Translations under genes and position numbers: made by a program
Assembly: GCF_053078305.1 (NCBI RefSeq)
Contig: NZ_CP166879.1
Reading direction: 5' to 3' (one strand)
DNA: 64,000 bases
Notes under the pieces: model-generated
Databases searched by the model: none
Seen by the model: only the letters and a program-made list of their open reading frames with translations
What the model was told of the DNA's origin: nothing
Shown here: piece after piece, positions 1 to 64,000 of the stretch
Position numbering within the stretch: the first letter of the stretch is position 1
How the letters are laid out: each line of letters begins with the position of its first letter

Positions 1-19752: not shown

Positions 19753-21810
19753 ATGAATATTATGACGTCCAAATGGGTTCAACTATCATCAATGCCCGGA
19801 AACTTTACCGTTAAAGTTTCCGGTGGTACAGCGGCATTTCTTGAGGCTCCTTTTCCTCCGGCTGAAACGAAAGGAGGAATGACATTTGCTGACTGTCTCA
19901 TCAGTTTTAATACACAGGATTGCCTGTGGGTAAGGCCAGTATCCGGTGATCCGAACGTGGAAATTACCGGAGCGGGTATTGGTGCTGTCATTCCGTTAAG
20001 TGCTGATGTTGCCGGTACTACTGAACCGTCAGACTGGGATAATGCTGAAACACATACCCGTCCGGCAGGAAATGAAACGGCTTCCAGCTCCCCTTCCTGG
20101 TATTACGTGATTGTTATAGCCGGTCAGTCCAATGCTTCATCTTATGGTGAAGGGTTGCCCCTGCCGGATTCTTATGATCGTCCTGATCCACGTATTATGC
20201 AGCTGGCACGCAGGAATACACAAACCCCCGGAGGTATTCCCTGCAAATACAATGAAATCATTCCAGCAGATCACTGCCTTCATGATGTTCAGAATATGAG
20301 TCTGCTGAACCATCCAAAAGCAGACCTGAAAAAAGGGCAGTATGGTTGTGTGGGTCAGGGACTTCATATTGCGAAAAAAGTATTACCGGTGATTCCTGCT
20401 GATGCCGGGATTTTACTGGTTCCCTGTGCCCGTGGCGGCTCTGCTTTTACAACCGGCGCAGTTGGCTCATTCGATCCGGCAAGTGGTGCAGCCGAGGCGT
20501 CACTACGCTGGGGAGTGGATACCCCACTGTATCAGGATCTTGTCAGTCGAACGAAAGCGGCACTTGAGGCGAATCCAAAGAATGTGCTGTTATCTGTCGT
20601 ATGGATTCAGGGGGAAGGAGACCTTAAAGCGACCCCGGCCCAGCATGGTGCCCAGTTTACTGCGATGGTGAAAAAATTCCGTGCGGATCTTGGTGCTTTC
20701 TCCGGTCAGTGTATTGGTGGTTCATCAGACAGTGTGCCGTGGTTATGTGGTGACACAACCTATGACTGGAAAGAGAAGAACCCGGCGGCATATGAAACCA
20801 TTTATAGCGGATATAAAAACCGGGCTTCCGAGAACATTCACTTTGTTCCACTGATGCACGATGAGTTCGGTAATAAAACCGCGACCAACCTGCCGGAGCA
20901 CGACCCGGATATCGCTTCTGCCGGGTATTATGGTGCGGAATCACGGGGAGATGGCAACTGGACAACAGCATCCAGGGCAACCCATTTTAGCTCCTGGGCG
21001 CGCCGTTTTCTGGTCTCAGATCGTTTTGCATCAGCAATTCTTAAATATGCAGGTCTGACCTCTGCATTTATTGCCGGTGTGGCCCCTGATGGTGAAGCCC
21101 TGCCTCAGCCCGCGCCGGGTGGAAAACCGGAAGCTCCGACAGGTAGTCAGCCAGGAAGCAGTGAGTCCCCCCAGCCGACATCCCCGTCACTCCGTACGCT
21201 GCTTTCACTTAAAGCATCAGCAGGGGAAGCCCCGGCTCAGGGATGGAAAATTACAGATGGTACAATCCAGCTGACGGACGAAGGTAAAGCGCTGACCGTA
21301 TCCAAACAAAGCGGAAAAACCTGGTCACTTACCCATGCGACCAGTGCTGCCGGAGAGCTGTTGCAGCATGGTGGTCAGTTGACCTGTAAATTCCGTCTGT
21401 CAGGTGAAGTAAAAGAAGGCCAGTTTGCTCTGGGTATTTACCTCCACACCGATACGGTCCCGGAAGGTGTAACCATGAGTGGTACAGGCACACCGTTCCT
21501 GATGGCGTATTATCTCCAGACAACAGGCGGCCAGTTAAATCTGATGCACCATAAAACAGGGGGGAATACGAAACTGGGATCATTTGGAGCCTACAATAAC
21601 CAGTGGCATACACTTGTCCTGAAGTTTACGGCGGGAAGTGCCCAGGTAACGCCTGTGCTGGATGGCACTCCGGGCCAGGCATTCCAGATGGTGAAAGATG
21701 CACTTTCCCCTGCCAAAGATACGCTGACACTGACAGATGTCACCAAAGGGGCAACTTATGGCGTGTCTTTTGAGAGCGTTGTCCTTGAGGTTAATACCCC
21801 TGCGGCATAA
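19753..21810 (+). CDS. SASA/DUF303-type carbohydrate esterase with C-terminal beta-sandwich (lectin-like) domain; accessory gene
   Basis: 685-aa ORF; GQSN motif (IAGQSNASSYGEG) about 120 aa from the N-terminus, typical of sialate-O-acetylesterase-like SGNH enzymes. No obvious signal peptide. Not part of the Mu core. Confidence 0.6.
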   Translation: MNIMTSKWVQLSSMPGNFTVKVSGGTAAFLEAPFPPAETKGGMTFADCLISFNTQDCLWVRPVSGDPNVEITGAGIGAVIPLSADVAGTTEPSDWDNAETHTRPAGNETASSSPSWYYVIVIAGQSNASSYGEGLPLPDSYDRPDPRIMQLARRNTQTPGGIPCKYNEIIPADHCLHDVQNMSLLNHPKADLKKGQYGCVGQGLHIAKKVLPVIPADAGILLVPCARGGSAFTTGAVGSFDPASGAAEASLRWGVDTPLYQDLVSRTKAALEANPKNVLLSVVWIQGEGDLKATPAQHGAQFTAMVKKFRADLGAFSGQCIGGSSDSVPWLCGDTTYDWKEKNPAAYETIYSGYKNRASENIHFVPLMHDEFGNKTATNLPEHDPDIASAGYYGAESRGDGNWTTASRATHFSSWARRFLVSDRFASAILKYAGLTSAFIAGVAPDGEALPQPAPGGKPEAPTGSQPGSSESPQPTSPSLRTLLSLKASAGEAPAQGWKITDGTIQLTDEGKALTVSKQSGKTWSLTHATSAAGELLQHGGQLTCKFRLSGEVKEGQFALGIYLHTDTVPEGVTMSGTGTPFLMAYYLQTTGGQLNLMHHKTGGNTKLGSFGAYNNQWHTLVLKFTAGSAQVTPVLDGTPGQAFQMVKDALSPAKDTLTLTDVTKGATYGVSFESVVLEVNTPAA

Positions 21811-21867
21811 TCGTGACGGCCGGGAATTTATCCGGCTGTAACATCAGTTAATAAGAGTGAGGCTTAT

Positions 21868-22047
21868 ATGACATATATAAACGTCTGCCTGCTGTATTTC
21901 TGCACGGTGGTTTGTTGTCTGTTGCTTGTCAGCGGTGGTTATAAAATTATTCGCAATTATTTTCGAAATAAAATTGATGCAGCTGCCGAGGAAAAGATAA
22001 AAAGCGGTGCTGTAATGCCGCAGCCGAAAGACTCCGGTCAGATTTAA
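21868..22047 (+). CDS. Small hydrophobic (probable membrane) peptide, 59 aa
   Basis: ATG with SD GAGTGAGG; N-terminus VCLLYFCTVVCCLLLV is strongly hydrophobic. Below the ORF-track length cutoff. Confidence 0.4.
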   Translation: MTYINVCLLYFCTVVCCLLLVSGGYKIIRNYFRNKIDAAAEEKIKSGAVMPQPKDSGQI

Positions 22048-22082
22048 TTTTTTGTGAACCAGAAAAGGAAAGGAGAATATTC

Positions 22083-22328
22083 ATGCCAGAGATTAAAGGC
22101 ACGGTTACTGAAGAGCTTGTCAAACAGGCACTTTATTCTGAAGAAGTGAACCGCGTGCTGAAGGCGCAGGTTCGCAAGGATTTTGAGGCACAAATCGACG
22201 CATATGTTGATGAAGTGCTGGCCCGAATGGTTGGCCATTCTCCGGCTGAAAACAGCACGGAGAATGAGCCTCAGCCCGTAGAGCAACCAGAGCCGGTTCA
22301 GCCCGGAACTGACAGTGCCATGATGTAA
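22083..22328 (+). CDS. Hypothetical acidic protein, 81 aa
   Basis: Strong SD (AAAGGAAAGGAGA) 6 nt upstream of the ATG. Confidence 0.45.
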   Translation: MPEIKGTVTEELVKQALYSEEVNRVLKAQVRKDFEAQIDAYVDEVLARMVGHSPAENSTENEPQPVEQPEPVQPGTDSAMM

Positions 22329-22402
22329 CAATACAAACCGACAGCTTCTCCTGTCGGTTTGATTTTCATGGGCGATGTATATACCAGTCAGAGGAAATAA
22401 TC

Positions 22403-22603
22403 ATGGACAAGAACAAAAAGCAGCCCGATACCAAAGGTCTGGAAATATTAAGCGCAGAAATTATCAATGCGCTACGTTCAGGACTTGATGAAAATACATT
22501 ACAGGATCGAAACTTCACCACTGCAATGTGGATAGCGATGCAGATCCTGTGTACCCCAAGATGCGCTATTTTTGCGGTTCGTGAGGGTCAGTTGACTCGC
22601 TGA
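22403..22603 (+). CDS. Hypothetical protein, 66 aa
   Basis: ORF with SD-like AGAGGAAA upstream. Confidence 0.4.
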   Translation: MDKNKKQPDTKGLEILSAEIINALRSGLDENTLQDRNFTTAMWIAMQILCTPRCAIFAVREGQLTR

Positions 22604-22772
22604 TTGCCCGAATTACATCAGAAAAGCACGCGTTCCATAATTGCATAGCTGATGAATCACCAGCTGTATGAAAAGAGGTAAAGACACAACTGGTGGATGT
22701 CATTGCTGCAATTGTGATATCAGCTGCAATTCGCGCAGCCTGTAACTTTTGGTCGGTGGTCAGTTTATCCAT
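22566..22772 (-). CDS. Hypothetical small protein, 68 aa (convergent with and overlapping the previous ORF)
   Basis: Minus-strand ORF; internal ATG (MDKLTTDQK...) preceded by AGGAGA. Confidence 0.3.
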   Translation of the reverse strand: MDKLTTDQKLQAARIAADITIAAMTSTSCVFTSFHTAGDSSAMQLWNACFSDVIRAISESTDPHEPQK

Positions 22773-22845
22773 TTTCTCCTGCCTGAACAGATGCATCTCT
22801 GCTTTACAGGAGGCCGGGGAATATCATAGGATACACCACGAGCTC

Positions 22846-23000
22846 AGAGTGAAGCATTGATGCAGTTTTTTACAGATTGACCCAGAATAGTTCGCGCTAT
22901 CTGAGTCGCCATTTATGTAGTCCCGAAGTAAAGCATTGATGCAAACTTGTCTAAATCGGCCCAGCATAGTTCCAGCTATGCTGGGTTTCCCTTTTATGTA
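22846..23000. repeat. Two tandem ~77-bp direct repeat units, each with AAGCATTGATGCA box plus hairpin plus TTTATGTAGT
   Basis: Copy 2 contains a perfect 10-bp inverted repeat CCCAGCATAG/CTATGCTGGG followed by a T-rich run; copy 1 is a degenerate version. Confidence 0.6.
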
Positions 23001-23184
23001 GTATCCTGTTGATTTGAAACATACTACATATACGCGCGATCCTACCTTCACTGGATAAAAAGTCAATAAAATGATCATTTTATGATCGTTTTCACCACCT
23101 AACTCTTCGTTTTCTTTAAGTAAATAATCACCGCCCTGAATCATTGTTGATGACTTTTCAATCTATTTGTTGTATCAATTAAAC

Positions 23185-23215
23185 AAATCGAATCGATCGT
23201 TTTTGTCGATCGATT
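23185..23215 (+). promoter_or_regulatory. GATC cluster upstream of com (putative Dam/OxyR-controlled mom promoter region)
   Basis: GATC at 23195 and 23208 within a short dyad; further GATC at 23038, 23073, 23084. Confidence 0.45.
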
Positions 23216-23258
23216 GCATGAGAAAGGCATCAACAACAAAGCAGGAGGTTATGCGGCC

Positions 23259-23459
23259 ATGTATCGAAACATACGGTGCCGACACTGCAATAAGCTACTG
23301 GCACGGGCCAGTTTCAGTTATCTGGAAGTAAAATGTCCGCGCTGTAAAACCCTCAATCAAATCACATCTCCGAGCGCCACAGAGCACCCCACATACACAA
23401 GGAAATCCTGTCGTGGGGAACAGAAAGCAAGTCACATCCCGTATCATCAGCACGCCTGA
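23259..23459 (+). CDS. com: Com zinc-finger translational activator of mom
   Basis: Motif [29 protein letters not shown]...EHPT aligns with the Mu Com C4 zinc finger as recalled; SD GCAGGAGG 10 nt upstream of the ATG at 23259. Confidence 0.75.
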
Positions 23460-24150
23460 ACTTATTCGCTATAACGACAATATCGTTGGTTATGGTTCCC
23501 GTGAGTTGCGGGTTGAGACAATAAGTTGCTGGCTGGCCAGACTGGTTATCGTCAATAAACATTACAGCCACCGTTTCGTAAATAACTCCTACCTTCATCT
23601 GGGCATATTTTCAGAACGGGAACTTGTTGGCGTAATGCAATGGGGTTACGCCCTTAACCCAAACAGTGGTGCACGCGTCGTAACGGGTACGCAGAACCGA
23701 GAATATATGGAGCTGAACCGGCTATGGATGCATGACTGTATGCCGAGAAACTCCGAATCAAGGGCAATCAGTTACGCGCTCAAGCTAATCAGGCAGCTTT
23801 ATCCGCAGGTACAGTGGGTTCAGTCGTTTGCAGATGAGCGTTGTGGCTGTCTTGGTGTCGTGTATCAGGCAAGCAATTTTGATTATGTAGGCAGCCATGA
23901 AACAATATTCTATGAACTTGATGGCGAGTGGTATCACGAGATTTGCAGGAATGCCATTAAACGAGGCGGACAACGAGGTGAACATCTGAGGGCTAATATC
24001 GACAGAGCCAGTGTGCATAAGTTCCGACAGTTTCGTTACATCCGGTTTCTGAACAAGAGGGCCAGAAAACGCCTCAACACAAAGCTATTCAAAGTCCAGC
24101 CTTACCCAAAACCACAAACAGTTAAAACTGGTTTGAAAGAGAGTGAATGA
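23413..24150 (+). CDS. mom: Mom-like DNA modification protein
   Basis: 245-aa ORF overlapping the com 3' end, last gene before the prophage right end as in Mu; start codon uncertain. Confidence 0.65.
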
Positions 24151-24295
24151 GCGCTTAAAAACTCATTCTAAAACTCAAAAGAAAAGCGCCGATTTAGTAT
24201 CAAATAAGTTGCGTATCGGCGTTTTTCAGCGGTATCAAATGAAATGCAAATCGGTATCAAAAAAATCGCCGCGCTATATGCCGCTGACCACAGCA
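24150..24295. other. Mu-like prophage right end (transposase-binding repeats) and junction with lambdoid Z remnant
   Basis: Repeated CGGTATC / GCGTTTTTCAGCGG motifs resembling MuA end-binding sites; sequence ends ...ACCACA (terminal CA) just before lambda-like coding sequence resumes. Confidence 0.35.
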
Positions 24296-24391
24296 TTTAA
24301 ACAGAATATTGAACGTATCCGGCGTGAACGCCTGCCAGAAGAACTGGCATATGCGCTGAAACAACAACTGAGGATTGCGATAAAACGATGA
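24296..24391 (+). pseudogene. 3' fragment of lambda Z-like tail gene, disrupted by the Mu-like insertion
   Basis: Short reading frame ending in ATGA overlap with the U start, as at a lambda Z/U junction; no N-terminal part present. Confidence 0.4.
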
Positions 24392-24783
24392 AACATACTG
24401 ATATCCGTGCAGCCGTACTGGATGCACTGGAGAAGCATGACACCGGGGCGACGCTGTTTGATGGTCGCCCCGCTGTTTTTGAGGAGGCGGATTTTCCGGC
24501 GGTCGCGGTTTATCTGACGGATGCAGAGTATACCGGTGAAGAGCTGGATGCTGATACCTGGCGGGCCACACTGCATATTGAGGTGTTTTTACCGGCACAG
24601 GTACCGGATTCAGAGCTTGATCAGTGGATGGAAAGCCGGATTTACCCGGCGATGGCGGCGATCCCTGCACTGGCAGGCATGATTACCACGATGGTTACGC
24701 AGGGCTATGAGTATCGTCGTGATGACGATATGGCATTGTGGAGCTCTGCAGATCTGACTTATTCCATTACATACGAGATGTGA
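24388..24783 (+). CDS. U: Minor tail protein U
   Basis: 131 aa, near-identical to lambda gpU as recalled ([22 protein letters not shown]...). Confidence 0.9.
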
Positions 24784-24790
24784 GGATGAT

Positions 24791-25540
24791 ATGGCAACAC
24801 CAAATCCCCTGGCGCCGGTAAAAGGTTCCGGCACCACGCTCTGGGTTTACACCGGTAAGGGCGATGCTTATGCAAACCCGCTGTCAGATGATGAGTGGAC
24901 GCGTCTGGCAAAAATAAAGGATCTGACCCCCGGCGAGATGACGGCGGAATCCTACGACGATAACTATCTGGATGATGAGGATGCTGACTGGGTATCCACC
25001 GGGCAGGGGCAGAAATCTGCCGGTGACACCAGTTTTACGCTGGCCTGGAAGCCCGGCGAGAAAGGGCAGCGTGATTTGATTGCCTGGTTTGACAGCAGTG
25101 AGACCCGGGCCTACAAAATCCGCTTCCCGAACGGTACGGTGGATGTGTTCCGTGGCTGGGTGAGCGCCATTGGTAAAGCGGTGACTGCCAAAGAAGTGAT
25201 TACCCGTACGGTAAAAATCACCAATATTGGTCGTCCGTCGCTGGCGGAGGATCGGGGAGAAATCACACCGGTCACCGGTATTACCGTGACGCCACTAACG
25301 GGGAATGTGGCAAAAGGTCAGAGCACCACCCTGACTGTGGCCGTTCAGCCGGAAGGCGCAACGGATAAAACATTCCGCGCAACGTCGGCAAATCAGAATT
25401 TCGCCACCATTACCGTGAAAGGGAACACGATCACCGTGAAAGGTGTTGCGGCAGGTAAAGCGCAGATCCCTGTTGTCACCGGCAACGGTGAGTTTGCGGC
25501 GGTGGCGGAGATCACCGTTACGGATGGCGCTGCGGGCTGA
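24791..25540 (+). CDS. V: Major tail protein V (with C-terminal Ig-like domain)
   Basis: 249 aa, lambda V-like N-terminus. Confidence 0.9.
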
Positions 25541-25556
25541 GGGGAGGAGATCAAGC

Positions 25557-25979
25557 ATGTTCCTGAAAACAGAACAATTTGAATATAACGGTGTGTCCGT
25601 CACGCTGTCGGAACTGTCCGCGCTGCAGCGGTTTGATTATATAAAGTTTGTTTCAGACGCAGCACAACAGGAGACAACGGAGCATGATGCCGTGCACATT
25701 AACCAGCGATATCTGGAAACGGCATCCCTGCTTGTGGCGATGTCGCTATGGCATTCCCATTCCCTCAAAGGCACTCTGGCCTCTCCGGAGACAGAGATGC
25801 AGCAGATCCGCCGTGAAGTGATGCTGGGATGGCCTGCTGATGCACTGAATCAGGCAACGAACCGGGTGCTTTATCTTTCAGGTATGCTGGATAACCGGCA
25901 CGATGCCGATCCTGAACAAACCGGGAAAGCAGAAGCGACTGAGCCGGTAACATCAAAAAAGCATTCGAAGGCGAGCTGA
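25557..25979 (+). CDS. G: Tail assembly chaperone G
   Basis: ATG at 25557 with SD GAGGGGAGGAG; about 140 aa. Confidence 0.85.
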   Translation: MFLKTEQFEYNGVSVTLSELSALQRFDYIKFVSDAAQQETTEHDAVHINQRYLETASLLVAMSLWHSHSLKGTLASPETEMQQIRREVMLGWPADALNQATNRVLYLSGMLDNRHDADPEQTGKAEATEPVTSKKHSKAS

Positions 25980-26419
25980 ACTTTGTCCTGAAACTGGCGC
26001 GTGAGATGGGGAGAGCCGACTGGCGCGCCATGCTTGCCGGGATGACATCCACCGAATATGCCGACTGGCGACGTTTTTACTGCACGCATTATTTTCAGGA
26101 TACCCAACTGGACGCTCATTTTTCCGGGCTGATGTACGCCGTACTCAGCCTGTTTTTTGGCGATCCGGATATGCATCCGGCGGATTTCAGTCTGCTTGCT
26201 CCAGCGTGTGAGGAAGAGCAGACGGAGATGCCGGACGAGGAAGAAATGCTGATGCAGAAAGCGACAGGAGTTGCCGGAGGCGTCCGGTTCGGAGGGGACG
26301 GGGGACGCGATATTTCACCTTCTGCGGATGTGGTGGATGTCAGCGAGGATGATGTTGCATTAATGATGGCTTCAGCGGGGATTTCCGGAGGTGTGAGATA
26401 TGTCCCAGCCAGCGGGTGA
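25557..26419 (+). CDS. T: Tail assembly chaperone G-T fusion via programmed -1 frameshift at 25955-25961
   Basis: T ORF is in the -1 frame; zero-frame heptamer A-AAA-AAG near the end of G. Confidence 0.7.
25955..25961 (+). other. Slippery heptamer A_AAA_AAG (-1 programmed frameshift site)
   Basis: Zero-frame codons TCA-AAA-AAG; the -1 frame continues uninterrupted into the T ORF. Confidence 0.7.
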
Positions 26420-29012
26420 TCTGGTTATTGATTTGAGTCTGGATGCGGCCCGGTTTGATGAACAGATGGCCCGGGTACGCCGTCATTTTTCCAGTCTGGA
26501 GGCGGATGCCAGAAAAACCGCCAGTACTGTTGAACAGGGGCTGAGCCGACAGGCGCTGGCTGCACAAAAAGCCGGGATATCAGTCGGACAGTATAAGGCT
26601 GCCATGCGCACACTGCCCGCACAGTTCACGGATATTGTCACTCAGCTTGCCGGTGGTCAGAATCCCTTCCTTATCATGCTGCAGCAGGGGGGGCAGATCA
26701 GCGATTCATTCGGTGGACCGCTCAGCCTGCTTACCCTGCTGAAGGAGGAACTTCTCGGGATCAGGGATGCCTCTGAATCATCAGAGGATTCGCTGTCAGA
26801 TACGGCAAATGCTCTGGCTGAAAATGCCCGGAATGCCGGTGAACTGGGACGATTTATGTCGGTGGCCCGTGTGGCGGCAGGTGGCGGGGTTGCCGTACTG
26901 GCCGCGCTTGCTGCTGCCGCCTGGCAGGCAGAGCAGGCTGACCGGGCCTTATTGCGTTCACTGACCCTGACCGGAGGGGCGGCTGCCACCACAACGGCCG
27001 AATTGTGGAAAATGGCCGGGGTGATCAGCGATGAAGCCGGTGGTGGTATCAGACAGGCGGCAGAAAATCTGGCCCGTCTGGCAGAAAGCGGGAAATATAC
27101 CGCCGGGCAGCTACGGATCATGGGGGAAACCTCTCAGAGATGGCTGCAGACGGTGGGGGACGATGCCGGGAAGGTGGAAAAAGCCTTTGAAGGGATTGCA
27201 GCAGATCCGGTGAAGGCGCTGGCCTCCCTGAATCAGCAGTATAACTTCCTGAGCGTTTCCCAGTTACGCCATATTGATGAGCTTGAGCGCACGAAAGGTA
27301 AACAGGCTGCGGTGACGGAGGCGATGTCCCTGTTTGCGGATGTTATGAATGCACGTCTGGAGCAACTTGATAAAGCGGCCACGCCGGTGGAAAAAATCTG
27401 GGACGATGTTAAAACCTGGACTTCTGACGCATGGGCATGGATAGGTGATCATACACTGGGGGCACTCAGTCTGATCACTGACGTGGTGGCAGGAACCGTT
27501 GAACAGGTGAAGCTGCTGCTTGTGCAGGGGGATCTGGCGCTGGCTGAATTTATTCAGTCAGCCTGGGAAACGACAAAGAATGTGCCCGGCGTTGGTGCGT
27601 TGTTTGGTGAACTGGCAGAAGAGAACCGCGTATTTATTGAGAAAACAAAACGCGATGAACTGGCGCTGAGAAAATCCATTGCGGAACGGGATGCGCGTAT
27701 ACGCCAGGGGGAAATGGGGTACATCAACCGTTCGCGTGCAACAGGCGTCAGCAAAGGTCCGGGGCAGCAGGAAGCCGTCAGCCGTCTGGCTGAAGAGCTG
27801 ACAGGTAAAAAGCATACATCACCGAAAACGCGCTCTGCCGGGGAGAGGGAAGAGGAGCAGGCAAGAGAGGCTCTGCTTGCCCTTGAAGCTGAACTCAGGA
27901 CGCTGGAAAAACACAGCGGTGCGAATGAGAAAATCAGCCGGCAACGCCGTGATTTATGGAAGGCGGAAAGTCAGTATGCGGTCCTGAAAGAGGCTGCCAC
28001 GAAACGACAGTTATCCGGGCAGGAAAAATCCCTGCTGGCCCATGAGAAAGAGACGCTGGAGTACAAACGCCAGCTGGCTGAGCTGGGCGACAAGGTTGAA
28101 TACCAGAAACGCCTGAATGAGCTGGCACAGCAGGCGGCACGGTTTGAAGAGCAGCAGAGCGCGAAGCAGGCCGCCATCAGCGCAAAAGCCCGTGGTCTCA
28201 CTGACCGTCAGGCGCAGCGGGAGTCTGAAGCGCAGCGTCTTCGTGACGTGTATGGCGATAATCCGCAGGCGCTGGCACAGGTCACCGGGGCACTGAAACA
28301 GACATGGGCGGATGAAGACATGCTGCGCGGTGACTGGCTGGCCGGGCTGAAGTCCGGCTGGGGCGAGTGGGCAGAAAGTGCGACGGACAGTTTTTCGCAG
28401 GTTAAAAGTGCTGCCACGCAGACCTTTGACGGTATTGCGCAGAATATGGCGGCGATGCTGACCGGTGCAGAGGCAGACTGGCGGGGATTCACCCGTTCGG
28501 TGCTGTCCATGATGACAGAAATCCTGCTTAAACAGGCCATGGTGGGAATTGTCGGGCGTATCGGCAGTGCCATTGGTGGTGCTTTCGGTGGTGGTGCATC
28601 TGCTTCCTCGGGGACGGCCATTGAGGCTGCGGCGGCGAACTTCCATTTCGCGACCGGAGGATTTACGGGGACGGGCGGCAAATATGAGCCTGCGGGGATA
28701 GTTCACCGCGGGGAGTTTGTTTTCACGAAAGAGGCAACCAGCCGGATAGGTGTGGGGAATCTTTACCGTCTGATGCGCGGGTATGCGGAAGGTGGTTATG
28801 TGGGTGCTGCCGGAAGTCCGGCGCAGATGCGGCGGGCGGAAGGTATTAATTTTAATCAGAACAATCACGTGGTGATTCAGAACGACGGTATCAACGGACA
28901 GGCGGGGCCGCAGCTGATGAAGGCGGTGTATGACATGGCCCGTAAGGGGGCGCAGGATGAACTCCGGCTGCAGTTACGTGATGGCGGTATGTTATCAGGG
29001 AGCGGGCGATGA
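26400..29012 (+). CDS. H: Tail tape measure protein H
   Basis: 870 aa; N- and C-terminal regions closely resemble lambda H. Confidence 0.9.
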   Translation: MSQPAGDLVIDLSLDAARFDEQMARVRRHFSSLEADARKTASTVEQGLSRQALAAQKAGISVGQYKAAMRTLPAQFTDIVTQLAGGQNPFLIMLQQGGQISDSFGGPLSLLTLLKEELLGIRDASESSEDSLSDTANALAENARNAGELGRFMSVARVAAGGGVAVLAALAAAAWQAEQADRALLRSLTLTGGAAATTTAELWKMAGVISDEAGGGIRQAAENLARLAESGKYTAGQLRIMGETSQRWLQTVGDDAGKVEKAFEGIAADPVKALASLNQQYNFLSVSQLRHIDELERTKGKQAAVTEAMSLFADVMNARLEQLDKAATPVEKIWDDVKTWTSDAWAWIGDHTLGALSLITDVVAGTVEQVKLLLVQGDLALAEFIQSAWETTKNVPGVGALFGELAEENRVFIEKTKRDELALRKSIAERDARIRQGEMGYINRSRATGVSKGPGQQEAVSRLAEELTGKKHTSPKTRSAGEREEEQAREALLALEAELRTLEKHSGANEKISRQRRDLWKAESQYAVLKEAATKRQLSGQEKSLLAHEKETLEYKRQLAELGDKVEYQKRLNELAQQAARFEEQQSAKQAAISAKARGLTDRQAQRESEAQRLRDVYGDNPQALAQVTGALKQTWADEDMLRGDWLAGLKSGWGEWAESATDSFSQVKSAATQTFDGIAQNMAAMLTGAEADWRGFTRSVLSMMTEILLKQAMVGIVGRIGSAIGGAFGGGASASSGTAIEAAAANFHFATGGFTGTGGKYEPAGIVHRGEFVFTKEATSRIGVGNLYRLMRGYAEGGYVGAAGSPAQMRRAEGINFNQNNHVVIQNDGINGQAGPQLMKAVYDMARKGAQDELRLQLRDGGMLSGSGR

Positions 29013-29338
29013 AAACCTTTCGCTGGAAAGTGAAGCCGGATATGGAGGTGAACTCGCAGCCGTCGGTGCGTGAAGTGCGTTTTGGTGACGGGTACTCACA
29101 GCGTATGGCGGCAGGGCTGAATGCTGACCTGAAAACATACCGGGTGATGCTTTCCGTGACCCGGGAGGAGGCCCGGCATCTGGAAGCGTTCCTGGCAGAG
29201 CACGGGGGCTGGAAGGCATTTTTGTGGAAGCCACCCTATGCATACCGGCAGATAAAGGTGACCTGTGCCGGGTGGTCTGCGCGGGTCGGGATGCTGCGCG
29301 TTGAGTTCAGCGCGGAGTTTAAGCAGGTGGTGAACTGA
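29009..29338 (+). CDS. M: Minor tail protein M
   Basis: 109 aa, lambda position. Confidence 0.85.
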   Translation: MKTFRWKVKPDMEVNSQPSVREVRFGDGYSQRMAAGLNADLKTYRVMLSVTREEARHLEAFLAEHGGWKAFLWKPPYAYRQIKVTCAGWSARVGMLRVEFSAEFKQVVN

Positions 29339-30036
29339 TGCAGGATATTCACGAAGAAACTCTTAACGAGTCGGTTAAGTCAGAGCAGTCACCGCGGGTG
29401 GTGCTCTGGGAAATCGACCTGACGGCGCAGGGCGGTGAGCGGTATTTTTTCTGCAATGAGCTGAATGAAAAAGGGGAGCCGGTGACCTGGCAGGGGCGTG
29501 AATATCAGGCGTACCCGATTGAGGGCAGCGGCTTTGAGATGAACGGAAAGGGCAGCAGTGCCCGCCCGTCGCTGACAGTGTCCAATCTTTTTGGGCTGGT
29601 CACCGGGATGGCGGAGGATTTGCAGAGCCTGGTGGGTGCCACGGTGGTCCGCCGCCGGGTGTATGCGCGTTTTCTGGATGCGGTGAATTTTGTGGCAGGC
29701 AATCCGGAGGCAGACCCTGAGCAGGAGCTGATGGACCGGTGGGTGGTGGAGCAGATGTCAGCGCTGACGGCCATGACGGCCTCGTTTGTGCTGGCGACAC
29801 CGACGGAGACGGACGGTGCGCTGTTTCCCGGTCGCATCATGCTGGCGAACACCTGTATGTGGGATTACCGGGGCGATGAATGCGGGTATAACGGTCCGGC
29901 AGTGGCGGATGAGTTCGACAACCCCACCACGGATATCCGGAAGGACAGATGCAGTAAATGCATGCGCGGGTGTGAGATGCGCGGCATGGTGGCTAATTTC
30001 GGCGGTTTCCTTTCCATTAATAAACTTTCGCAGTAA
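29338..30036 (+). CDS. L: Minor tail protein L
   Basis: 232 aa, lambda position. Confidence 0.85.
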   Translation: MQDIHEETLNESVKSEQSPRVVLWEIDLTAQGGERYFFCNELNEKGEPVTWQGREYQAYPIEGSGFEMNGKGSSARPSLTVSNLFGLVTGMAEDLQSLVGATVVRRRVYARFLDAVNFVAGNPEADPEQELMDRWVVEQMSALTAMTASFVLATPTETDGALFPGRIMLANTCMWDYRGDECGYNGPAVADEFDNPTTDIRKDRCSKCMRGCEMRGMVANFGGFLSINKLSQ

Positions 30037-30046
30037 ATCCCGTTTT

Positions 30047-30790
30047 ATGACACAGACTGAATCAGCGATTCTGGCGCATGCCCGGCGGTGTGCGCCAGCG
30101 GAGTCGTGCGGCTTCGTGATAAGCACCCCGGAGGGCGAACGGTACCAGCCCTGCGTGAATATCTCCGCAGAGCCGGAGGCGTATTTTCGTATTGCACCGG
30201 AAGACTGGCTGCGGGCAGATATGCAGGGGGAGATTGTGGCGCTGGTCCACAGTCATCCCGGTGGTCTGCCCTGGCTGAGCGAGGCGGACCGGCGGCTGCA
30301 GATAAAGAGTGCCCTGCCCTGGTGGCTGGTCTGCCGGGGCGACATTCACCGGTTCCGCTGTGTGCCGCACCTGACCGGACGGCGCTTTGAACACGGTGTG
30401 ACGGACTGTTACAGCCTGTTCCGGGATGCATACCATCTGGCGGGGATAACGCTGCCGGATTTTGTGCGTGAGGATGACTGGTGGCGCAACGGCCAGAACC
30501 TGTACCTGGACAACCTGGCGGACAACGGCTTTTACCGGGTGTCTCCGTCCTGTGCACAGGCGGGCGATATCCTGCTGTGCTGCTTTGGTTCATCGGTGCC
30601 GAATCATGCCGCCATTTACTGTGGCAACGGTGAACTGCTTCACCATATACCTGAACAACTGAGTAAACGGGAGAGGTATTCTGAAAAATGGCAACGACGA
30701 ACGCATTCTGTCTGGCGTCACCGCCACTGGTCCGTATCTGCCTTCACGGGGATTTACAACGATTTGGTCGCCGCATCAGCCTGTATGTGA
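30047..30790 (+). CDS. K: Tail assembly protein K
   Basis: ATG at 30047 (MTQTESAILAHARRC...), 247 aa. Confidence 0.8.
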   Translation: MTQTESAILAHARRCAPAESCGFVISTPEGERYQPCVNISAEPEAYFRIAPEDWLRADMQGEIVALVHSHPGGLPWLSEADRRLQIKSALPWWLVCRGDIHRFRCVPHLTGRRFEHGVTDCYSLFRDAYHLAGITLPDFVREDDWWRNGQNLYLDNLADNGFYRVSPSCAQAGDILLCCFGSSVPNHAAIYCGNGELLHHIPEQLSKRERYSEKWQRRTHSVWRHRHWSVSAFTGIYNDLVAASACM

Positions 30791-31368
30791 ACACGGCAGC
30801 GGAGGCCATACGTGCCCTGTCACTGCAGGTGCCGGGATTCCGCGGTCAGATGAACGAAGGCTGGTACCGGATACGTATTGCCGGTGAGGATACCGCGCCG
30901 GAGGCGGTGTATGCCCGTCTTCACGAACAACTGGGTGAGGGAGCGGTCATCCACATTGTACCGCGACTGGCCGGAGCCGGGGGAAATGGTGTTTTTCAGG
31001 TGGTGCTGGGGGCAGCAGCCATCGTGGGCTCTTTCTTCACAGCCGGTGCAACGATGGCGTTGTGGGGCGCAGCCCTGAGTGCCGGAGGGCTGACTGCCAC
31101 CACGATGCTGTTCTCACTGGGTGCCAGCATGATACTGGGTGGTGTGGCTCAGATGCTGGCCCCGAAGGCAAAGACGCCGGAGTACAAAAGTACGGATAAC
31201 GGTAAACAGAACACGTATTTTTCGTCACTGGACAACATGATTGCCCAGGGTAACCCGATGCCGGTACCTTACGGTGAAATGCTGGTTGGTTCACGACGGA
31301 TATCCCAGGACATTAGCACCCGTGATGAGGGCGGAGACGGGAAAGTGGTGGTTATCGGACGGGGATAA
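30688..31368 (+). CDS. I: Tail assembly protein I
   Basis: 226 aa, overlaps the K 3' end as in lambda. Confidence 0.8.
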   Translation: MATTNAFCLASPPLVRICLHGDLQRFGRRISLYVNTAAEAIRALSLQVPGFRGQMNEGWYRIRIAGEDTAPEAVYARLHEQLGEGAVIHIVPRLAGAGGNGVFQVVLGAAAIVGSFFTAGATMALWGAALSAGGLTATTMLFSLGASMILGGVAQMLAPKAKTPEYKSTDNGKQNTYFSSLDNMIAQGNPMPVPYGEMLVGSRRISQDISTRDEGGDGKVVVIGRG

Positions 31369-31609
31369 AAATAAAAAAATCCCGCAGAGTTAGTGGAGCT
31401 GCGGGAAATAACGATGAAGATTAATGTTATGGAGTTATTTTTTTGGGCAGAAAAACAGTAACGCAGCGTCATTATAGCGGCTACAGGCAATTGCCGGAAA
31501 TGTGAAGAATTTCAGAAATTTTATTCCGTCATGACACAGGCACCCTCCGGGGTGCCTGTTGTTTTTGGGCATAAACAGATTCAGACATCAGACAGGAGAG
31601 GGGGACAGA

Positions 31610-34600
31610 GTGGGTAAAGGGGGCGGCAAGGGGCACACACCGCGTGAGGCGAAGGACAATCTCAAATCCACGCAGATGATGAGCGTGATTGATGCCATTG
31701 GTGAGGGACCGGTGGAAGGTCCGGTGAAGGGACTGCAGAGTATTCTGGTGAACAAAACCCCGCTGACGGACACGGACGGTAATCCCGTGATACACGGTGT
31801 GACCGCCGTCTGGCGCGCCGGGGAGCAGGAGCAGACACCGCCGGAAGGCTTTGAGTCCTCCGGGGCAGAAACCGCACTGGGCGTGGAGGTGACGAAGGCA
31901 AAGCCGGTGACGCGCACCATCACGTCAGCGAACATTGACCGTCTGCGGGTCACCTTCGGGGTGCAGTCACTGGTGGAGACCACCTCAAAGGGTGACCGTA
32001 ATCCCTCTTCTGTCCGCCTGCTGATTCAGCTTGAGCGTAACGGGCACTGGGTGACGGAGAAGGATATCACCATTAACGGCAAGACCACCTCGCAGTACCT
32101 GACGTCTGTGATTCTGAATAATCTCCCTGAGCGCCCCTTTAACATCCGGATGGTCAGGGAGACGGCGGACAGCACCACGGACCAGCTGCAGAACAGAACG
32201 CTGTGGTCGTCATACACCGAAATCATCGATGTGAAACAGTGCTACCCGAACACGGCCATTGTGGGGCTGCAGGTGGATGCGGAGCAGTTTGGTGGCCAGC
32301 AGCTGACGGTGAACTACCATATCCGTGGTCGCATCATTCAGGTGCCGTCAAACTATGACCCGGAAAAACGCACCTACAGCGGTATCTGGGACGGGAGTCT
32401 GAAACCGGCATACAGCAATAACCCGGCCTGGTGCCTGTGGGACATGCTGACCCACCCGCGCTACGGCATGGGAAAACGCCTGGGGGCCGCGGATGTGGAC
32501 AAGTGGGCACTGTATGCCATCGGGCAGTACTGCGACCAGACGGTCCCGGATGGTTTCGGGGGAACAGAGCCGCGGATGACTTTCAATGCGTACCTGTCAC
32601 AGCAGCGTAAGGTGTGGGATGTCCTGGGGGATTTCTGCTCGGCGATGCGCTGTATGCCGGTATGGAACGGCCAGACGCTGACGTTCGTTCAGGACCGTCC
32701 GTCGGATGTGGTGTGGCCGTACACCAACAGCGATGTGGTGGTGGATGATAACGGCGTGGGGTTCCGCTACAGCTTCAGTGCCCTGAAGGACCGGCACACG
32801 GCGGTGGAGGTGAATTACACCGACCCGCAGAACGGCTGGCAGACCTCCACGGAACTGGTGGAAGACCCGGACGCCATCCTGCGCTACGGACGCAACCTGC
32901 TGAAGATGGATGCGTTTGGCTGTACCAGCCGCGGTCAGGCCCACCGTGCCGGACTGTGGGTGATAAAGACCGAACTGCTGGAAACGCAGACGGTGGATTT
33001 CACGCTCGGGTCACAGGGGCTGCGGCATACGCCCGGTGACATCATTGAAATCTGTGATAACGACTATGCCGGGACCCTGACCGGCGGACGCATCCTGTCC
33101 ATTGATGCCGCCAGCCGCACACTGACGCTGGACCGTGAGGTGACACTGCCGGAAGCAGGGACATCGACGGTGAACCTGATTAACGGCAGCGGTAAGCCGG
33201 TGCGCGTGGACATCACTGCACACCCCGCGCCGGACCGGATACAGGTCAGCGCCCTGCCGGATGGCGTGGAGACATACGGTGTGTGGGGACTCTCCCTGCC
33301 GTCACTGCGTCGTCGCCTGTTCCGCTGTGTTTCCATCCGGGAAAACACGGACGGCACTTTTGCCATCACGGCAGTGCAGCACGTACCGGAAAAAGAAGCC
33401 ATTGTGGATAACGGGGCTCGCTTTGAGCCGCTGTCCGGTTCACTGAACAGCGTTATCCCGCCGGCAGTGCAGCACCTCACGGTGGAGGTGAGTGCCTCAG
33501 ACGGCCAGTATCTGGCGCTGGCGAAATGGGACACGCCGCGGGTGGTGAAGGGCGTGCGCTTCAGTCTGCGCCTGACCAGCGGAAACGGTGAAAACAGCCG
33601 CCTGGTGACCACCGCCATCACTGCCGACACGGAGCACCGTTTCAGTGGCCTGCCTCTGGGGGAATACACCCTGACGGTCAGGGCGATAAACAGCTACGGC
33701 CAGCAGGGCGAACCTGCCACCACCGCGTTCCGGATTAATGCGCCTGCAGCACCGGCCAGCATTGAGCTGACGCCGGGGTATTATCAGATAACAGCAGTAC
33801 CGGTGCTGGCGGTGTATGACCCGACGGTACAGTTTGAGTTCTGGTTCTCGGAGGCAAAAATCGCAGACACATCTCAGGTGGAAACCTCTGCCCGTTATCT
33901 GGGGACAGGCAGCCAGTGGAGCGTCTCCGGCCCGCACATCAAGCCGGGGAAGGATTTCTGGTTTTATGTGCGCAGCGTTAACCTGGTGGGGAAATCTGCG
34001 TTTGTGGAAGCCAGTGGCCGGGCGAGCAATGATGCAGAAGGGTATCTGGGGCTGTTTCGGGAAAAGATAGGAAAACTGCATCTGGCACAGGGGATGTGGG
34101 AGCTGATTGATAACAGCCAGCTTGACAATGAGATGGCGGAGATGAAGACCACCATCACCGAAACCCGCAATGAAATCACGCAGACGGTCAGTAAAACCCT
34201 GGAAGACCAGAGCGCCACCATACAGCAGATACAGCGGGTGCAGACAGACACAAATAACGACCTGGCTGCGCTGTACATGCTGAAGGTGCAGAAAACAAAA
34301 AACGGCATTCCGTATGTTGCCGGTATAGGTGCGGGGATTGAGGATGCTGATGGCCAGCCCCTGAGCAATATTCTGCTGCAGGCGGACCGTATCGCGATGA
34401 TTAACCCGGAGAACGGCAACACCACGCCGCTGTTTGTGGCGCAGGGGAATCAGCTGTTCATGAACGATGTGTTCCTGAAGCGGTTGTTTGCAGTGAGCAT
34501 CACCTCGTCCGGCAATCCCCCGACGTTTTCCCTGACGCCGGACGGGAAACTGACGGCCCGCAATGCTGATATCAGCGGACATATCAGTGCGAACTCGGGC

Positions 34601-35077
34601 ACGCTGAATAATGTCGTGATAGCGGAGAACTGTACGATAAATGGCACGCTGAAAGCGGAGAACATTATTGGTGATCTTGTGAAATGTGCAGGGGTGGCTT
34701 TTCCGGTGGATGGTAGTTACCTTGCGAACGGTACACGAACGCTGACGGTATATGACGATCACAGCTTTGACCGGCAGATTATAATCCCGCCGATAATCTA
34801 TGTCGGGTCAAAACAGGAATCCCGTACCAGTAATGACATCTGGACAGAGTGCTTCCTGCATGTTGATCAGAACGGACGCCGGATTTATTCAGGCAGGTCA
34901 GTGACAGAGCCGGGAATTTTCAGCGGGATCATCGATATGCCAGCCGGAGGTGGTCATATCACCCTGAGTTTTACCGTAAGTTCACGACGTCAGAACGGGA
35001 GTTTTGGCAGTTCACGTATCAGTAACCTTCAGGCGATAGTGGTGAAGAAAAACAGCGCGGGGATCAGTATCCGCTGA
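31610..35077 (+). CDS. J: Tail tip / host specificity protein J
   Basis: GTG start (GTG GGT AAA GGG...) after SD AGGAGAGGGGG; 1155 aa with strong lambda-J similarity and a divergent C-terminal receptor-binding region. Confidence 0.9.
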
Positions 35078-35275
35078 ACATCGCGCCCCGGGATTGCCGG
35101 AAGGAGACAAAAACCGTACAGTATGCGCGGGTGCCTTTGGCTGATGGCCGGAGGGAACACCTGAAGGCCGGAAAGACGAAGGCCCCGGACAAACATTCAT
35201 GTTTAACCCGAGGCCTGACTTTCGATCTTCAGCAAATTGAAGGTTAGCGCCTCTCCGTAAAAGGAGCAAGCGTTT

Positions 35276-35416
35276 ATGTCGCAAAAACCGTTAAAAACCA
35301 CCGTGATTTGTACCACGGTAGTGCTCATTATCTGGATCACCCACACTTCACTGTGCGAGTTCCGGTTCCGGATAGCGGGCGCGGAGATTGCGGCGTTCTT
35401 ACAGTGTAAGCAGTAA
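35276..35416 (+). CDS. Hok/Gef-family type I toxin-like small membrane protein, 46 aa, in the lom position
   Basis: MSQKPLKTTVICTTVVLIIWITHTSLCEFRFRIAGAEIAAFLQCKQ carries the Hok signature (TM helix, then SLCE-x-R-x-R...E-I/V-AAF...C); SD AAGGAG 9 nt upstream. Confidence 0.6.
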   Translation: MSQKPLKTTVICTTVVLIIWITHTSLCEFRFRIAGAEIAAFLQCKQ

Positions 35417-35513
35417 GAAACCGTGGCGTGGGAGAATATCCCCCGCCGACCGGTTGCTGAGGGTGGTCAGCCGGATGGCACCGTTTTAACACCAACAAAC
35501 CACAAATATTACC

Positions 35514-35547
35514 GCAGGCCGGGAAACCGGTACTGCGGTTTTTTTAT
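35514..35547 (+). terminator. Rho-independent terminator downstream of the hok-like gene
   Basis: CCGCAG...CTGCGG stem followed by TTTTTTT. Confidence 0.55.
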
Positions 35548-35558
35548 GGGGGAAATCC

Positions 35559-37292
35559 ATGACAGTCAGAATATCGGGTGTGCTGAAGGATGGTACGGGA
35601 AAAGCGGTACCGGGATGCACGATAGAGCTGAAAGCGCGCCGCACAACGGAGACGGTGATTGTCACCACGGTGGCGTATGGTCAGCCGGGGGAAACCGGCA
35701 GTTACAGTATGGATGTTGAGCCGGGGTTGTACCGGGTGACGCTGAACACGGAAGGGTACGCGCCGTCATATGTGGGTGACATTCTGGTGAAGGCGGATTC
35801 TGCACCGGGAACGCTGAATAAATTTCTGATGGACCTGGAAGACGCACAGTATTACCCGAAAGCCCTTGCAGAGCTGGAAGCGGTGGCAGCGGAAATCCTG
35901 AAGCGTGCAGAAGCGTCAGCGGCCAGTGCAGAGGAAGCGAAGAAACGGGCAGAGAATGCGCGGGGACCGAAGGGGGATAAGGGAGACACCGGGCCACAGG
36001 GGATTCCCGGGCCAAAAGGCGATACCGGCGAGCGGGGGCCAAAGGGTGAGCGTGGTGAGACAGGGCCACAGGGGCTTCAGGGTGTGAAAGGTGAACGGGG
36101 AGAGAAGGGCGAAAAAGGCGAGCCGGGAGGGCCGGATGCGACGACGGCACAGAAGGGAATTGTGCAGTTAAGCAGCGCAACGGACAGTGATGATGAAACG
36201 AAGGCAGCCACGCCGAAAGCGGTGAAAGCGGCAATGGACAAAGCGGACGGATGCCTGGAGAAAGCGAAAAACGGTGACGATATCCCGGATAAGGTGAAGT
36301 TTCTGAACACCGTGGGAGCAGCCAGAGTATACGGGCGGGACATTCATACGGGGGCCGGTGAATGGACCACGAGTGAGTTTGTCGCCTGGCTGAAAGAAAA
36401 AGGGGCATTTGACCAGCCTTACTGGATGATGAAGGCATCACTGCTTGCGTCAATGAATAAAGTCATCACAGATGTCGGACCGGGAAAACTCAATCTGGGT
36501 GGCTGTGTCATTGAGGTGATGGGAACGTATGAGGCTGCCATAGTCCGGGTCACCATTGGCGAATACGGTGCAACGGGGTTTATTAATGGCACGGTCTGTA
36601 CCTGTACGGTTTACGGCGACACACAGTATTTCCACTGGCGGGTGGATTACAGCACAAAAAACAAACCGGATACGGTCAGCCAGCGGGATGCCAGTACGAC
36701 GCAGAAAGGTGTGGTGCAGTTAAGCAGTGATACTGGCAGTAATGACGAAACAAAGGCAGCCACGCCGAAGGCCGTGAAGGCGGCAATGGATGTGGCAAAT
36801 GAAGCGAAAACAAAGGCAGAAGAGGCTGCAGCAGGAGGTGGTGTTCCCGGTCCGAAAGGAGAGAAAGGTGACCCCGGAGCACAGGGTCCGAAAGGTGAAA
36901 CGGGAGCAACAGGCCCCGCTGGTCCGCGGGGAGCGCAGGGACCGAAAGGGGAGAAAGGCGACCCCGGTCCCAGAGGTGAGCGTGGAGAAACCGGGCCGAT
37001 GGGGCCGCCGGGGGCATCAGGAGATGACGGGAAGAGTCGTGTCATGGGCTTCAGGCTGGGGAATCCGGTAACGTATGAGTTGCAGGAGGGGGACCATGGC
37101 TGGTCAGTTAATCTGGCTGATGGTTCAGTCATTACAGGGCTTTCGGGGAACACTCAGGGCGGCGTCAGCCGTGTTACAACGATTTACTACAGGCCGCTGC
37201 AGATGACGTTTGATGGCTCTCACTGGCGCACCGTTGGTGTTGGTGAGTATGTGTCGTCAGGAGCGCCGGGGCGTGAGTATTTTTCATTATAA
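35559..37292 (+). CDS. stf: Side tail fibre protein with two collagen-like Gly-X-Y tracts
   Basis: 577 aa; [37 protein letters not shown] and a second GXY run. Confidence 0.85.
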
Positions 37293-37333
37293 AGCGCATC
37301 ACTTGTCAGACATGTAACCGGGAGGACTTACAG

Positions 37334-38005
37334 ATGCACATAAAGAATTTCAGACAATACACGCCGGAAAATCCGGATGTGCCGGGTGCGATGTACCTGA
37401 AATCAGAGGATGGTCAGGACTGGTATGAGTGTCAGTCGTTATTTTCAGCAGAGACGCTGAAGGTGGTTTATAACAGTGCCGGGGTCATTACCGGCATCAG
37501 CAGGGTGGCATCAGTTCTGTGGCCTGTGAATCAGAGTGTGGTGGAGGTGGCGGATACGGAAGAAAACCGCAAAGCTGACATCTCCGGGCGCTGGGGTTTT
37601 GACGGGGAGAAAATCACGGACCTGCTGACCGCGGAGAAAGCGCGAGGGATGAAGGGCGATGAAATTAACGCCTGGCGTAATGCGATGGAAGCGGCGAACT
37701 ACACGTTTGAGCACAATGGGCGTAAATGGGACTACGGGAAGTCAACGCAGACGCGTCTTGAGCCGTCGGTGGCGGCAGCGAAAGCGGGGAAACTGCCGGA
37801 GGCGTTTTTCTGGACGGATGCGGAAAACAATGATGTGCCGGTGACAGCAGACGAGCTTATTGCGCTGAGTGAAGCGGCAGAGCAGGCGATGTTTACCAAA
37901 GGGATGGAAATCCACGTCCGGCAGCGCACCATGAAGAAAGAGCTGGAAAAGCTGACCAGTGAGGATGAGATACTGGCATACAGGGTTGGCTGGGCACAGG
38001 AATAA
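37334..38005 (+). CDS. tfa: Tail fibre assembly protein
   Basis: 223 aa, lambda Tfa-like, immediately after stf. Confidence 0.8.
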   Translation: MHIKNFRQYTPENPDVPGAMYLKSEDGQDWYECQSLFSAETLKVVYNSAGVITGISRVASVLWPVNQSVVEVADTEENRKADISGRWGFDGEKITDLLTAEKARGMKGDEINAWRNAMEAANYTFEHNGRKWDYGKSTQTRLEPSVAAAKAGKLPEAFFWTDAENNDVPVTADELIALSEAAEQAMFTKGMEIHVRQRTMKKELEKLTSEDEILAYRVGWAQE

Positions 38006-38317
38006 CAGACAAAAAGATGGGGGACCATCACCTCCCCCATGAACTGCGTTGACTATGTAATTATTGTGAAGAGACCTTACCTACACAGATAAAGAGTGCC
38101 ACGGAAAAGTTAATTCCGGAAGTGATGGAGCTCTCATTTTTGCGTGCTTTTTGTTCATGGGATTTACATGGGGCATCTTGGGGCATATATGGGACAAAAG
38201 AAGTCCTCAGATAAACAGAGAAATCGAGTTCAGGATTCTTATTGAAAAATGTAATTATCTGAAAAAACTTAGAAAACGCAAATAAGGCCACAGAATGTTA
38301 GAAAACATCTATGAATT

Positions 38318-39601
38318 ATGGATTTCCAGTTATATTCGCTCGGCGCAGCGTTAGTGTTTCATGAAATATTTTTTCCTGAATCATCAACGGCAATGGCGTT
38401 AATTTTGGCAATGGGAACCTACGGTGCAGGTTATGTGGCGCGTATTGTCGGAGCATTTATTTTCGGCAAAATGGGCGACAGAATAGGGCGTAAAAAAGTG
38501 CTCTTTATTACCATCACCATGATGGGGATCTGTACCACCTTAATTGGTGTGTTACCGACCTATGCACAGATTGGTGTTTTTGCCCCCATCTTGCTGGTGA
38601 CGCTGCGTATTATTCAGGGGTTGGGTGCAGGTGCGGAAATTTCCGGTGCCGGTACGATGCTGGCGGAATATGCGCCAAAAGGTAAGCGCGGAATTATCTC
38701 CTCATTTGTAGCTATGGGAACTAACTGCGGAACCTTGAGCGCAACGGCAATCTGGGCCTTTATGTTCTTCATTCTCAGTAAAGAGGAACTGCTGGCGTGG
38801 GGATGGCGTATACCGTTCCTGGCGAGCGTTGTCGTGATGGTCTTTGCTATCTGGTTGCGTATGAATCTGAAAGAAAGCCCGGTCTTTGAGAAGGTTAACG
38901 ACAGCAACCAACCGACAGCAAAACCTGCACCTGCTGGTAGCATGTTCCAGAGCAAATCCTTCTGGCTGGCAACAGGGCTGCGTTTTGGTCAGGCAGGTAA
39001 CTCCGGGTTAATTCAGACTTTCCTTGCAGGCTATTTAGTACAGACGTTATTGTTTAACAAAGCAATTCCAACAGATGCATTGATGATCAGTTCGATTCTC
39101 GGCTTTATGACCATTCCGTTCCTTGGTTGGTTATCCGATAAAATTGGTCGCCGGATCCCGTATATTATTATGAATACCTCTGCGATTGTGCTGGCATGGC
39201 CAATGCTTTCTATCATCGTAGATAAAAGCTATGCCCCGAGCACCATTATGGTTGCACTGATTGTGATTCATAACTGTGCGGTGCTGGGATTATTTGCTCT
39301 GGAAAACATTACCATGGCAGAAATGTTCGGCTGTAAAAACCGCTTTACCCGGATGGCTATTTCTAAAGAAATTGGTGGTCTTATCGCTTCCGGTTTTGGT
39401 CCTATCCTTGCGGGTATTTTCTGCACCATGACGGAATCCTGGTATCCGATCGCCATTATGATCATGGCATATTCAGTGATTGGTTTAATCTCTGCGCTGA
39501 AAATGCCAGAAGTGAAAGACCGTGATTTAAGTGCGCTGGAAGACGCTGCGGAGGATCAACCGCGTGTTGTAAGAGCTGCGCAACCTTCCAGAAGTCTGTA
39601 A
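38318..39601 (+). pseudogene. ydfJ: MFS (MHS-family) transporter, 5'-truncated at the prophage junction
   Basis: 427-aa ORF begins inside the first transmembrane region with no N-terminal motif; prophage tail genes lie directly upstream. Confidence 0.7.
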
Positions 39602-39689
39602 ATCCTCAATCCCTTCTCTTACCGGAGAGGGGATTTTTATTCATATAACAAAACATGTAGCTTGCCATATTTAAATTTAAGGAATTGTT

Positions 39690-41150
39690 ATGGGAAATAA
39701 TTTGTTATCAGCAAAAGCGACACTCCCTGTTTATGATCGTTATAACCTGGCCCCAAGAATTGTTCATTTAGGCTTTGGTGCATTTCACCGTGCGCATCAG
39801 GGCGTGTATGCCGATATTCTTGCTACAGAACATTTCAGTGACTGGGGATATTATGAGGTCAACTTAATCGGCGGCGAACAGCAAATTGCCGATTTACAAC
39901 AGCAAGATAATCTTTATACCGTTGCGGAAATGTCGGCCGATGCGTGGACGGCTCGCGTCGTTGGCGTCGTTAAAAAAGCCTTGCACGTACAGATAGATGG
40001 CTTAGAAACCGTGTTGGCTGCGATGTGTGAACCGCAAATCGCGATTGTCTCTCTGACAATCACCGAAAAAGGGTATTTCCACTCTCCGGCGACCGGACAG
40101 TTAATGCTCGATCACCCGATGGTCGTTGCCGATGTACAAAATCCCCACCAGCCGAAAACTGCAACAGGGGTGATAGTCGAGGCGCTGGCTCGCCGTAAAG
40201 CGGCAGGACTTCCCGCATTTACCGTCATGTCATGTGACAACATGCCAGAAAACGGTCATGTTATGCGTGACGTTGTCACTTCCTACGCGCAAGCTGTTGA
40301 TGTAAAATTGGCACAATGGATCGAAGAAAACGTGACTTTCCCATCAACAATGGTGGACCGTATTGTGCCCGCAGTGACAGAGGATACGCTGGCGAAAATC
40401 GAACAACTTACCGGTGTGCGCGATCCTGCGGGCGTTGCCTGTGAACCTTTCCGCCAGTGGGTTATCGAAGATAACTTTGTTGCCGGACGTCCGGAATGGG
40501 AAAAAGCGGGAGCCGAACTGGTTAGTGATGTGCTGCCTTATGAAGAGATGAAGTTGCGCATGCTCAACGGCAGTCATTCATTCCTGGCGTATTTGGGTTA
40601 TCTTGCTGGATATCAGCACATTAATGACTGTATGGAAGATGAACATTATCGTTATGCGGCGTATGGCTTGATGTTGCAGGAACAAGCGCCGACGCTGAAA
40701 GTGCAGGGCGTTGATTTGCAAGATTACGCTAACCGATTAATTGAACGCTATAGCAACCCGGCGTTACGTCATCGAACCTGGCAGATTGCGATGGATGGCA
40801 GCCAGAAATTGCCACAGCGGATGTTGGATTCTGTTCGCTGGCATCTGGCGCATGACAGCAAGTTCGATCTGCTGGCGCTGGGCGTCGCGGGTTGGATGCG
40901 TTATGTCGGTGGTGTTGATGAACAGGGAAATCCGATAGAAATCAGTGACCCACTGTTACCTGTTATTCAGAAGGCTGTACAAAGTAGTGCCGAAGGGAAA
41001 GCGCGCGTCCAGTCATTGCTGGCGATTAAGGCAATCTTTGGTGATGATTTGCCAGACAATTGCTTGTTTACTGCAAAAGTGACGGAAGCGTACTTGTCTT
41101 TATTAGCGCATGGCGCGAAAGCGACCGTGGCGAAATATTCCGTGAAGTAA
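39690..41150 (+). CDS. ydfI: Mannitol-dehydrogenase-family oxidoreductase
   Basis: 486 aa, mannitol dehydrogenase family; synteny with ydfJ/ydfH. Confidence 0.8.
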
Positions 41151-41185
41151 AAAAAGCAATGCCGCCATCGGCGGCATTCACACGC

Positions 41186-41389
41186 TTAGTTCATGCCGAG
41201 ACGAATCAGGTCCAGTGGTGCCAGTTTCTCTTCACAACCTTCAACAACTACGGTTTTTCCGCGGCGGATTTGCTCAGCGGTCAGACCTTCAGTATCAATC
41301 GACAGGATCTTGCCAGTGTGACCGGTGCCGCTAACCATAACACGGCTGCCAGTGGTGATTGCGTTACGGTTACGATCGTAGGTCGTCAT
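41186..41389 (-). CDS. ydfZ: Small conserved protein
   Basis: 67-aa ORF in the expected position between ydfI and ydfH. Confidence 0.65.
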
Positions 41390-52538: not shown

Positions 52539-52973
52539 TTACGGCAGGACTTTCTTAAGCAAATGCTCAAGTGTTGCCACTTCGTCCGCCGTCAGGTTTT
52601 TTGTTAATTCTTGATGCAGGTCCTGGCCAACTAATTGATGGCATTGTTCACATATTGCCGCGCCGCTGGTGGTAAGTTTTACCAGTACGCCGCGCTTATC
52701 ATTCGGGTTCGGCAACCTTTCCACCCAGCCTTTACAGACCAGGCGATCCAGCATACGGGTCAGTGCTCCCAGGTCGACCGACAACACTTTTTTCAGTTCA
52801 ACCGGAGTAATACACGCCGCGCAGCGGATAGAGCAGAGCACCTTAAACTGTGCCGCAGTAATATCCAGCGGAGACAGATACTCGTTAAGCAGACGATCTT
52901 TCTTCTGATTAACCATATGGATTAAGCGACCCAATGGAATAATTTCATTGAACAGATCGCTGGTACTTTTCAC
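52539..52973 (-). CDS. marR: Multiple antibiotic resistance repressor MarR
   Basis: 144 aa, [25 protein letters not shown]... Confidence 0.9.
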
Positions 52974-53184
52974 ATTAGTTGCCCTGGCAAGTAATTAGTT
53001 GCAGGGGATAATATTGCCCAGGCAAGTATAAGTCAAATGAATGAATTGACCGATGCCACGTTTTGCTAAATCGGTTCAAGTTTTGGTCAATGCGATGCAA
53101 GGTTAGCTAAAGAGTGACACTTTATCCTTGTTTACCCCTTATACTTTTCGCTGATAACCCAGATACACAGGATAACAACCACCA
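52974..53184. promoter_or_regulatory. marO divergent promoter/operator region between marR and marC
   Basis: Intergenic region between the divergent marRAB and marC genes. Confidence 0.6.
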
Positions 53185-53850
53185 ATGTTAGATTTGTTTA
53201 AAGCAATTGGCCTGGGGCTGGTGGTGTTACTGCCGTTAGCTAACCCATTAACAACTGTCGCGTTATTTCTTGGCCTGGCAGGCAACATGAACAGTGCCGA
53301 ACGTAATCGTCAGTCGTTGATGGCCTCGGTGTACGTCTTTGCCATCATGATGGTGGCGTATTACGCCGGGCAACTGGTGATGGATACATTTGGCATTTCG
53401 ATTCCCGGTCTGCGAATTGCAGGCGGCTTAATCGTCGCGTTTATCGGTTTTCGGATGCTCTTTCCGCAACAGAAAGCGATTGATTCACCGGAAGCGAAAA
53501 GCAAGTCGGAAGAGCTGGAAGATGAACCCAGCGCCAATATTGCTTTTGTACCACTGGCAATGCCAAGTACCGCCGGTCCGGGAACCATTGCGATGATTAT
53601 TAGCTCGGCGTCCACAGTGCGTCAGAGTTCAACCTTCGCTGATTGGGTACTGATGGTTGCGCCGCCGCTGATCTTTTTCCTGGTGGCGGTTATTTTGTGG
53701 GGAAGTCTACGCAGCTCTGGCGCAATTATGCGGCTGGTGGGCAAGGGTGGCATTGAAGCGATCTCCCGCCTGATGGGGTTCCTGCTGGTATGTATGGGTG
53801 TGCAGTTTATTATTAACGGCATCCTGGAAATCATTAAAACGTACCATTAA
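53185..53850 (+). CDS. marC: MarC-family inner membrane protein
   Basis: 221 aa. Confidence 0.85.
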
Positions 53851-53874
53851 AAAAGGCCCGAATGGGCCTTTCAA

Positions 53875-55065
53875 CTATTGCGTCTGTTCTTCGAGTGTCA
53901 CTGGCCAGCGGCGAAATATAATGATTGACCATATTAACGCGGCAAAAGCAGGCACCGCGCCCACATAACCAATCATCGACATTGACCAGTGCAGACTCAC
54001 CTGATTACCTACCAACGCACCCGCCCCGATTCCAATATTAAATATCCCGGAGAATAGCGCCATCGCGACGTCGGTAGCATCTGGTGCCAGCGCCAGCACT
54101 TTAACCTGCATACCAAGCCCGATGATCATCATCGCGATCCCCCAGAAAATACTCAGCATCCCGAGGTGTATTTCACTGTTCGCCGCAGGTAGCAGCAGTG
54201 CCAGGCACACCAGCAACAGCGCAATCGCCGTACTTACCAACGCAGACGCATACTGATTACCCAGTTTACCGAAAATCACGCTGCCAATAATGCCCGCACC
54301 ACCGAGTAATAACAGTAATGCCGTGGCAAAGTTGGCGCTGAATCCCGCAATGTTTTGCACAAAAGGCTCAATATAGCTGTATGCCGTGTAATGGGCGGTG
54401 ACAACCACCACAGTTAACAAATAAATGCTCATCAATGCCGGGCGGCGGAACAATAGCGGGAGGCTTTTCAATGAACCGGAATGCTCACTGGGCAGTAAGG
54501 GAAGTAACTTAATCAGGCACAAAAGGGTAATAAGCGCCCCGATACCAATCGCGAAGAAGGTCATTCGCCAACCGAAATACTGCCCCACAATGCGCCCGAG
54601 AGGTAATCCTAATACCATTGCCAGTGCTGTACCTGTGGCAATTAAACTCAATGCCTGTGCTCGCTTCCCGGCCGGAGCCATACGGATCGCCAGGGACGCC
54701 GTAATCGACCAGAAAATCGCATGTGCAAAAGCCACACCAATGCGACTGATCACCAGGACGGTAAAGCTCCACGATAAAAACGACAGTACGTGGCTGGCAA
54801 TAAACACCACAAACAGGCAGATCAGTAATTTGCGCCGTTCAACCTGGCTGGTCATTAACATAAAAGGCAATGACATTAGCGCTACTACCCATGCGTAAAT
54901 GGTCAACATGATGCCGACCTGAGCGGTTTGCATGTGAAAACTTTGCGCAATGTCAGAGAGCAGGCCAACAGGGACAAATTCGGTGGTGTTGAAGATGAAG
55001 GCGGCGACTGCCAGCGTAACGACCCGTAGCCACGCCACTTTGCGGGAAACAGTGTTTGTTGTCAT
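53875..55065 (-). CDS. sotB: MFS sugar efflux transporter
   Basis: 396 aa; synteny (ydeA). Confidence 0.75.
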
Positions 55066-55215
55066 AACAGATTATCGGGTGAGTTGCGAAAAAGTGATGA
55101 AATGATCTTAAAACGGTTAATGATGTGAATACAATGCATTTGTGATCTGGATCGCGTTTTCCGTTTCTCTGACGCTGATTCTTTCACGCGTCAGAGAGAC
55201 GGTAAACATCACGGT

Positions 55216-56331
55216 TTAATGACGATCAGGAATGTCTGGCGTTTTGGAGGTTGCGGGTATAGGTGGTCTGACAGGGGAGCGAGGCCTGTTTTTCACCAGG
55301 TCTTCATGAGTAACTTTTGGCGGTGTTTCATTTTTTACAAACAGTTTGAGGGTCTTGCGCGCCATATGTTTGATAATTTTATCATCACTTAATGATGCTG
55401 GCATCAACACGTCATTCAAATCACTTTCATTGGGATTCATAAATTGGTGATAGTGTAACAACATATTGGCGAAAAATAAAAACAAGTCCTGAAAATGAGG
55501 AGATTCTTGTTCTGCTAAAAGGGATAAAAAACAGATGCAGACTTCGGGTAGTACATGTTTGTTAGAACCTAATGAATCCATCAGGCTTTGCAATAAATCC
55601 TCTTTTAATTCGCTGTCCGTTATGTCGAGAATGGCGGTGATCAAGTTAGGATCTTTATTGACGAACCATCTGTGAACCTCAGAGTTATTCCATAATCGGG
55701 GGAGTATGACAAAATTACCGCGAGAGATAAAATTCAGGACAAGCAAATCAAACTGGCGTAAGTAATCTGCAGCGGTATGGTGATCCGGAGGCAGGGGTTC
55801 AATATGTGGTGTATGCGCTCTTTTGATGGGAACGCCAGGGTTGATCATTGGGAATTGTTCAATAAAATCATTCAGAAACAGAAAGAGCACACGCTCGACG
55901 CCGGTCTGAAATACGCGCCCCATAGTAACAGGCTTTGGGTTGGGAGCGCAAAAAATATTAATTTCTCCATCATGGCGGAAATTATCTAAATAAATAGGGC
56001 TTAAATTTATTACTACCTGAAATTCAATATTTTCTTTGTGTCTTCCATTCCTGGCGGGATAAGTGAGTTTAAACTGAACCTTTTCATTGTATAGCGTGTC
56101 GTTACCCCGAAAAGAAGTCCTCTGAATATATGATAAGTTGTCAAGATTATTAAATATCTTTTTTGTGGCTGAGTTGATGTTTAAAGACGTGCGCCACTCT
56201 TCATTACATATTATTGTACTAAGTGCATCAATAAAATCCTTTAAAACTTCTTTTACCTGCTGTGCAATATTACGAACGGGAAAATCATCAGGAAGAGATA
56301 TGTAATTGCTGATGCTTACTGGCGTAACCAT
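55216..56331 (-). CDS. yneK: Uncharacterized protein
   Basis: 371 aa; position between ydeA and yneJ. Confidence 0.6.
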   Translation of the reverse strand: MVTPVSISNYISLPDDFPVRNIAQQVKEVLKDFIDALSTIICNEEWRTSLNINSATKKIFNNLDNLSYIQRTSFRGNDTLYNEKVQFKLTYPARNGRHKENIEFQVVINLSPIYLDNFRHDGEINIFCAPNPKPVTMGRVFQTGVERVLFLFLNDFIEQFPMINPGVPIKRAHTPHIEPLPPDHHTAADYLRQFDLLVLNFISRGNFVILPRLWNNSEVHRWFVNKDPNLITAILDITDSELKEDLLQSLMDSLGSNKHVLPEVCICFLSLLAEQESPHFQDLFLFFANMLLHYHQFMNPNESDLNDVLMPASLSDDKIIKHMARKTLKLFVKNETPPKVTHEDLVKNRPRSPVRPPIPATSKTPDIPDRH

Positions 56332-56408
56332 ATTTGCCCCATATAGTCATAAGTCATCGGAACATCACTATATAGAGCATATTAGCCGCAAGAACTATCA
56401 AAAATAGC

Positions 56409-57290
56409 TCATTGATATCCCTGTCTTGCCGAGTCAGGCACATCCAGCAGTTGAATAAATGCCTCGAGCGGACGTGTTTTCGCACCACGACGCCAGACCA
56501 GCCAGGTTGTTAACCAACGCCATTGCTCAGCTAACGGCCACGCTTCAACCTGGTGATGCCCCGGCATACTTTCCAGCATAGAGCGCGGAATAAGCGCAAT
56601 GCCTGCTCCTGCGACTACACAGGCCAACATTCCGTGATAAGACTCCATCTCATGGATAGTTCCCGGAGCGGCACCGTCAGCATGAAACCAGCTCTCGAAG
56701 TGGCGACGATACGAACAATTGGCGCGGAAGGCATAAATGTTACTGCCATTAACCTGACTGGCACGGATTACTGGCGCATTACCTTGTGGCGTGACGATCA
56801 TCAGCTCCTCGCGGTATACCGGTATCCCGTCAATGGCAGTATGGTTAATGGGTCCATCAATAAACGCCGCGGTAAGTTTTCCCTCCAGCACACCTTCCAG
56901 CATAGTGCCGGAAGGGCCGGTGGAAAGTGAAAACTGAATTTTGGGATAACGACGGTTGAATTCCGCCAGCGTGGCCGGAATGCGAACTGCTGCGGTGCTT
57001 TCCAGCGAACCCAGAGAAAATAAACCTTGCGGCTCATCGCCAGCGACAACGCTCCGCGCTTCATCCACTAACGCGAGAATTTGTTGGCTATAGCGTAAAA
57101 AGTTATGCCCGGCAGGAGATAGACGTAAACGCTGATTCTCGCGAATAAACAGATCTACCCCCAGTTCTGTTTCCAGCTGGCGTAGACGGGTAGTGAGATT
57201 CGACGGCACGCGATGCACTATTGATGCAGCCTGCGTAATGCTGCCAGCTTCGGCAACCGCGTTGAACATCTCCAGTTGGGTCAGATCCAT
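56409..57290 (-). CDS. yneJ: LysR-family transcriptional regulator
   Basis: 293 aa with N-terminal LysR HTH, divergent from sad. Confidence 0.8.
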
Positions 57291-57390
57291 AATATTCTCG
57301 ATTCGTGAATAAGTGGCTTAATATTATTCATTTTAAAGCAAGAGTAAATCTGCGTATCTTCATACCATGACTCATAAAGGAGATACCCCG

Positions 57391-58779
57391 ATGACCATTA
57401 CTCCGGCAACTCATGCAATTTCGATAAATCCTGCCACGGGTGAACAACTTTCTGTGTTGCCGTGGGCTGGCGCTGATGATATCGAAAACGCACTTCAGCT
57501 GGCGGCAGCAGGCTTTCGTGACTGGCGCGAGACAAATATAGATTATCGTGCTGAAAAACTGCGTGATATCGGTAAGGCTCTGCGCGCCCGTAGCGAAGAA
57601 ATGGCGCAAATGATCACCCGCGAAATGGGCAAACCAATCAACCAGGCGCGCGCTGAAGTGGCGAAATCGGCGAATTTGTGTGACTGGTATGCAGAACATG
57701 GTCCGGCAATGCTGAAGGCGGAACCTACGCTGGTGGAAAATCAGCAGGCAGTTATTGAGTATCGACCGTTGGGGACGATTCTGGCGATTATGCCGTGGAA
57801 TTTTCCGTTATGGCAGGTGATGCGTGGCGCTGTTCCCATCATTCTTGCTGGTAACGGATACTTACTTAAACATGCGCCGAATGTGATGGGCTGTGTTCAG
57901 CTCATTGCCCAGGTGTTTAAAGATGCGGGAATCCCACAAGGCGTATATGGCTGGCTGAATGCCGACAATGACGGTGTCACTCAGATGATTAAAGACTCGC
58001 GCATTGCTGCTATCACGGTGACCGGAAGTGTTCGTGCTGGAGCGGCTATTGGTGCACAGGCTGGAGCGGCACTGAAAAAATGCGTACTGGAACTGGGCGG
58101 TTCGGATCCATTTATTGTGCTTAACGATGCCGATCTGGAACTGGCGGTTAAAGCGGCGGTAGCCGGACGTTATCAGAATACCGGACAGGTTTGTGCAGCG
58201 GCAAAACGCTTTATTATCGAAGAGGGAATTGCTTCGGCATTTACCGAACGTTTTGTGGCAGCTGCGGCAGCCTTGAAAATGGGCGATCCCCGTGACGAAG
58301 AGAACGCTCTCGGACCAATGGCTCGTTTCGATTTACGTGATGAGCTGCATCATCAGGTGGAGAAAACCCTGGCGCAGGGTGCGCGTTTGTTACTGGGCGG
58401 GGAAAAGATGGCTGGGGCAGGTAACTACTATCCGCCAACGGTTCTGGCGAATGTTACCCCAGAAATGACCGCTTTTCGGGAAGAAATGTTTGGCCCCGTT
58501 GCGGCAATCACCATTGCGAAAGATGCAGAACATGCGCTGGAACTGGCTAATGATAGTGAGTTCGGCCTTTCAGCGACCATTTTTACCACCGACGAAACAC
58601 AGGCCAGACAGATGGCGGCACGTCTGGAATGCGGTGGGGTGTTTATCAATGGTTATTGTGCCAGCGACGCGCGAGTGGCCTTTGGTGGCGTGAAAAAGAG
58701 TGGCTTTGGTCGTGAGCTTTCCCATTTCGGATTACACGAATTCTGTAATATCCAGACGGTGTGGAAAGACCGGATCTGA
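57391..58779 (+). CDS. sad: Succinate semialdehyde dehydrogenase (NAD(P)+)
   Basis: [19 protein letters not shown]...; aldehyde dehydrogenase family; SD AAGGAGA. Confidence 0.85.
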
Positions 58780-58842
58780 CGCGACATATTCAGCTCTGAT
58801 ATACTCGCAGGTCTTTTCAGACCTGCGGTCCAGGAGTAGAAA

Positions 58843-59769
58843 GTGGCAGTCGCCATGGATAATGCAATTTTAGAAAACATCTTGCGGCAAGTGCGGCCGC
58901 TCATTGGTCAGGGTAAAGTCGCGGATTATATTCCGGCGCTGGCTACAGTAGACGGTTCCCGATTGGGCATTGCTATCTGTACCGTTGACGGACAGCTTTT
59001 TCAGGCCGGAGACGCGCAAGAACGTTTTTCCATTCAGTCTATTTCTAAAGTGCTGAGTCTCGTTGTCGCCATGCGTCATTACTCCGAAGAGGAAATCTGG
59101 CAACGCGTCGGCAAAGATCCGTCTGGATCACCGTTCAATTCTTTAGTGCAACTGGAAATGGAGCAGGGTATTCCGCGTAATCCGTTTATTAATGCTGGTG
59201 CGCTGGTGGTCTGCGATATGTTGCAAGGGCGATTAAGCGCACCACGGCAACGTATGCTGGAAGTCGTGCGCGGCTTAAGCGGTGCGTCTGATATTTCCTA
59301 CGATACGGTGGTAGCGCGTTCCGAATTTGAACATTCCGCGCGAAATGCGGCTATCGCCTGGCTGATGAAGTCGTTTGGCAATTTCCATCATGACGTGACA
59401 ACCGTTCTGCAAAACTATTTTCATTACTGCGCTCTGAAAATGAGCTGTGTAGAGCTGGCCCGGACGTTTGTCTTTCTGGCTAATCAGGGGAAAGCTATTC
59501 ATATTGATGAACCTGTGGTGACGCCAATGCAGGCACGGCAAATTAACGCGCTGATGGCGACCAGTGGTATGTACCAGAACGCGGGGGAGTTTGCCTGGCG
59601 GGTGGGACTACCGGCGAAATCTGGCGTTGGTGGCGGTATTGTGGCGATTGTTCCGCATGAAATGGCCATCGCAGTCTGGAGTCCGGAACTGGATGATGCA
59701 GGTAACTCGCTTGCGGGTATCGCCGTCCTTGAACAATTGACGAAACAGTTAGGGCGTTCGGTTTATTAA
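58843..59769 (+). CDS. glsB: Glutaminase 2
   Basis: 308 aa, serine-dependent glutaminase family. Confidence 0.85.
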
Positions 59770-60128
59770 TGCAGTCTCTCGATCCACTCTTCGCGCGTTT
59801 ATCCCGTTCAAAATTTCGATCTCGCTTTCGTTTGGGCATGAAAGAGCGTCAGTATTGTCTGGAGAAAGGCGCGCCAGTCATCGAACAACATGCGGCGGAT
59901 TTTGTCGCTAAACGTCTTGCTCCGGCATTACCGGCTAATGACGGTAAACAAACCCCCATGCGCGGGCATCCGGTGTTTATCGCTCAGCACGCCACCGCGA
60001 CCTGCTGTCGCGGTTGTCTGGCTAAGTGGCATAACATTCCGCAGGGTGTTTCGTTAAGCGAAGAACAACAACGTTATATCGTGGCGGTAATCTATCACTG
60101 GCTGGTTGTACAGATGAATCAGCCATGA
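59769..60128 (+). CDS. yneG: Uncharacterized protein
   Basis: 119 aa, ATGA overlap with glsB. Confidence 0.7.
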   Translation: MQSLDPLFARLSRSKFRSRFRLGMKERQYCLEKGAPVIEQHAADFVAKRLAPALPANDGKQTPMRGHPVFIAQHATATCCRGCLAKWHNIPQGVSLSEEQQRYIVAVIYHWLVVQMNQP

Positions 60129-60266
60129 GAATTGCGGAAAACGATAAAATAGCATTCCCAGGGTACCTTTATTTGCCGCCGCTGTCAGCGAACATGCTAT
60201 CCTTTATGAGAATTTACTTATTACGTTGAGATAATTGCCACCCGCAATTGTATGGACAGATAATTA

Positions 60267-61685
60267 ATGCATGTACACCCCATTTCAACTTTCCGTTTGT
60301 TCCAGGAAGGTCATCTGCTACGTAATAGCATCGCTATTTTTGCGCTAACCACGCTGTTCTATTTTATTGGTGCAGAGTTACGGCTGGTTCACGAACTTTC
60401 TCTTTTCTGGCCGCTGAATGGCGTAATGGCGGGGGTGTTTGCCCGCTATGTCTGGCTTAATCGACTGCATTACTATGCGATCAGTTATGTGGCGATGCTG
60501 GTTTATGATGCCATAACCACCGAATGGGGACTGGTTTCACTGGCTATCAATTTCTCCAATATGATGTTTATTGTTACCGTCGCCTTACTGGTCGTGCGGG
60601 ATAAGCGTTTGGGGAAAAATAAGTATGAGCCAGTAAGTGCCTTACGGCTATTTAATTACTGTCTGATTGCCGCATTATTATGCGCTATTGTCGGGGCGAT
60701 TGGTTCGGTCAGTATTGATAGTCTGGATTTCTGGCCTTTGCTTGCGGACTGGTTCAGTGAGCAATTCTCAACGGGCGTGTTGATCGTGCCTTGTATGCTG
60801 ACGTTGGCTATTCCTGGAGTGCTGCCGCGCTTTAAAGCAGAACAGATGATGCCCGCCATCGCGCTTATTGTGTCGGTTATTGCCTCGGTAGTCATTGGTG
60901 GAGCGGGGAGTCTGGCGTTCCCGCTGCCTGCATTAATCTGGTGTGCAGTGCGCTATACGCCGCAGGTAACATGTCTGTTGACCTTTGTCACCGGTGCGGT
61001 GGAAATCGTACTGGTGGCTAATTCGGTGATTGATATCTCGGTCGGTTCGCCGTTCTCCATTCCGGAAATGTTCTCCGCACGTCTCGGTATTGCCACGATG
61101 GCGATATGCCCAATTATGGTTTCTTTTAGCGTGGCAGCGATCAATTCGCTAATGAAGCAAGTTGCGCTGCGAGCCGACTTTGATTTTCTGACTCAGGTTT
61201 ACTCACGGTCCGGTCTTTATGAGGCGCTGAAAAGTCCATCGCTGAAACAGACACAACATCTGACTGTCATGCTGCTTGATATCGACTATTTCAAAAGTAT
61301 TAACGATAACTATGGACATGAATGTGGCGATAAAGTGTTAAGCGTGTTTGCCCGGCATATCCAGAAGATTGTCGGTGATAAGGGGCTGGTGGCGCGAATG
61401 GGCGGCGAAGAATTTGCTGTTGCAGTGCCGTCGGTGAATCCTGTCGATGGTCTGCTAATGGCGGAAAAAATCCGTAAAGGCGTTGAACTGCAACCATTCA
61501 CCTGGCAACAAAAAACGCTTTATCTCACGGTAAGTATTGGCGTCGGTAGTGGTCGCGCATCGTACCGAACGCTGACCGATGACTTTAATAAATTGATGGT
61601 CGAAGCCGATACGTGTCTGTATCGCTCGAAGAAAGATGGGCGCAACCGTACCAGCACTATGCGTTACGGTGAGGAAGTTGTCTGA
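60267..61685 (+). CDS. dgcF: Membrane-anchored diguanylate cyclase (MASE plus GGDEF)
   Basis: 472 aa with GGEEF motif (RMGGEEFAV). Confidence 0.75.
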   Translation: MHVHPISTFRLFQEGHLLRNSIAIFALTTLFYFIGAELRLVHELSLFWPLNGVMAGVFARYVWLNRLHYYAISYVAMLVYDAITTEWGLVSLAINFSNMMFIVTVALLVVRDKRLGKNKYEPVSALRLFNYCLIAALLCAIVGAIGSVSIDSLDFWPLLADWFSEQFSTGVLIVPCMLTLAIPGVLPRFKAEQMMPAIALIVSVIASVVIGGAGSLAFPLPALIWCAVRYTPQVTCLLTFVTGAVEIVLVANSVIDISVGSPFSIPEMFSARLGIATMAICPIMVSFSVAAINSLMKQVALRADFDFLTQVYSRSGLYEALKSPSLKQTQHLTVMLLDIDYFKSINDNYGHECGDKVLSVFARHIQKIVGDKGLVARMGGEEFAVAVPSVNPVDGLLMAEKIRKGVELQPFTWQQKTLYLTVSIGVGSGRASYRTLTDDFNKLMVEADTCLYRSKKDGRNRTSTMRYGEEVV

Positions 61686-61911
61686 CATCTTTATTCATTC
61701 AGAGTGATTTGAATGCAATGTGTTCTACCACTTTATGATCCAGGAAAAGGCGTATTTCCTCGATTAAACCATGATCCGCGCCACACTTTTCTCATAAAAC
61801 TGCTCATTAATCATCAGGAGTTGATCAAAACAGGGGTTCGGCGTATTAAAGTTTGCTAACCTGTCGTACCAATTCAAACAGGTTGTATGACTAATCAGAA
61901 GGGAACCCATT

Positions 61912-63363
61912 GTGAAAACACTAAATCGTCGCGATTTTCCCGGTGCACAGTATCCAGAACGTATCATTCAGTTTGGTGAAGGTAACTTCCTGCGCGCCTT
62001 TGTTGACTGGCAAATCGATCTCCTGAATGAGCACACCGATCTGAATTCTGGTGTGGTCGTTGTTCGTCCGATTGAAACTTCATTCCCGCCGTCACTGAGC
62101 ACGCAGGATGGTCTGTACACCACCATTATCCGTGGCCTGAATGAGAAGGGGGAAGCGGTCAGCGACGCGCGTCTGATTCGCTCTGTTAATCGTGAAATCA
62201 GCGTCTACAGTGAATACGATGAATTCCTGAAACTGGCGCACAACCCGGAAATGCGCTTTGTTTTCTCTAACACCACCGAAGCGGGTATCAGCTACCATGC
62301 GGGCGATAAATTCGATGACGCGCCAGCGGTAAGTTATCCGGCAAAACTGACTCGTCTACTGTTCGAACGTTTCAGTCATTTCAACGGCGCGCAGGATAAA
62401 GGTTGGATCATCATCCCTTGTGAACTGATCGACTATAACGGCGATGCGCTGCGTGAACTGGTTCTGCGCTACGCACAAGAGTGGGCGCTACCAGAAGCAT
62501 TTATTCAATGGCTGGATCAGGCTAACAGCTTCTGCTCTACGCTGGTGGATCGTATCGTTACCGGTTATCCGCGTGATGAAGTGGCGAAACTGGAAGAAGA
62601 ACTGGGTTATCACGATGGTTTCCTCGACACCGCGGAACACTTTTACCTGTTTGTGATTCAGGGGCCGAAATCCTTAGCGACTGAACTGCGGCTGGACAAA
62701 TATCCGCTCAACGTGCTGATTGTTGACGATATTAAACCGTATAAAGAGCGCAAAGTGGCAATCCTCAACGGTGCGCACACCGCGCTGGTGCCGGTGGCGT
62801 TCCAGGCAGGGCTGGATACCGTAGGTGAAGCGATGAACGATGCTGAAATTTGCGCATTCGTTGAAAACGCTATCTACGAAGAGATTATTCCGGTACTGGA
62901 TTTGCCACGCGATGAGCTGGAATCTTTTGCCAGTGCAGTCACCGGGCGTTTCCGTAACCCGTACATTAAGCATCAGCTGCTGTCTATCGCGCTCAACGGT
63001 ATGACCAAGTTCCGCACCCGCATCCTGCCGCAGCTACTGGCAGGGCAGAAGGCAAACGGCACACTTCCGGCGCGCCTTACTTTCGCATTAGCGGCATTGA
63101 TTGCGTTCTATCGCGGTGAGCGTAACGGAGAAACATATCCGGTACAGGACGATGCACACTGGCTGGAACGTTATCAGCAACTCTGGAGCCAGCATCGTGA
63201 CCGTGTTATCGGTACCCAGGAACTGGTTGCGATTGTGTTGGCAGAAAAAGACCACTGGGAGCAGGACCTGACGCAAGTGCCTGGTCTGGTCGAGCAGGTT
63301 GCTAATGACCTGGATGCGATTCTTGAAAAAGGGATGCGCGAAGCTGTACGTCCGTTGTGCTAA
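61912..63363 (+). CDS. uxaB: Altronate oxidoreductase
   Basis: 483 aa, mannitol dehydrogenase family. Confidence 0.85.
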
Positions 63364-63559
63364 TACTCTGAACCCGGTTTCGACCGGGTTTCTTATTTCA
63401 TTATATTAGTTACAACATCCTATGAGCCTTTATCATTAACAGGTGCCACATGCAGCGCCTGTTAATGTTGTAATTTTGTAGGTAATTTGTAAGTAGCGTC
63501 TTGAGAATGTGATCGTAATCACGTTTAATAGGGCGACTTTTCCACGCCTGAAGATAACC

Positions 63560-64000
63560 ATGATTGTTCGTCCACAACAACACTGGCTGCGCCGTATTTT
63601 TGTCTGGCACGGTTCAGTATTATCCAAGATATCCTCGCGCTTACTACTCAATTTTCTCTTTTCTATCGCTGTTATTTTCATGCTGCCCTGGTACACGCAT
63701 TTGGGCATTAAATTCACCCTCGCACCGTTCAGCATTCTCGGTGTCGCCATCGCCATTTTTCTTGGTTTTCGTAATAATGCCGGTTACGCCCGTTACGTTG
63801 AAGCGCGAAAACTTTGGGGGCAGTTGATGATTGCCTCGCGGTCGTTACTGCGCGAGGTAATAACGACATTGCCGGATTCGGCAAGTGTAAGGGAGTTTGC
63901 CCGGCTGCAAATCGCCTTCGCTCACTGTTTACGCATGACATTACGCAAACAGCCACAGGCGGAAGTGCTGGCTCATTATCTCAAGACTGAAGATCTTCAG
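63560..64000 (+). CDS. yneE: Bestrophin-like membrane protein, 3' partial
   Basis: ORF open to the window end; synteny downstream of uxaB. Confidence 0.55.
   Translation, partial: MIVRPQQHWLRRIFVWHGSVLSKISSRLLLNFLFSIAVIFMLPWYTHLGIKFTLAPFSILGVAIAIFLGFRNNAGYARYVEARKLWGQLMIASRSLLREVITTLPDSASVREFARLQIAFAHCLRMTLRKQPQAEVLAHYLKTEDLQ

Follow-up and report, generated by a model that had tools for sequence, protein, structure and literature searches.

A convergent, 3′-overlapping pair of small genes in the cargo region of Mu-like prophages: selection on both frames and a tentative case for reciprocal antisense control

We have analysed a stretch of 64,000 nt from contig NZ_CP166879.1 (RefSeq assembly GCF_053078305.1), referred to below as the window. 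From position 1 to ~24280 the window covers the late part and right end of a transposable prophage of the Mu-like kind (Sp18-type), in which baseplate and tail-fibre genes are followed by an invertible G-type segment, gin, a NanS-p-like esterase gene, DUF1378, DUF826, a pair of small ORFs, com and mom. The pair, which is the subject of this report, sits in the variable cargo region at the right end of the prophage, between the tail-fibre/gin genes and com-mom (com-dcm in other cases). The features around it are the following.

17655-17836 and 18858-19039, inverted repeats of 182 bp, 91% complementary, flanking the invertible tail-fibre segment
17661-17672 and 19022-19033, gix-like sites TTCCCGTAAACC inside the 182-bp inverted repeats
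19102-19662, gin
19753-21810, NanS-p-like esterase gene with SASA and DUF6645 domains
21868-22047, DUF1378
22083-22328, DUF826
23259-24150, com and mom (Pfam Zn_ribbon_Com and Mom)

The end of the Mu-like prophage at ~24280 (24150-24400) lies inside tail gene Z of a lambdoid prophage, and the U, V and G genes come next. Prophages of this Mu-like transposable family are often nested within other prophages of STEC (PMC10132054). The same Mu-like DNA occurs at unrelated sites in the chromosomes of other E. coli strains (bcsA, a flagellar locus and an ABC-transporter locus), as is expected since the phage transposes. The succession of NanS-p-like sialate O-acetylesterase, DUF1378 and DUF826 (19753-22328) presumably matches the one that follows stx in lambdoid phages of the Stx-converting type; its location between gin and com suggests an exchange of cargo between lambdoid and Mu-like phages.

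The pair itself consists of the following elements.

22403-22603, plus strand, ORF of 66 aa (ATG at 22403, TGA at 22603), hereafter the plus gene
22390-22395, plus strand, Shine–Dalgarno (SD) sequence AGAGGA, 7 nt from the ATG of the plus gene
22566-22772, minus strand, ORF of 68 aa (ATG at 22772, TAG at 22566), hereafter the minus gene
22780-22776, minus strand, SD sequence AGGAG, 3 nt from the ATG of the minus gene
22566-22603, both strands, the 38-nt overlap of the two 3′ ends

An earlier note, made from the letters of the window, had described a convergent 66-aa and 68-aa ORF pair overlapping by about 38 nt at the 3′ ends, each ORF with a plausible SD; we reproduced the coordinates, with an overlap of 38 nt, and found the two SD sequences (AGAGGA and AGGAG) in place. 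An alternative in-frame ATG at 22796 would lengthen the minus ORF to 76 aa; this extension is closed in relatives with 92% identity. Chance alone gives many ORFs of such size (58 with 30 aa or more are listed within 5.5 kb), so the open frames by themselves prove nothing.

Relatives of the locus were gathered from 17 of 5,426 complete E. coli genomes, nine IMG/VR contigs and several Logan and ENA contigs; they form three sequence groups ~8% apart, plus deletion forms. In a codon-position test on nine haplotypes, 16 of the 22 substitutions in the plus ORF were synonymous (expected fraction 0.28, P=1.5e-5), as were 16 of the 24 substitutions in the minus ORF outside the overlap (expected fraction 0.25, P=2.6e-5). 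Estimates of dN/dS by the Nei-Gojobori method were 0.05-0.24 for the plus gene and 0.10-0.46 for the minus gene. A single metagenome variant has a 30-bp deletion in the plus ORF, which leaves the frame intact.

It is conceivable, and we think very improbable, that the plus ORF alone is functional and that the minus ORF is either a decaying remnant (for example, the tail of the frameshifted upstream pseudogene) or a shadow of constraint acting on the antisense frame. Indeed, an antisense frame with a common wobble position necessarily scores alike in the codon-position test. As the source of the wobble signal in the minus ORF, such a shadow ORF was rejected: the matching plus-strand frame has a stop in the window and is truncated in relatives, and the signal covers 22604-22692, where that frame is closed by the stop codon. 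The idea of a remnant draws on annotation. PGAP reports the plus ORF (hypothetical protein WP_001536755.1) everywhere; of the minus ORF it gives no more than a fragment of 45 aa, in a single genome and next to a pseudogene at 22766-23144. It draws also on the short SD spacing of the minus ORF (3 nt), its higher dN/dS and its more frequent losses. The candidate parent of such a tail is an ORF located just upstream of the minus gene.

22824-23144, minus strand, upstream ORF of 106 aa, a frameshifted pseudogene according to PGAP, belonging to phrog_26524 (99-154 aa elsewhere)

Intact members of phrog_26524 (135-154 aa) end in RRSLSWIKSLFALPV or in a zinc-ribbon sequence, neither of which resembles the 68-aa protein, and with C-termini thus unrelated we discarded the notion that the minus ORF is the frameshifted tail of this family. 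Also against a remnant are the own start codon of the minus ORF, its stand-alone homologues of 65-66 aa in Salmonella (described below) and the dN/dS range given above. The conservation analysis that the earlier note had proposed thus came out positive for both frames, which are kept under purifying selection according to the wobble-position excess, dN/dS and the Salmonella homologues. Judged by these comparisons, both small ORFs are genuine, selected genes.

A word-indexed protein search returned near-identical E. coli relatives and nothing more remote. Remote homologues came solely from an exhaustive HMMER search, in which the 68-aa query was compared with 1.84 billion cluster representatives: P0046 (66 aa, 39% identity, E=6e-5) and P0047 (65 aa, 47% identity, E=1e-4), both from Salmonella enterica, the remaining matches being long repetitive proteins. 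All six Salmonella loci with a homologue of the minus gene are right ends of other Mu-like prophages, and in all six there is a convergent 63-aa partner gene with a 26-nt 3′ overlap. The Salmonella minus gene sits between tail-fibre/gin/cargo genes on one side and, on the other, com-mom, com with a cytosine methylase, or a HEPN pair. The 63-aa partner is homologous to the plus protein (36% identity, BLASTP E=6e-13), with which it has in common the core RNFxxAMWxAMQxxCxP.

Between E. coli and Salmonella protein identity is down to ~38% for both families, with the convergent overlap kept. Each lineage with the minus gene also has the plus family; this covers three haplotype groups in E. coli and three contexts in Salmonella. 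As far as these alignments go, both families, their location and the convergent overlap are inherited together in E. coli and Salmonella. Searches of the GTDB species representatives (100,044 genomes) gave no relative of either family. Searches of 50,697 phage records, by megablast of the region and tblastn of both proteins, also gave nothing, which indicates that isolated phages such as Mu, D108 and SfMu are without the cassette. Cluster sizes put each family at hundreds to thousands of public contigs. On this sampling, the module belongs to strain-variable prophages and has a narrow distribution.

Neither protein has a match in Pfam, NCBIfam, PADLOC or the PDB sequences, and no similarity was seen between the two proteins themselves. 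AlphaFold2 predicts three helices for the plus protein (pLDDT 60) and a helix-loop-helix for the minus protein (pLDDT 67), whose N-terminal helix M[DE]KLT[TI]DQKLQxAR[IM]AxDIT is conserved; thus both proteins are predicted, with low confidence, to be helical. A Foldseek search of the PDB with these low-confidence models (pLDDT 60 and 67) gave no match. The minus protein does have a weak match to phrog_25148, a family of 61-aa phage proteins (E=5e-5 to 3e-3 in three variants, residues 2-28 aligning with positions 3-29 of the profile), a likeness confined to the N-terminal helix. A membrane-grade hydrophobic segment is absent from both proteins in a Kyte-Doolittle scan: the top 19-residue mean reaches 1.53 in the plus protein, where Pro and Arg interrupt the segment, and 1.23 in the minus protein, compared with 2.46 for the neighbouring DUF1378 membrane peptide. 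A literature search by protein accession yielded no paper naming them. Going by the cargo beside the two genes, namely mom, a cytosine methylase or a HEPN pair, we guess that the function is host-modifying or defence-related rather than one in the virion or in replication.

Alignment of the window with two relatives that have neither ORF (L008 and L011) delimits the unit in which the pair is carried.

22362-22790, replacement cassette of ~425 bp, with no content other than the two ORFs and the ribosome-binding site of each

The DUF826-com interval occurs in four structural forms. In form A, that of the window, both ORFs are present and the upstream 106-aa minus-strand ORF is broken by a diverged 79-bp tandem duplication. 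Form B is 92% identical to form A and has no duplication; its upstream ORF has 99 aa, ends in ATGGATAA and overlaps the start of the 68-aa gene. In form C (AST198, CI5 and L006), where com is followed by a methylase, a 472-bp deletion takes out most of the minus-strand genes and the plus gene is retained. This deletion is flanked by 8-bp direct repeats AATCACCT in the 92% lineage (22655-22662 and 23127-23134 in window coordinates; ~4320 in L004). By chance, the junction is in frame: the fused frame begins as the upstream ORF, goes on into the tail of the 68-aa ORF and stops after 15 codons.

Form D, with neither ORF, is the commonest; one form D protein is indexed in ~250 blocks of the collection. 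Homology of form D to the window ends just past the DUF826 terminator and picks up again at ~22790; the place of the cassette is taken by ~135 bp of unrelated DNA with a 56-aa zinc-ribbon ORF (CPAC...CPAC) in the slot of the 68-aa gene. This zinc-ribbon ORF, MDKEPVCPAC...CPAC, has a strong SD (L008 1423-1593; L011 4001-4465), and in some form D genomes a 1-nt change joins it to the upstream ORF to give a 154-aa product. Hence among close relatives the cassette is either present or absent, at a fixed position between conserved genes, as an accessory cassette should be. In these alignments the ~425-bp stretch behaves as a replaceable unit, gained or lost whole relative to the common form. A Gin half-site at 22801-22812 was considered for the cassette exchange and rejected, as it has three mismatches to the prophage's own gix TTCCCGTAAACC and such sites are frequent in the window.

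Several lineages are natural knock-outs of one gene of the pair. A nonsense mutation, C50*, interrupts the plus gene in a lineage represented on 11 contigs, with the minus gene intact, and W46* interrupts the minus gene of strain CP55, with the plus gene intact. The minus gene is also lost beside an intact plus gene, by the 472-bp deletion in AST198/CI5 and by a clean loss in L046. With each gene found broken while the other is intact, the pair does not behave as an addiction module is predicted to. By this record, and provided that the truncated products have lost their activity, neither gene is an antidote that could not be done without. Likewise, since each gene is losable alone, any coupling between the two is not obligatory.

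In the overlap the substitutions among the nine haplotypes are synonymous in five of six cases for the plus ORF and in one of six for the minus ORF; the latter count indicates that the last ~8 residues of the minus protein are unconstrained. The Salmonella homologues of the minus protein stop four residues earlier, and the overlap measures 38 nt in the window versus 26 nt in the Salmonella pair. With six changes in 38 nt among nine haplotypes, the overlap has no extra nucleotide conservation relative to its surroundings. From these patterns, the conserved feature is the tail-to-tail layout without a terminator and not the sequence of the overlap, which could be a by-product of compaction, the part belonging to the minus gene being an unconstrained tail.

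We found no terminator-like site within 22403-22772 on either strand. Consequently, if both genes are transcribed, with no terminator between the stops, their RNAs would be complementary. Terminator-like hairpins, all with interrupted T-runs, are located on either side of the pair, and promoter-like sites upstream of the minus gene.

22334-22361, both strands, left-bracket hairpin after the DUF826 gene, 11-bp stem with T-rich tails on both strands, terminator-like
22803-22832, plus strand, promoter-like site P(+), TTTACA-18-TAGGAT, directed at the 22958-22987 hairpin, with the pair behind it
22848-23002, tandem repeat of two diverged copies of ~79 bp each, unit AGCATTGATGC-hairpin-TTTATGTAG, 75% identity
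22958-22997, plus strand, right-bracket hairpin, 13-bp stem (22958-22987) plus TTTCCCTTTTAT, terminator-like
23039-23066, minus strand, promoter-like site P(-), TTGACT-16-TAGGAT, also present in L002

For the right hairpin, a strong fold is obtained from each of four different stem sequences (z from -2.4 to -4.1). Of the 11 pairs in this hairpin, seven are changed on both sides, a covariation score matched in 0 of 500 shuffles, in an alignment that was anchored by hand on the loop, which favours structure. Its G-U pairs favour the plus strand. The intact stem is found in the second copy of the tandem repeat alone, and H8 has one copy. A similar duplication recurs independently in L018/L033, L023 and L046; this recurrence suggests unequal recombination between different prophage alleles.

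The hexamers of P(+) are invariant across eight variants but for one TGGGAT, while ~10 of the 18 spacer positions vary. The positional equivalents of P(-) in Salmonella are TCGACG-16-TATAAT (10 matching positions out of 12, L026) and TTGACG-16-TATAAT (11 out of 12, L023). Promoter-like matches occur in the region at the chance level set by shuffled sequence, and the one argument for these sites is the conservation of their position. The conserved block with the facing promoter-like sites was seen in the window, L002, L008, L023, L024, L026 and L046; within it (22803-23066) is also a second hairpin, of 9 bp, at 22996-23029.

Transcription from P(-) would give the minus gene a leader of ~260 nt, or ~180 nt in relatives without the duplication, with a predicted fold of z=-4.2. 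A plus-strand RNA of ~75-155 nt starting at P(+) is a candidate antisense RNA to this leader; it has no match in Rfam. As an antisense candidate it is more specific than the ORF overlap, and it falls outside the interval described in the earlier note. Folds of the E. coli and Salmonella leaders did not show consistent sequestration of the SD. Complementarity of 8 nt between the candidate small RNA and the plus ORF was dismissed, being at chance level and not conserved in Salmonella. The ~90-nt block directly upstream of the minus gene is ~80% identical between E. coli and Salmonella, despite the ~38% identity of the proteins. The same block is found in form D, beside the zinc-ribbon ORF, and in the Salmonella-type L046, which has no minus gene; it is thus not specific to the ORF pair. 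The 106-aa upstream ORF overlaps P(-), both hairpins and P(+), which makes its status as a gene doubtful, and its wobble signal is weak (9 of 20 substitutions synonymous, P=0.03). The 99-154-aa 'gene' of phrog_26524 probably covers regulatory DNA. As for the plus gene, no convincing promoter of its own was seen; it stands directly after a terminator and may depend on read-through from cargo or late genes.

The explanation that we find best, and to which we lean tentatively at a little under an even chance, is that the locus is a cassette of Sp18-type Mu-like prophages coding for two selected proteins that are expressed reciprocally. Reciprocal antisense control is the mechanism we would prefer, at under even odds. 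The minus gene would be driven by its own sigma-70-type promoter through the structured 180-260-nt leader, inside which the facing promoter would make the short antisense RNA that ends at the conserved hairpin. The minus gene could then be on in one state, for example in the lysogen, and plus-strand transcription coming from the phage cargo or late region would turn it down. Since there is no internal terminator and the hairpins bracket the pair, the transcript of either gene is expected to run antisense through the whole of the other gene, up to these hairpins. The 63-66-aa gene reads with the phage late genes and the 65-68-aa gene against them.

The main rival is a locus of two independent accessory genes (morons), unlinked in function and packed tail to tail, in which the overlap is neutral, due to compaction and run-on of the minus ORF, and there is no coupling. 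We regard this as the less likely account, to be taken seriously all the same. It agrees with the unconstrained overlapping tail of the minus protein and the varying length of the overlap, and with the finding of each gene alone or inactivated beside the intact other. Furthermore, in two Salmonella variants the plus gene is 93% identical and the minus gene 52%, a difference in conservation that suggests separate histories. What such independence leaves unexplained is that the families co-occur in every lineage with the minus gene, that, by comparison with the common form, both come and go in a single 425-bp unit, and that the convergent layout without a terminator outlasts divergence to ~38% identity.

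There is a close likeness to the morons of lambdoid phages: the locus is a short cassette, present or absent between conserved genes of otherwise similar prophages, in a cargo region beside genes of the lysogenic-conversion type, and it has candidate signals of its own (bracketing terminator-like hairpins and a promoter-like site). The difference is that a moron is one gene with a promoter and a terminator, whereas here there are two convergent, overlapping protein genes; in addition, the carrier here is a transposable Mu-like phage. In the reciprocal scheme that we prefer, the lambda cII/OOP arrangement offers another parallel. The OOP antisense RNA of lambda overlaps the 3′ end of the cII mRNA; here too, with no terminator between, RNA from the convergent unit would cover the 3′ end of the mRNA of a small phage gene, except that this RNA would come from a gene that codes for a protein and is under selection. 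The two facing promoter-like sites, 120-200 bp apart, resemble those of coliphages 186 (pR/pL) and P2 (Pe/Pc), where face-to-face promoters produce transcriptional interference. Unlike in the 186 and P2 switches, the two sites are separated here by a terminator-like hairpin, the genes do not belong to a known type of repressor, and nothing ties the pair to the lysis-lysogeny decision.

The earlier note had seen in the convergent overlap a possible source of mutual antisense regulation, as in some toxin-antitoxin or exclusion modules. No test supported the toxin-antitoxin or exclusion label: neither protein has a match in PADLOC, Pfam or NCBIfam, neither has a segment of transmembrane grade (maximal 19-residue Kyte-Doolittle means of 1.2-1.5), both partners are protein-coding and each gene has been separately lost. 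We consider improbable a toxic pair, in which the harm that one protein does to the cell or to an incoming phage is neutralised by the other protein or by antisense transcription. The evidence in its favour is the long structured leader with a candidate cis-antisense RNA in front of the minus gene, a layout shared by several type I toxin loci (hok/sok, zorO/orzO), as well as three independent events in which the minus gene was lost or broken versus one nonsense mutation of the plus gene, and the location among defence and anti-restriction cargo. Nevertheless, the C50* lineage, with its 11 contigs, keeps the minus gene, and the reverse state is also found.

The same can be said by toxin-antitoxin type. 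With hok/sok, zorO/orzO and par of pAD1 the locus has in common a long structured 5′ leader with a facing promoter-like site inside and, with par, convergent transcription units. The toxin of a type I system is a small, hydrophobic, membrane-inserting protein, unlike either protein here (1.53 and 1.23 on the Kyte-Doolittle scale), the 68-aa protein included. The antitoxin of such a system is a non-coding antisense RNA; here the convergent partner on the opposite strand is a selected protein gene, each gene is losable alone, and a separate antisense RNA to the leader is a prediction. Type II systems are co-directional operons with known toxin and antitoxin domains, whereas this pair is convergent and without domain matches; nor should a type II antidote be losable beside an intact toxin, as the two genes of this pair are in the cases of C50*, W46* and the deletions.

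A bolder version of reciprocal expression is a two-protein switch, in which the minus protein would be an effector of the lysogen, acting, for example, on the host or on superinfecting phages and held in check by the leader antisense RNA, by convergent transcription and by the plus protein as its direct antagonist, until late transcription flips the state. We think this quite improbable. If it were true, the locus would be a toxin-antidote-like system without a membrane toxin and without an operon structure.

Each gene represents a new protein family, restricted to Mu-like prophages that vary between strains of E. coli (STEC included) and Salmonella. No part of a pathogen genome is less understood than its small prophage genes, and many anti-defence and host-control factors have been traced to such ORFs. 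The layout is compact and out of the ordinary, with convergent overlapping genes, bracketing terminators, facing promoters and a covarying hairpin, these signals being predicted ones. Even if the genes are ordinary unlinked morons, the minus gene is shown to have been missed by standard annotation, or merged by it into a pseudogene.

The right-end module next to the pair varies among relatives and was seen in three versions.

L004 4448-5654, L026 3414-4466 and L024 3526-4657, variable right-end modules

These modules consist of com-mom, of com with a cytosine-5 DNA methylase, or of a 257-aa protein with a HEPN-domain protein (PADLOC HEPN_IX, E=3e-6). With such gene content, the right-end region stands out as a hot spot where cargo for anti-restriction and defence collects. 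Just upstream of com in the window there is an inverted repeat AATCGATCGACAAAAACGATCGATT with GATC sites (23191-23215), in which we see a likeness to the part of the Mu mom promoter that is under Dam/OxyR control.

Follow-up and report, generated by a model that had tools for sequence, protein, structure and literature searches.

Untimely expression of the mom gene of phage Mu is cytotoxic, and several layers of control guard the gene; Mu also has a divergent promoter, momP2 (PMC3378877). The locus examined here shares with the Mu mom control region the com-mom operon itself, GATC clusters upstream of the operon, and a possible divergent leftward promoter. It differs from that region in having a three-hairpin module that Mu and D108 do not carry and that is located upstream of the GATC sites, outside the known control region. 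The spacer between gin and com, free of the element in both phages, measures 94 bp in Mu and 82 bp in D108. Another comparison is offered by the anti-sRNAs and convergent sRNA pairs of EHEC, such as AgvB and AsxR (Tree et al. 2014, PMC4104026), which occur in the same host and beside accessory (moron) genes, and which resemble our element in having a variable part beside a hairpin and convergent promoter-like sites. However, the element has no sequence or Rfam similarity to this class, its hairpin varies while its flanks are constant, and no Hfq peak is reported for it in strain Sakai. REP/BIME, ERIC, and similar E. coli repeats are, like the element, imperfect palindromes in non-coding DNA that are prone to rearrangement, but the element is not dispersed, as all 251 places at which it was identified are the same locus by the mom promoter.

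Genomic setting of the element

The window, by which we mean the whole stretch of 64,000 nucleotides that was analyzed (contig NZ_CP166879.1, RefSeq assembly GCF_053078305.1), contains the right end of an Sp18-type Mu-like prophage, and the element is located there, with the accessory genes on one side and the com-mom control region on the other. In strain Sakai, this right end carries the annotation Sp18, a Mu-like phage. The prophage ends at ~24278 and lambdoid tail genes lie beyond this point, indicating that the Mu-like prophage is nested in a lambdoid prophage. The following features define the surroundings of the element:

17647-17672 and 19021-19046: invertase crossover sites of the prophage
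17655-17836 and 18858-19039: inverted repeats of the invertible tail-fiber segment
19102-19662: Gin/Pin-type recombinase
22334-22361, unstranded: hairpin after the DUF826 gene, terminator-like in both directions, at the end of the DUF6645-DUF1378-DUF826 accessory block
22403-22603, plus strand: 66-aa gene, the nearest plus-strand gene upstream of the element
23071-23092, unstranded: tandem pair of the 11-bp sequence ATGATCNTTTT with two GATC sites, a candidate for Dam/OxyR-type control of the com-mom promoter by analogy with Mu
23259-23459, plus strand: com
23413-24150, plus strand: mom, whose product is 79% identical to Mu Mom

After the recombinase, the genes follow in the order DUF6645, DUF1378, DUF826, the 66-aa gene, com, and mom. 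The changes in the 66-aa gene are mostly synonymous (11 synonymous versus 3 nonsynonymous, and 8 versus 2). The GATC cluster of Mu itself aligns to another GATC palindrome, at 23190-23215. With com starting at 23259, the repeats are located upstream of com, as a preliminary description of this stretch had it.

An internal duplication in a three-hairpin module

That description had reported a tandem pair of ~77-bp units, each with two conserved boxes and an inverted repeat. The repeat is real, as the local alignment score of unit 1 against unit 2 (54) lies far beyond the scores of 2000 shuffles (13.3 +/- 2.1, maximum 23), and 59 of the 82 columns in a global alignment are identical; the period, though, is 79 and 81 bp and not 77. 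A repeat finder returned direct repeats of 53 nt (75% identity, spacing 79) and 13 nt (92% identity, spacing 81), and Tandem Repeats Finder gave no report of the unit pair because the copies are too diverged. All of the sequence features that had been listed are present where they had been placed: box A (AAGCATTGATGCA) in exact copies at 22852-22864 and 22931-22943, box B (TTTATGTAGT) in copies at 22912-22921 and 22993-23002, and the perfect 10-bp inverted repeat CCCAGCATAG/CTATGCTGGG at 22960-22969 and 22976-22985. The inverted repeat is perfect in the second unit, as described, but its counterpart in the first unit is degenerate, with a bulge and a mismatch. Separately, the 79-bp repeat can break short-read assemblies, and one contig contains NN at the repeat.

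Each box has a third, inverted copy outside the interval from 22846 to 23000 that had been considered earlier, located at 22792-22807 for box A and at 23021-23030 for box B. Given this outlying inverted copy for each of them, boxes A and B are arms of larger hairpins and not free-standing motifs or operators. The parts of the module and the features overlapping it in the window are as follows:

22792-22864, plus strand: SL1, a long imperfect stem-loop (~73 nt) recognized as an inverted repeat and by folding, with the 5' arm TGCATCTCTGCTTTAC at 22792-22807 and the 3' arm GTGAAGCATTGATGCA at 22849-22864 (box A, copy 1)
22803-22832, plus strand: sigma-70-like match TTTACA-18-TAGGAT inside SL1 (9/12), the number of such matches being equal to the shuffle expectation
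22824-23144, minus strand: 106-aa ORF spanning the repeat, with the Sakai counterpart ECs_4996 (phrog_26524)
22845-22923, unstranded: repeat unit 1, consisting of the SL1 3' arm, linker s1, a degenerate SL2, and an extra SL3 5' arm
22881-22905, plus strand: SL2 of unit 1, CCCAGAATAG/CTATCTGAG, degenerate through one bulged A and one C x A mismatch
22912-22943, unstranded: duplication junction, consisting of the surplus SL3 5' arm TTTATGTAGT (22912-22921) and the surplus SL1 3' arm GTAAAGCATTGATGCA (22928-22943)
22924-23004, unstranded: repeat unit 2, consisting of the extra SL1 3' arm, linker s2, an intact SL2 of type A, and the SL3 5' arm
22958-22996, plus strand: SL2 of type A, with the stem 22960-22969/22976-22985, extendable to 13 pairs, and the tail TTTCCCTTTTAT
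22995-23030, unstranded: SL3, AU-rich, formed by TATGTAGTAT (box B, copy 2) and its partner ATACTACATA (23021-23030)
23039-23066, minus strand: sigma-70-like match TTGACT-16-TAGGAT (9/12, chance-level), with a predicted start at ~23031, the foot of SL3

SL1 folds at -30 kcal/mol with Watson-Crick pairs throughout and is directly followed by G+T6 (22865-22871, linker s1), and the GC-rich SL2 sits between SL1 and SL3. In the single-unit relative L002, the element folds into three consecutive hairpins at -63 kcal/mol, and none of 200 shuffles folded as well; the fold of single-unit relatives has z = -6.1 on either strand. The window sequence folds in the same way with the extra unit mostly unpaired (z = -3.3 and -3.7). 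The SL2 of unit 1 reaches -10.2 kcal/mol versus -21 for that of unit 2, and each of the four distinct two-unit variants shows the same defect in unit 1. The pair of units represents an internal tandem duplication of a ~170-nt non-coding SL1-SL2-SL3 module, the duplicated segment being composed of the SL1 3' arm, the linker, SL2, and the SL3 5' arm.

Distribution and a hypervariable cassette

A search of 5426 complete E. coli genomes resulted in 251 places in 213 genomes, with a median of one place per genome. Each match spans at least 80% of the query and takes in its mom promoter part, and all are the same locus. The element is kept in related prophages, a point on which the preliminary description is supported. 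A junction-specific search found the duplication junction in 8 of the 5426 genomes. The other 205 of the 213 element-bearing genomes contain one unit (matches spanning 235-252 nt in two pieces), so the two-unit arrangement did not hold up as a functional architecture. Since the boxes are hairpin arms and two units are rare, neither tandem operators nor two small-RNA genes, both of which had been suggested for the pair, are likely to be what selection maintains; the lack of an Rfam match and of an Hfq-bound sRNA at this place in Sakai also speaks against the latter. Two-unit prophages are inserted at different chromosomal sites, namely near yahK, near ves/spy, and, in the window, inside a lambdoid prophage, which indicates that the phage lineage carrying the duplication has moved.

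Searches with nhmmer did not detect the element in Mu or D108, nor upstream of mom in 16 mom loci of other species in GTDB. Among the INPHARED phages, it was found only in the Stx-phage records LC727881.1 and LC727895.1, both of which contain an inserted Mu-like prophage, and scans of metagenomes and IMG/VR returned only the three cassette alleles described below. No Rfam 15 family matched positions 22300-23500 at gathering thresholds, and the matches at E <= 10 were chance-level. A dispersed intergenic repeat or MITE was rejected, as the element has one locus, a median of one place per genome, and no copies in other phages. An origin from lambdoid or other phages was likewise rejected, as the element and its upstream region match only records with the same Mu-like insert. 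The element is confined to one narrow prophage lineage. It is an undescribed but ordinary-looking structured intergenic module with the two-unit form as a rare allele, and not a new kind of system.

The linker and SL2 together form a cassette with three alleles, which differ in SL2 as follows:

Allele s1 + A: CCCAGCATAG/CTATGCTGGG
Allele s2 + B: CCCAGAATAG/CTAT-CTGGG, with a bulged A
Allele s3 + C: GTCCAGATAG/CTATCTGGAC, a perfect stem

The alleles were folded one by one, as the 3' arms of SL2 B and C were out of register in the MAFFT alignment. Allele s1 + A makes up ~80% of the copies in an even sample of the matches. Two-unit forms have s1 with degenerate B in the first unit, followed by either s2 + A or s2 + B in the second. 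When L079 and L003 were compared, the flanks differed at 15 of 1231 columns (1.2%) and the 55-column cassette at 26 (47%; Fisher's exact p = 1e-28). A stem of 10-13 bp is nonetheless kept in all cassette alleles, and SL2 types B and C are distinguished by one compensatory change from C-G to T-A and one change from a wobble to a Watson-Crick pair. With flanks that are 98-100% identical among related phages, an invariant SL1 and SL3 do not by themselves point to selection. The sharply local hypervariable hairpin cassette is the only unusual property of the element, and the sole feature with potential for something more interesting; at 55 nt, it is also a handy typing marker for Sp18-like prophages in STEC.

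Allele s1 + A matches a window-type array collapsed within CCCAG, and s2 + B matches an L043-type array collapsed within box A. Judging from these sequences, the single-unit alleles appear to be mosaics, each derivable from a two-unit form by one homologous deletion in a different register, and the simplest history would then be an older array of diverged units that was sorted by unequal crossover. Alternatively, the cassettes may have been imported by recombination from unseen relatives or may reflect diversifying selection. A diversity-generating retroelement was rejected, as the differences between units are not adenine-specific and the ORFs in 19000-27000 include no reverse transcriptase gene.

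Possible roles of the module

We tentatively favor the reading that the module is a rightward terminator or insulator shielding com-mom, with the duplication as a neutral by-product of unequal recombination. On the plus strand, the module would act as a cluster of intrinsic terminators or insulators by means of the U6 after SL1 and the U-rich tail after SL2, and rightward transcription from the accessory genes would be halted before com-mom, an operon that is cytotoxic in Mu when expressed at the wrong time. The duplication would probably have no separate function and would stem from the repeated hairpin arms, by slippage or by unequal recombination between them. This preference follows from terminator features confined to one strand, the predominance of s1 + A, the presence of terminators in other mom prophages, and the toxicity of mom. 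SL2 types A and C, with 12-13 pairs, pass a terminator scan on the plus strand and never on the minus strand; on the plus strand, SL2 reaches -17 to -21.5 kcal/mol in all alleles, versus only -8 to -14 for type B on the minus strand. Canonical intrinsic terminators are located upstream of com-mom in Serratia/Yersinia mom prophages (L088, L091, L093, and L094). The preliminary description had also proposed terminators, and this idea survives for the SL2 of unit 2, which is terminator-like on the plus strand, but not for the two-unit layout, which is rare (8 of 213 genomes).

Known intrinsic and tandem insulator terminators resemble the element in having a GC-rich stem of 10-13 bp with a T-rich tail on one strand only, here joined by a second hairpin with T6, and in the placement between an accessory block and a tightly controlled toxic operon. 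The element departs from them in that its U-tract is interrupted (UUUCCCUUUU) and is absent in type B, SL1 is unusually long (73 nt), and the third, AU-rich hairpin has no tail. The U-tract of type B SL2 is poor (UCGCCCUUUAUG), this type does not pass the terminator scan, and linkers s2 and s3 provide no U-run after SL1, the T6 occurring with s1 only, so intrinsic termination is not conserved across the alleles. It also counts against a terminator that relatives with the type B upstream region have no intact plus-strand gene directly upstream, that the DUF826 block has a terminator of its own, and that Mu and D108 manage without the element. Strand-informative substitutions (G-U versus A-C) were uninformative, with ~3 for the plus strand and ~4 for the minus strand. 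As a terminator or insulator, the module would be one more safeguard in the layered control of cytotoxic mom, and a means by which a Mu-like phage keeps accessory genes from lambdoid phages transcriptionally separate from mom.

Less probable, and in our assessment unlikely, is that a leftward transcript starts from the promoter-like site at 23066-23039 and has the module as its structured 5' leader. Beyond SL3', SL2', and SL1', such an RNA would reach a Shine-Dalgarno sequence and the ATG GAT AAA of a minus-strand ORF that is small and variable. The hairpins would serve to stabilize the RNA or to gate translation, and the promoter would be the counterpart of the divergent momP2 of Mu (PMC3378877), which lends the proposal some support. 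The promoter-like site is kept in all alleles, and SL3 begins 1-2 nt past the predicted start. A Shine-Dalgarno sequence with ATGGATAAA follows right after SL1 on the minus strand in both upstream region types, and the hairpin after DUF826, being terminator-like both ways, could end such a transcript. In L078, moreover, SL3 is fully paired on the minus strand only (-11.0 versus -6.3 kcal/mol). However, promoter matches of 9/12 occur at chance frequency (2 found versus 1.5-1.8 expected), and SL2 of type B is weak on the minus strand. The minus-strand ORFs are often broken: in many relatives, homopolymer and 1-nt indels shift the frame of the zinc-ribbon version, and in the window-type ORF, ATG has become ATA in L118, while L001 has a premature stop.

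Next in order, and doubtful as well, comes the view that the module is a functionless relic, that is, palindromic DNA left at a mosaic junction of accessory cassettes, where slippage at hairpins and unequal recombination would have produced duplications, collapses, and shuffled alleles with no selected role. Homology between the two types of upstream region breaks off precisely at the 5' foot of SL1, the neighboring small ORFs are decaying, the element is limited to one narrow phage lineage, and one or two units are both tolerated, all of which would be consistent with a relic, as would flanks too alike for invariance to prove constraint. Against a relic stand the extreme predicted structure (z = -6.1) and the fact that SL2 alleles as dissimilar as these three all retain a 10-13-bp stem, a compensatory pair change included. 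In addition, SL2 is degenerate only where it is redundant, in the two-unit forms.

We consider it quite unlikely that the module encodes one plus-strand sRNA (two in the window) that starts at ~22840 from the TTTACA-18-TAGGAT match inside SL1 and ends at SL2, with box A and the variable linker in between as a seed candidate. Such an sRNA could overlap with a convergent leftward RNA, making the cassette a cis-antisense specificity module. A plus-strand promoter-like match and the terminator-like SL2 are indeed ~80-150 nt apart, the linker is U-rich, two promoter-like sites converge, and the cassette is sharply hypervariable with its hairpin kept; short convergent sRNAs whose 5' parts vary are known from prophages of this host (PMC4104026). 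Yet the promoter match is at chance level, the tail that would serve as terminator is not conserved in type B, and Rfam offers no family, only chance-level matches at E <= 10. The Sakai Hfq crosslinking map, obtained under one set of growth conditions, has no sRNA at the element, and its only entry in Sp18 is EcOnc37 (5077340-5077410; Table S2, PMC4104026), which falls inside the DUF6645 gene (ECs_4993), ~1 kb from the element. ECs4995-4997 are likewise absent from an RNase E CLASH data set, and a literature search on ECs4996-4998 returned nothing.

A related reading of still lower probability takes the module as a new structured regulatory RNA locus, in which convergent promoters at 22803-22832 (plus strand) and 23066-23039 (minus strand) would give rise to sense and antisense RNAs that overlap over the linker and SL2, with the cassette as the specificity determinant. 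If this were true, the cassette would be comparable to the specificity loops of antisense-RNA control in plasmids and phage immunity, co-resident Mu-like prophages could independently control read-through into their own mom or cargo gene, and the two-unit form of the window would carry two specificities.

It is very improbable that the boxes are DNA-level protein sites, whether tandem operators, crossover sites of a Gin/Pin-type invertase, or MuA transposase sites. In favor of such sites, both boxes recur, in direct as well as inverted orientation, and GCTTTACAGGAG in SL1 resembles one half-site of the crossover sites of the phage itself (9/12). A gix/hix-type crossover site needs two inverted 12-bp half-sites, however, and the element has one half only, with no second half around a 2-bp core; this candidate was rejected. 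MuA end-binding sites were rejected as well, since the right end of the prophage (~24190-24278), where such a site would be expected, contains no box-like sequence. As for operators, the arms of SL1 are 41 nt apart, which is not operator-like, and most copies have each box once per orientation.

The weakest reading, that the repeat lies in a real minus-strand gene (ECs_4996) and is an in-gene duplication, can be dismissed in spite of the 106-aa ORF at 22824-23144, the intact 154-aa ECs_4996 of Sakai, and a PHROG match at E = 2.5e-52 (phrog_26524, function unknown), as the ORF counterpart is annotated by PGAP as frameshifted or partial in 6/6 other related genomes whose annotation was read, and the indels, like the 79-bp repeat unit, are not multiples of three. 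The alleles are 207, 213, and 215 nt long and the two-unit forms 292-294 nt, giving differences of 2, 6, 8, and 79 nt that are incompatible with a conserved reading frame, and the minus-strand ORFs over the element differ between relatives. The conclusion that no convincing ORF explains the conservation, drawn in the preliminary description, is thereby sustained. The N-terminal half of the protein would moreover be the antisense of the mom control region, NCBIfam gave no match for the ECs_4996-type ORF, and the PHROG match probably stems from a few phage records in which this same DNA is annotated. Non-coding DNA has probably been misannotated both in the "hypothetical proteins" of the ECs_4996 type and in the PGAP pseudogenes that derive from them.

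Divergence of the cassette and the 79-bp duplication

When the prophages L079 and L003 were compared, 47% of the columns of the 55-nt cassette formed by the linker and the GC-rich hairpin SL2 (window 22864-22995) differed, as against 1.2% of its flanks (cassette versus flanks, Fisher p = 1e-28). Only three alleles of this cassette were present across all collections searched.

In L072 (IMG/VR contig 2703718800_000013), the assembly carries NN exactly at the repeat, at ~7400 (GACCCAGNNCCCAGCATAG). This placement suggests that short-read assemblies are broken or collapsed by the 79-bp duplication, and two-unit forms of the module may therefore be under-counted in draft data.

Small ORFs upstream and the com leader

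Two overlapping small ORFs lie upstream of com in the window, and a third occurs in relatives whose upstream region is of the other type.

22566-22772, minus strand: small ORF, antisense to the plus-strand ORF at 22693-22860
22693-22860, plus strand: small ORF with a hydrophobic N-terminus (VDVIAAIVISAAIRAACNFWSVVSLSIF)
L003 4812-5006 and Sakai (L129) ~4640-4820, minus strand: small zinc-ribbon ORF (CPAC...CPAC), in relatives of this other type

The third codon positions of the two overlapping antisense ORFs are in register, so substitution patterns cannot show which of them, if either, is real. In L118 the minus-strand ORF no longer has its ATG, and in L001 it is interrupted by a premature stop. 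The zinc-ribbon ORF is frameshifted in many copies by T/G homopolymer changes and 1-nt indels near the ORF start.

The three-GATC OxyR region of Mu aligns to 23191-23215 of the window, only ~45 nt from the com ATG, and the promoter layout of com-mom must therefore differ from that of Mu. The same interval holds a GATC-rich palindrome (AATCGATCG...CGATCGATT) with a terminator-like score on the minus strand. The com leader also contains a 23-nt inverted repeat (23135-23157 / 23223-23245, 78% complementary), which could sequester the com Shine-Dalgarno sequence.

Known RNAs, the hexanucleotide array and the right end of the prophage

Two Rfam matches in the window exceeded the gathering score, one to the Hfq-binding RNA STnc560 (276 bits, 47657-47872) and the other to sok (63.5 bits, 35129-35287), the antitoxin RNA in hok/sok-type systems. 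In Sakai (NC_002695.2), the Hfq-bound RNA EcOnc37 lies antisense to the Sp18 DUF6645 gene, inside its 3' end (5077340-5077410, minus strand) (PMC4104026), and the DUF6645-DUF1378 intergenic region (5077478-5077623) is one of the well-covered Hfq intergenic sites; the window counterpart of both is at ~21670-21960.

Elsewhere in the Mu-like prophage, a 143-aa ORF (5797-6228) contains (Ala-Glu)15, encoded by a perfect array of the hexanucleotide AGCCGA (x 14.8, 6075-6163). Slippage could change the length of this array.

The right end of the Mu-like prophage (...AATCGCCGCGCTATA, ~24278) adjoins a lambdoid tail-gene cluster.

From 24388: tail terminator-like and major tail genes (lambdoid)

The Mu-like phage has thus inserted by transposition into a second prophage; LC727881 and LC727895, both Stx phages, also carry such an insertion.

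Follow-up and report, generated by a model that had tools for sequence, protein, structure and literature searches.

How is the com–mom operon of this prophage controlled, and which of the GATC sites upstream of it take part in that control? A preliminary description of the locus had listed five such sites and proposed for them the epigenetic switch of phage Mu, in which Dam methylation governs the repression of the mom promoter by OxyR. We have followed this up in the window, by which we mean the whole 64-kb stretch of DNA that was analysed. From its first position to about 24278 the window is the right-hand portion of a Mu-like transposable prophage of E. coli, with genes for portal, head, sheath, tube, tape measure, baseplate and tail fibre as well as gin, and com–mom lies at the right end, with the Mu-like head, tail and gin genes upstream. 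The host gene interrupted by the prophage is gene Z of a lambdoid prophage. The Mu-like element's right end (24151-24278), where homology to the copy in E. coli STEC2018-607 stops at about 24278, is followed by a gene Z fragment: the lambdoid Z remnant (24227-24388) covers only profile positions 135-190 and is succeeded by U and V, and the Pfam Minor_tail_Z match of the open reading frame at 24143-24391 is restricted to those same positions. In STEC2018-607 a near-identical prophage is inserted in bcsA, and in other strains it sits in other genes. The prophage type has been named Sp18-like, and its Mom and Com homologues have already been noted (PMC3299994). The prophage that carries com–mom at its right end is of this Sp18-like, transposable (Mu-like) type, and a literature search found no analysis of the mom regulatory region for the type.

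The two genes themselves are as initially described, a zinc-finger open reading frame and an overlapping mom gene. On the plus strand, com (23259-23459) matches Pfam PF10122 (Zn_ribbon_Com, 2e-12) and the PHROG family “gpCom control of modification” (5e-13); its product is a zinc ribbon of 66 aa with cysteines at positions 7, 10, 27 and 30, shares 47% identity with Mu Com, and is a predicted zinc-ribbon translational activator. On the same strand mom (23413-24150) starts with GTG and encodes 245 aa matching Pfam Mom (PF25680, 3.2e-77) and PHROG Mom-like (8.6e-84); with 78% identity to Mu Mom, the protein is by homology an adenine-modification enzyme. The genes overlap by 47 nt, compared with 50 nt in Mu, where homologous com and mom genes likewise overlap in a transposable phage and likewise stand at its right end; gin abuts com in Mu, whereas several extra genes separate the two in the window. 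The Mu-like prophages FluMu (hin1523), Pnm1 (nma1821) and B3 (ORF48) also have, at their right ends, a com gene that overlaps the DNA-modification gene behind it (PMC3299994), but in these phages a methyltransferase follows com, whereas the window has a true Mom homologue.

Translational control may also follow the Mu pattern. The Shine-Dalgarno sequence of com, read from the sequence as AGGAGG (23243-23248, plus strand), is unchanged across all variants. Folding predicts a translation-inhibition hairpin in the transcript (23387-23418, plus strand), in which CCCCAC (23387-23392) pairs with GUGGGG (23413-23418) so that the GUG start of mom lies inside the stem. The predicted hairpin has the same position as in Mu, whose mRNA formed an equivalent CCCAC/GUGGG stem in the same fold run; its z-score is just -1.0, and its support comes from positional homology and not from thermodynamics. 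A search for known RNA families between 21800 and 24300 gave no match, and a longer leader structure (23130-23262, z = -3.8) was not adopted, as its complementarity is lost in the related prophage HH35.

All five GATC sites of the preliminary description exist, at 23038, 23073, 23084, 23195 and 23208, and five in 170 bp make the tightest such cluster of the 64-kb window. Compared with dinucleotide-shuffled versions of the local 259-bp sequence this is unusual (P = 0.006), but 36% of random placements produce an equally tight cluster of five at some place in the 64 kb, and window-wide the cluster is not significant; we therefore dropped the cluster as a single unit in favour of the proximal pair. 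The distal three sites lie at about codons 20-36 of a minus-strand open reading frame (22824-23144), the first 77 residues of which match phrog_26524 (2.5e-34). This is a divergent, truncated gene, annotated by PGAP as a frameshifted pseudogene in relatives and intact, with 154 aa, in E. coli O26 RM10386. The segment that carries these sites is, moreover, missing from two sibling prophages, in which homology to the window starts at about 23126 (AST198) and about 23150 (HH35). Located inside the coding sequence of a divergent gene and outside the block that the siblings share, the distal three sites are unlikely to be parts of the switch in which they had been included. The intergenic region is accordingly 23145-23258 (114 bp), with only the proximal pair inside, and among the five GATCs the regulatory region includes this pair alone. 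For annotation, the relevant sites number two and not five, and the true intergenic control region is now identified.

What marks the pair is its geometry, not its number: by count, the 133-bp proximal block with its two GATCs is not enriched (P = 0.28), and a pair with this 13-bp spacing occurs once in the window. The two Dam sites (23195-23198 and 23208-23211) are embedded in the dyad AATCGATCG-N7-CGATCGATT (23191-23215), which the preliminary description had recognised and which is a perfect 9-bp inverted repeat with arms at 23191-23199 and 23207-23215 and a 7-nt spacer. The symmetry is not independent evidence, because two CGATCG palindromes give a dyad automatically. Two OxyR-like half-sites can be read here, a proximal one, ATCGTTTTTGTCGAT (23196-23210), and a distal one without GATC, ATTTGTTGTATCAAT (23165-23179), each with 7 of 10 positions matching ATAGnTnnnAnCTAT; this consensus is loose, with 128 half-sites of at least 7/10 in the window, and on the same scale Mu scores 7, agn43 8 and gtr 8. 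It is the arrangement that is rare: the half-sites lie 31 bp apart, centre to centre, two OxyR-like half-sites at this distance form one instance in the 64-kb window, and shuffling the 114-bp intergenic region produced such a pair 0.7% of the time. With the full 37-bp OxyR consensus, the window's single best match (14/20) falls within 23143-23210, as do three of the seven window matches at 13/20. The operator lies 44-94 bp upstream of the com ATG, within the intergenic region. By analogy with the characterised systems discussed below, the pair is probably a Dam-sensitive OxyR operator for com–mom.

Conservation points in the same direction. Seven E. coli variants were collected via flanking homology, the dyad not being used, and in all of them both half-sites and the dyad are unchanged, while the bases just past the dyad and the spacer vary. 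A Mom-alignment scan of 100,044 species genomes returned 66 loci. Six enterobacterial com–mom loci were found through Mom alone, namely the window, Mu, Edwardsiella, Pantoea and two Enterobacteriaceae genomes, and every one of the six has a 13-bp GATC pair upstream of com; at com–mom loci of Desulfovibrio, alphaproteobacteria, Pseudomonas and marine gammaproteobacteria none of 28 has it. Three more enterobacterial mom loci, in which no com zinc ribbon was recognised, also carry the pair, and at mom in five loci with an upstream sequence like that of the lambdoid Aeromonas phage it is absent. Such restriction to enterobacterial loci is what one would expect of a host-specific Dam/OxyR operator. 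The exact spacing is kept despite the fact that just 17-22 of the 28 bases around the pair are identical. When the upstream partner half-site was taken as the best scorer among 18 offsets tested, it fell 31-32 bp from the pair centre in eight of nine sites (window, Mu, agn43, gtr C and four further enterobacterial com–mom loci), the exception being gtr A, whose partner is downstream. The 13-bp pair with its partner half-site at 31-32 bp is thus a recurrent feature, present at each of the enterobacterial Mu-like mom loci that the search found. A scan of viral contigs for the dyad gave 24 matches with com behind them, and a short-query BLAST search of the operator against phages gave chance matches only. 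Mom homologues in phage databases added little, being Mu itself (Yersinia phages), proteins encoded without com (Aeromonas) or Pseudomonas proteins.

Three characterised systems allow one to place this element. The part of the proposed Mu-like switch that holds is the proximal pair: the window dyad region can be aligned with the GATC II-III region of Mu (19 of 28 bases identical), Mu has the identical 13-bp GATC spacing (L001 2178/2191), and its upstream half-site is also 31 bp off. The arrangement as a whole is not that of Mu, however. Mu has three GATCs (spaced 18 + 13 bp) at about -88, -70 and -57, and the window two; the last GATC stands 78 bp from the com ATG in Mu and 51 bp from it in the window, i.e. 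27 bp closer (Edwardsiella, 54 bp). The longer interval of Mu accommodates TTAT-N6-ATAA, a -35-like ACCACA, a 19-bp spacer and the -10 TAAGAT (PMC2582627), and the target of the activator C is an imperfect dyad whose centre is at -43.5 and which overlaps with the -35 region (PMC2582627). No C-binding dyad of this type is present in the window, where the interval between pair and com is too short for a Mu-type C box: TTAT-N6-ATAA has no match in 23000-23258 even at one mismatch, and is absent at the promoter PI too.

The closest match among the characterised operators compared is that of agn43, with 21 of 28 bases identical (ATCGATCGTTTATATCGATCGAT as against ATCGATCGTTTTTGTCGATCGAT in the window), the same 13-bp spacing (L005 437/450) and an upstream half-site at 32 bp. 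There, one repressing OxyR site overlaps the core promoter region (PMC2909390). In contrast to the window, agn43 possesses another GATC, its third, 19 bp upstream, and the start site precedes all three; agn43 (flu) of E. coli is moreover a phase-variable chromosomal (CP4-44) adhesin gene with no phage activator and no translational control. In the phase-variation switch gtr of P22 and Salmonella both GATC pairs are spaced by 13 bp like the window pair, and half-sites B and C lie 32 bp apart, as compared with 31 in the window. Each GATC pair forms one OxyR half-site there, Dam methylation abolishes OxyR binding, and the half-site spacing, about three helical turns, suits reduced OxyR (PMC2909390). 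GATC3 and GATC4 of gtr stand at -46 and -33 over the -35 region (PMC2909390), and the window pair would be at about -45 and -32 if transcription started near 23240. Unlike the window, whose intergenic region is without a second pair, gtr possesses another pair further upstream (half-site A), which is activating and makes the switch bistable, and the genes regulated by gtr are unrelated to com–mom. Every component of the element described here is already known; it belongs to the class formed by Mu Pmom, agn43 and gtr, with an operator position that is probably gtr-like.

This position depends on where the promoter lies. Two plus-strand terminators upstream of com (22334-22361 and 22958-22987) insulate the operon, which therefore needs a promoter of its own. 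A promoter scan of the plus strand passed no consensus-grade promoter, and this lack is consistent with a weak, controlled one. The sole hexamer kept in all Sp18-like variants is [CT]ATCA[AT], 20 nt past the last GATC; it reads CATCAA in the window (23228-23233, plus strand), a weak candidate -10 at a conserved offset, and TATCAT in NCCP15648 and AST198. With a -10 at CATCAA, transcription would start near 23240 and the GATCs would stand near -45 and -32, an assignment that we advance tentatively. Elsewhere, in diverged relatives, near-consensus -10 elements follow the last GATC by 11-13 nt: TGgTATCAT at locus L082, TATACT at locus L172 and TGaTAGATT in Edwardsiella. L082 has three GATCs spaced 18 + 13, and the promoter scan puts its -35 inside the pair. 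With no more than 51 bp between the pair and the com start codon, the operator would extend over the -35 region; by analogy with gtr, overlap of the OxyR site with the core promoter is probable.

A late activator of the Mor/C family may also be needed. In the near-identical STEC2018-607 prophage its gene lies just upstream of the lysozyme gene, a part of the prophage outside the window, and encodes a C homologue of 140 aa with 40% identity to Mu C; the homologue in HH35 is 96% identical to that of STEC2018-607. A family late-promoter box was derived from Plys and PI of two phages with 96%-identical activators. It reads CTGAnnTnCCGCAAAnCCnGCC-N15/16-TTAYGCT, with box and -10 conserved and the spacer between them varying, and CTGAnnTnCCGCAAAnCCnGCC scores 33.9 bits at PI (3632). 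In 23100-23260 the best score is -0.7 bits, that is, there is no copy upstream of com, and a third copy looked for in the tail region was not found. In short com–mom operons in general (the Sp18-like lineage, Edwardsiella, L082 and L172) no late-activator box was detectable.

The same bases can be read in other ways. A promoter might lie upstream of the dyad, with -35 ATGACT (23150-23155), N17, -10 TATCAA (23173-23178) and a start near 23185; this would bring the GATC pair to about +10 to +26, within the transcribed leader, OxyR would act as an agn43-like block past the start, and the dyad, which can indeed be folded as a 9-bp RNA hairpin, would double as a hairpin of the leader RNA. Both hexamers are unchanged in the seven E. 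coli variants, including HH35 with its differing neighbours, and agn43 provides a precedent, since the IsrC/agn43 transcript is annotated from the first agn43 GATC, with all three GATCs downstream. The conservation is explained equally well, however, by the coincidence of these hexamers with the distal OxyR half-site; they match the consensus in just 8 of 12 positions, the last T of the -10 is missing, and they fail the promoter scan. In L172 and L082 they are lost, and strong -10 elements just past the pair are found instead. We consider such an upstream promoter unlikely. Under either promoter model, the operator would overlap the core promoter and not lie upstream of an activator site.

It is also conceivable that the dyad is the site of a phage regulator, be it a late activator of the Mor/C family, for which the C-like protein WP_001536795.1 is the candidate, or another protein, with the GATCs incidental or tuning and OxyR uninvolved. 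The position would suit such a regulator, as the C dyad of Mu is centred at -43.5 (PMC2582627) and that of the window would be at about -37 given a start near 23240; upstream of com no further activator site came to light, and a C homologue with so modest an identity to Mu C may differ in specificity. Yet the two other late promoters of the family share the late-promoter box, without any GATC dyad, the GATC-N9-GATC element also occurs at agn43 and gtr, both of which lack a phage activator, and it is retained at com–mom loci of differing phages, all of which makes this explanation very improbable. Lastly, the cluster might be non-regulatory, either defunct inherited sequence or chance in an AT-rich spacer. 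The counts given above would allow this, be it the frequency of equally tight clusters among random placements, the lack of enrichment in the proximal block or the three of five sites accounted for by coding sequence, but against it stand the exact spacing, which is kept at all six enterobacterial loci and at none of the 28 outside that order, and the fact that the element is unchanged within E. coli though adjacent bases vary; we regard a non-regulatory origin as extremely improbable.

The reading that we prefer, an OxyR operator over the promoter, can be set out as follows. The sequence itself establishes what the genes are, how the operon is laid out, and the operator's sequence, spacing and conservation; OxyR binding, its sensitivity to methylation, where the promoter lies and whether a late activator is needed are inferred by analogy. 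The half-sites at 23165-23179 and 23196-23210 would make up a single OxyR operator, the promoter-proximal half-site bearing both Dam sites. As in Mu, agn43 and gtr, reduced OxyR bound to this operator (23165-23210), with the GATC pair un- or hemimethylated, would block transcription. Full Dam methylation of both GATCs would exclude OxyR and leave a weak promoter open to the late activator or RNA polymerase. The operator likely spans the -35 of this promoter (start near 23240), so that repression would work by direct occlusion, as in gtr, whereas Mu has its operator upstream of the activator site. Once a transcript is made, Com would be translated and would open the hairpin over the mom GUG start, and Mom would then modify adenines of the phage DNA prior to packaging; in operons of the Mu type this modification, N6-carbamoylmethyl-adenine (ncm6A), goes with resistance to restriction. 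As a whole, we think it likely that this operator and occlusion explanation is correct.

The new point is a modest one: in one subgroup the operator appears to have shifted to the core promoter, with no activator site of the Mu type present. Should this be confirmed, the layered control of Mu, with OxyR upstream and C at -43.5, would not be the sole solution to the regulation of mom. The paper on gtr raises the question of whether mom expression is phase-varying (PMC2909390), and a confirmed operator-over-promoter layout would reopen it. One may speculate, though we think it quite unlikely, that in the short com–mom operons competition between Dam and OxyR mainly governs transcription and is heritably bistable in lysogens, giving phase-variable expression of Mom or of a C-5 methylase. 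A resident prophage would then provide its host with a phase-variable DNA hypermodification enzyme, and not with a strictly late lytic function. The AST198 prophage, in which a C-5 cytosine methylase gene follows com, carries it behind an identical regulatory block. Sp18-like prophages are common in Shiga-toxin-producing E. coli, so that any effect on host DNA modification would be widespread: of 5426 complete E. coli genomes, 232 contain related copies, and many of these 232 are from O157, O26 and O111 strains.

In the sibling prophage of E. coli AST198 (comparison sequence L006), mom is replaced after com by a gene for a C-5 cytosine DNA methylase (PF00145, 1.6e-42); the region in question, L006 1501-2840, is homologous to window 23126-23459 and onward. 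The methylase gene overlaps com, and both com and the regulatory block are retained, the block being identical to that of the window. The AST198 arrangement is a module swap which leaves the putative Dam/OxyR and Com control unchanged.

The putative OxyR operator is flanked by the arms of a 23-nt inverted repeat (23135-23157 and 23223-23245, 78% complementary), which extends into the com Shine-Dalgarno sequence; the RNA fold of 23130-23262 has a z-score of -3.8. This complementarity is retained, with a register shift, in NCCP15648 and is absent in E. coli HH35. The candidate -10 is separated from the Shine-Dalgarno sequence by a CAA repeat (23231-23241), whose copy number differs among relatives: three in the window, two in NCCP15648 and five in L102 (sequences compared: the window, L102 and L008).

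On the minus strand at 22824-23144 lies a truncated copy of the divergent phrog_26524 gene, to which no function is assigned and which is present at full length (154 aa) in E. coli O26 RM10386. The three distal GATCs fall in its 5' part, together with a perfect 18-bp palindrome, ATAAAATGATCATTTTAT, at 23066-23083. A direct repeat of ~53 nt occurs twice at 22848-23003 (75% identity, period 79), each copy followed by CCnTTTATGTAGT, and the second ends in a strong plus-strand terminator hairpin (22958-22987). Rfam gave no match for this direct-repeat region, which could be a small RNA or else a duplication by which the phrog_26524 gene was disrupted. The segment 22800-22923 is missing from the majority of the prophage copies in E. 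coli.

Whereas gin abuts com in Mu, the window prophage carries between them cargo genes that Mu lacks: one for a 685-aa protein containing DUF6645 and a SASA (sialate O-acetylesterase-like) domain (19753-21810), followed by DUF1378 and DUF826 genes. The Sp18-like phage family has a conserved late-promoter box, CTGAnnTnCCGCAAAnCCnGCC-N15/16-TTAYGCT, upstream of two genes, those for the protease/scaffold (PI) and the lysozyme (Plys), with copies at window 3632-3675 and, on the minus strand of two comparison sequences, at L003 ~8140-8095 and at L080 1580-1540 and 9770-9725; at PI just ~7 nt separate the -10 from the annotated ATG. Between the head-morphogenesis and virion-morphogenesis genes there is a minus-strand tRNA-like sequence (~2925-3000; acceptor GCCGGTG/CACCGGC, T-arm GGGTTCGACCCC), labelled tRNA-OTHER by PGAP in relatives and called by neither ARAGORN nor Rfam.

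Although GATC occurs on average once per 300 bp in the window, it is absent from kilobase-long stretches at 17238-19947 (2.7 kb), 27535-34672 (7.1 kb) and 35339-38526 (3.2 kb), located in the tail-fibre/gin region and the lambdoid tail genes; prophage regions without GATC have already been noted (PMC6602927). Downstream of the Mu-like prophage, Rfam matches above the gathering score identify the sok antitoxin RNA (35129-35287, 63.5 bits) and the Hfq-binding sRNA STnc560 (47657-47872, 276 bits).

Follow-up and report, generated by a model that had tools for sequence, protein, structure and literature searches.

A Mu-like transposable phage is inserted in gene Z of a lambdoid prophage at ydfJ in the 64,000-nucleotide stretch analysed here (contig NZ_CP166879.1 of assembly GCF_053078305.1; hereafter the window), a reading to which a probability of about 0.93 is assigned. 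Nested prophages of this kind, a Mu-like element within a lambdoid Z, had been proposed in a preliminary description of the sequence, and the proposal now has both junctions behind it, the left one taken from the draft genome of E. coli 48, together with a Z gene rebuilt from its two halves. At the right junction, the features of the window are as follows.

23259-23459, + strand: com, with PF10122 (Zn_ribbon_Com) at the equal offset in relatives, annotated 'Com family' in RefSeq relatives
23413-24150, + strand: mom, the identical protein carrying PF25680 (Mom) in other assemblies
24143-24391, + strand: chance fusion ORF (82 aa) that crosses the junction from Mu-like sequence into the frame of Z
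24197-24278, + strand: Mu-like right end (attR) with three transposase-site-like repeats, last base 24278
24279-24282, + strand: TGCC, right copy of the 4-bp target-site duplication (the left junction ends ...GGCGGTGCC; intact Z reads GGCGGTGCCGCTG)
24279-24391, + strand: 3' fragment of Z, nt 467-579 of 579, with the break in codon 157 of 192
24388-24783, + strand: U, intact, the exact protein present in 1265 collection blocks, PF06141 (Phage_tail_U)

The Mu-like element closes with com, a translational activator of mom, and with mom itself, the product of which is annotated in RefSeq relatives as a 'Mom family adenine methylcarbamoylation protein'. The 128-bp tail 3' of mom holds three copies of the repeat GTATCAAA(T/A), at positions 24197, 24232 and 24254, and TTGATAC lies on the opposite strand at +19, +41 and +76 from the right end. 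Based on a query of the 2 kb upstream, 234 records from complete E. coli genomes match the Mu-like right arm beside varied genes, with matches that stop between 24278 and 24290 and most commonly, as well as earliest, at 24278, where the terminal sequence reads ...ATCGCCGCGCTATA. The same right end is shared by all of the fully examined insertions (8 of 8). A 1-kb query across the junction matched 3738 complete-E. coli records, all of them only from 24279 on (the best matches 100% identical and annotated 'phage tail protein / minor tail U'), and no record spanning the junction was present among the 5426 complete E. coli genomes, nor did an exact scan of species-representative genomes return a match.

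On the far side of the junction, identity to an intact lambdoid Z begins in the alignment at T24279, and the fragment is identical at 113 of 113 nt to the intact Z of Z1323MEC0001, in register with U. The open frame ending at 24391 overlaps the start of the 131-aa ORF of U, with the Z stop and the U start sharing ATGA; intact Z genes that match the fragment carry PF06763 (Minor_tail_Z), as do the full-length neighbours, and overlap U by the same ATGA as in lambda. The identical U protein adjoins an intact Z in all ten of the matches listed (of 1265 collection blocks), and comparison with close lambdoid relatives that have no Mu-like element, which had been put forward as a check, found Z and U contiguous. 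The 82-aa fusion ORF shows no sign of being a gene, and exact look-ups of the three products it could give rise to, of 82, 50 and 37 aa, returned no record. The initial observation of Mom and Mu-end-like repeats followed by a Z-like 3' fragment and an intact U is borne out to the base, and chance resemblance is excluded, as an exact transposon end joins an exact gene interior. In many relatives of the element, a 350-aa C5 DNA methylase is found in the place of Mom.

The first 24 kb of the window belong to the Mu-like element and include its late genes, an invertible segment and a set of cargo genes.

1-24278, + strand: right 24.3 kb of a Mu-like (Sp18-type) transposable prophage, collinear with the complete 39.4-kb element in bcsA of STEC2018-607
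15-18618, + strand: Mu-type late genes (portal, MuF, gpG, protease, major head, sheath, tube, tape measure, baseplate, tail fibre, fibre assembly)
17655-19039, no strand assigned: invertible G-like segment, with 158-bp inverted repeats at 17655-17812 and 18882-19039
19102-19662, + strand: Gin-like serine invertase (Pfam Resolvase/HTH_7 on the identical gene; NCBIfam serine-recombinase matches)
19753-22328, + strand: cargo genes DUF6645 (SASA esterase domain), DUF1378 and DUF826 (Pfam on the identical protein)

No late ORF is interrupted, and each agrees in length with its annotated counterpart in relatives (Pfam names were taken from identical or near-identical proteins), in agreement with the earlier impression of an intact late region. 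Position 1 of the window corresponds to the boundary of the terminase and portal genes in the complete relative, and by collinearity with STEC2018-607 a further ~15.1 kb, comprising the left end and, as predicted, the repressor and transposase genes, lies upstream. The left-end genes of four complete relatives encode a repressor, a Ner-like protein, a Mu-type transposase ('Mu transposase C-terminal domain') and a MuB-type ATPase ('AAA family ATPase'), and PF02316, PF09299 and PF09077 occur at the left end of the nearest Mu-like relative found. Relatives are present in 267 of the 5426 complete E. coli genomes (best identity, 97.9%), with late regions of ~97% identity in many O157:H7, O145 and O91 genomes. 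Given the O157 matches, the window element is presumed to belong to the Sp18 group. Sp18 is listed as the Mu-like prophage of E. coli O157:H7 Sakai (PMC6379469). Exact look-ups of the Mom and DUF6645 proteins identified 20 further assemblies in which the right arm lies beside different chromosomal genes. Collectively, the sites occupied by this right arm are many and unrelated, with over 20 different genes alongside and no fixed attachment site, which is the behaviour of a transposing phage.

Two smaller features of the element recur elsewhere. The same trio of cargo genes is located between Q and the holin of a lambdoid prophage of OkiPb01711 (locus L042, 17510-20048), and the DUF6645-DUF1378-DUF826 cargo appears to be common to unrelated phage types. 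Between MuF and gpG, RefSeq places a 'tRNA-OTHER' on the opposite strand in relatives (locus L002, 22361-22448; window ~2913-3030), and ARAGORN predicted no tRNA anywhere in the window.

The left junction was read in the draft genome of E. coli 48 (IMG 2617271340 = GCA_000736735.1). GCA_000736735.1 is the assembly of E. coli strain 48 (PMC5323612). The exact tape-measure protein of the window is on record in one contig only, JPQG01000014.1 of that assembly, which aligns to window positions 16400-34658 (18.3 kb) with 0 mismatches and 10 one-run indels and contains the identical junction of Mom with the 3' part of Z and U. A second, draft assembly therefore has the right junction of the window, which is no artefact of a single assembly. 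The left junction was predicted from the left ends of the four complete relatives and a suspected 4-bp duplication (GATGGCGGTGCC followed by TRTAACCAGGTRAATCATTTGATAC), and an exact-pattern scan of IMG/VR returned exactly one match, contig UViG_2617271340_000001. This contig has, in order, the 3' part of the portal gene, C, D, E, FI, FII, Z nt 1-470 and the Mu-like left end. As predicted, the sequence directly after Z nt 1-470 is that of the Mu-like left end, of which 472 nt are available (TGTAACCAGGTAAATCATTTGATAC...; TGTAACCAGGTAAATCATTTGATACC...). The right junction is also present in IMG/VR as UViG_2617271340_000003, base-for-base the same as JPQG01000014.1 (both 21,104 bp), and both junctions therefore belong to one genome.

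The 5' and 3' parts of Z share TGCC, and removal of one copy restores an ORF of 579 nt and 192 codons, the product of which is identical to an intact Z at 188 of 192 residues. The 5' part of Z with a 5-bp target duplication had been anticipated at the Mu-like left end upstream of the window; the Z fragment is found there in E. coli 48, while the duplication has 4 bp and not 5. An intact Z beside U elsewhere in the genome had been named as grounds for rejecting the nesting, but such a pair would not count against it because the strain has several lambdoid prophages. At the left junction, the 5' part of Z is fused to three codons of the Mu-like end, giving a 160-aa product. Eight predicted fusion proteins of this type were absent from the protein collection (the real N-terminus of Z differs at 2-4 residues from the two variants used for the predictions), and a homologue search with the Z N-terminus returned no recognisable cluster of truncated Z.

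The E. coli 48 contigs break off within the Mu-like element, where the window also begins, and the two junctions are on separate contigs; we infer that a single uninterrupted copy bridges both, the left one having been read in a draft of the window's strain or of one nearly identical to it. E. coli 48 has a second Mu-like copy, with yciO and the trp operon next to it (JPQG01000005.1; right end, 10866). It differs from the window copy by 10 mismatches in ~9.8 kb (99.9% identity) and has the invertible fibre segment flipped relative to the window. This second copy could be the result of transposition within the lineage or of a second infection. A contig from SRR32865915, reached by a walk with the MuF protein and considered as an upstream extension of the window, was rejected as a different insertion (8 mismatches in 6.1 kb and another 30-nt flank). 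The nearest relative of the window copy is this Logan contig, SRR32865915_4327, which stops exactly 30 nt past the Mu-like left end in a flank that corresponds to neither the Z nor the yciO side.

The length of the duplication is a property of the family. Eight insertions were read at both ends (loci L002, L023, L024, L025, L044 with the window, L048/L049, L052/L053 and L054/L055), with HCP4S3_I4 excluded from the count because its left end was absent from the expected place. All eight have a 4-bp target duplication (CGAG, GTGA, GGCG, TGCT, TGCC, GGCG, CCCC and TTTC), a fifth base would match in two of the eight only, and the base preceding each right-hand repeat is always the final A of the element. 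The targets split by these insertions are bcsA, paaA, an ABC ATPase gene, torZ, a lateral flagellar gene, a hydrolase gene, a mobile-element region and Z. Six copies have TGTAACC as the left terminus and two have TATAACC, the right terminus is ...GCTATA in all eight, and TTGATAC motifs occur at +19, +114 and +166 from the left end, inverted relative to the right-end set. Judged by sequence and placement, the TTGATAC motifs are putative transposase sites at both ends of the element.

Phage Mu has one outer site and two spaced sites at its left end and three close sites at its right end, a layout that the end motifs of the Mu-like element resemble. The family further shares with Mu near-random integration by transposition into many genes, the genes for a MuA-type transposase, a MuB-type ATPase, a repressor and a Ner-like protein (at the left end of the relatives), the order of the late genes, an invertible fibre segment with a Gin-like invertase, and com-mom at the right end. 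The differences are the extra cargo of DUF6645, DUF1378 and DUF826, and the ends themselves, as Mu has a 5-bp duplication and TG...CA termini, whereas the Mu-like element has 4 bp and a right end of ...TATA-3'. The element works like Mu, yet it differs in two textbook traits of Mu. In a more speculative reading, the family would form a lineage of its own among transposable phages, with a 4-bp stagger in target cutting, TA termini and continuing movement in the strain (two 99.9% identical copies). Both the 4-bp duplication and the TA ends matter for the automatic finding of ends and for comparative work on MuA-type transposases.

In the proposed history, a Mu-like phage would have integrated by DDE transposition into codon 157 of Z in the lambdoid prophage at ydfJ, its transposase joining the ends of the element to target phosphates 4 bp apart. 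Repair would then have duplicated TGCC, leaving an element of ~39 kb that now stands between the head genes with Z nt 1-470 on one side and Z nt 467-579 with the remaining tail genes on the other. It is very unlikely that the Mu-like right end instead came to lie beside the 3' part of Z by a secondary rearrangement, either a transposition-associated adjacent deletion or inversion or a recombination between Mu-like copies, with the head genes no longer across the element. The strain has two Mu-like copies that are 99.9% identical, the left half of a nested copy in OkiPb01711 is gone, together with lambdoid late genes, near IS30/IS3, and the window stops short of the Mu-like left end, all of which would fit such an event; the reciprocal left junction, with the same TGCC and no loss of Z, is however the signature of one simple insertion. 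Further, both copies have the same orientation on the K-12 map (based on their right flanks and the gene order), and recombination between same-facing copies would delete ~300 kb, not swap flanks. A later flank swap is unlikely, given that the 4-bp repeats match and that both copies face the same way.

Less probable again is a lambdoid prophage that was already a tail-only remnant, cut within Z, with the Mu-like element inserted at or near its edge. Defective lambdoid remnants are common at the ydfJ site, Qin of K-12 among them. Against a remnant, the left junction is abutted by a run of genes from the 3' part of B through C, D, E, FI and FII to Z nt 1-470, and the halves of Z fit without a gap, their overlap consisting of the 4-bp duplication alone, such that the left junction refutes this history unless the left contig is misassembled. 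An assembly chimera, in which the end of a Mu-like contig was misjoined to a lambdoid tail module, is scarcely credible: the genome has each partner more than once, with two copies of the Mu-like element and several lambdoid prophages, but the join falls at the exact terminal base of the element and outside any shared sequence, an independent draft assembly has the same junction, and the left junction matches with a duplicated TGCC.

With the Mu-like phage inserted in Z, the remainder of the lambdoid prophage in the window consists of the whole tail module downstream of U (24791-38005, + strand), which is followed by the chromosome.

24791-25540, + strand: V (this and the following calls to I from draft-contig gene calls and Pfam)
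25557-25979, + strand: G
to 26419, + strand: T
26400-29012, + strand: H
29009-29338, + strand: M
29338-30036, + strand: L
30047-30790, + strand: K
30787-31368, + strand: I
31610-35077, + strand: J, which passes the NCBIfam lambda_TipJ cut-off
35559-37292, + strand: side fibre (draft-contig gene calls, Pfam)
37334-38005, + strand: fibre assembly (draft-contig gene calls, Pfam)
38318-41150, + strand: ydfJ and ydfI, chromosomal, at the prophage end (annotation under matches; family matches)

The integration site at ydfJ is that of the Sakai prophage Sp11, and window positions 40000-64000 are core chromosome, 98.7-99.3% identical to E. coli chromosomes. The separation of the lambdoid head genes from the tail module, a consequence foreseen in the preliminary description, is confirmed by the two junctions, with the heads and Z nt 1-470 on the left and the rest of the tail on the right. 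The last 36 codons of Z (157-192) are detached from the 5' part by ~39 kb. In lambda, Z is needed for infectious tails, and a packaging unit that is longer by ~39 kb exceeds the capacity of a lambda-type head. Because Z is truncated, the distance between packaging sites is increased by ~39 kb and the portal gene is split (see below), the lambdoid prophage is, as judged from lambda biology, very likely unable to produce infectious particles. Neither half of Z shows decay, which suggests that the insertion is recent.

The Mu-like insertion in Z is not the sole defect of the lambdoid prophage, as portal gene B is also broken. In the E. coli 48 lambdoid prophage with the Mu-like insertion, portal gene B is interrupted after codon ~275 by an element of ~11-12 kb (UViG_2617271340_000001, ~5480-12763, minus strand), which lies >20 kb upstream of the window start. 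The interrupting element, a PICI-like satellite, has genes for a tyrosine integrase, an AlpA-type regulator, an Icd-like protein, a primase and an SSB, as well as for a major capsid protein, a small terminase and a decoration protein. The satellite recurs at that codon, in another portal allele, in a second lambdoid prophage of E. coli 48 (L045, ~1276-13096). This arrangement is also found in SCEC020022 (NZ_CP032892.1, 14001-24821), the one complete genome checked, where RefSeq calls the flanking portal halves pseudogenes. Its integrase variant occurs in 60 complete E. coli genomes, and related satellites with other integrases sit at other sites. A search of the literature found no specific description of satellites in portal genes, which is weak evidence of absence.

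It is doubtful that the satellite is both switch-like, its helper being headless until the satellite excises, and undescribed; that portal codon ~275 serves as its attachment site is far more likely. If undescribed, a satellite in the portal gene would bear on how satellites stay linked to their helpers. On this reading, the lambdoid prophage at ydfJ is a three-layer stack of a lambdoid prophage, a Mu-like phage and a satellite, and not a single accident.

Nesting of a Mu-like phage in a lambdoid prophage is ordinary and of a known kind, and OkiPb01711 (NZ_AP042673.1, ~2595873-2632000) provides a second case, now decayed. There, the right end of an element of the same Mu-like family falls within a lambdoid tail-fibre gene that has tccP and espJ as neighbours. 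The OkiPb01711 copy has lost its left half, along with the lambdoid genes from lysis to tail, and has IS30/IS3 at the break, while both junctions of the window copy are clean. No specific account of nested Mu-like and lambdoid prophages was found in the literature, again weak evidence of absence. Landing in prophages is as random insertion and weak selection predict, with prophages serving as tolerant landing sites for random insertions, and the ydfJ locus provides a base-level record that a transposable phage can disable a resident lambdoid prophage. For annotation pipelines, the locus is a caution, as one 'prophage region' here represents two or three elements. In JNEC-KY203 (NZ_AP045179.1, 3223000-3263650), a Mu-like copy is located between genes for Icd-like and YlcI proteins and a helix-turn-helix regulator gene, and probably lies inside another satellite or prophage.

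What the first reader, a model, noticed from the sequence alone, without database searches (positions are those of the whole stretch)
25940..26010. Lambdoid G-T -1 frameshift uses A_AAA_AAG, not the nearby GGGAAAG
The lambda-type motif GGGAAAG occurs at 25923 but is out of phase (zero-frame codons GGG-AAA). The correctly phased heptamer is A-AAA-AAG at 25955-25961, and the -1 frame then runs into the T ORF.
Basis: seen in the sequence. Interest (0 to 1): 0.3.

Follow-up and report, generated by a model that had tools for sequence, protein, structure and literature searches.

The report
Lambda-type G-T tail frameshift site
This is the ordinary programmed -1 ribosomal frameshift that lambda-like phages use to make the tail-assembly fusion protein GT; in this E. 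coli prophage the slippery site is A_AAA_AAG instead of lambda's G_GGA_AAG, at the same codon position.

Summary
G runs 25557-25979 (140 aa). GGGAAAG at 25923-25929 is read GGG-AAA-G, which is out of phase. A -1 shift there would also hit a TGA at 25940-25942. A_AAA_AAG at 25955-25961 is the only in-phase X_XXY_YYZ heptamer in the whole of G. It lies in the 34-nt stretch where the -1 frame is open, and that frame then runs 152 codons to 26419.

In a GT fusion alignment the heptamer falls on the same codons as lambda's G_GGA_AAG (PVSAGK|VFDGEL in lambda, PVTSKK|AFEGEL here), 15 nt before the G stop in both. Across 203 related copies the site is only GGGAAAG or AAAAAAG, with no intermediates. 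Variation just downstream is conservative in the -1 frame and radical in the 0 frame.

No Shine-Dalgarno-like or hairpin stimulator was found, so it looks like a bare heptamer. Public records call G and T as separate genes without a slippage join.

This is a textbook mechanism with a canonical E. coli slippery sequence, so interest is low. This copy sits in a lambdoid prophage split by a Mu-like prophage inside gene Z, so it may not be expressed here.

The parts
24388..24783 (+). Tail terminator gene U. It is the first intact lambdoid tail gene after the Mu-like prophage junction.
   Evidence: Pfam Phage_tail_U, E = 1.4e-61.
24791..25540 (+). Major tail tube gene V, with a C-terminal Ig-like domain.
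   Evidence: Pfam Phage_TTP_12, E = 5e-67, and Big_2, E = 2e-16.
25557..25979 (+). Gene G, the 0-frame tail assembly chaperone (140 aa).
   Evidence: ORF and translation. Pfam Phage_TAC_2, E = 4e-35. The GT fusion is 58% identical to lambda GT.
25923..25929 (+). Decoy GGGAAAG. It is out of phase (read GGG AAA G) and not conserved in close relatives.
   Evidence: Phase. It aligns to lambda 'EQTEDAG', not to the lambda slip site. It is mutated to ..GAAAAC.. or ..TAAAG.. in about 25 of about 90 copies of this lineage.
25940..25942 (+). TGA in the -1 frame. It marks the upstream limit of the T reading frame and blocks any GT product from a shift at the decoy.
   Evidence: Stop-codon list for that frame.
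25955..25961 (+). Slippery heptamer A_AAA_AAG, the inferred site of the -1 ribosomal frameshift.
   Evidence: It is in phase and the only in-phase heptamer in G. It is orthologous to lambda G_GGA_AAG. It is invariant in 89 copies. The site is only GGG or AAA followed by AAAG in 203 copies.
25961..25979 (+). Dual-coded stretch. The 0 frame reads ..HSKAS-stop and the -1 frame reads AFEGEL...
   Evidence: Across 37 unique contexts, variation is conservative in the -1 frame ([VA]F[DE]GE) and radical in the 0 frame ([SHCYRP]S[TKMS][AV]S).
25961..26419 (+). T segment, read in the -1 frame after the slip (152 codons, stop TGA 26417-26419). The GT fusion is 25557-25961 joined to 25961-26419, with G 25961 read twice, giving 287 aa.
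   Evidence: Frame and stops. Pfam Phage_tail_T, E = 2e-11. Alignment with lambda GT.
26006..26008 (+). Internal ATG that public annotation uses as the start of a separate 'T' gene. It is probably not a real start.
   Evidence: RefSeq and GenBank records start T here. The preceding 20 nt, TCCTGAAACTGGCGCGTGAG, have no spaced Shine-Dalgarno sequence. Homology to lambda T extends 15 codons upstream to the heptamer.
26400..29012 (+). Tape measure gene H. It overlaps the end of the T frame by 20 nt.
   Evidence: Pfam TMP_2, E = 1e-45, and Tape_meas_lam_C, E = 8e-21.

Best explanation
Window 25955-25961 is the programmed -1 ribosomal frameshift site of a lambda-type G/GT tail assembly chaperone gene pair.

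Most ribosomes read G in frame and stop at 25977-25979, giving the 140-aa chaperone gpG. A small fraction slips while TC[A AAA AAG] is being decoded. With the two lysine codons AAA and AAG in the P and A sites, both tRNA-Lys(UUU) molecules re-pair one base back onto AAA AAA. The ribosome then reads GCA TTC GAA GGC GAG CTG ... in the -1 frame to 26417-26419. The product is a 287-aa fusion, gpGT, with junction ...PVTSKK|AFEGEL....

By analogy with lambda, gpG and the G part of gpGT coat the tape measure protein H, and the T part recruits the tail tube protein V.

Shown here:
- the geometry of frames and stops;
- homology of both frames to lambda G and T;
- exact positional orthology with the lambda slip site;
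- conservation of the heptamer;
- selection on the -1 frame starting at the heptamer;
- absence of recognisable stimulators.

Inferred:
- that slippage actually happens;
- its efficiency, expected to be a few per cent;
- the assembly role of the products.
For: - Phase, the unique in-phase heptamer and the open -1 frame 25943-26419.
- Gene order U-V-G-T-H, with Pfam Phage_TAC_2 and Phage_tail_T for the two frames.
- In the lambda GT and window GT alignment the two heptamers fall on the same codons, and both end 15 nt before the G stop.
- In 80 IMG/VR relatives every intact copy has exactly one in-phase heptamer in the overlap, at the same place.
- In a second sample anchored on the downstream motif, 99 copies have GGGAAAG and 20 have AAAAAAG.
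- Over 203 copies AAAG is invariant and the first three bases are only GGG or AAA. Upstream flanks vary at nearly every column. Downstream changes are conservative in the -1 frame only.
- The A run is 6 in all 89 copies of this lineage.
- VT1-Sakai carries the same in-phase heptamer.
- Literature: A_AAA_AAG, G_GGA_AAG and C_CCA_AAG are the most shift-prone heptamers in E. coli (PMC4066793; PMC5009743). An unrelated HK97-like tail chaperone cluster with conserved A_AAA_AAG is counted among true cases (PMC4066793, Table S4), and 6-7% frameshifting was measured for an HK97-like chaperone cluster (PMC3711429).
- The lambda G-T mechanism and the roughly 30:1 product ratio are described in PMC5009743.
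Against: - There is no direct evidence of a GT product for this allele.
- The exact 287-aa fusion is absent from a collection of about 15 billion proteins, where G and an ATG-started T appear only as separate proteins.
- No stimulatory element was found. In the reporter of PMC4066793 a bare V_VVA_AAG heptamer gives only about 0.3%, and up to about 3.7% with a favourable 3' context.
- In this genome the lambdoid tail operon is cut off from its upstream part by a Mu-like prophage that ends at 24278 inside gene Z. This particular copy may therefore be transcriptionally silent or useless.
Confidence: 0.9

Rival explanations
1. T is an independent gene translated from ATG 26006, as RefSeq and GenBank annotate it. 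The heptamer would then be incidental.
For: PGAP and submitter annotations call a 137-aa 'phage tail assembly protein T' from this ATG. That protein is present in 343 contigs of the protein collection.
Against: - There is no spaced Shine-Dalgarno sequence in the 20 nt upstream of the ATG.
- Homology to lambda T continues 15 codons upstream of the ATG, right to the heptamer.
- The 15-nt dual-coded stretch evolves under -1 frame constraint.
- The Met is an internal conserved residue (LAREMGR) in lambda GT.
- In lambda, T sequence is made only as the GT fusion (Levin et al. 1993, as cited in PMC5009743; the detail is my own knowledge).
Confidence: 0.04
2. The frame change is made by RNA polymerase slipping on the A6 run (transcriptional slippage), not by the ribosome.
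For: Homopolymeric A runs can cause transcriptional realignment. Runs of more than 7 A are cited as slippage sites (PMC3711429).
Against: - The run is only 6 A in all 89 copies, below the lengths cited for efficient slippage.
- The orthologous site in most relatives is GGGAAAG, with only 3 A. That site cannot work this way and is established as ribosomal in lambda.
- The conserved feature is the X_XXA_AAG phase, not the run length.
Confidence: 0.03
3. The frameshift happens at the lambda-like GGGAAAG at 25923-25929.
For: The string is identical to lambda's slippery sequence.
Against: - It is read GGG AAA G, so it is out of phase.
- The -1 frame has a TGA at 25940-25942 downstream of it, so no GT fusion can result.
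- It aligns to a non-homologous part of lambda G.
- It is mutated in about a quarter of close relatives.
Confidence: 0.005
4. This is not exclusive with the best explanation. In this particular genome the site is an intact but idle relic, because the lambdoid prophage is broken.
For: - Mu-like prophage homology ends at 24278 and lambdoid homology begins at 24279, inside gene Z. Only the last 113 nt of Z remain next to U.
- com/mom-type genes lie directly upstream (Pfam Mom, E = 3e-77).
- At least 24 kb of Mu-like prophage separates U-V-G-T-H from any lambdoid late promoter.
- Decayed copies of G-T exist elsewhere (L041, L047).
Against: U, V, G, T, H and the downstream tail genes are all intact ORFs. 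G-T is 98-99% identical to that of complete Stx1a-converting phage genomes. Read-through transcription from the Mu-like late region cannot be excluded.
Confidence: 0.4

Closest known systems
Bacteriophage lambda G / GT programmed -1 frameshift (G_GGA_AAG)
   Same: - The gene order V-G-T-H is the same.
- G and T are homologous; the GT fusion is 58% identical.
- The slip site is at the same codon position, 15 nt before the G stop.
- The A-site codon is the same (AAG, shifting to AAA, tRNA-Lys).
- No stimulatory structure is evident.
   Different: - The first three bases are AAA instead of GGG. The P-site tRNA is therefore tRNA-Lys on AAA rather than tRNA-Gly on GGA.
- The junction residues are S-K-K rather than A-G-K.
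- The base 3' of the heptamer is C rather than T.
- The efficiency of this allele has not been measured.
E. coli dnaX A_AAA_AAG frameshift
   Same: The heptamer is identical, and the same tRNA-Lys re-pairing logic applies (PMC5009743).
   Different: - dnaX has an upstream Shine-Dalgarno-like stimulator and a downstream hairpin (PMC3711429), and its frameshifting efficiency was reported as 50%.
- Neither element is found here.
- In dnaX the shifted product is shorter, whereas here it is longer.
HK97-like tail assembly chaperone of E. coli O157 prophage Sp9 (ECs1801), cluster A_AAA_AAG_25 of Sharma et al. 2014
   Same: It has the same role and the same heptamer, in a tail chaperone gene upstream of the tape measure gene. 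The authors count it as a true case. Frameshifting of 6-7% was measured for an HK97-like chaperone cluster (PMC3711429).
   Different: - The protein family is unrelated (blastp E = 1.2 against the window's G).
- Its heptamer directly abuts the stop codon (AGA AAA AAG TAG).

Membership tests
Lambda-type G/GT tail assembly chaperone with -1 PRF | Two overlapping reading frames lie between the major tail tube gene and the tape measure gene. | tested here: met
   V is 24791-25540, G is 25557-25979, the T frame is 25943-26419 and H is 26400-29012.
Lambda-type G/GT tail assembly chaperone with -1 PRF | The upstream frame is homologous to gpG and the downstream -1 frame is homologous to T. | tested here: met
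   Pfam Phage_TAC_2, E = 4e-35, and Phage_tail_T, E = 2e-11. The fusion is 58% identical to lambda GT.
Lambda-type G/GT tail assembly chaperone with -1 PRF | An in-phase X_XXY_YYZ slippery heptamer lies within the overlap. | tested here: met
   A_AAA_AAG at 25955-25961 is the only in-phase heptamer in G. It lies in the 34-nt stretch where both frames are open.
Lambda-type G/GT tail assembly chaperone with -1 PRF | The slip site is conserved in relatives and orthologous to the proven lambda site. | tested here: met
   It falls on the same codons as lambda G_GGA_AAG. Only GGGAAAG or AAAAAAG occurs at that place in 203 copies.
Lambda-type G/GT tail assembly chaperone with -1 PRF | The downstream frame lacks its own translation start. 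| tested here: inconclusive
   An ATG exists at 26006, but it has no spaced Shine-Dalgarno sequence. Coding constraint extends upstream of it. Initiation itself cannot be tested from sequence.
Lambda-type G/GT tail assembly chaperone with -1 PRF | A GT fusion protein is made at a low fixed ratio to G and is needed for tail assembly. | not testable with these tools
   This needs a reporter assay, proteomics or genetics.
dnaX-type stimulated A_AAA_AAG frameshift | A Shine-Dalgarno-like element lies about 10 nt upstream of the heptamer. | tested here: not met
   The upstream 20 nt, GCGACTGAGCCGGTAACATC, contain none of the SD-like motifs searched.
dnaX-type stimulated A_AAA_AAG frameshift | A stable hairpin starts 5-9 nt downstream of the heptamer. 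| tested here: not met
   The first 30-60 nt downstream fold less stably than shuffled sequence (z = +0.4 to +2.3). The 131-nt fold has z = -0.84. The only solid stem (GGCGCG...CGCGCC) starts about 34 nt downstream.
Transcriptional slippage site | A homopolymer run long enough for RNA polymerase realignment, more than 7 A according to PMC3711429. | tested here: not met
   The run is 6 A in all 89 copies. Orthologous sites in most relatives have only 3 A.

The most novel reading that the evidence does not exclude
The GGG to AAA swap is not neutral. With A_AAA_AAG both slipping tRNAs are the single E. coli tRNA-Lys (mnm5s2UUU). The G:GT ratio of this Stx-phage-type tail module would then be set differently from lambda's and would be more sensitive to the host's 2-thiouridine modification state. 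That pathway is already known to alter lambda G:GT and phage yield (Maynard et al. 2012, cited in PMC7618472). Only two heptamers occur at this site, with no intermediates in 203 copies. That would reflect two separate fitness peaks reached by recombination rather than by stepwise mutation.
Probability: 0.2. Interest if true: 0.3.

Novelty: already known. Interest (0 to 1): 0.1.

Why it matters
The main value is for annotation. RefSeq, GenBank and a 15-billion-protein collection all list G and an ATG-started 'T' as two genes for this lineage, and none of the records inspected has a ribosomal-slippage join. The real product is most likely a 287-aa GT fusion joined at 25961.

The case also shows that string matching for lambda's GGGAAAG would pick the wrong site. 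Biologically it adds nothing new in kind. The G-T frameshift is textbook, and A_AAA_AAG is the canonical E. coli slippery heptamer, already documented in another phage tail chaperone family.

Tried and rejected
1. I first took cluster 'A_AAA_AAG_25, ECs1801, tail assembly chaperone [true]' of Sharma et al. 2014 to be this same gene. Fetching ECs1801 from O157 Sakai showed a 124-aa HK97-like chaperone unrelated to lambda G (blastp E = 1.2). It is a functional analogue, not prior description of this allele.

2. I looked for stimulators. The RNA fold of 25930-26060 is not better than shuffles (z = -0.84). Windows of 30-60 nt downstream are less structured than shuffles, and there is no SD-like motif upstream. 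The alifold consensus over 40 unique sequences gives only a distant stem within conserved coding sequence.

3. I looked for A-run length variants that might hint at DNA or RNA slippage. There are none in 89 copies.

4. One census match with CACAAAG (L113) looked like an interesting non-canonical site. It is a chance match to the search pattern, not a G-T locus.

5. The Xu et al. 2013 paper on lambda G:GT balance is not held in the library. Full-text searches for AAAAAAG with phage, tail and frameshift found no paper describing this allele in lambda-G homologues or Stx phages.

6. An exact look-up of the fused protein found nothing.

Full report
**Observation.**
- Gene G starts at ATG 25557 and ends at TGA 25977-25979 (140 aa), so its codons begin at positions divisible by three.
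- GGGAAAG occupies 25923-25929 and is read ACC GGG AAA GCA. That is the wrong phase for a tandem X_XXY_YYZ slip.
- AAAAAAG occupies 25955-25961 and is read TC[A AAA AAG], the right phase.
- The -1 frame has stop codons at 25913 and 25940 and then none until 26417.
- The TGA at 25940-25942 lies between the decoy and the true site.

**Is it more than chance?**
- As a bare string AAAAAAG is unremarkable: 18 copies in the window against 11.6 expected.
- In context it is not. It is the only in-phase XXXYYYZ heptamer in the 140 codons of G.
- In-phase heptamers occur at 0.32% of codon positions in the long ORFs of the window, so about 0.04 are expected in the 12-codon overlap.
- Of the 18 copies, only this one is in phase near the end of a long ORF and followed by a long open -1 frame of 152 codons.

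**What it is.**
- The surrounding genes are a lambda-type tail module. Pfam assigns U (24388-24783), the tail tube protein V with a Big_2 domain (24791-25540), G as Phage_TAC_2, the -1 frame as Phage_tail_T, and the tape measure H (26400-29012).
- I built the conceptual GT fusions for lambda (J02459, G 9711-10133, T 10115-10549) and for the window and aligned them. They are 58% identical over the full length.
- The two heptamers fall on the same codons. Lambda reads ...AEPVSAGK|VFDGELSFALKLAREMGR and the window reads ...TEPVTSKK|AFEGELNFVLKLAREMGR. In both, the heptamer ends 15 nt before the G stop codon.
- The decoy GGGAAAG aligns with lambda 'EQTEDAG', a non-homologous, variable part of G.

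**Relatives.**
- The G-T segment is 98.4-98.5% identical to Stx1a-converting phages and 93.8% identical to VT1-Sakai. It is 98.6-99.3% identical to prophages in many E. coli genomes.
- VT1-Sakai carries the same in-phase heptamer.
- In 80 IMG/VR loci found with the GT alignment, every intact copy has exactly one in-phase heptamer in the overlap, at the same place. It is either AAAAAAG or GGGAAAG.
- That sample is biased towards the query. I therefore scanned IMG/VR with the conserved downstream motif AAAGNNTTCGANGGNGAGCTGA. Of the first 120 matches, 99 have GGGAAAG and 20 have AAAAAAG. One is a chance match outside any G-T locus.
- Pooling 203 copies gives 37 unique contexts. AAAG is invariant. 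The first three bases are only GGG or AAA, with no intermediates. Nearly every column of the 30 nt upstream varies.
- Some GGGAAAG copies share the downstream sequence typical of the AAAAAAG lineage. The heptamer allele is therefore not strictly linked to its flank.
- The decoy GGGAAAG is altered in about 25 of about 90 copies of the AAAAAAG lineage, as expected for a meaningless string.
- The A run is six in all 89 copies of that lineage.

**Which frame is under selection.**
- In the 15 nt that are read in both frames after the heptamer, the observed variants give [V/A] F [D/E] G E in the -1 frame. In the 0 frame they give [S/H/C/Y/R/P] S [T/K/M/S] [A/V] S.
- Purifying selection therefore acts on the -1 frame from the heptamer onward, and the last five residues of G are nearly free to vary.
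- This argues directly against the public annotation, which starts a separate T gene at ATG 26006. That ATG has no spaced Shine-Dalgarno sequence. It encodes an internal conserved Met of lambda GT.

**Mechanism.**
- The best-supported reading is a tandem -1 slip with AAA in the P site and AAG in the A site. Both codons are decoded by the single E. coli tRNA-Lys, which pairs better with AAA than with AAG (PMC5009743).
- A_AAA_AAG, G_GGA_AAG and C_CCA_AAG are the three most shift-prone heptamers in E. coli (PMC4066793).
- I found no upstream SD-like element and no suitably placed hairpin. The 131-nt fold has z = -0.84. The first 30-60 nt downstream are less structured than shuffles. The only solid stem begins about 34 nt downstream, in conserved coding sequence.
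- The site thus looks like lambda's bare heptamer rather than the stimulated dnaX cassette.
- In the reporter of PMC4066793, bare V_VVA_AAG heptamers give about 0.3%, rising to about 3.7% with a favourable 3' context.
- An unrelated HK97-like tail chaperone cluster gave 6-7% frameshifting (PMC3711429). Lambda's G:GT ratio is about 30:1 (PMC5009743). A few per cent is the reasonable expectation here, but it is unmeasured.
- Compared with lambda, the P-site tRNA changes from tRNA-Gly to tRNA-Lys, and the base after the heptamer from T to C.

**Rivals.**
- Independent initiation of T is unlikely for the reasons above.
- Transcriptional slippage is unlikely because the run is only six A, and most orthologues have GGGAAAG.
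- Slippage at the decoy is excluded by the stop at 25940.
- A non-exclusive caveat concerns this particular copy. Homology to a Mu-like prophage ends at 24278 and lambdoid homology begins at 24279, inside gene Z. Only the last 113 nt of Z precede U.
- The lambdoid prophage is therefore split, and its tail genes lie behind at least 24 kb of Mu-like prophage. The G-T signal is intact here, but it may not be used in this strain.

**Comparison with what is known, and novelty.**
- The locus meets every sequence-testable criterion of the lambda G/GT family (see membership test). It does not meet the stimulator criteria of the dnaX type.
- The frameshift between tail chaperone genes is widely conserved in long-tailed phages (Xu et al. 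2004, as cited in PMC5009743).
- A_AAA_AAG is already recorded for another E. coli prophage tail chaperone, ECs1801 (PMC4066793 Table S4). I checked that gene and found it to be an unrelated HK97-like protein.
- I found no paper that describes the A_AAA_AAG allele specifically in lambda-G homologues.
- The exact fusion protein is absent from a 15-billion-protein collection, where G and T appear separately.
- This is therefore an under-annotated but entirely predictable instance of a known mechanism. I rate it 'already known' in kind, with low interest.

**Verdict.** It is ordinary biology, useful mainly as an annotation correction: GT = 25557-25961 joined to 25961-26419.

Noticed in passing
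window 9317-9935 (slip region 9776-9784): This is the tail chaperone pair of the Mu-like prophage, upstream of its tape measure gene (9938-12013). ORF 9317-9811 is followed by an ORF at 9753-9935 that lies in the +1 (equivalently -2) frame, not the -1 frame. The overlap contains CGG GGG CGA, with a G5 run at 9777-9781. A -2 re-pairing of tRNA-Gly on GGG would give ...ADRG|GDQAQC.... From my own recollection, not checked against any paper here, Xu et al. 2004 reported an unusual -2 frameshift for phage Mu, and this would match it.
   Followed up: partly
window 24143-24391 (junction at 24278/24279): Homology to a Mu-like prophage ends at 24278 (99% identical to the Mu-like prophage of E. coli O145:H28 12E115). 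The lambdoid sequence starts at 24279 inside gene Z, leaving only the last 113 nt of Z. In strain 12E115 the same Mu-like end abuts the lambdoid portal gene instead. The Mu-like element therefore appears to have inserted independently into a lambdoid prophage, splitting it.
   Followed up: partly
window 23214-24150: A com/mom-type pair lies at the right end of the Mu-like prophage. The 245-aa ORF at 23413-24150 matches Pfam Mom (E = 3e-77). The overlapping 81-aa ORF at 23214-23459 lies where the O145:H28 12E115 prophage has a Com family regulator gene overlapping mom; I did not compare its sequence.
   Followed up: partly
window 38318-39601: The lambdoid prophage ends next to a truncated ydfJ, annotated as missing its N-terminus in O157:H7 F3113. 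Core chromosome follows (ydfI, dcp, the mar operon, sad, glsB, uxaB) to the end of the window.
   Followed up: partly
window 56158-56164, minus strand: An in-phase A_AAA_AAG lies inside the 371-aa ORF 55216-56331, annotated yneK in relatives and a pseudogene with an internal stop in O157:H7 F3113. The -1 frame closes after 2 codons, so any slip would only truncate the protein. It is probably incidental.
   Followed up: no
L047 (IMGVR_UViG_2869970738_000006) and L041 (IMGVR_UViG_2695420576_000005): These are decayed G-T copies. L047 has an internal deletion of about 30 nt that removes the heptamer and the G stop, giving a 207-aa out-of-frame ORF. L041 is a lambda-like G with an early stop at 124 aa upstream of an intact GGGAAAG.
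   Followed up: partly
window 25993-26030: There is a direct repeat CTGGCGCG at 25993 and 26019, and a GGCGCG/CGCGCC stem about 34 nt downstream of the heptamer. This lies within the conserved coding sequence LAREMGRADWRA and is too far away to act as a classical frameshift stimulator.
   Followed up: partly

Follow-up and report, generated by a model that had tools for sequence, protein, structure and literature searches.

A predicted hok/sok-type toxin-antitoxin module without a mok frame in the J-stf gap of a lambdoid prophage

Results

The locus and its toxin gene

We analysed a 64,000-nt stretch of contig NZ_CP166879.1 from assembly GCF_053078305.1, referred to here as the window, in which a lambdoid prophage carries a short interval between J and the tail-fibre gene. 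The genes on either side of the module are listed below.

31559-35077: J (phrog_31)
35559-37292: tail-fibre gene (phrog_366)
37334-38005: tail-fibre protein/assembly-like gene (phrog_11571, with an N-terminal match to phrog_136)

Beyond the tail genes lie host genes, namely an MFS transporter, fructuronate reductase and dcp. The J-stf interval occupied by hok is the lom position of lambda. An initial annotation, made from the sequence by a model, had placed a Hok/Gef-family toxin gene in this lom slot, and the placement holds: J ends at 35077, the tail-fibre gene starts at 35559, and no lom was found between them in the window. What the interval does contain is a small open reading frame with its own Shine-Dalgarno (SD) sequence.

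35276-35416, plus strand: hok coding sequence (ATG at 35276, stop codon ending at 35416), 46 aa, MSQKPLKTTVICTTVVLIIWITHTSLCEFRFRIAGAEIAAFLQCKQ
35263-35266, plus strand: hok Shine-Dalgarno sequence GGAG, 9 nt upstream of the ATG

Residues 8-23 of the peptide are hydrophobic, and SLCEFRFR...EIAAFL...C comes after them. The 46-aa ORF, SD sequence, transmembrane helix and Hok signature described in the initial annotation were therefore all recovered, and the alignment to the Hok/Gef family that it had suggested gave significant matches, both to Pfam HOK_GEF (PF01848; E 7.9e-10, residues 10-44) and to PHROG 251 (E 4.4e-20, full length). Two NCBIfam models scored below their curated cut-offs, at 37.2 bits against 89 for HokA (NF007290) and 34.2 bits against 73 for the Hok subfamily (NF007279), which makes the peptide a member of a divergent Hok subfamily and not HokA itself. 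Identity was 43% to K-12 HokA and 39% to R1 Hok over 33 aa. The residues kept in alignments to these two peptides are C12, T13/T14, S25-L-C-E28 and E37-x-A-A-F41, and the window peptide has both the hydrophobic N-terminal helix and the family-conserved C..T, LCE and E..AAF positions.

Annotation, distribution and conservation

The initial annotation had also proposed that the gene may be unannotated, and on this point it was mistaken. Every match among the RefSeq matches listed carries the PGAP label "Hok/Gef family protein" (e.g. WP_000078852.1), a PHROG family exists, and relatives are found in a published catalogue. In that catalogue, 79_1563 and 72_1589 were among the homologues cloned for toxicity assays; 42 of the 45 tested were toxic, and the three named as non-toxic include neither of these two (Escalera-Maurer et al. 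2026, bioRxiv 10.1101/2025.08.07.668861). The same study reports hok as enriched in prophages and covers coding sequences only, with Mok and Sok stated as not analysed (bioRxiv 10.1101/2025.08.07.668861). We found 79_1563 to be identical to the window peptide at 43 of 46 residues. The toxin itself is already known: it carries an annotation, its cluster is catalogued, and toxicity assays have included a peptide nearly identical to it.

Of 5,426 complete E. coli genomes, 269 contain the 481-bp J-stf interval at a coverage of 80% or more, and 1,528 contain part of it. Strain HY220605 has gpJ, Hok/Gef and tail fibre in that order. A homologue with 76% DNA identity lies directly after lom in the 933W, Sp5 and 75/02 Stx phages, where it accompanies lom instead of replacing it.

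Relatives were gathered by protein and pattern searches. The module was observed in Escherichia, Salmonella, Serratia, Yersinia and Citrobacter prophages of differing types, with contexts spanning E. coli lambdoid prophages, Stx podophages, Serratia P2-like elements, Salmonella, Citrobacter and metagenomes. The Yersinia relative is in an element with a Mu-type com/mom-like pair (a Com zinc-ribbon protein and a methyltransferase). Tandem multi-copy arrays of the module were found as well. Pattern scans for diverse relatives returned 4 matches in species-representative genomes and 120 stretches in metagenomes, with 77 unique leaders. The main alignment (A2) holds 27 representatives that are <96% identical and covers, in 378 columns, the mRNA from its predicted start through the 3' element.

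The Hok peptide is under purifying selection, with a median dN/dS of 0.26 (283 pairs) that falls to 0.18 in the C-terminal half. The hok ORF was intact in 85 of 85 parsed loci, a count that is biased because the parse required an in-frame N-terminal MSQK and AAFLQCK.

Structure of the predicted hok mRNA

The elements of the hok transcript, all on the plus strand, are listed below.

35094-35122, plus strand: predicted hok promoter, with -35 TTGCCG (35094-35099), a 17-nt spacer and -10 TACAGT (35117-35122)
35129-35141, plus strand: predicted 5' end of the hok mRNA and tac element, GGGUGCCUUUGGC, with position 1 of RF01794 at 35129
35419-35455, plus strand: stable 3' stem-loop (-20.5 kcal/mol, z -3.9)
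35470-35482, plus strand: fbi (fold-back inhibitory) element, GCCGGAUGGCACC, the partner of the tac element
35511-35546, plus strand: intrinsic terminator, made up of a bulged, G+C-rich hairpin (35511-35539) and a T-run (35539-35546)

The predicted promoter agrees with the consensus at 8 of 12 positions, where the scan threshold was 9. A simple consensus scan of the locus called neither a promoter nor a terminator; the promoters were missed because the thresholds were too strict, and the terminator because its stem is bulged. Most of 139 related loci have the -10 pattern TA.A.T and a -35 of TTGCC. Similarity among relatives begins at the hok promoter/-10 and ends right after the fbi sequence GGCACC(C).

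The Rfam model RF01794 ("sok") matched the plus strand at 35129-35287 (model positions 1-157, 63.5 bits against a gathering score of 59, E 2.4e-13). Aligned to K-12, this model matches the strand that encodes hok, with the annotated sokB and sokC on the other strand, and its match stops at the AUG of hokB and hokC; it follows that the model represents the hok leader in the sense orientation.

The tac/fbi fold-back consists of 11 pairs spanning ~350 nt, formed between columns 1-7 and 372-378 and between columns 10-13 and 365-368 of A2, which in the window join 35129-35141 to 35470-35483. All four of its variable pairs show compensatory changes (CG/UG/UA, GC/CG, GC/AU and CG/GC). Folded alone, the window sequence reached -155.7 kcal/mol (z -6.8) with the fold-back intact, and the fold-back was retained when the terminator was included in a 418-nt transcript. 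Across the whole consensus structure, 98.4% of cells pair and 14 pairs show double changes. None of 500 column shuffles reached the real covariation score, and slid-partner controls paired at 30-43%. The consensus fold also predicts that the hok start (35276-35284) pairs with 35388-35396 inside the coding sequence. Both of these segments are invariant in the 27-relative alignment, synonymous sites included.

The strong intrinsic terminator claimed in the initial annotation was supported: 35484-35550 folded at -25.6 kcal/mol (z -5.0), a stability that none of 200 shuffles equalled, and the terminator formed a separate hairpin when the entire 418-nt transcript was folded. Relatives carry differing terminators 30-60 nt past fbi. 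Sequence analysis thus describes a predicted hok mRNA of ~355-418 nt, with its 5' end folded onto the 3' element and a stable 3' hairpin in addition.

In this 3' stem-loop, five of nine inner pairs show compensatory changes. It corresponds to the final stem-loop of truncated R1 hok mRNA (PMC9841398), in which weakening substitutions abolish toxicity (PMC9841398). By analogy, once the mRNA has been processed to its active form, the stem-loop may protect its 3' end. In the window copy this hairpin contains a U35429-C35443 mismatch that relatives do not have; considered with the R1 substitutions, the mismatch suggests that the window copy may be attenuated.

A predicted antisense Sok with a hypervariable target

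The initial annotation had guessed at an antisense Sok RNA in the leader at about 35100-35275, and had recommended a search there for fbi/tac elements and an antisense promoter. Both are predicted, with tac at 35129-35141 as listed above and the Sok elements as follows.

35241-35269, minus strand: predicted Sok promoter, with -35 TTGCTC (35269-35264), a 17-nt spacer and -10 TAACCT (35246-35241)
35234 to ~35169/35170, minus strand: predicted Sok RNA, ~62-66 nt, both ends predicted
35214-35241, plus strand: Sok-target segment, complementary to the 5' tail of Sok and hypervariable between copies

The Sok -10 TAACCT was found in 138 of 139 related loci and the 17-nt spacer in 135, with -35 variants TTGCTC, TTGCCT, TTGTCT and TTGACT. 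Starting at about 35233-35234, the predicted RNA folds to -25.7 kcal/mol (z -3.5) and has an ~18-nt single-stranded 5' tail, a long hairpin (GGCCUCGGG...CCGGGGCC) and a U-rich tail, CCUUCGUCUUUCC. It corresponds to nt 41/44-106 of the mRNA, and the annotated K-12 sokC corresponds to nt 44-102. The antisense strand was more stable than the sense strand in all 27 relatives, by 4-15 kcal/mol, which is explained in part by a U-G pair in Sok being an A-C mismatch in the mRNA. The base of the Sok hairpin is preserved through compensatory changes. A MAFFT alignment of the Sok sequences was set aside in favour of per-sequence folds, because its consensus was poor and the 5' arm of the hairpin was placed wrongly. 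These observations lead us to predict an antisense Sok gene with a conserved promoter opposite the hok leader.

The insert lies between J and the tail-fibre gene and has its own predicted promoter and its own supported terminator, as is expected of a moron. We consider it probable that 35094-35546 is a self-contained type I toxin-antitoxin module of the hok/sok type, inserted as an accessory element between J and stf of a lambdoid prophage.

Variation within this module is concentrated at the Sok target. In 21 near-identical E. coli J-stf loci, nucleotide diversity was 0.22-0.33 at 35218-35241, compared with at most ~0.05 over most of the locus, and the target fell into 5 discrete alleles. Diversity also rises, though less, at the 3' tail of Sok and in the 3' hairpin loop. 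In tandem arrays of 2 or 3 copies, the target alleles always differ. Separate prophages of one genome sometimes share a target allele (two genome pairs), and strict orthogonality between the Sok targets of co-resident copies is not supported.

Absence of a mok frame

The initial annotation had expected a mok frame overlapping hok, and this expectation was not borne out. A leader scan that took every ATG, GTG and TTG as a possible start found no ORF extending past the hok start in the window, and the same scan recovered one such ORF each in the R1-like locus, hokB and hokC, used as positive controls. No mok frame was conserved among the 27 diverse relatives, in which the starts and ends of leader ORFs are scattered. 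The K-12 frames mokB and mokC overlap hok and begin within Sok, 9-11 nt from its 5' end. The leader of the window does have a GAGG at 35210-35213 that aligns with the mok Shine-Dalgarno of R1, and no start codon was found 5-12 nt after it in the window or in any relative aligned. Without such a frame, a block on mok translation cannot be how Sok acts. Nothing relevant on mok-less hok loci was found in the literature searched.

How the switch could work without mok

Two further leader elements, both on the plus strand, bear on how hok translation could be controlled.

35247-35272, plus strand: SD-sequestering hairpin from the consensus fold, GCGC-CU-CUCC / GGAG-CAA-GCG(C/U), with GCGU in the window
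35210-35214, plus strand: GAGG box (GAGGC), proposed partner of the anti-SD sequence GCCUC at 35249-35253

The SD-sequestering helix is kept among relatives, with G-U changes on one side only, and in the full-length model the hok SD was at most 3% unpaired in all 27 sequences. When fbi was removed from the model, the 5' end paired with GGCCCC at 35181-35186, the first helix in both the Rfam model and the R1 tac stem. Folding the 3'-truncated mRNA joined 35210-35226 to 35236-35253, and in the window GAGGC (35210-35214) to GCCUC (35249-35253). The mean unpaired probability of the SD was 0.086 in the truncated mRNA and 0.005 when the Sok target was masked, with the masked value lower in 27 of 27 sequences. 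For the R1-like locus, taken as a control, the same equilibrium model gave 0.25 vs 0.24 and did not reproduce the known opening of the mok SD, so that equilibrium accessibility counts as weak evidence. The hok SD was mostly paired in every modelled state, and the proposed opening is small.

We also looked for covariation between the GAGG and anti-SD boxes. In one lineage (L012 and L047), GGCCCC, GAGGCC and GCGCCUC are jointly changed to GGUCCC, GAGACC and GCGUCUC, and the covariation of this helix comes from that single lineage. The two boxes are otherwise near-invariant among the 77 unique leaders, in which the scans gave near-zero new variation at these positions. A consensus fold of the leader by itself recovered the tac stem and the SD hairpin, and did not recover the GAGG:anti-SD helix.

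By analogy with R1, the full-length mRNA would be translationally inert, and slow trimming of its 3' end back to the stable hairpin would remove fbi and allow the leader to refold. A short-lived Sok would then pair with nt 44-106 of the refolded mRNA, block expression and trigger decay by RNase III. Where Sok is lost, Hok would be made, insert into the inner membrane and depolarise the cell, again as in R1. The step proposed here for the mok-free leader is that, on refolding, the GAGG box (35210-35214) could pair with the anti-SD (35249-35253) and free the hok SD; Sok covering the GAGG box could return the anti-SD to the hok SD. Our hypothesis from this modelling is that Sok may control hok translation through the GAGG box, with no mok involved.

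Extended to the family, the proposal is that the subfamily of 46-49-aa peptides of the form MSQK...AAFLQCK is mok-free, that GAGG acts as an anti-anti-SD after 3' processing and is captured by Sok, and that the Sok tail and its target form discrete specificity alleles that let several copies coexist. We offer this tentatively, as a possibility that we rate somewhat below an even call. Neither the mok-free GAGG switch nor Sok-tail specificity alleles were found described in the literature searched. Candidate biological roles for the module are retention of the prophage, help with lysis on induction (compare hokW-sokW, below) and exclusion of other phages.

Alternative explanations

A different route to an open SD would be translational coupling, in which a short or non-canonical leader ORF that varies between copies is translated and the terminating ribosome melts the SD hairpin. 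The candidate in the window is a 7-codon ORF from UUG at 35237 to UAA at 35258-35260, which is read across the anti-SD arm. In relatives the role could fall to an ORF with any start, provided it terminates at the invariant UAG (35245-35247) immediately ahead of the arm; 18 of the 27 have an ATG, GTG or TTG ORF ending there. Coupling of this kind would suit both the modelled hok SD, which is closed in all states, and the precedent of R1, which needs mok translation up to the hok SD (PMC9841398). However, no leader ORF reaches the UAG in the other 9 relatives, the starts are scattered (mRNA nt 3, 46 and 104-109), and the 3-codon version GUG-AAA-GGU-UAG has no preceding Shine-Dalgarno. The invariance of the UAG is itself accounted for by the Sok -10, of which it is the complement on the other strand, and the GAGG box has no start codon at a suitable distance (5-12 nt) in any relative. 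We regard leader-ORF coupling as unlikely.

The locus could instead be a translationally silent relic, in which the RNA elements persist, Hok is never made natively, and selection acts on the RNAs or on nothing. The missing mok frame, the strongly sequestered SD and the mismatch in the protective 3' hairpin of the window copy would all suit such a relic. They are set against the low dN/dS of the coding sequence (median 0.26, and 0.18 in its C-terminal half), the intact ORF in 85 of 85 parsed loci (biased by the MSQK/AAFLQCK requirement), the existence of tandem multi-copy arrays, and the retention of the module across Escherichia, Salmonella, Serratia, Yersinia and Citrobacter prophages, which together make this reading very improbable. 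That the frame is a chance small ORF in a spacer, with an unrelated terminator belonging to J, is suggested by its size alone and is refuted by the family matches (Pfam, PHROG 251 and Rfam) and the covariation.

Discussion

Significance of the module

As a gene call, this analysis adds little. The finding is real and was correctly interpreted in the initial annotation, yet it is already known, and the locus is an ordinary element with a modest regulatory twist. Only two points, both of them computational results, go beyond existing annotation: that mok is absent and that the Sok target varies in an allele-like way. In the R1 paradigm, Sok acts only through mok. If the mok-free reading is true, a widespread subfamily that lacks mok and keeps all the other RNA elements would represent a second wiring of the switch, as well as a simple test system. 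The allele-like antisense target would likewise offer a compact example of possible specificity diversification of cis-antisense pairs among co-resident prophages.

Comparison with known systems

The nearest relatives of the window Hok are in clusters 79 and 72 of Escalera-Maurer et al. 2026 and in PHROG 251 ("MokW-like host killing"), which represent the same peptide family. The three positions at which the window peptide departs from 79_1563 are T13, T24 and Q46. 72_1589 is the variant that adjoins lom in 933W, Sp5 and 75/02 Stx, with 65% identity to the window in protein and 76% in locus DNA. One RefSeq strain (H1) has the same J-hok-tail-fibre context as the window.

[quoted passage not shown] 2021, PMC8621323). 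We considered whether the window locus is hokW and rejected this, as HokW has 51 aa (MKQQKAM...) and the hokW leader, taken from the published primers (PMC8621323), is absent from the window. This leader is also absent from the examined part of phage 75/02 Stx, whose lom-adjacent homologue is not hokW. Since the window hok and HokW are different loci, the PHROG name "MokW-like" is misleading for the 46-aa family.

Among named peptides, K-12 HokA is the closest, with 43% identity, the SLCE and AAFL.CK motifs, and an fbi-like GCACCC 3' element at its locus. The K-12 sokB and sokC genes occupy the same leader positions as the Sok predicted in the window, whereas the K-12 hok loci have annotated mok frames and the window has none. 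In aapA/IsoA of Helicobacter pylori, the toxin's own SD is sequestered, and 3' processing with refolding activates the mRNA (PMC9841398). The two families are unrelated, and the resemblance that we infer here would be one of mechanism only.

The module also parallels hok/sok/mok of R1, the paradigm for type I toxin-antitoxin systems. The likeness covers the fold class of the peptide, a weak hok promoter, the tac/fbi fold-back, the stable 3' hairpin left after processing, and a cis-antisense Sok of ~60 nt (predicted here) whose promoter overlaps the hok SD region. The layout of that promoter, TTGCTC-17-TAACCT, parallels the TTGCGC-17-TATCCT of the R1-like locus, and the GAGG box is found at an equal leader position. 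In contrast to R1, which is on a plasmid, the window module is in the late region of a prophage; its peptide has 46 aa compared with 52 in R1 (39% identity over 33 aa), and it has no mok, so that the action of Sok here would differ from R1 in at least the mok step.

Identity of the Rfam match

The Rfam family RF01794 ("sok antitoxin") was found to match the hok-sense strand of the window, at 35129-35287, and the same orientation was observed in the K-12 loci L218 and L219. The family extends from +1 of the hok mRNA to its AUG, and it is the opposite strand that carries the annotated sokB and sokC. Therefore, a match to RF01794 is a marker of the hok leader, not of the Sok-encoding strand. Rfam also returned a full-length match to STnc560, an Hfq-binding sRNA (276 bits, window 47657-47872, + strand), which sits in host DNA downstream of the prophage and has no relation to the hok/sok module.

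Variation between copies

The segment complementary to the predicted Sok 5' tail (window 35214-35241) is hypervariable, with a diversity of 0.22-0.33, and most of the remaining locus has a diversity of at most about 0.05. Across 21 loci that are near-identical elsewhere, this Sok-target segment falls into five discrete alleles. The predicted Sok 3' tail (window 35169-35183) comes in two types, which alternate among copies. In some viral contigs, two or three complete hok/sok modules were observed in tandem, spaced about 500 bp apart, including the following related loci:

L046, 362-1707: tandem array
L045 and L053: tandem arrays, two copies each

Within tandem arrays, the Sok-target allele differs from copy to copy; when two copies lie in separate prophages of one genome, they sometimes have the same allele.

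Possible RNA-level constraint and a mismatch in the hok mRNA

In the consensus fold, the hok start codon region (35276-35284, AUGUCGCAA) pairs with UUGCGGCGU at 35388-35396, inside the coding sequence. Both stretches are invariant among the 27 relatives aligned, synonymous sites included; this invariance points to constraint at the RNA level, although the pairing shows no covariation. Within the stable 3' hairpin, the window has a U-C mismatch at 35429/35443, where almost all relatives have a G-C pair. Because weakening the corresponding 3' hairpin of R1 hok abolished toxicity (PMC9841398), the window copy may be attenuated through this mismatch.

Homologues in Stx phages

A hok homologue adjoins lom in Stx phages:

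L002, 3022-3376: homologue in Shigella phage 75/02 Stx; the same in 933W/Sp5

It scores only 33 bits against RF01794, compared with a gathering score of 59, and is annotated as "MokW-like host killing" or "hypothetical". One 933W-type copy, L059 (IMGVR_UViG_2529293141_000015), has unrelated sequence in place of the promoter and tac region, with the locus otherwise intact, and is probably a product of recombination or decay. The homologue beside lom is a second Hok-type locus, separate from hokW-sokW, the type I module studied experimentally in the Stx2 prophage Sp5.

What the first reader, a model, noticed from the sequence alone, without database searches (positions are those of the whole stretch)
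35559..37292. Side tail fibre with two collagen-like Gly-X-Y tracts
Two separated (GXY)n runs of about 19 and 16 triplets sit in the Stf shaft. Such tracts are recombination-prone and underlie fibre length and host-range variation.
Basis: seen in the sequence. Interest (0 to 1): 0.25.

Follow-up and report, generated by a model that had tools for sequence, protein, structure and literature searches.

The report
Prophage side tail fibre with collagen spacers
This is an ordinary E. coli prophage side tail fibre gene whose shaft contains two real collagen-like segments; it belongs to a protein family described in 2012, and only the second segment changes length among relatives.

Summary
The ORF at 35559-37292 (+, 577 aa) is real and intact. 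It holds two uninterrupted Gly-X-Y runs. Tract 1 has 19 triplets, as reported. Tract 2 has 22 triplets (20 canonical plus 2 created by a 2-aa insertion), not about 16.

The protein is a lambdoid side tail fibre of the published EHEC prophage collagen-like family (EPcl; Ghosh 2012). The identical sequence is already in NCBI (WP_044191900.1).

Its layout is a lambda StfN collar domain, collagen 1, a fibre repeat, a phage Mu S'-like knob, a second fibre repeat, collagen 2 and a divergent tip domain. A tail fibre assembly gene follows.

Across relatives, tract 1 is fixed: 19 triplets in 118 of 120 protein clusters. Tract 2 is nearly fixed in this allele's own lineage (20-22 triplets). It ranges from 24 to 72 triplets in sibling alleles that carry a 108-nt tandem DNA repeat, even where the rest of the protein is identical.

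Similarity break-points cluster in or beside the tracts, and the tip behaves as a separately exchanged cassette.

Module exchange and length variation occur in the family, but little of either shows in this allele, and any link to host range is untested. Interest is low.

The parts
35559..37292 (+). stf gene: side tail fibre protein, 577 aa, intact ORF. Identical to NCBI WP_044191900.1 / KFD74106.1.
   Evidence: ORF. Pfam phage_tail_N, Collagen x2 and Phage_fiber_2 x2. PHROG 366 'tail fiber protein', E = 1e-121. Exact sequence found in the collection.
35559..35831 (+). StfN collar domain (aa 1-91), which anchors the fibre to the tail tube/tip.
   Evidence: PDB 9e7m_Ta 'Tail fiber protein', residues 1-91 to 1-91, E = 7.5e-28. 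9e7m is the Ur-lambda structure, in which gpStfN 1-91 forms a collar contacting gpV and gpM (PMC12617516).
35832..35960 (+). Linker plus short Ala/Glu-rich helical segment (aa 92-134); the end of the PfN domain and a presumed trimeric coiled coil.
   Evidence: Lies inside Pfam PF08400 1-134. Ghosh 2012 predicts a coiled coil for the last 30 or so residues of PfN. In Ur-lambda Stf a trimeric bundle follows the linker at residues 92-101. The inference here is by homology only.
35964..36134 (+). Collagen-like tract 1: 19 uninterrupted Gly-X-Y triplets (aa 136-192), about 16 nm if triple-helical.
   Evidence: run and composition. Pfam Collagen 135-190. 19 triplets in 118 of 120 relatives. Rise of 2.88 A per residue taken from PMC3368898.
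36141..36263 (+). Phage fibre repeat Pf2, copy a (aa 195-235).
   Evidence: Pfam PF03406, 2 stretches, best stretch 195-235, E = 3.1e-35 for the whole protein. Aligns to Mu S' residues 111-172.
36231..36674 (+). Central globular module homologous to the phage Mu S/S' and P2 gpH fibre (aa 225-372).
   Evidence: PDB 8ju3_A Mu tail fibre S/S', residues 175-324, domain i-E-value 1.1e-30. About 50% identity to P2/PSP3 tail fibre H by tblastn.
36693..36839 (+). Pf2 copy b (aa 379-419) plus a short Ala/Glu-rich helix and Gly3 linker (to aa 427).
   Evidence: Second PF03406 stretch. 108-nt direct repeat 36131-36238 / 36683-36790, 81% identical. Motif KGVVQLSS at aa 383.
36840..37037 (+). Collagen-like tract 2: 22 uninterrupted triplets (aa 428-493), 20 canonical plus GDD GKS; about 17-19 nm.
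   Evidence: Pfam Collagen. 20-72 triplets in relatives. Holds a 29-nt internal direct repeat 90 nt apart (gene nt 1291-1319 and 1381-1409, 93% identical), seen against the near-identical relatives.
37038..37289 (+). C-terminal tip domain (aa 494-577): a divergent PfC / Mu S'-tip-like beta domain. Presumed trimerisation nucleus and receptor-binding part.
37334..38005 (+). tfa: tail fibre assembly protein (223 aa).
   Evidence: Pfam DUF4376, E = 4.9e-18, plus weak Caudo_TAP. PHROG 11571, and PHROG 136 'tail fiber assembly protein', E = 4.5e-33, on aa 1-98.

Best explanation
The gene encodes a homotrimeric side tail fibre of a lambdoid prophage integrated at ydfJ.

Each chain runs as follows:
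- A lambda-type StfN collar domain fixes the fibre to the tail.
- A short helical bundle follows.
- Collagen tract 1 forms a triple-helical rod of about 16 nm.
- A knob follows, made of a Pf2 repeat, a Mu S'/P2 H-like domain and a second Pf2 repeat.
- Collagen tract 2 forms a second rod of about 17-19 nm.
- A small beta-rich tip related to PfC and to the Mu fibre tip ends the chain. It probably nucleates trimer registration from the C-terminus and binds the cell-surface receptor, helped by the downstream Tfa chaperone.

The collagen segments work as rigid spacers that carry little sequence constraint. A triple helix needs only Gly at every third residue and three-fold symmetry, so it can join unrelated trimeric modules. 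In evolution the tracts therefore act as junctions where the N-terminal anchor, the knob and the tip are exchanged.

Change in repeat number is a property of the DNA, not of Gly-X-Y as such. It is frequent only in sibling alleles whose tract 2 is built from a near-perfect 108-nt (12-triplet) tandem unit. The allele in this window lacks that unit and sits at the short, stable end of the range.

Shown here: the anatomy, the homologies, and the pattern of variation and break-points.

Inferred: triple-helix formation (by homology with EPclA, which was tested experimentally), trimerisation and receptor binding by the tip, and any effect of rod length on adsorption.
For: Observation and domains.

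StfN matches the solved Ur-lambda collar (PMC12617516).

The central module matches Mu S' with E = 1e-30.

Four independent weak-to-moderate lines link the tip to PfC and to the Mu fibre tip.

Position-specific composition fits the EPcl pattern reported in PMC3368898. X positions hold Pro, Asp and Glu; Y positions hold Lys, Arg, Thr and Gln; there is no aromatic residue, Cys or His.

That paper showed by CD, SEC-MALLS and EM that an EPclA collagen domain is a trimeric triple helix (Tm 42 C), and that PfC is a trimerisation module able to re-nucleate it.

Variation:
- Tract 1 has 19 triplets in 118 of 120 clusters. Tract 2 has 20 triplets with this tip type and 24-72 with the alternative tip, with modes at 36, 48 and 60.
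- The 12-triplet unit is visible in the protein and as a 108-nt repeat, 3.0 copies, 94% matches in L006.
- Proteins identical over all 508 non-tract residues carry up to 10 different tract-2 lengths.
- The lengths 43 and 48 were read directly from complete chromosomes (L005 and L006). Many of the other length variants come from clusters whose longest contig is about 5 Mb.

Junction role:
- Similarity ends at gene nt 443, 524, 577, 1314, 1332, 1412 and 1506. That is 7 of 9 boundaries in or within 30 nt of tracts that, with margins, make up 28% of the gene (binomial P of about 0.003).
- The tip is 66-67% identical in DNA between flanks of 95-99%.
- One relative has the same tip but a replaced tract 2 (L009).

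A deposited phage genome (1720a-02) carries the same J-hok-stf-tfa arrangement.
Against: - No experiment on this protein exists. Triple helix, trimer and receptor binding rest on homology.
- Break-points taken from BLAST ends are not independent events. They would also fall at domain borders in any modular protein.
- Some tract-2 length variants come from draft assemblies, which can collapse 108-nt repeats.
- The prophage carrying the gene appears to be split by a Mu-like prophage just upstream of gpU. The fibre may therefore not be made as part of a viable phage in this strain.
Confidence: 0.85

Rival explanations
1. One reading: both Gly-X-Y tracts of this gene are hypervariable, and their repeat number drives fibre length and host-range differences among related prophages.
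For: Tract 2 ranges from 20 to 72 triplets in the family. ydfJ-site prophages differ widely in triplet number, including pairs with the same tip: L007 versus L012 (31 versus 40) and L010 versus L011 (11 versus 33).
Against: Tract 1 is 19 triplets in 118 of 120 clusters. Tract 2 is 20-22 within this tip lineage. This allele has no higher-order DNA repeat. Host specificity in homologous fibres maps to the tip (established knowledge of fibre tips, recalled, not tested here), which is the segment that diverges here. No data link length to host range.
Confidence: 0.15
2. The gene is a functionless remnant. The lambdoid prophage is defective, interrupted by a Mu-like prophage, so the fibre is no longer produced and the ORF is merely not yet decayed.
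For: The right end of the Mu-like prophage abuts lambdoid gpU at about 24,279. No complete E. coli genome holds this junction. The head genes of the lambdoid element are not in the window.
Against: The ORF and tfa are intact and 98-99% identical to copies in other strains. Tail genes U through J, stf and tfa are all open. Defective prophages can donate tail-fibre modules by recombination (discussed in PMC3368898). This rival concerns present use, not what the protein is.
Confidence: 0.3
3. The Gly-X-Y tracts are flexible, disordered low-complexity linkers rather than collagen triple helices.
For: There is no direct structural data for this protein. Bacteria lack prolyl hydroxylase.
Against: The runs of 19 and 20-22 triplets have no interruption. 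The strict X/Y charge pattern, with many K-G-E/D steps, is typical of stable unhydroxylated bacterial collagens. That these steps stabilise the helix is my recollection of work on model collagen peptides, not tested here. The homologous EPclA tract was shown to be triple-helical with Tm 42 C. Indels in relatives come in whole triplets.
Confidence: 0.05
4. The protein is a bacterial surface adhesin or virulence factor that uses collagen mimicry, rather than a phage structural protein.
For: Collagen-like proteins of some pathogens bind host factors (discussed in PMC3368898). Relatives are enriched in STEC strains.
Against: The gene sits in the tail operon between gpJ and tfa. Every domain is a phage fibre domain. 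No match to a secretion or surface-anchor domain appeared in the Pfam or PHROG scans; signal peptides were not specifically tested.
Confidence: 0.03

Closest known systems
EPcl proteins (EHEC prophage collagen-like proteins A-D; Ghosh et al. 2012, PLoS One 7:e37872, PMC3368898), especially the EPclC type such as ORF-401 of phage P-EibA
   Same: Encoded in the prophage tail region. Has a PfN (PF08400) N-terminus, collagen domain(s) with the EPcl X/Y residue preferences, Pf2 repeats, two collagen domains and no long PCoil (as in EPclC), and a small C-terminal domain after the last collagen tract. P-EibA ORF-401 matches aa 1-171 at 85%. Collagen lengths in the family change in steps of 3 aa.
   Different: A roughly 150-aa Mu S'/P2 H-like globular module and a second Pf2 repeat lie between the two collagen tracts; this is not in the tables or figure legend I read for A-D, and the figure itself could not be viewed. 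The C-terminal domain is only a distant PfC relative, below Pfam's threshold. A DUF4376-type tfa follows, whereas the 'FQRIS'-tip siblings have none.
Bacteriophage Ur-lambda side tail fibre gpStf (PDB 9e7m; PMC12617516)
   Same: Homologous N-terminal collar domain (aa 1-91, E = 7.5e-28). Gene order J, then a small moron, then stf, then tfa. Pf2 repeats. The presumed role is faster adsorption through a secondary receptor.
   Different: Lambda Stf has a long coiled-coil shaft and a T4 gp37-like tip that binds OmpC, with no collagen (0 occurrences of 'collagen' in the paper). Here the shaft is two collagen rods plus a Mu-like knob, and the tip is of the PfC / Mu-tip type. The receptor is unknown.
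Phage Mu tail fibres S (gp49, PDB 5yvq) and S' (gp52, PDB 8ju3) and P2 gpH
   Same: aa 193-372 are collinear with Mu S' residues 111-324 (E = 1e-30). The tip model's best structural matches are these two chains. A chaperone gene follows.
   Different: The N-terminal attachment domain is lambda-type, not a myovirus baseplate adaptor. The Mu S' segment at about residues 325-425 is replaced by Pf2, a helix and collagen tract 2. Tip similarity is weak (24-28% identity).
Length-polymorphic bacterial collagen-like proteins (B. anthracis BclA, S. pyogenes Scl1/Scl2); from my own knowledge, not tested here
   Same: Gly-X-Y tracts whose repeat number varies between strains through DNA-level tandem repeats, setting the length of a surface filament. 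A C-terminal or N-terminal globular domain nucleates the trimer.
   Different: Those are cellular surface proteins, whereas this is a virion fibre. In this particular allele the tandem DNA repeat is absent.

Membership tests
EPcl (EHEC prophage collagen-like proteins, Ghosh 2012) | Encoded in a prophage, in the tail-fibre position | tested here: met
   gpJ lies upstream, tfa downstream, and truncated ydfJ marks the prophage end.
EPcl (EHEC prophage collagen-like proteins, Ghosh 2012) | N-terminal PfN domain (PF08400) | tested here: met
   E = 3.8e-40, residues 1-134, full profile.
EPcl (EHEC prophage collagen-like proteins, Ghosh 2012) | One or more (Gly-X-Y)n collagen domains with EPcl positional preferences (Pro/Asp/Glu at X; Lys/Arg/Thr/Gln/Ala at Y; no Cys, Phe, His, Trp or Tyr) | tested here: met
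   19 and 22 triplets. X positions: Pro 13, Asp/Glu 18 of 41. Y positions: Lys/Arg 18 of 41. None of the excluded residues is present (compared with Table 4).
EPcl (EHEC prophage collagen-like proteins, Ghosh 2012) | C-terminal PfC domain (PF06820), as in types A and B | tested here: inconclusive
   16.7 bits, below the 25-bit cut-off. However, BLASTP E = 8e-7 and hhalign 94.5% to a bona fide PfC. It is a distant relative, as allowed for types C and D, which have 'different C-terminal regions'.
EPcl (EHEC prophage collagen-like proteins, Ghosh 2012) | Long PCoil region (88-116 aa) between PfN and Col, as in types A, B and D | tested here: not met
   Collagen starts at aa 136, directly after PfN. 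The PCoil is 'often missing' in EPclC, so this is consistent with EPclC.
EPcl (EHEC prophage collagen-like proteins, Ghosh 2012) | Forms a trimer with a true collagen triple helix | not testable with these tools
   Shown only for recombinant EPclA. Inferred here by homology.
Lambda Stf-type side tail fibre | StfN collar domain that docks on the tail | tested here: met
   PDB 9e7m_Ta, residues 1-91, E = 7.5e-28.
Lambda Stf-type side tail fibre | Followed by a tail fibre assembly (tfa) gene | tested here: met
   37334-38005; PHROG 136 and DUF4376.
Lambda Stf-type side tail fibre | T4 gp37-like distal shaft and tip, as described for Ur-lambda Stf | tested here: not met
   No gp37-like match among PDB hits at E <= 0.01. 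The tip instead resembles PfC and the Mu tip.
Mu S / P2 H myovirus tail fibre | Conserved shaft module (Mu S' residues about 111-324) | tested here: met
   E = 1e-11 and 1e-30 for the two stretches. About 50% identity to P2 H.
Mu S / P2 H myovirus tail fibre | Myovirus baseplate-binding N-terminus | tested here: not met
   The N-terminus is lambda StfN. Mu S' residues 1-110 are not matched.
Tandem-repeat length-variable (VNTR-like) locus | Near-perfect head-to-tail DNA repeats within the tract | tested here: not met
   In the window, only an 18-nt repeat of 2.3 copies at 75% matches, plus scattered short repeats. The feature is met in sibling alleles: 108 nt, 3.0 copies, 94% matches in L006.

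The most novel reading that the evidence does not exclude
Collagen tract 2 of this Stf family may be a genuine length-tuning device. It would be a 108-nt VNTR that changes much faster than point mutation and lets the phage population sample fibre reaches from about 17 to 62 nm, for instance to span O-antigen or capsule layers of different thickness. The window allele would then be the contracted, repeat-free ground state. More generally, collagen triple helices may serve as universal 'adapters' that allow fibre modules from sipho-, myo- and podovirus lineages (lambda StfN, Mu S' knob, PfC tip) to be spliced without co-adapted interfaces.
Probability: 0.15. Interest if true: 0.45.

Novelty: already known. 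Interest (0 to 1): 0.18.

Why it matters
As it stands, the finding matters little. It is a correctly spotted member of a described family, and the identical protein already has an NCBI accession.

Three points are still useful:
- The gene is a frequent contig break and is sometimes split into false pseudogenes by automatic annotation. Recognising the architecture helps prophage annotation in STEC genomes.
- The contrast between a fixed tract 1, a DNA-repeat-dependent tract 2 and an independently exchanged tip gives a clear map of where such fibres can be cut and rejoined. This is relevant to engineering the host range of lambdoid and Stx phages.
- If tract-2 length affects adsorption, the 108-nt repeat would be a simple natural model for fibre-length tuning, and a possible typing marker for STEC prophages.

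Tried and rejected
- **Antisense ORFs.** The ORFs over the tracts (263 aa and 168 aa) were rejected as composition artefacts, because the + frame carries strong domain matches along its whole length.
- **VNTR in this allele.** I looked for a tandem-repeat structure in the window's own tracts. TRF found only an 18-nt repeat of 2.3 copies at 75% matches, and the repeat finder found only short degenerate repeats. The idea was rejected for this allele.
- **Distant homologues of the tip.** An exhaustive HMMER search of 1.84 billion representatives with the tip gave only 9 hits, 5 of them at E <= 1e-10. The family is small, and the alignment for structure prediction was therefore shallow (8 sequences).
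- **Pfam on the tip.** At default thresholds Pfam found nothing for the tip. The weak PF06820 match appeared only in a domain-only scan at E <= 10.
- **'FQRIS' and L012-type tips.** Neither matches any Pfam family. I did not pursue them.
- **Mu right end.** A search for the canonical Mu right-end sequence, allowing up to 3 mismatches, gave no match. The Mu-like end was placed instead by comparison with other genomes.
- **Split RefSeq annotation.** RefSeq splits the same gene into partial pseudogenes in JNEC-KY171 and SCU-171. My translations of those loci are uninterrupted, so I treated the split as an annotation artefact rather than decay.
- **22 versus 20 triplets.** I considered whether this difference was a triplet indel. 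It is a 2-aa 'GD' insertion at the tract end.
Full report
**Observation**

The window holds an intact ORF at 35559..37292 (+, 577 aa), exactly as reported. Counting Gly at every third residue gives two long uninterrupted runs. Tract 1 is aa 136-192 (nt 35964-36134), 19 triplets. Tract 2 is aa 428-493 (nt 36840-37037), 22 triplets.

In 2000 shuffles of the protein, the longest in-register Gly run averaged 3.0 and never exceeded 7. Pfam's Collagen model matches both tracts. The last two triplets of tract 2 (GDD GKS) exist only because this allele has a 2-aa 'GD' insertion relative to its nearest siblings, whose run ends at 20.

The long antisense ORFs over the tracts are by-products of the purine-rich codons.

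**Anatomy**

| Segment (aa) | Identity | Evidence |
|---|---|---|
| 1-134 | PfN / phage_tail_N | Pfam E = 3.8e-40 |
| 136-192 | Collagen tract 1 | |
| 195-235 and about 379-419 | Two Phage_fiber_2 (Pf2) repeats | |
| 193-372 | Mu S'-like module | PDB 8ju3, residues 111-324, domain E-values 1e-11 and 1e-30 |
| 428-493 | Collagen tract 2 | |
| 494-577 | Tip domain | see below |

- Residues 1-91 match chain Ta of PDB 9e7m (E = 7.5e-28). That entry is the Ur-lambda cryo-EM structure. In it, gpStfN 1-91 forms the collar that docks the side fibre on gpV and gpM, followed by a flexible linker and a trimeric bundle (PMC12617516).
- The Mu S'-like module is also about 50% identical to the P2/PSP3 H fibre. 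PDB 8ju3 and 5yvq are the Mu gp52 and gp49 fibres (PMC11821841).
- At the DNA level the two Pf2 repeats are a 108-nt direct repeat, 81% identical and 552 nt apart, bracketing the Mu-like module.
- The downstream gene (37334-38005) is a tail fibre assembly protein: PHROG 136 on aa 1-98, and DUF4376 on the C-terminal half.

The last 84 residues have no Pfam match at default settings. Several lines nevertheless point to a divergent PfC domain with the fold of the Mu fibre tip:
- A domain-only scan gives PF06820 (PfC) at E = 0.0099 and 16.7 bits, below the 25-bit cut-off.
- BLASTP against the PfC of an EPclA protein (locus L014) gives E = 8e-7.
- A profile of 8 homologues aligns to that PfC with 94.5% probability.
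- The profile also hits the C-terminus of a solved 'Short tail fiber' (9cuy, E = 6.7e-5).

Each line is modest on its own, but they agree.

**Context**

gpJ (31559-35077) lies upstream. Between J and stf sits a hok/gef-type ORF (35276-35416) with an Rfam sok match (35129-35287, 63.5 bits). A hairpin followed by T7 lies just before the stf ribosome-binding site.

After tfa come a 5'-truncated ydfJ, then ydfI. The element is therefore a lambdoid prophage at the ydfJ site.

Window positions 1 to about 24,279 are the late half of a Mu-like prophage: portal, sheath, baseplate, fibre, invertase and Mom. In other strains its right end abuts unrelated host genes. The lambdoid DNA from gpU onward is continuous in strains that lack it. 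The lambdoid prophage carrying stf therefore appears to be split by a Mu-like insertion, and it may be defective.

Among the 120 best 90%-identity clusters, tract 1 has 19 triplets in 118. One cluster has a 40-aa in-frame deletion and one has a point interruption.

Tract 2 depends on which tip follows it:

| Tip lineage | Tract 2 length (triplets) | Source |
|---|---|---|
| The window's own ('...EYF..') | 20 in all 8 clusters; 22 in the window; 21 in SCU-171 | |
| Alternative ('...FQRIS') | 21 different values from 24 to 72; modes at 36, 48 and 60 | |

- In SCU-171 the tip is the same but the tract sequence itself is replaced.
- The 'FQRIS' alleles are built from a 12-triplet unit. At the DNA level this is a 108-nt tandem repeat (3.0 copies, 94% matches in L006).
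- Proteins identical at all 508 residues outside tract 2 carry up to ten different tract-2 lengths.
- The lengths 43 and 48 were read directly from complete chromosomes (L005 and L006), and many other variants belong to clusters whose longest contig is about 5 Mb.
- The window allele has no such repeat.
- Other prophages at the same ydfJ site carry stf genes with 28+11, 28+31, 28+33, 28+40, 19+20+30 or 38 triplets. These include pairs with identical tips but different triplet numbers.

**Module exchange**

Nucleotide similarity to relatives ends at gene positions 443, 524, 577, 680, 1109, 1314, 1332, 1412 and 1506. Seven of these nine lie in or within 30 nt of the tracts, which with those margins make up 28% of the gene. 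The binomial P is about 0.003, but the boundaries are not independent.

Against L002-L004, every segment is 94.8-99.5% identical, tfa included, except the tip at 66-67%. The tip is thus exchanged as a cassette whose 5' border is collagen tract 2.

Alleles with the 'FQRIS' tip have no tfa downstream.

**Mechanism**

The best-supported reading is a trimeric fibre. The StfN collar anchors it. Two collagen triple-helix rods space the modules: about 16 nm and about 17-19 nm, at 2.88 A per residue. A Mu-like knob sits between the rods. A PfC/Mu-type tip trimerises, sets the register of collagen 2 and binds the receptor with help from Tfa.

Triple-helix formation is inferred from two things. First, the X/Y composition matches the EPcl pattern. 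Second, published experiments on EPclA showed trimers, a collagen CD spectrum with Tm 42 C, and PfC acting as a trimerisation and refolding nucleus (PMC3368898).

The role of the tracts as recombination joints is shown by the break-point pattern. The restriction of repeat-number change to alleles with higher-order DNA repeats is also shown. Any effect of rod length on adsorption or host range is not shown.

**Comparison with what is known**

The protein belongs to the EPcl family and is closest to the EPclC type: two collagen domains, no long PCoil and a non-canonical C-terminus. P-EibA ORF-401 matches aa 1-171 at 85%.

It differs by the Mu S'-like module and the second Pf2 between the collagen tracts. 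It shares the anchor and gene order of lambda Stf, but not lambda's coiled-coil shaft or gp37-like tip.

The identical protein is in NCBI as WP_044191900.1 / KFD74106.1. Its 90% cluster has 2580 members, and nearly all of those listed are partial. A 91%-identical copy is in the deposited phage 1720a-02, with the same J-hok-stf-tfa order.

**Verdict**

The kind is already known. Interest is low (0.18).

The most novel reading left open is that the 108-nt repeat in sibling alleles is a functional length-tuning device. I give that about 15%.

Noticed in passing
window 1-24,279 (junction at about 24,278-24,281): The late half of a Mu-like prophage: portal, Mu F-like protein, capsid, sheath, baseplate, tail fibre plus tfa, DNA invertase at 19102-19662, and a Mom-like protein at 23413-24150. 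It ends directly upstream of lambdoid gpU (24388). In other strains the same Mu-like end abuts unrelated host genes, and no complete E. coli genome holds this junction. The lambdoid prophage that carries stf therefore seems to be split by a Mu-like transposition.
   Followed up: partly
window 35129-35546: A hok/gef-type toxin ORF (35276-35416, 46 aa) with an Rfam sok match (35129-35287, 63.5 bits against a gathering score of 59). It occupies the slot between gpJ and stf where some relatives carry lom. A terminator-like hairpin plus T7 (35513-35546) ends just before the stf ribosome-binding site.
   Followed up: partly
L005, L006 and proteins P0007-P0120 (sibling stf alleles): Tract 2 is built from a 108-nt (12-triplet) tandem unit in about 2-6 copies. 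Proteins identical outside the tract show up to 10 different lengths. These alleles end in an unannotated '...FQRIS' C-terminal domain with no Pfam match and have no tfa gene downstream.
   Followed up: partly
L001 12152-13306 (E. coli JNEC-KY171 prophage): A related prophage carries an annotated ompC porin gene inside its tail operon, between the gpM-like gene and gpL. This is of note because lambda Stf uses OmpC as its receptor. The window has no such gene.
   Followed up: no
L001 20001-21734; L009 2566-4290: RefSeq annotates the same stf gene as two partial pseudogene fragments plus one shorter CDS in two complete genomes, although the ORF translates without any stop. In addition, nearly all listed members of the 2580-member 90% cluster are 'partial'. 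The collagen and Pf2 repeats appear to disrupt both annotation and short-read assembly.
   Followed up: partly
L002-L004 and L013, downstream of tfa: Relatives carry a YadA-like gene directly after tfa; I take it to be Eib-type, which was not checked. The window goes straight from tfa to truncated ydfJ.
   Followed up: no
window 36131-36238 and 36683-36790: The two Pf2 repeats are a 108-nt direct repeat (81% identical, 552 nt apart) flanking the Mu S'-like module. Recombination between them would delete the module and give the simpler Col-Pf2-Col layout seen in L013.
   Followed up: no
window 47657-47872: Strong Rfam match to the Hfq-binding sRNA STnc560 (276 bits) in the chromosomal flank. 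It is unrelated to the finding.
   Followed up: no

What the first reader, a model, noticed from the sequence alone, without database searches (positions are those of the whole stretch)
38006..38330. Prophage-chromosome junction truncates ydfJ
The transporter ORF lacks its N-terminus and begins directly after prophage tail genes, with a hairpin (GGGGGA...TCCCCC) after tfa. This fits the Qin-type insertion in ydfJ known from E. coli K-12; the exact att boundary is not resolvable by eye.
Basis: partly seen in the sequence, partly recalled or inferred. Interest (0 to 1): 0.2.

Follow-up and report, generated by a model that had tools for sequence, protein, structure and literature searches.

The report
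Prophage end junction inside ydfJ
This is the right-hand attachment junction (attR) of a lambda-like prophage that integrated into the E. coli transporter gene ydfJ and removed its first 28 codons, the same well-known integration site used by the K-12 Qin prophage, so it is real but ordinary.

Summary
The window is an E. coli chromosome. Its 427-aa transporter ORF (38318-39601) is ydfJ without codons 1-28. Alignment with an uninterrupted 455-aa allele from the closest available genome (PapRG-06-5) places the breakpoint in the att core GAATT-ATGGATTTC (38313-38326; attB has GAATTTATGGATTTC, ydfJ nt 79-93). A four-way comparison of attP, attR, attL and attB puts strand exchange inside TTATGGATTTC (38316-38326). 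An in-frame TGA sits at 38312-38314. The missing 5' end and a second core copy are absent from the window. About 150 bp to the left of the core (~38160-38312) is a phage attP arm. It is 76% identical to the K-12 Qin end and is contiguous with core, P' arm and int in free phages such as mEp460. The prophage is not Qin itself: it carries a different tail-end module (J, hok/sok, collagen-repeat side tail fibre, DUF4376 Tfa-like protein). The hairpin (38017-38040) is real, but its T-run lies on the minus strand. In relatives it sits between tfa and a convergent ykgJ-like gene that is missing here. This integration site is already described in the literature, so interest is low. In passing: a Mu-like prophage (1-24278) interrupts the lambdoid tail gene Z.

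The parts
24279..38312 (+). Right-hand part of a lambdoid prophage (3' 113 nt of a Z-like gene, U, V, G/T, H, M, L, K, I, J, hok/sok, side tail fibre, Tfa-like protein, attP arm).
   Evidence: ORF list. Homology to annotated lambdoid tail modules begins at 24279.
35559..37292 (+). Side tail fibre (577 aa) with a prophage tail fibre N-terminal domain, collagen repeats and phage fibre repeats.
   Evidence: Pfam PF08400 3.8e-40, PF03406 3.1e-35, PF01391 1.1e-18; PHROG 366.
37334..38005 (+). Tfa-like last phage gene (223 aa): DUF4376 C-terminal domain and a weak tail-fibre-assembly N-terminal domain.
   Evidence: PF14301 4.9e-18; PF02413 0.0014, below the curated cutoff. phrog_11571 1e-149 and phrog_136 'tail fiber assembly' over residues 1-98. 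PGAP calls it a 'DUF4376 domain-containing protein' in the 99% identical strain.
38017..38040 (-). Hairpin ATGGGGGA-N8-TCCCCCAT, terminator-like on the minus strand only (followed by CTTTTTGTCT).
   Evidence: It belongs to the tfa-module segment that in relatives is followed by a convergent ykgJ-like gene.
38041..38158 (.). Remnant of the tfa / ykgJ-like intergenic spacer of the tail module. The mosaic joint to the att arm lies at ~38147-38163.
   Evidence: Homology to prophages at other sites (dusA, tRNA-Ser) ends at 38147-38158. Homology to other ydfJ-resident prophages starts at 38145-38163.
38160..38312 (.). attP-derived arm (tail-side 'P' arm) of ydfJ-integrating lambdoid phages. It contains tandem TGGGGCAT repeats at 38169-38176 and 38179-38186, which are candidate arm-type integrase sites.
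   Evidence: It is conserved in about 5,300 E. coli genomes next to ydfJ'. It is 76-80% identical to K-12 Qin and two other prophages. From 38178 it is contiguous with core, P' arm and int in four free phage genomes at ~89%. Repeat. The same TGGGGCA tandem occurs in attL arms.
38313..38326 (.). att core GAATT-ATGGATTTC (attB: GAATTTATGGATTTC = ydfJ nt 79-93). Inferred strand-exchange segment TTATGGATTTC at 38316-38326.
38318..39601 (+). ydfJ' : 3' 1284 nt (codons 29-455) of the MHS-family MFS transporter gene ydfJ. It has lost its native start, 28 codons (part of TM1) and its upstream promoter region.
   Evidence: (PGAP: pseudo, missing N-terminus).
39608..39635 (+). Terminator-like hairpin after ydfJ (chromosomal).

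Best explanation
Window 38006-38330 is the right prophage-chromosome junction (attR) left by site-specific, tyrosine-integrase-mediated integration of a lambdoid phage into the 5' end of ydfJ. The phage attP core (GAATT-ATGGATTTC-a-AG) recombined with the near-identical attB (GAATTTATGGATTTC-c-AG, ydfJ nt 79-96). Strand exchange lay within the 11 nt shared exactly by both (TTATGGATTTC, window 38316-38326). As a result, ydfJ codons 1-28 and the rspAB side of the locus were moved to the far (attL) end of the prophage, outside this window. Codons 29-455 remain here behind about 150 bp of phage attP arm. The remaining ORF starts at the internal Met29 codon, which lies inside the core. It has an in-frame TGA immediately upstream, no Shine-Dalgarno-like sequence and no + strand promoter-like site, so it is most likely a silent pseudogene (an inference). 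The hairpin after tfa is part of the tail-module mosaic segment and is oriented as a minus-strand intrinsic terminator. In related prophages it closes a convergent ykgJ-like gene that is absent here. In this context it would stop leftward transcription entering the tail genes. In the excised circular phage that would include int-direction transcripts crossing attP (an inference).
For: Shown by tool results:
- The intact 455-aa ydfJ of the closest genome (99.6% over 20 kb of flank) aligns from nt 78 to window 38312, and not before.
- The four-way att alignment is reciprocal. attR equals attP on the left and attB on the right; attL equals attB on the left and attP on the right. attP comes from free phage mEp460_ev081. 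attL comes from strain FHI_NMBU_10, whose tfa-ydfJ' junction is identical to the window over 38041-38345. attB comes from PapRG-06-5.
- The K-12 Qin ends carry the same core at both junctions.
- The arm is conserved only right of ~38160.
- 2,011 of 5,426 complete E. coli genomes hold the uninterrupted rspB-ydfJ sequence. The rest match it in split pieces (median 2 places per genome), so the site is commonly occupied.
- PGAP marks ydfJ as 'incomplete, missing N-terminus' at the same coordinates in related genomes.
- The Pfam MFS_1 match starts at profile position 33 in the truncated protein and at position 2 in the intact one.
- Hairpin and T-run orientation. Module context.
Literature: Qin integration at the 5' end of ydfJ causes promoter loss and loss of 28 N-terminal codons (PMC6379469). 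The attP of ydfJ prophages has been determined experimentally with an 18-19-bp att sequence, and ydfJ is occupied in many strains including K-12 (PMC8112680 S7 Fig legend).
Against: The attL end, the integrase gene and the ydfJ 5' fragment of this particular genome lie outside the window. The reciprocal junction is therefore shown only in a related strain, not in the same molecule. The prophage is interrupted by a Mu-like element at 24278/24279, so I cannot tell whether its left half is still present. Non-expression of ydfJ' is inferred only. The 427-aa ORF is intact and has no amino-acid change relative to intact alleles. That fits a recent insertion, but it does not exclude continued function.
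Confidence: 0.95

Rival explanations
1. The 427-aa ORF is a genuine, shorter ydfJ gene with its own start, as the K-12 reference annotates b1543 ('putative transporter YdfJ'), and not a truncated one. The upstream DNA would then be ordinary intergenic sequence.
For: K-12 RefSeq annotates the 427-aa product as a CDS. The ORF is intact and its protein is 100% identical to residues 29-455 of intact alleles.
Against: 2,011 genomes carry a contiguous 455-aa gene directly after rspB. The ATG is Met29 inside the att core. PGAP flags the ORF as N-terminally incomplete. The upstream 150 bp is phage attP arm found in free phages. The MFS_1 profile match loses its first ~30 positions.
Confidence: 0.03
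2. ydfJ was truncated by an illegitimate deletion or rearrangement at the edge of a prophage remnant, not by site-specific integration.
For: The prophage is mosaic and is damaged by a Mu-like insertion. A mosaic joint lies only ~160 bp from the junction.
Against: The breakpoint coincides to the base with the core shared by attP, attL, attR and attB, and with the same junction in K-12 and thousands of other genomes. An illegitimate event would not reproduce it.
Confidence: 0.02
3. The hairpin at 38017-38040 is the rho-independent terminator of the + strand tail (late) operon, as the reader implied by describing it as 'after tfa'.
For: It lies 12 nt after the tfa stop codon and folds stably (dG -16.2 kcal/mol, z = -2.65).
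Against: No T-run follows it on the + strand (GAACTGCGTT). The T-run is on the minus strand. In relatives a convergent minus-strand ykgJ-like gene ends about 170 nt to its right (stop at L012 16226, with the hairpin at about L012 16072-16095 by the alignment offset).
Confidence: 0.25

Closest known systems
Cryptic prophage Qin (Kim) of E. coli K-12, right junction with ydfJ (b1543) and ynfP/ydfJ 5' fragment (b4534) at the left junction
   Same: Same target gene and same core. K-12 attR has GAATTATGGATTTC and K-12 attL has GAATTTATGGATTTC. The same 28-codon truncation leaves an identical 427-aa ORF. The phage-side arm is homologous (76%) and carries the TGGGGCA repeat tandem. Described in PMC6379469.
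   Different: The gene content next to the junction differs. Qin has ynfT, ydfK, pinQ, tfaQ and stfQ in inverted orientation. The window has J, hok/sok, a collagen-repeat stf and a DUF4376 tfa-like gene in direct orientation, then a terminator-like hairpin. Similarity left of ~38160 is at random level (26%).
PPydfJ prophages of STEC/EPEC (Nakamura et al. 2021, PMC8112680) and free lambdoid phages mEp460, Tritos, HannyBb, PhiR42_1
   Same: They share the integration module. The reconstructed attP (arm from 38178, core, P' arm, 3' end of int) is contiguous in these phages at ~89% identity. The paper reports an experimentally determined attP and an 18-19-bp att sequence.
   Different: mEp460 has the Qin-like tfa, pin, ydfK-like layout before attP. 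Most other ydfJ prophages have a DinI-like gene there. Only 10 of 5,426 genomes share this tfa-to-ydfJ arrangement.
Phage lambda attP / attR (POB') and the tI/sib element beyond att
   Same: The overall architecture matches. A ~150-bp tail-side arm with repeated short motifs lies next to a short core, and int/xis sit at the other prophage end. A terminator-like hairpin oriented in the int direction lies ~270 nt beyond the core on the tail side. This is a positional resemblance, from established knowledge of lambda.
   Different: The core, arm and target sequences are unrelated to those of lambda. The hairpin segregates with the tail module, not with the int/att module. No evidence of RNase III processing was obtained.

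Membership tests
Lambdoid prophage integrated at the ydfJ (Qin-type) attachment site | The chromosomal side of the junction is ydfJ from about codon 29 onward, followed by ydfI, ydfZ, rspR and ydfG. | tested here: met
Lambdoid prophage integrated at the ydfJ (Qin-type) attachment site | The junction falls in the shared core GAATT(T)ATGGATTTC. | tested here: met
   Core at 38313-38326, the only copy in the window. Four-way att alignment.
Lambdoid prophage integrated at the ydfJ (Qin-type) attachment site | The phage-side arm is homologous to the attP arm of phages and prophages with this specificity. | tested here: met
   76-80% identity to Qin and two other prophages. ~89% identity to attP of four free phages.
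Lambdoid prophage integrated at the ydfJ (Qin-type) attachment site | A reciprocal attL (rspB, ydfJ nt 1-78, core, P' arm, IntQ-type tyrosine integrase and Xis) lies at the other prophage end of the same genome. | not testable with these tools
   It lies outside the 64-kb window and the source genome is not in the collections (best junction match 99.2%). It is present in strain FHI_NMBU_10, which has the same junction.
K-12 Qin prophage itself (same element by descent) | Qin gene content adjacent to ydfJ (ynfT, ydfK, pinQ, tfaQ, stfQ). | tested here: not met
   A different tail-end module is present, and similarity left of ~38160 is random.
Rho-independent (intrinsic) terminator, for the hairpin at 38017-38040 | A G+C-rich stem-loop followed at once by a U-tract on the transcribed strand. 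| tested here: inconclusive
   The stem has 8 bp, 5 of them G-C. The T-run is present on the minus strand only and absent on the + strand. Folding z-scores are -2.65 on the + strand and -1.77 on the minus strand. No transcript data are available.
Lambda sib/tI-type retroregulator of int | A hairpin downstream of int across attP, linked to the int/att module and processed by RNase III. | tested here: not met
   Position and orientation fit (~270 nt from the core, int-direction strand). However, the segment is inherited with the tail module in prophages that use other att sites. RNase III processing is not testable here.

The most novel reading that the evidence does not exclude
Integration may not simply kill ydfJ. 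The 427-aa remnant could still be made, starting at the core-encoded Met29 and driven by read-through from the prophage late/tail operon, which has no + strand terminator before it. It might retain some transport or regulatory role. That would help explain why the ORF is intact and has no amino-acid change in occupied genomes, including K-12 with its ancient Qin remnant.
Probability: 0.07. Interest if true: 0.3.

Novelty: already known. Interest (0 to 1): 0.07.

Why it matters
The finding matters mainly for annotation. It fixes the prophage boundary to the base: phage DNA ends within 38313-38326. It shows that the 427-aa 'transporter' is the 3' part of a split gene. It also shows that the element is a different lambdoid phage using the Qin attachment specificity, not Qin itself. 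ydfJ is one of the commonest prophage hot spots in E. coli; about 63% of complete genomes lack an uninterrupted rspB-ydfJ sequence. The closest relative of this strain has an empty site, which marks this as a lineage-specific acquisition. Nothing here changes current understanding.

Tried and rejected
- I searched the whole window for the missing ydfJ 5' end (DNA and the 28-aa peptide) and for a second core copy. Only chance-level hits turned up, so attL is not in the window.
- I tested whether 38006-38160 is related to the chromosomal ykgJ/ecpE region, which is the source of the 'attB-in-prophage' sequences in PMC8112680. There was no similarity to the K-12 locus. The segment matches only the tfa / ykgJ-like spacer of other prophages.
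- The small ORFs in the junction (38061-38291 minus strand, 76 aa; 38151-38285 plus strand, 44 aa) have no PHROG matches. They overlap the conserved att arm, so I treat them as spurious.
- An Rfam search of 34500-40000 found nothing in the junction. The only hit was sok, upstream of hok.
- No + strand sigma-70-like promoter was found between tfa and ydfJ'.
- The source genome could not be identified exactly. The best flank match is 99.6% and the best junction match is 99.2%.
- The sib-like reading of the hairpin was considered and downgraded, because the hairpin travels with the tail module.

Full report
**What is at the coordinates**

The last phage ORF on the + strand (37334-38005, 223 aa) has a DUF4376 domain (PF14301, 4.9e-18) and a weak N-terminal tail-fibre-assembly match. 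It follows a 577-aa side tail fibre with a prophage tail fibre N-terminal domain and collagen repeats. After its stop codon come 312 nt without credible genes. The two small ORFs there have no PHROG match. Next comes a 427-aa MFS-transporter ORF (38318-39601), followed by ydfI, ydfZ, rspR, ydfG and dcp.

**Identity of the window**

The chromosomal flank 42000-62000 is E. coli. The best matches are PapRG-06-5 and TUM13936 at 99.6%. The source genome itself is not in the collection.

**Mapping the breakpoint**

- PapRG-06-5 carries an uninterrupted ydfJ of 1368 nt (455 aa) directly after rspB.
- Its nt 78-1368 align to window 38312-39601 at 99.3%, and nothing to the left aligns.
- The core is GAATTTATGGATTTC in attB (ydfJ nt 79-93). 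In the window it is GAATT-ATGGATTTC (38313-38326), one T shorter.
- The ORF's ATG (38318) is the Met29 codon inside this core. TGA at 38312-38314 closes the frame upstream.
- The ydfJ 5' 78 nt, the N-terminal 28 residues and any second copy of the core are absent from the 64 kb.

**Relation to K-12 Qin**

In MG1655 the annotated Qin prophage (1632277-1652745) is bounded by ydfJ b1543 (427 aa) and by ynfP b4534, which is the 5' fragment of ydfJ. K-12 attR reads ...ctgtGAATTATGGATTTCcagttat. K-12 attL reads ...gcttGAATTTATGGATTTCaagagtcat. Joining the two K-12 flanks recreates the 455-aa reading frame.

That virtual attB occurs uninterrupted in 2,011 of 5,426 complete E. coli genomes. The others match it in separate pieces, with a median of two places per genome. 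The site is therefore occupied or disrupted in roughly 63% of genomes. This agrees with published statements that Qin integration removes 28 N-terminal codons and the promoter of ydfJ (PMC6379469). It also agrees with the report that phages occupy ydfJ in many strains, with an experimentally defined attP and an 18-19-bp att sequence (PMC8112680).

**The phage side of the junction**

- Nearly all E. coli genomes match the query only from window 38145-38163 rightwards, whatever prophage gene lies upstream: usually a DinI-like gene, and ydfK in K-12.
- In a five-way alignment, the window is 76% identical to Qin and 79-80% identical to two other prophages over 38178-38312. Similarity is random (26-35%) left of ~38160.
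- I built a virtual attP from the window arm plus core and the phage side of an attL. From window 38178 onwards it is contiguous, in one piece at ~89% identity, in four free phage genomes: mEp460_ev081, Tritos, HannyBb and PhiR42_1. There it runs into the 3' end of the integrase gene.
- mEp460 has the layout tfa, pin, ydfK-like, attP, int, xis, which is the Qin layout.

**The four-way att alignment**

The sequences compared were attP of mEp460, attR of the window, attL of FHI_NMBU_10 and attB of PapRG-06-5.

- attR equals attP on the left, including the shorter GAATT-A, and equals attB on the right (cAGttatat).
- attL equals attB on the left and attP on the right (aAGagtcat).
- Strand exchange therefore lies inside the 11 nt identical in all four, TTATGGATTTC (38316-38326).

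FHI_NMBU_10 has a junction identical to the window over 38041-38345. It carries a 424-aa tyrosine integrase and an excisionase at its attL.

Tandem TGGGGCAT repeats 10 nt apart (38169 and 38179) recur as a TGGGGCA tandem in the P' arms of K-12 and FHI_NMBU_10. The motif occurs only eight times in the whole window. I regard these repeats as candidate arm-type integrase sites; this is an inference.

**The hairpin**

It has no T-run on the + strand. On the minus strand it is followed by CTTTTTGTCT and meets the terminator-like criteria. The segment 38006-38158 travels with the tail module. Prophages at dusA and at a tRNA-Ser carry the same J, hok, stf, tfa block plus this spacer, followed by a convergent minus-strand ykgJ-like gene. 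Homology to the window stops ~13 nt short of that gene's stop codon.

The hairpin is therefore best read as the terminator of a convergent gene that has been lost here through a mosaic joint at ~38147-38163. Its position, ~270 nt beyond the core on the int-direction strand, recalls lambda tI/sib. Its linkage to the tail module argues against a dedicated int retroregulator.

**Consequence for ydfJ**

- The truncated product loses the start of the MFS fold. The MFS_1 match starts at profile position 33, against position 2 in the intact protein.
- No Shine-Dalgarno-like sequence precedes the ATG.
- No + strand promoter-like site was found in 37300-39750.
- PGAP marks the ORF as a pseudogene in related genomes.
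- The 427 codons nevertheless carry no amino-acid change relative to intact alleles. There are 8-13 nucleotide differences and all are synonymous.
- This fits recent, independent insertions. It does not formally exclude residual function, and that is the only mildly novel reading left open.

**Verdict**

The observation and the interpretation are both confirmed and refined. The feature is an attR junction of a well-described integration hot spot. It is already known and of low interest.

**Noticed in passing**

- Window 1-24278 is the right ~24 kb of a Mu-like prophage: portal DUF935, sheath, tape measure, baseplate, invertase, com and mom. Its right end abuts nt ~466 of 579 of the lambdoid Z-like tail gene. 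A transposable phage has apparently landed inside the lambdoid prophage.
- A hok/sok locus lies between J and stf. The Rfam sok match scores 63.5 bits against a gathering score of 59. The ORF matches Pfam HOK_GEF at 7.4e-10.

Noticed in passing
window 1-24278, with the junction at 24278/24279: This is the right ~24 kb of a Mu-like transposable prophage (DUF935 portal, protease, gpT-like capsid, sheath, tube, tape measure, DNA circularization protein, baseplate, tail fibre, invertase, DUF6645, com, mom). Its right end abuts nt ~466 of 579 of the lambdoid prophage's Z-like tail gene. The same element sits at unrelated chromosomal sites in other strains. It looks like a prophage-in-prophage insertion that inactivates the lambdoid tail module. 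The left end and the target duplication lie outside the window.
   Followed up: partly
window 35129-35416: A hok/sok type I toxin-antitoxin locus lies between the J tail-tip gene and the side tail fibre gene. The Rfam sok match is at 35129-35287 (63.5 bits, gathering score 59). The 46-aa Hok/Gef ORF is at 35276-35416 (Pfam 7.4e-10). It is conserved at this position in related tail modules.
   Followed up: partly
window ~38147-38163: A mosaic recombination joint lies here. The tail module plus its downstream spacer, shared with prophages at dusA and tRNA-Ser that carry a ykgJ-like gene, ends here. The ydfJ-specific att arm begins here. The ykgJ-like gene itself is missing.
   Followed up: yes
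window 38318-39601: The truncated ydfJ ORF has 8-13 nucleotide differences from intact alleles and from K-12. All are synonymous, so there are no amino-acid changes. The neighbouring ydfI has 4 amino-acid changes among 18 nucleotide differences against the same closest genome.
   Followed up: partly
window 18653-19662: The Mu-like prophage carries a serine recombinase (186 aa, 19102-19662) next to an inverted tail-fibre gene fragment on the minus strand. This suggests a G-segment-like invertible host-range region.
   Followed up: no
L005 (PapRG-06-5) compared with the window: The closest available genome (99.6% flank identity) has an empty, intact ydfJ site. The prophage is therefore a lineage-specific acquisition, or it has been precisely lost in that relative.
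   Followed up: partly
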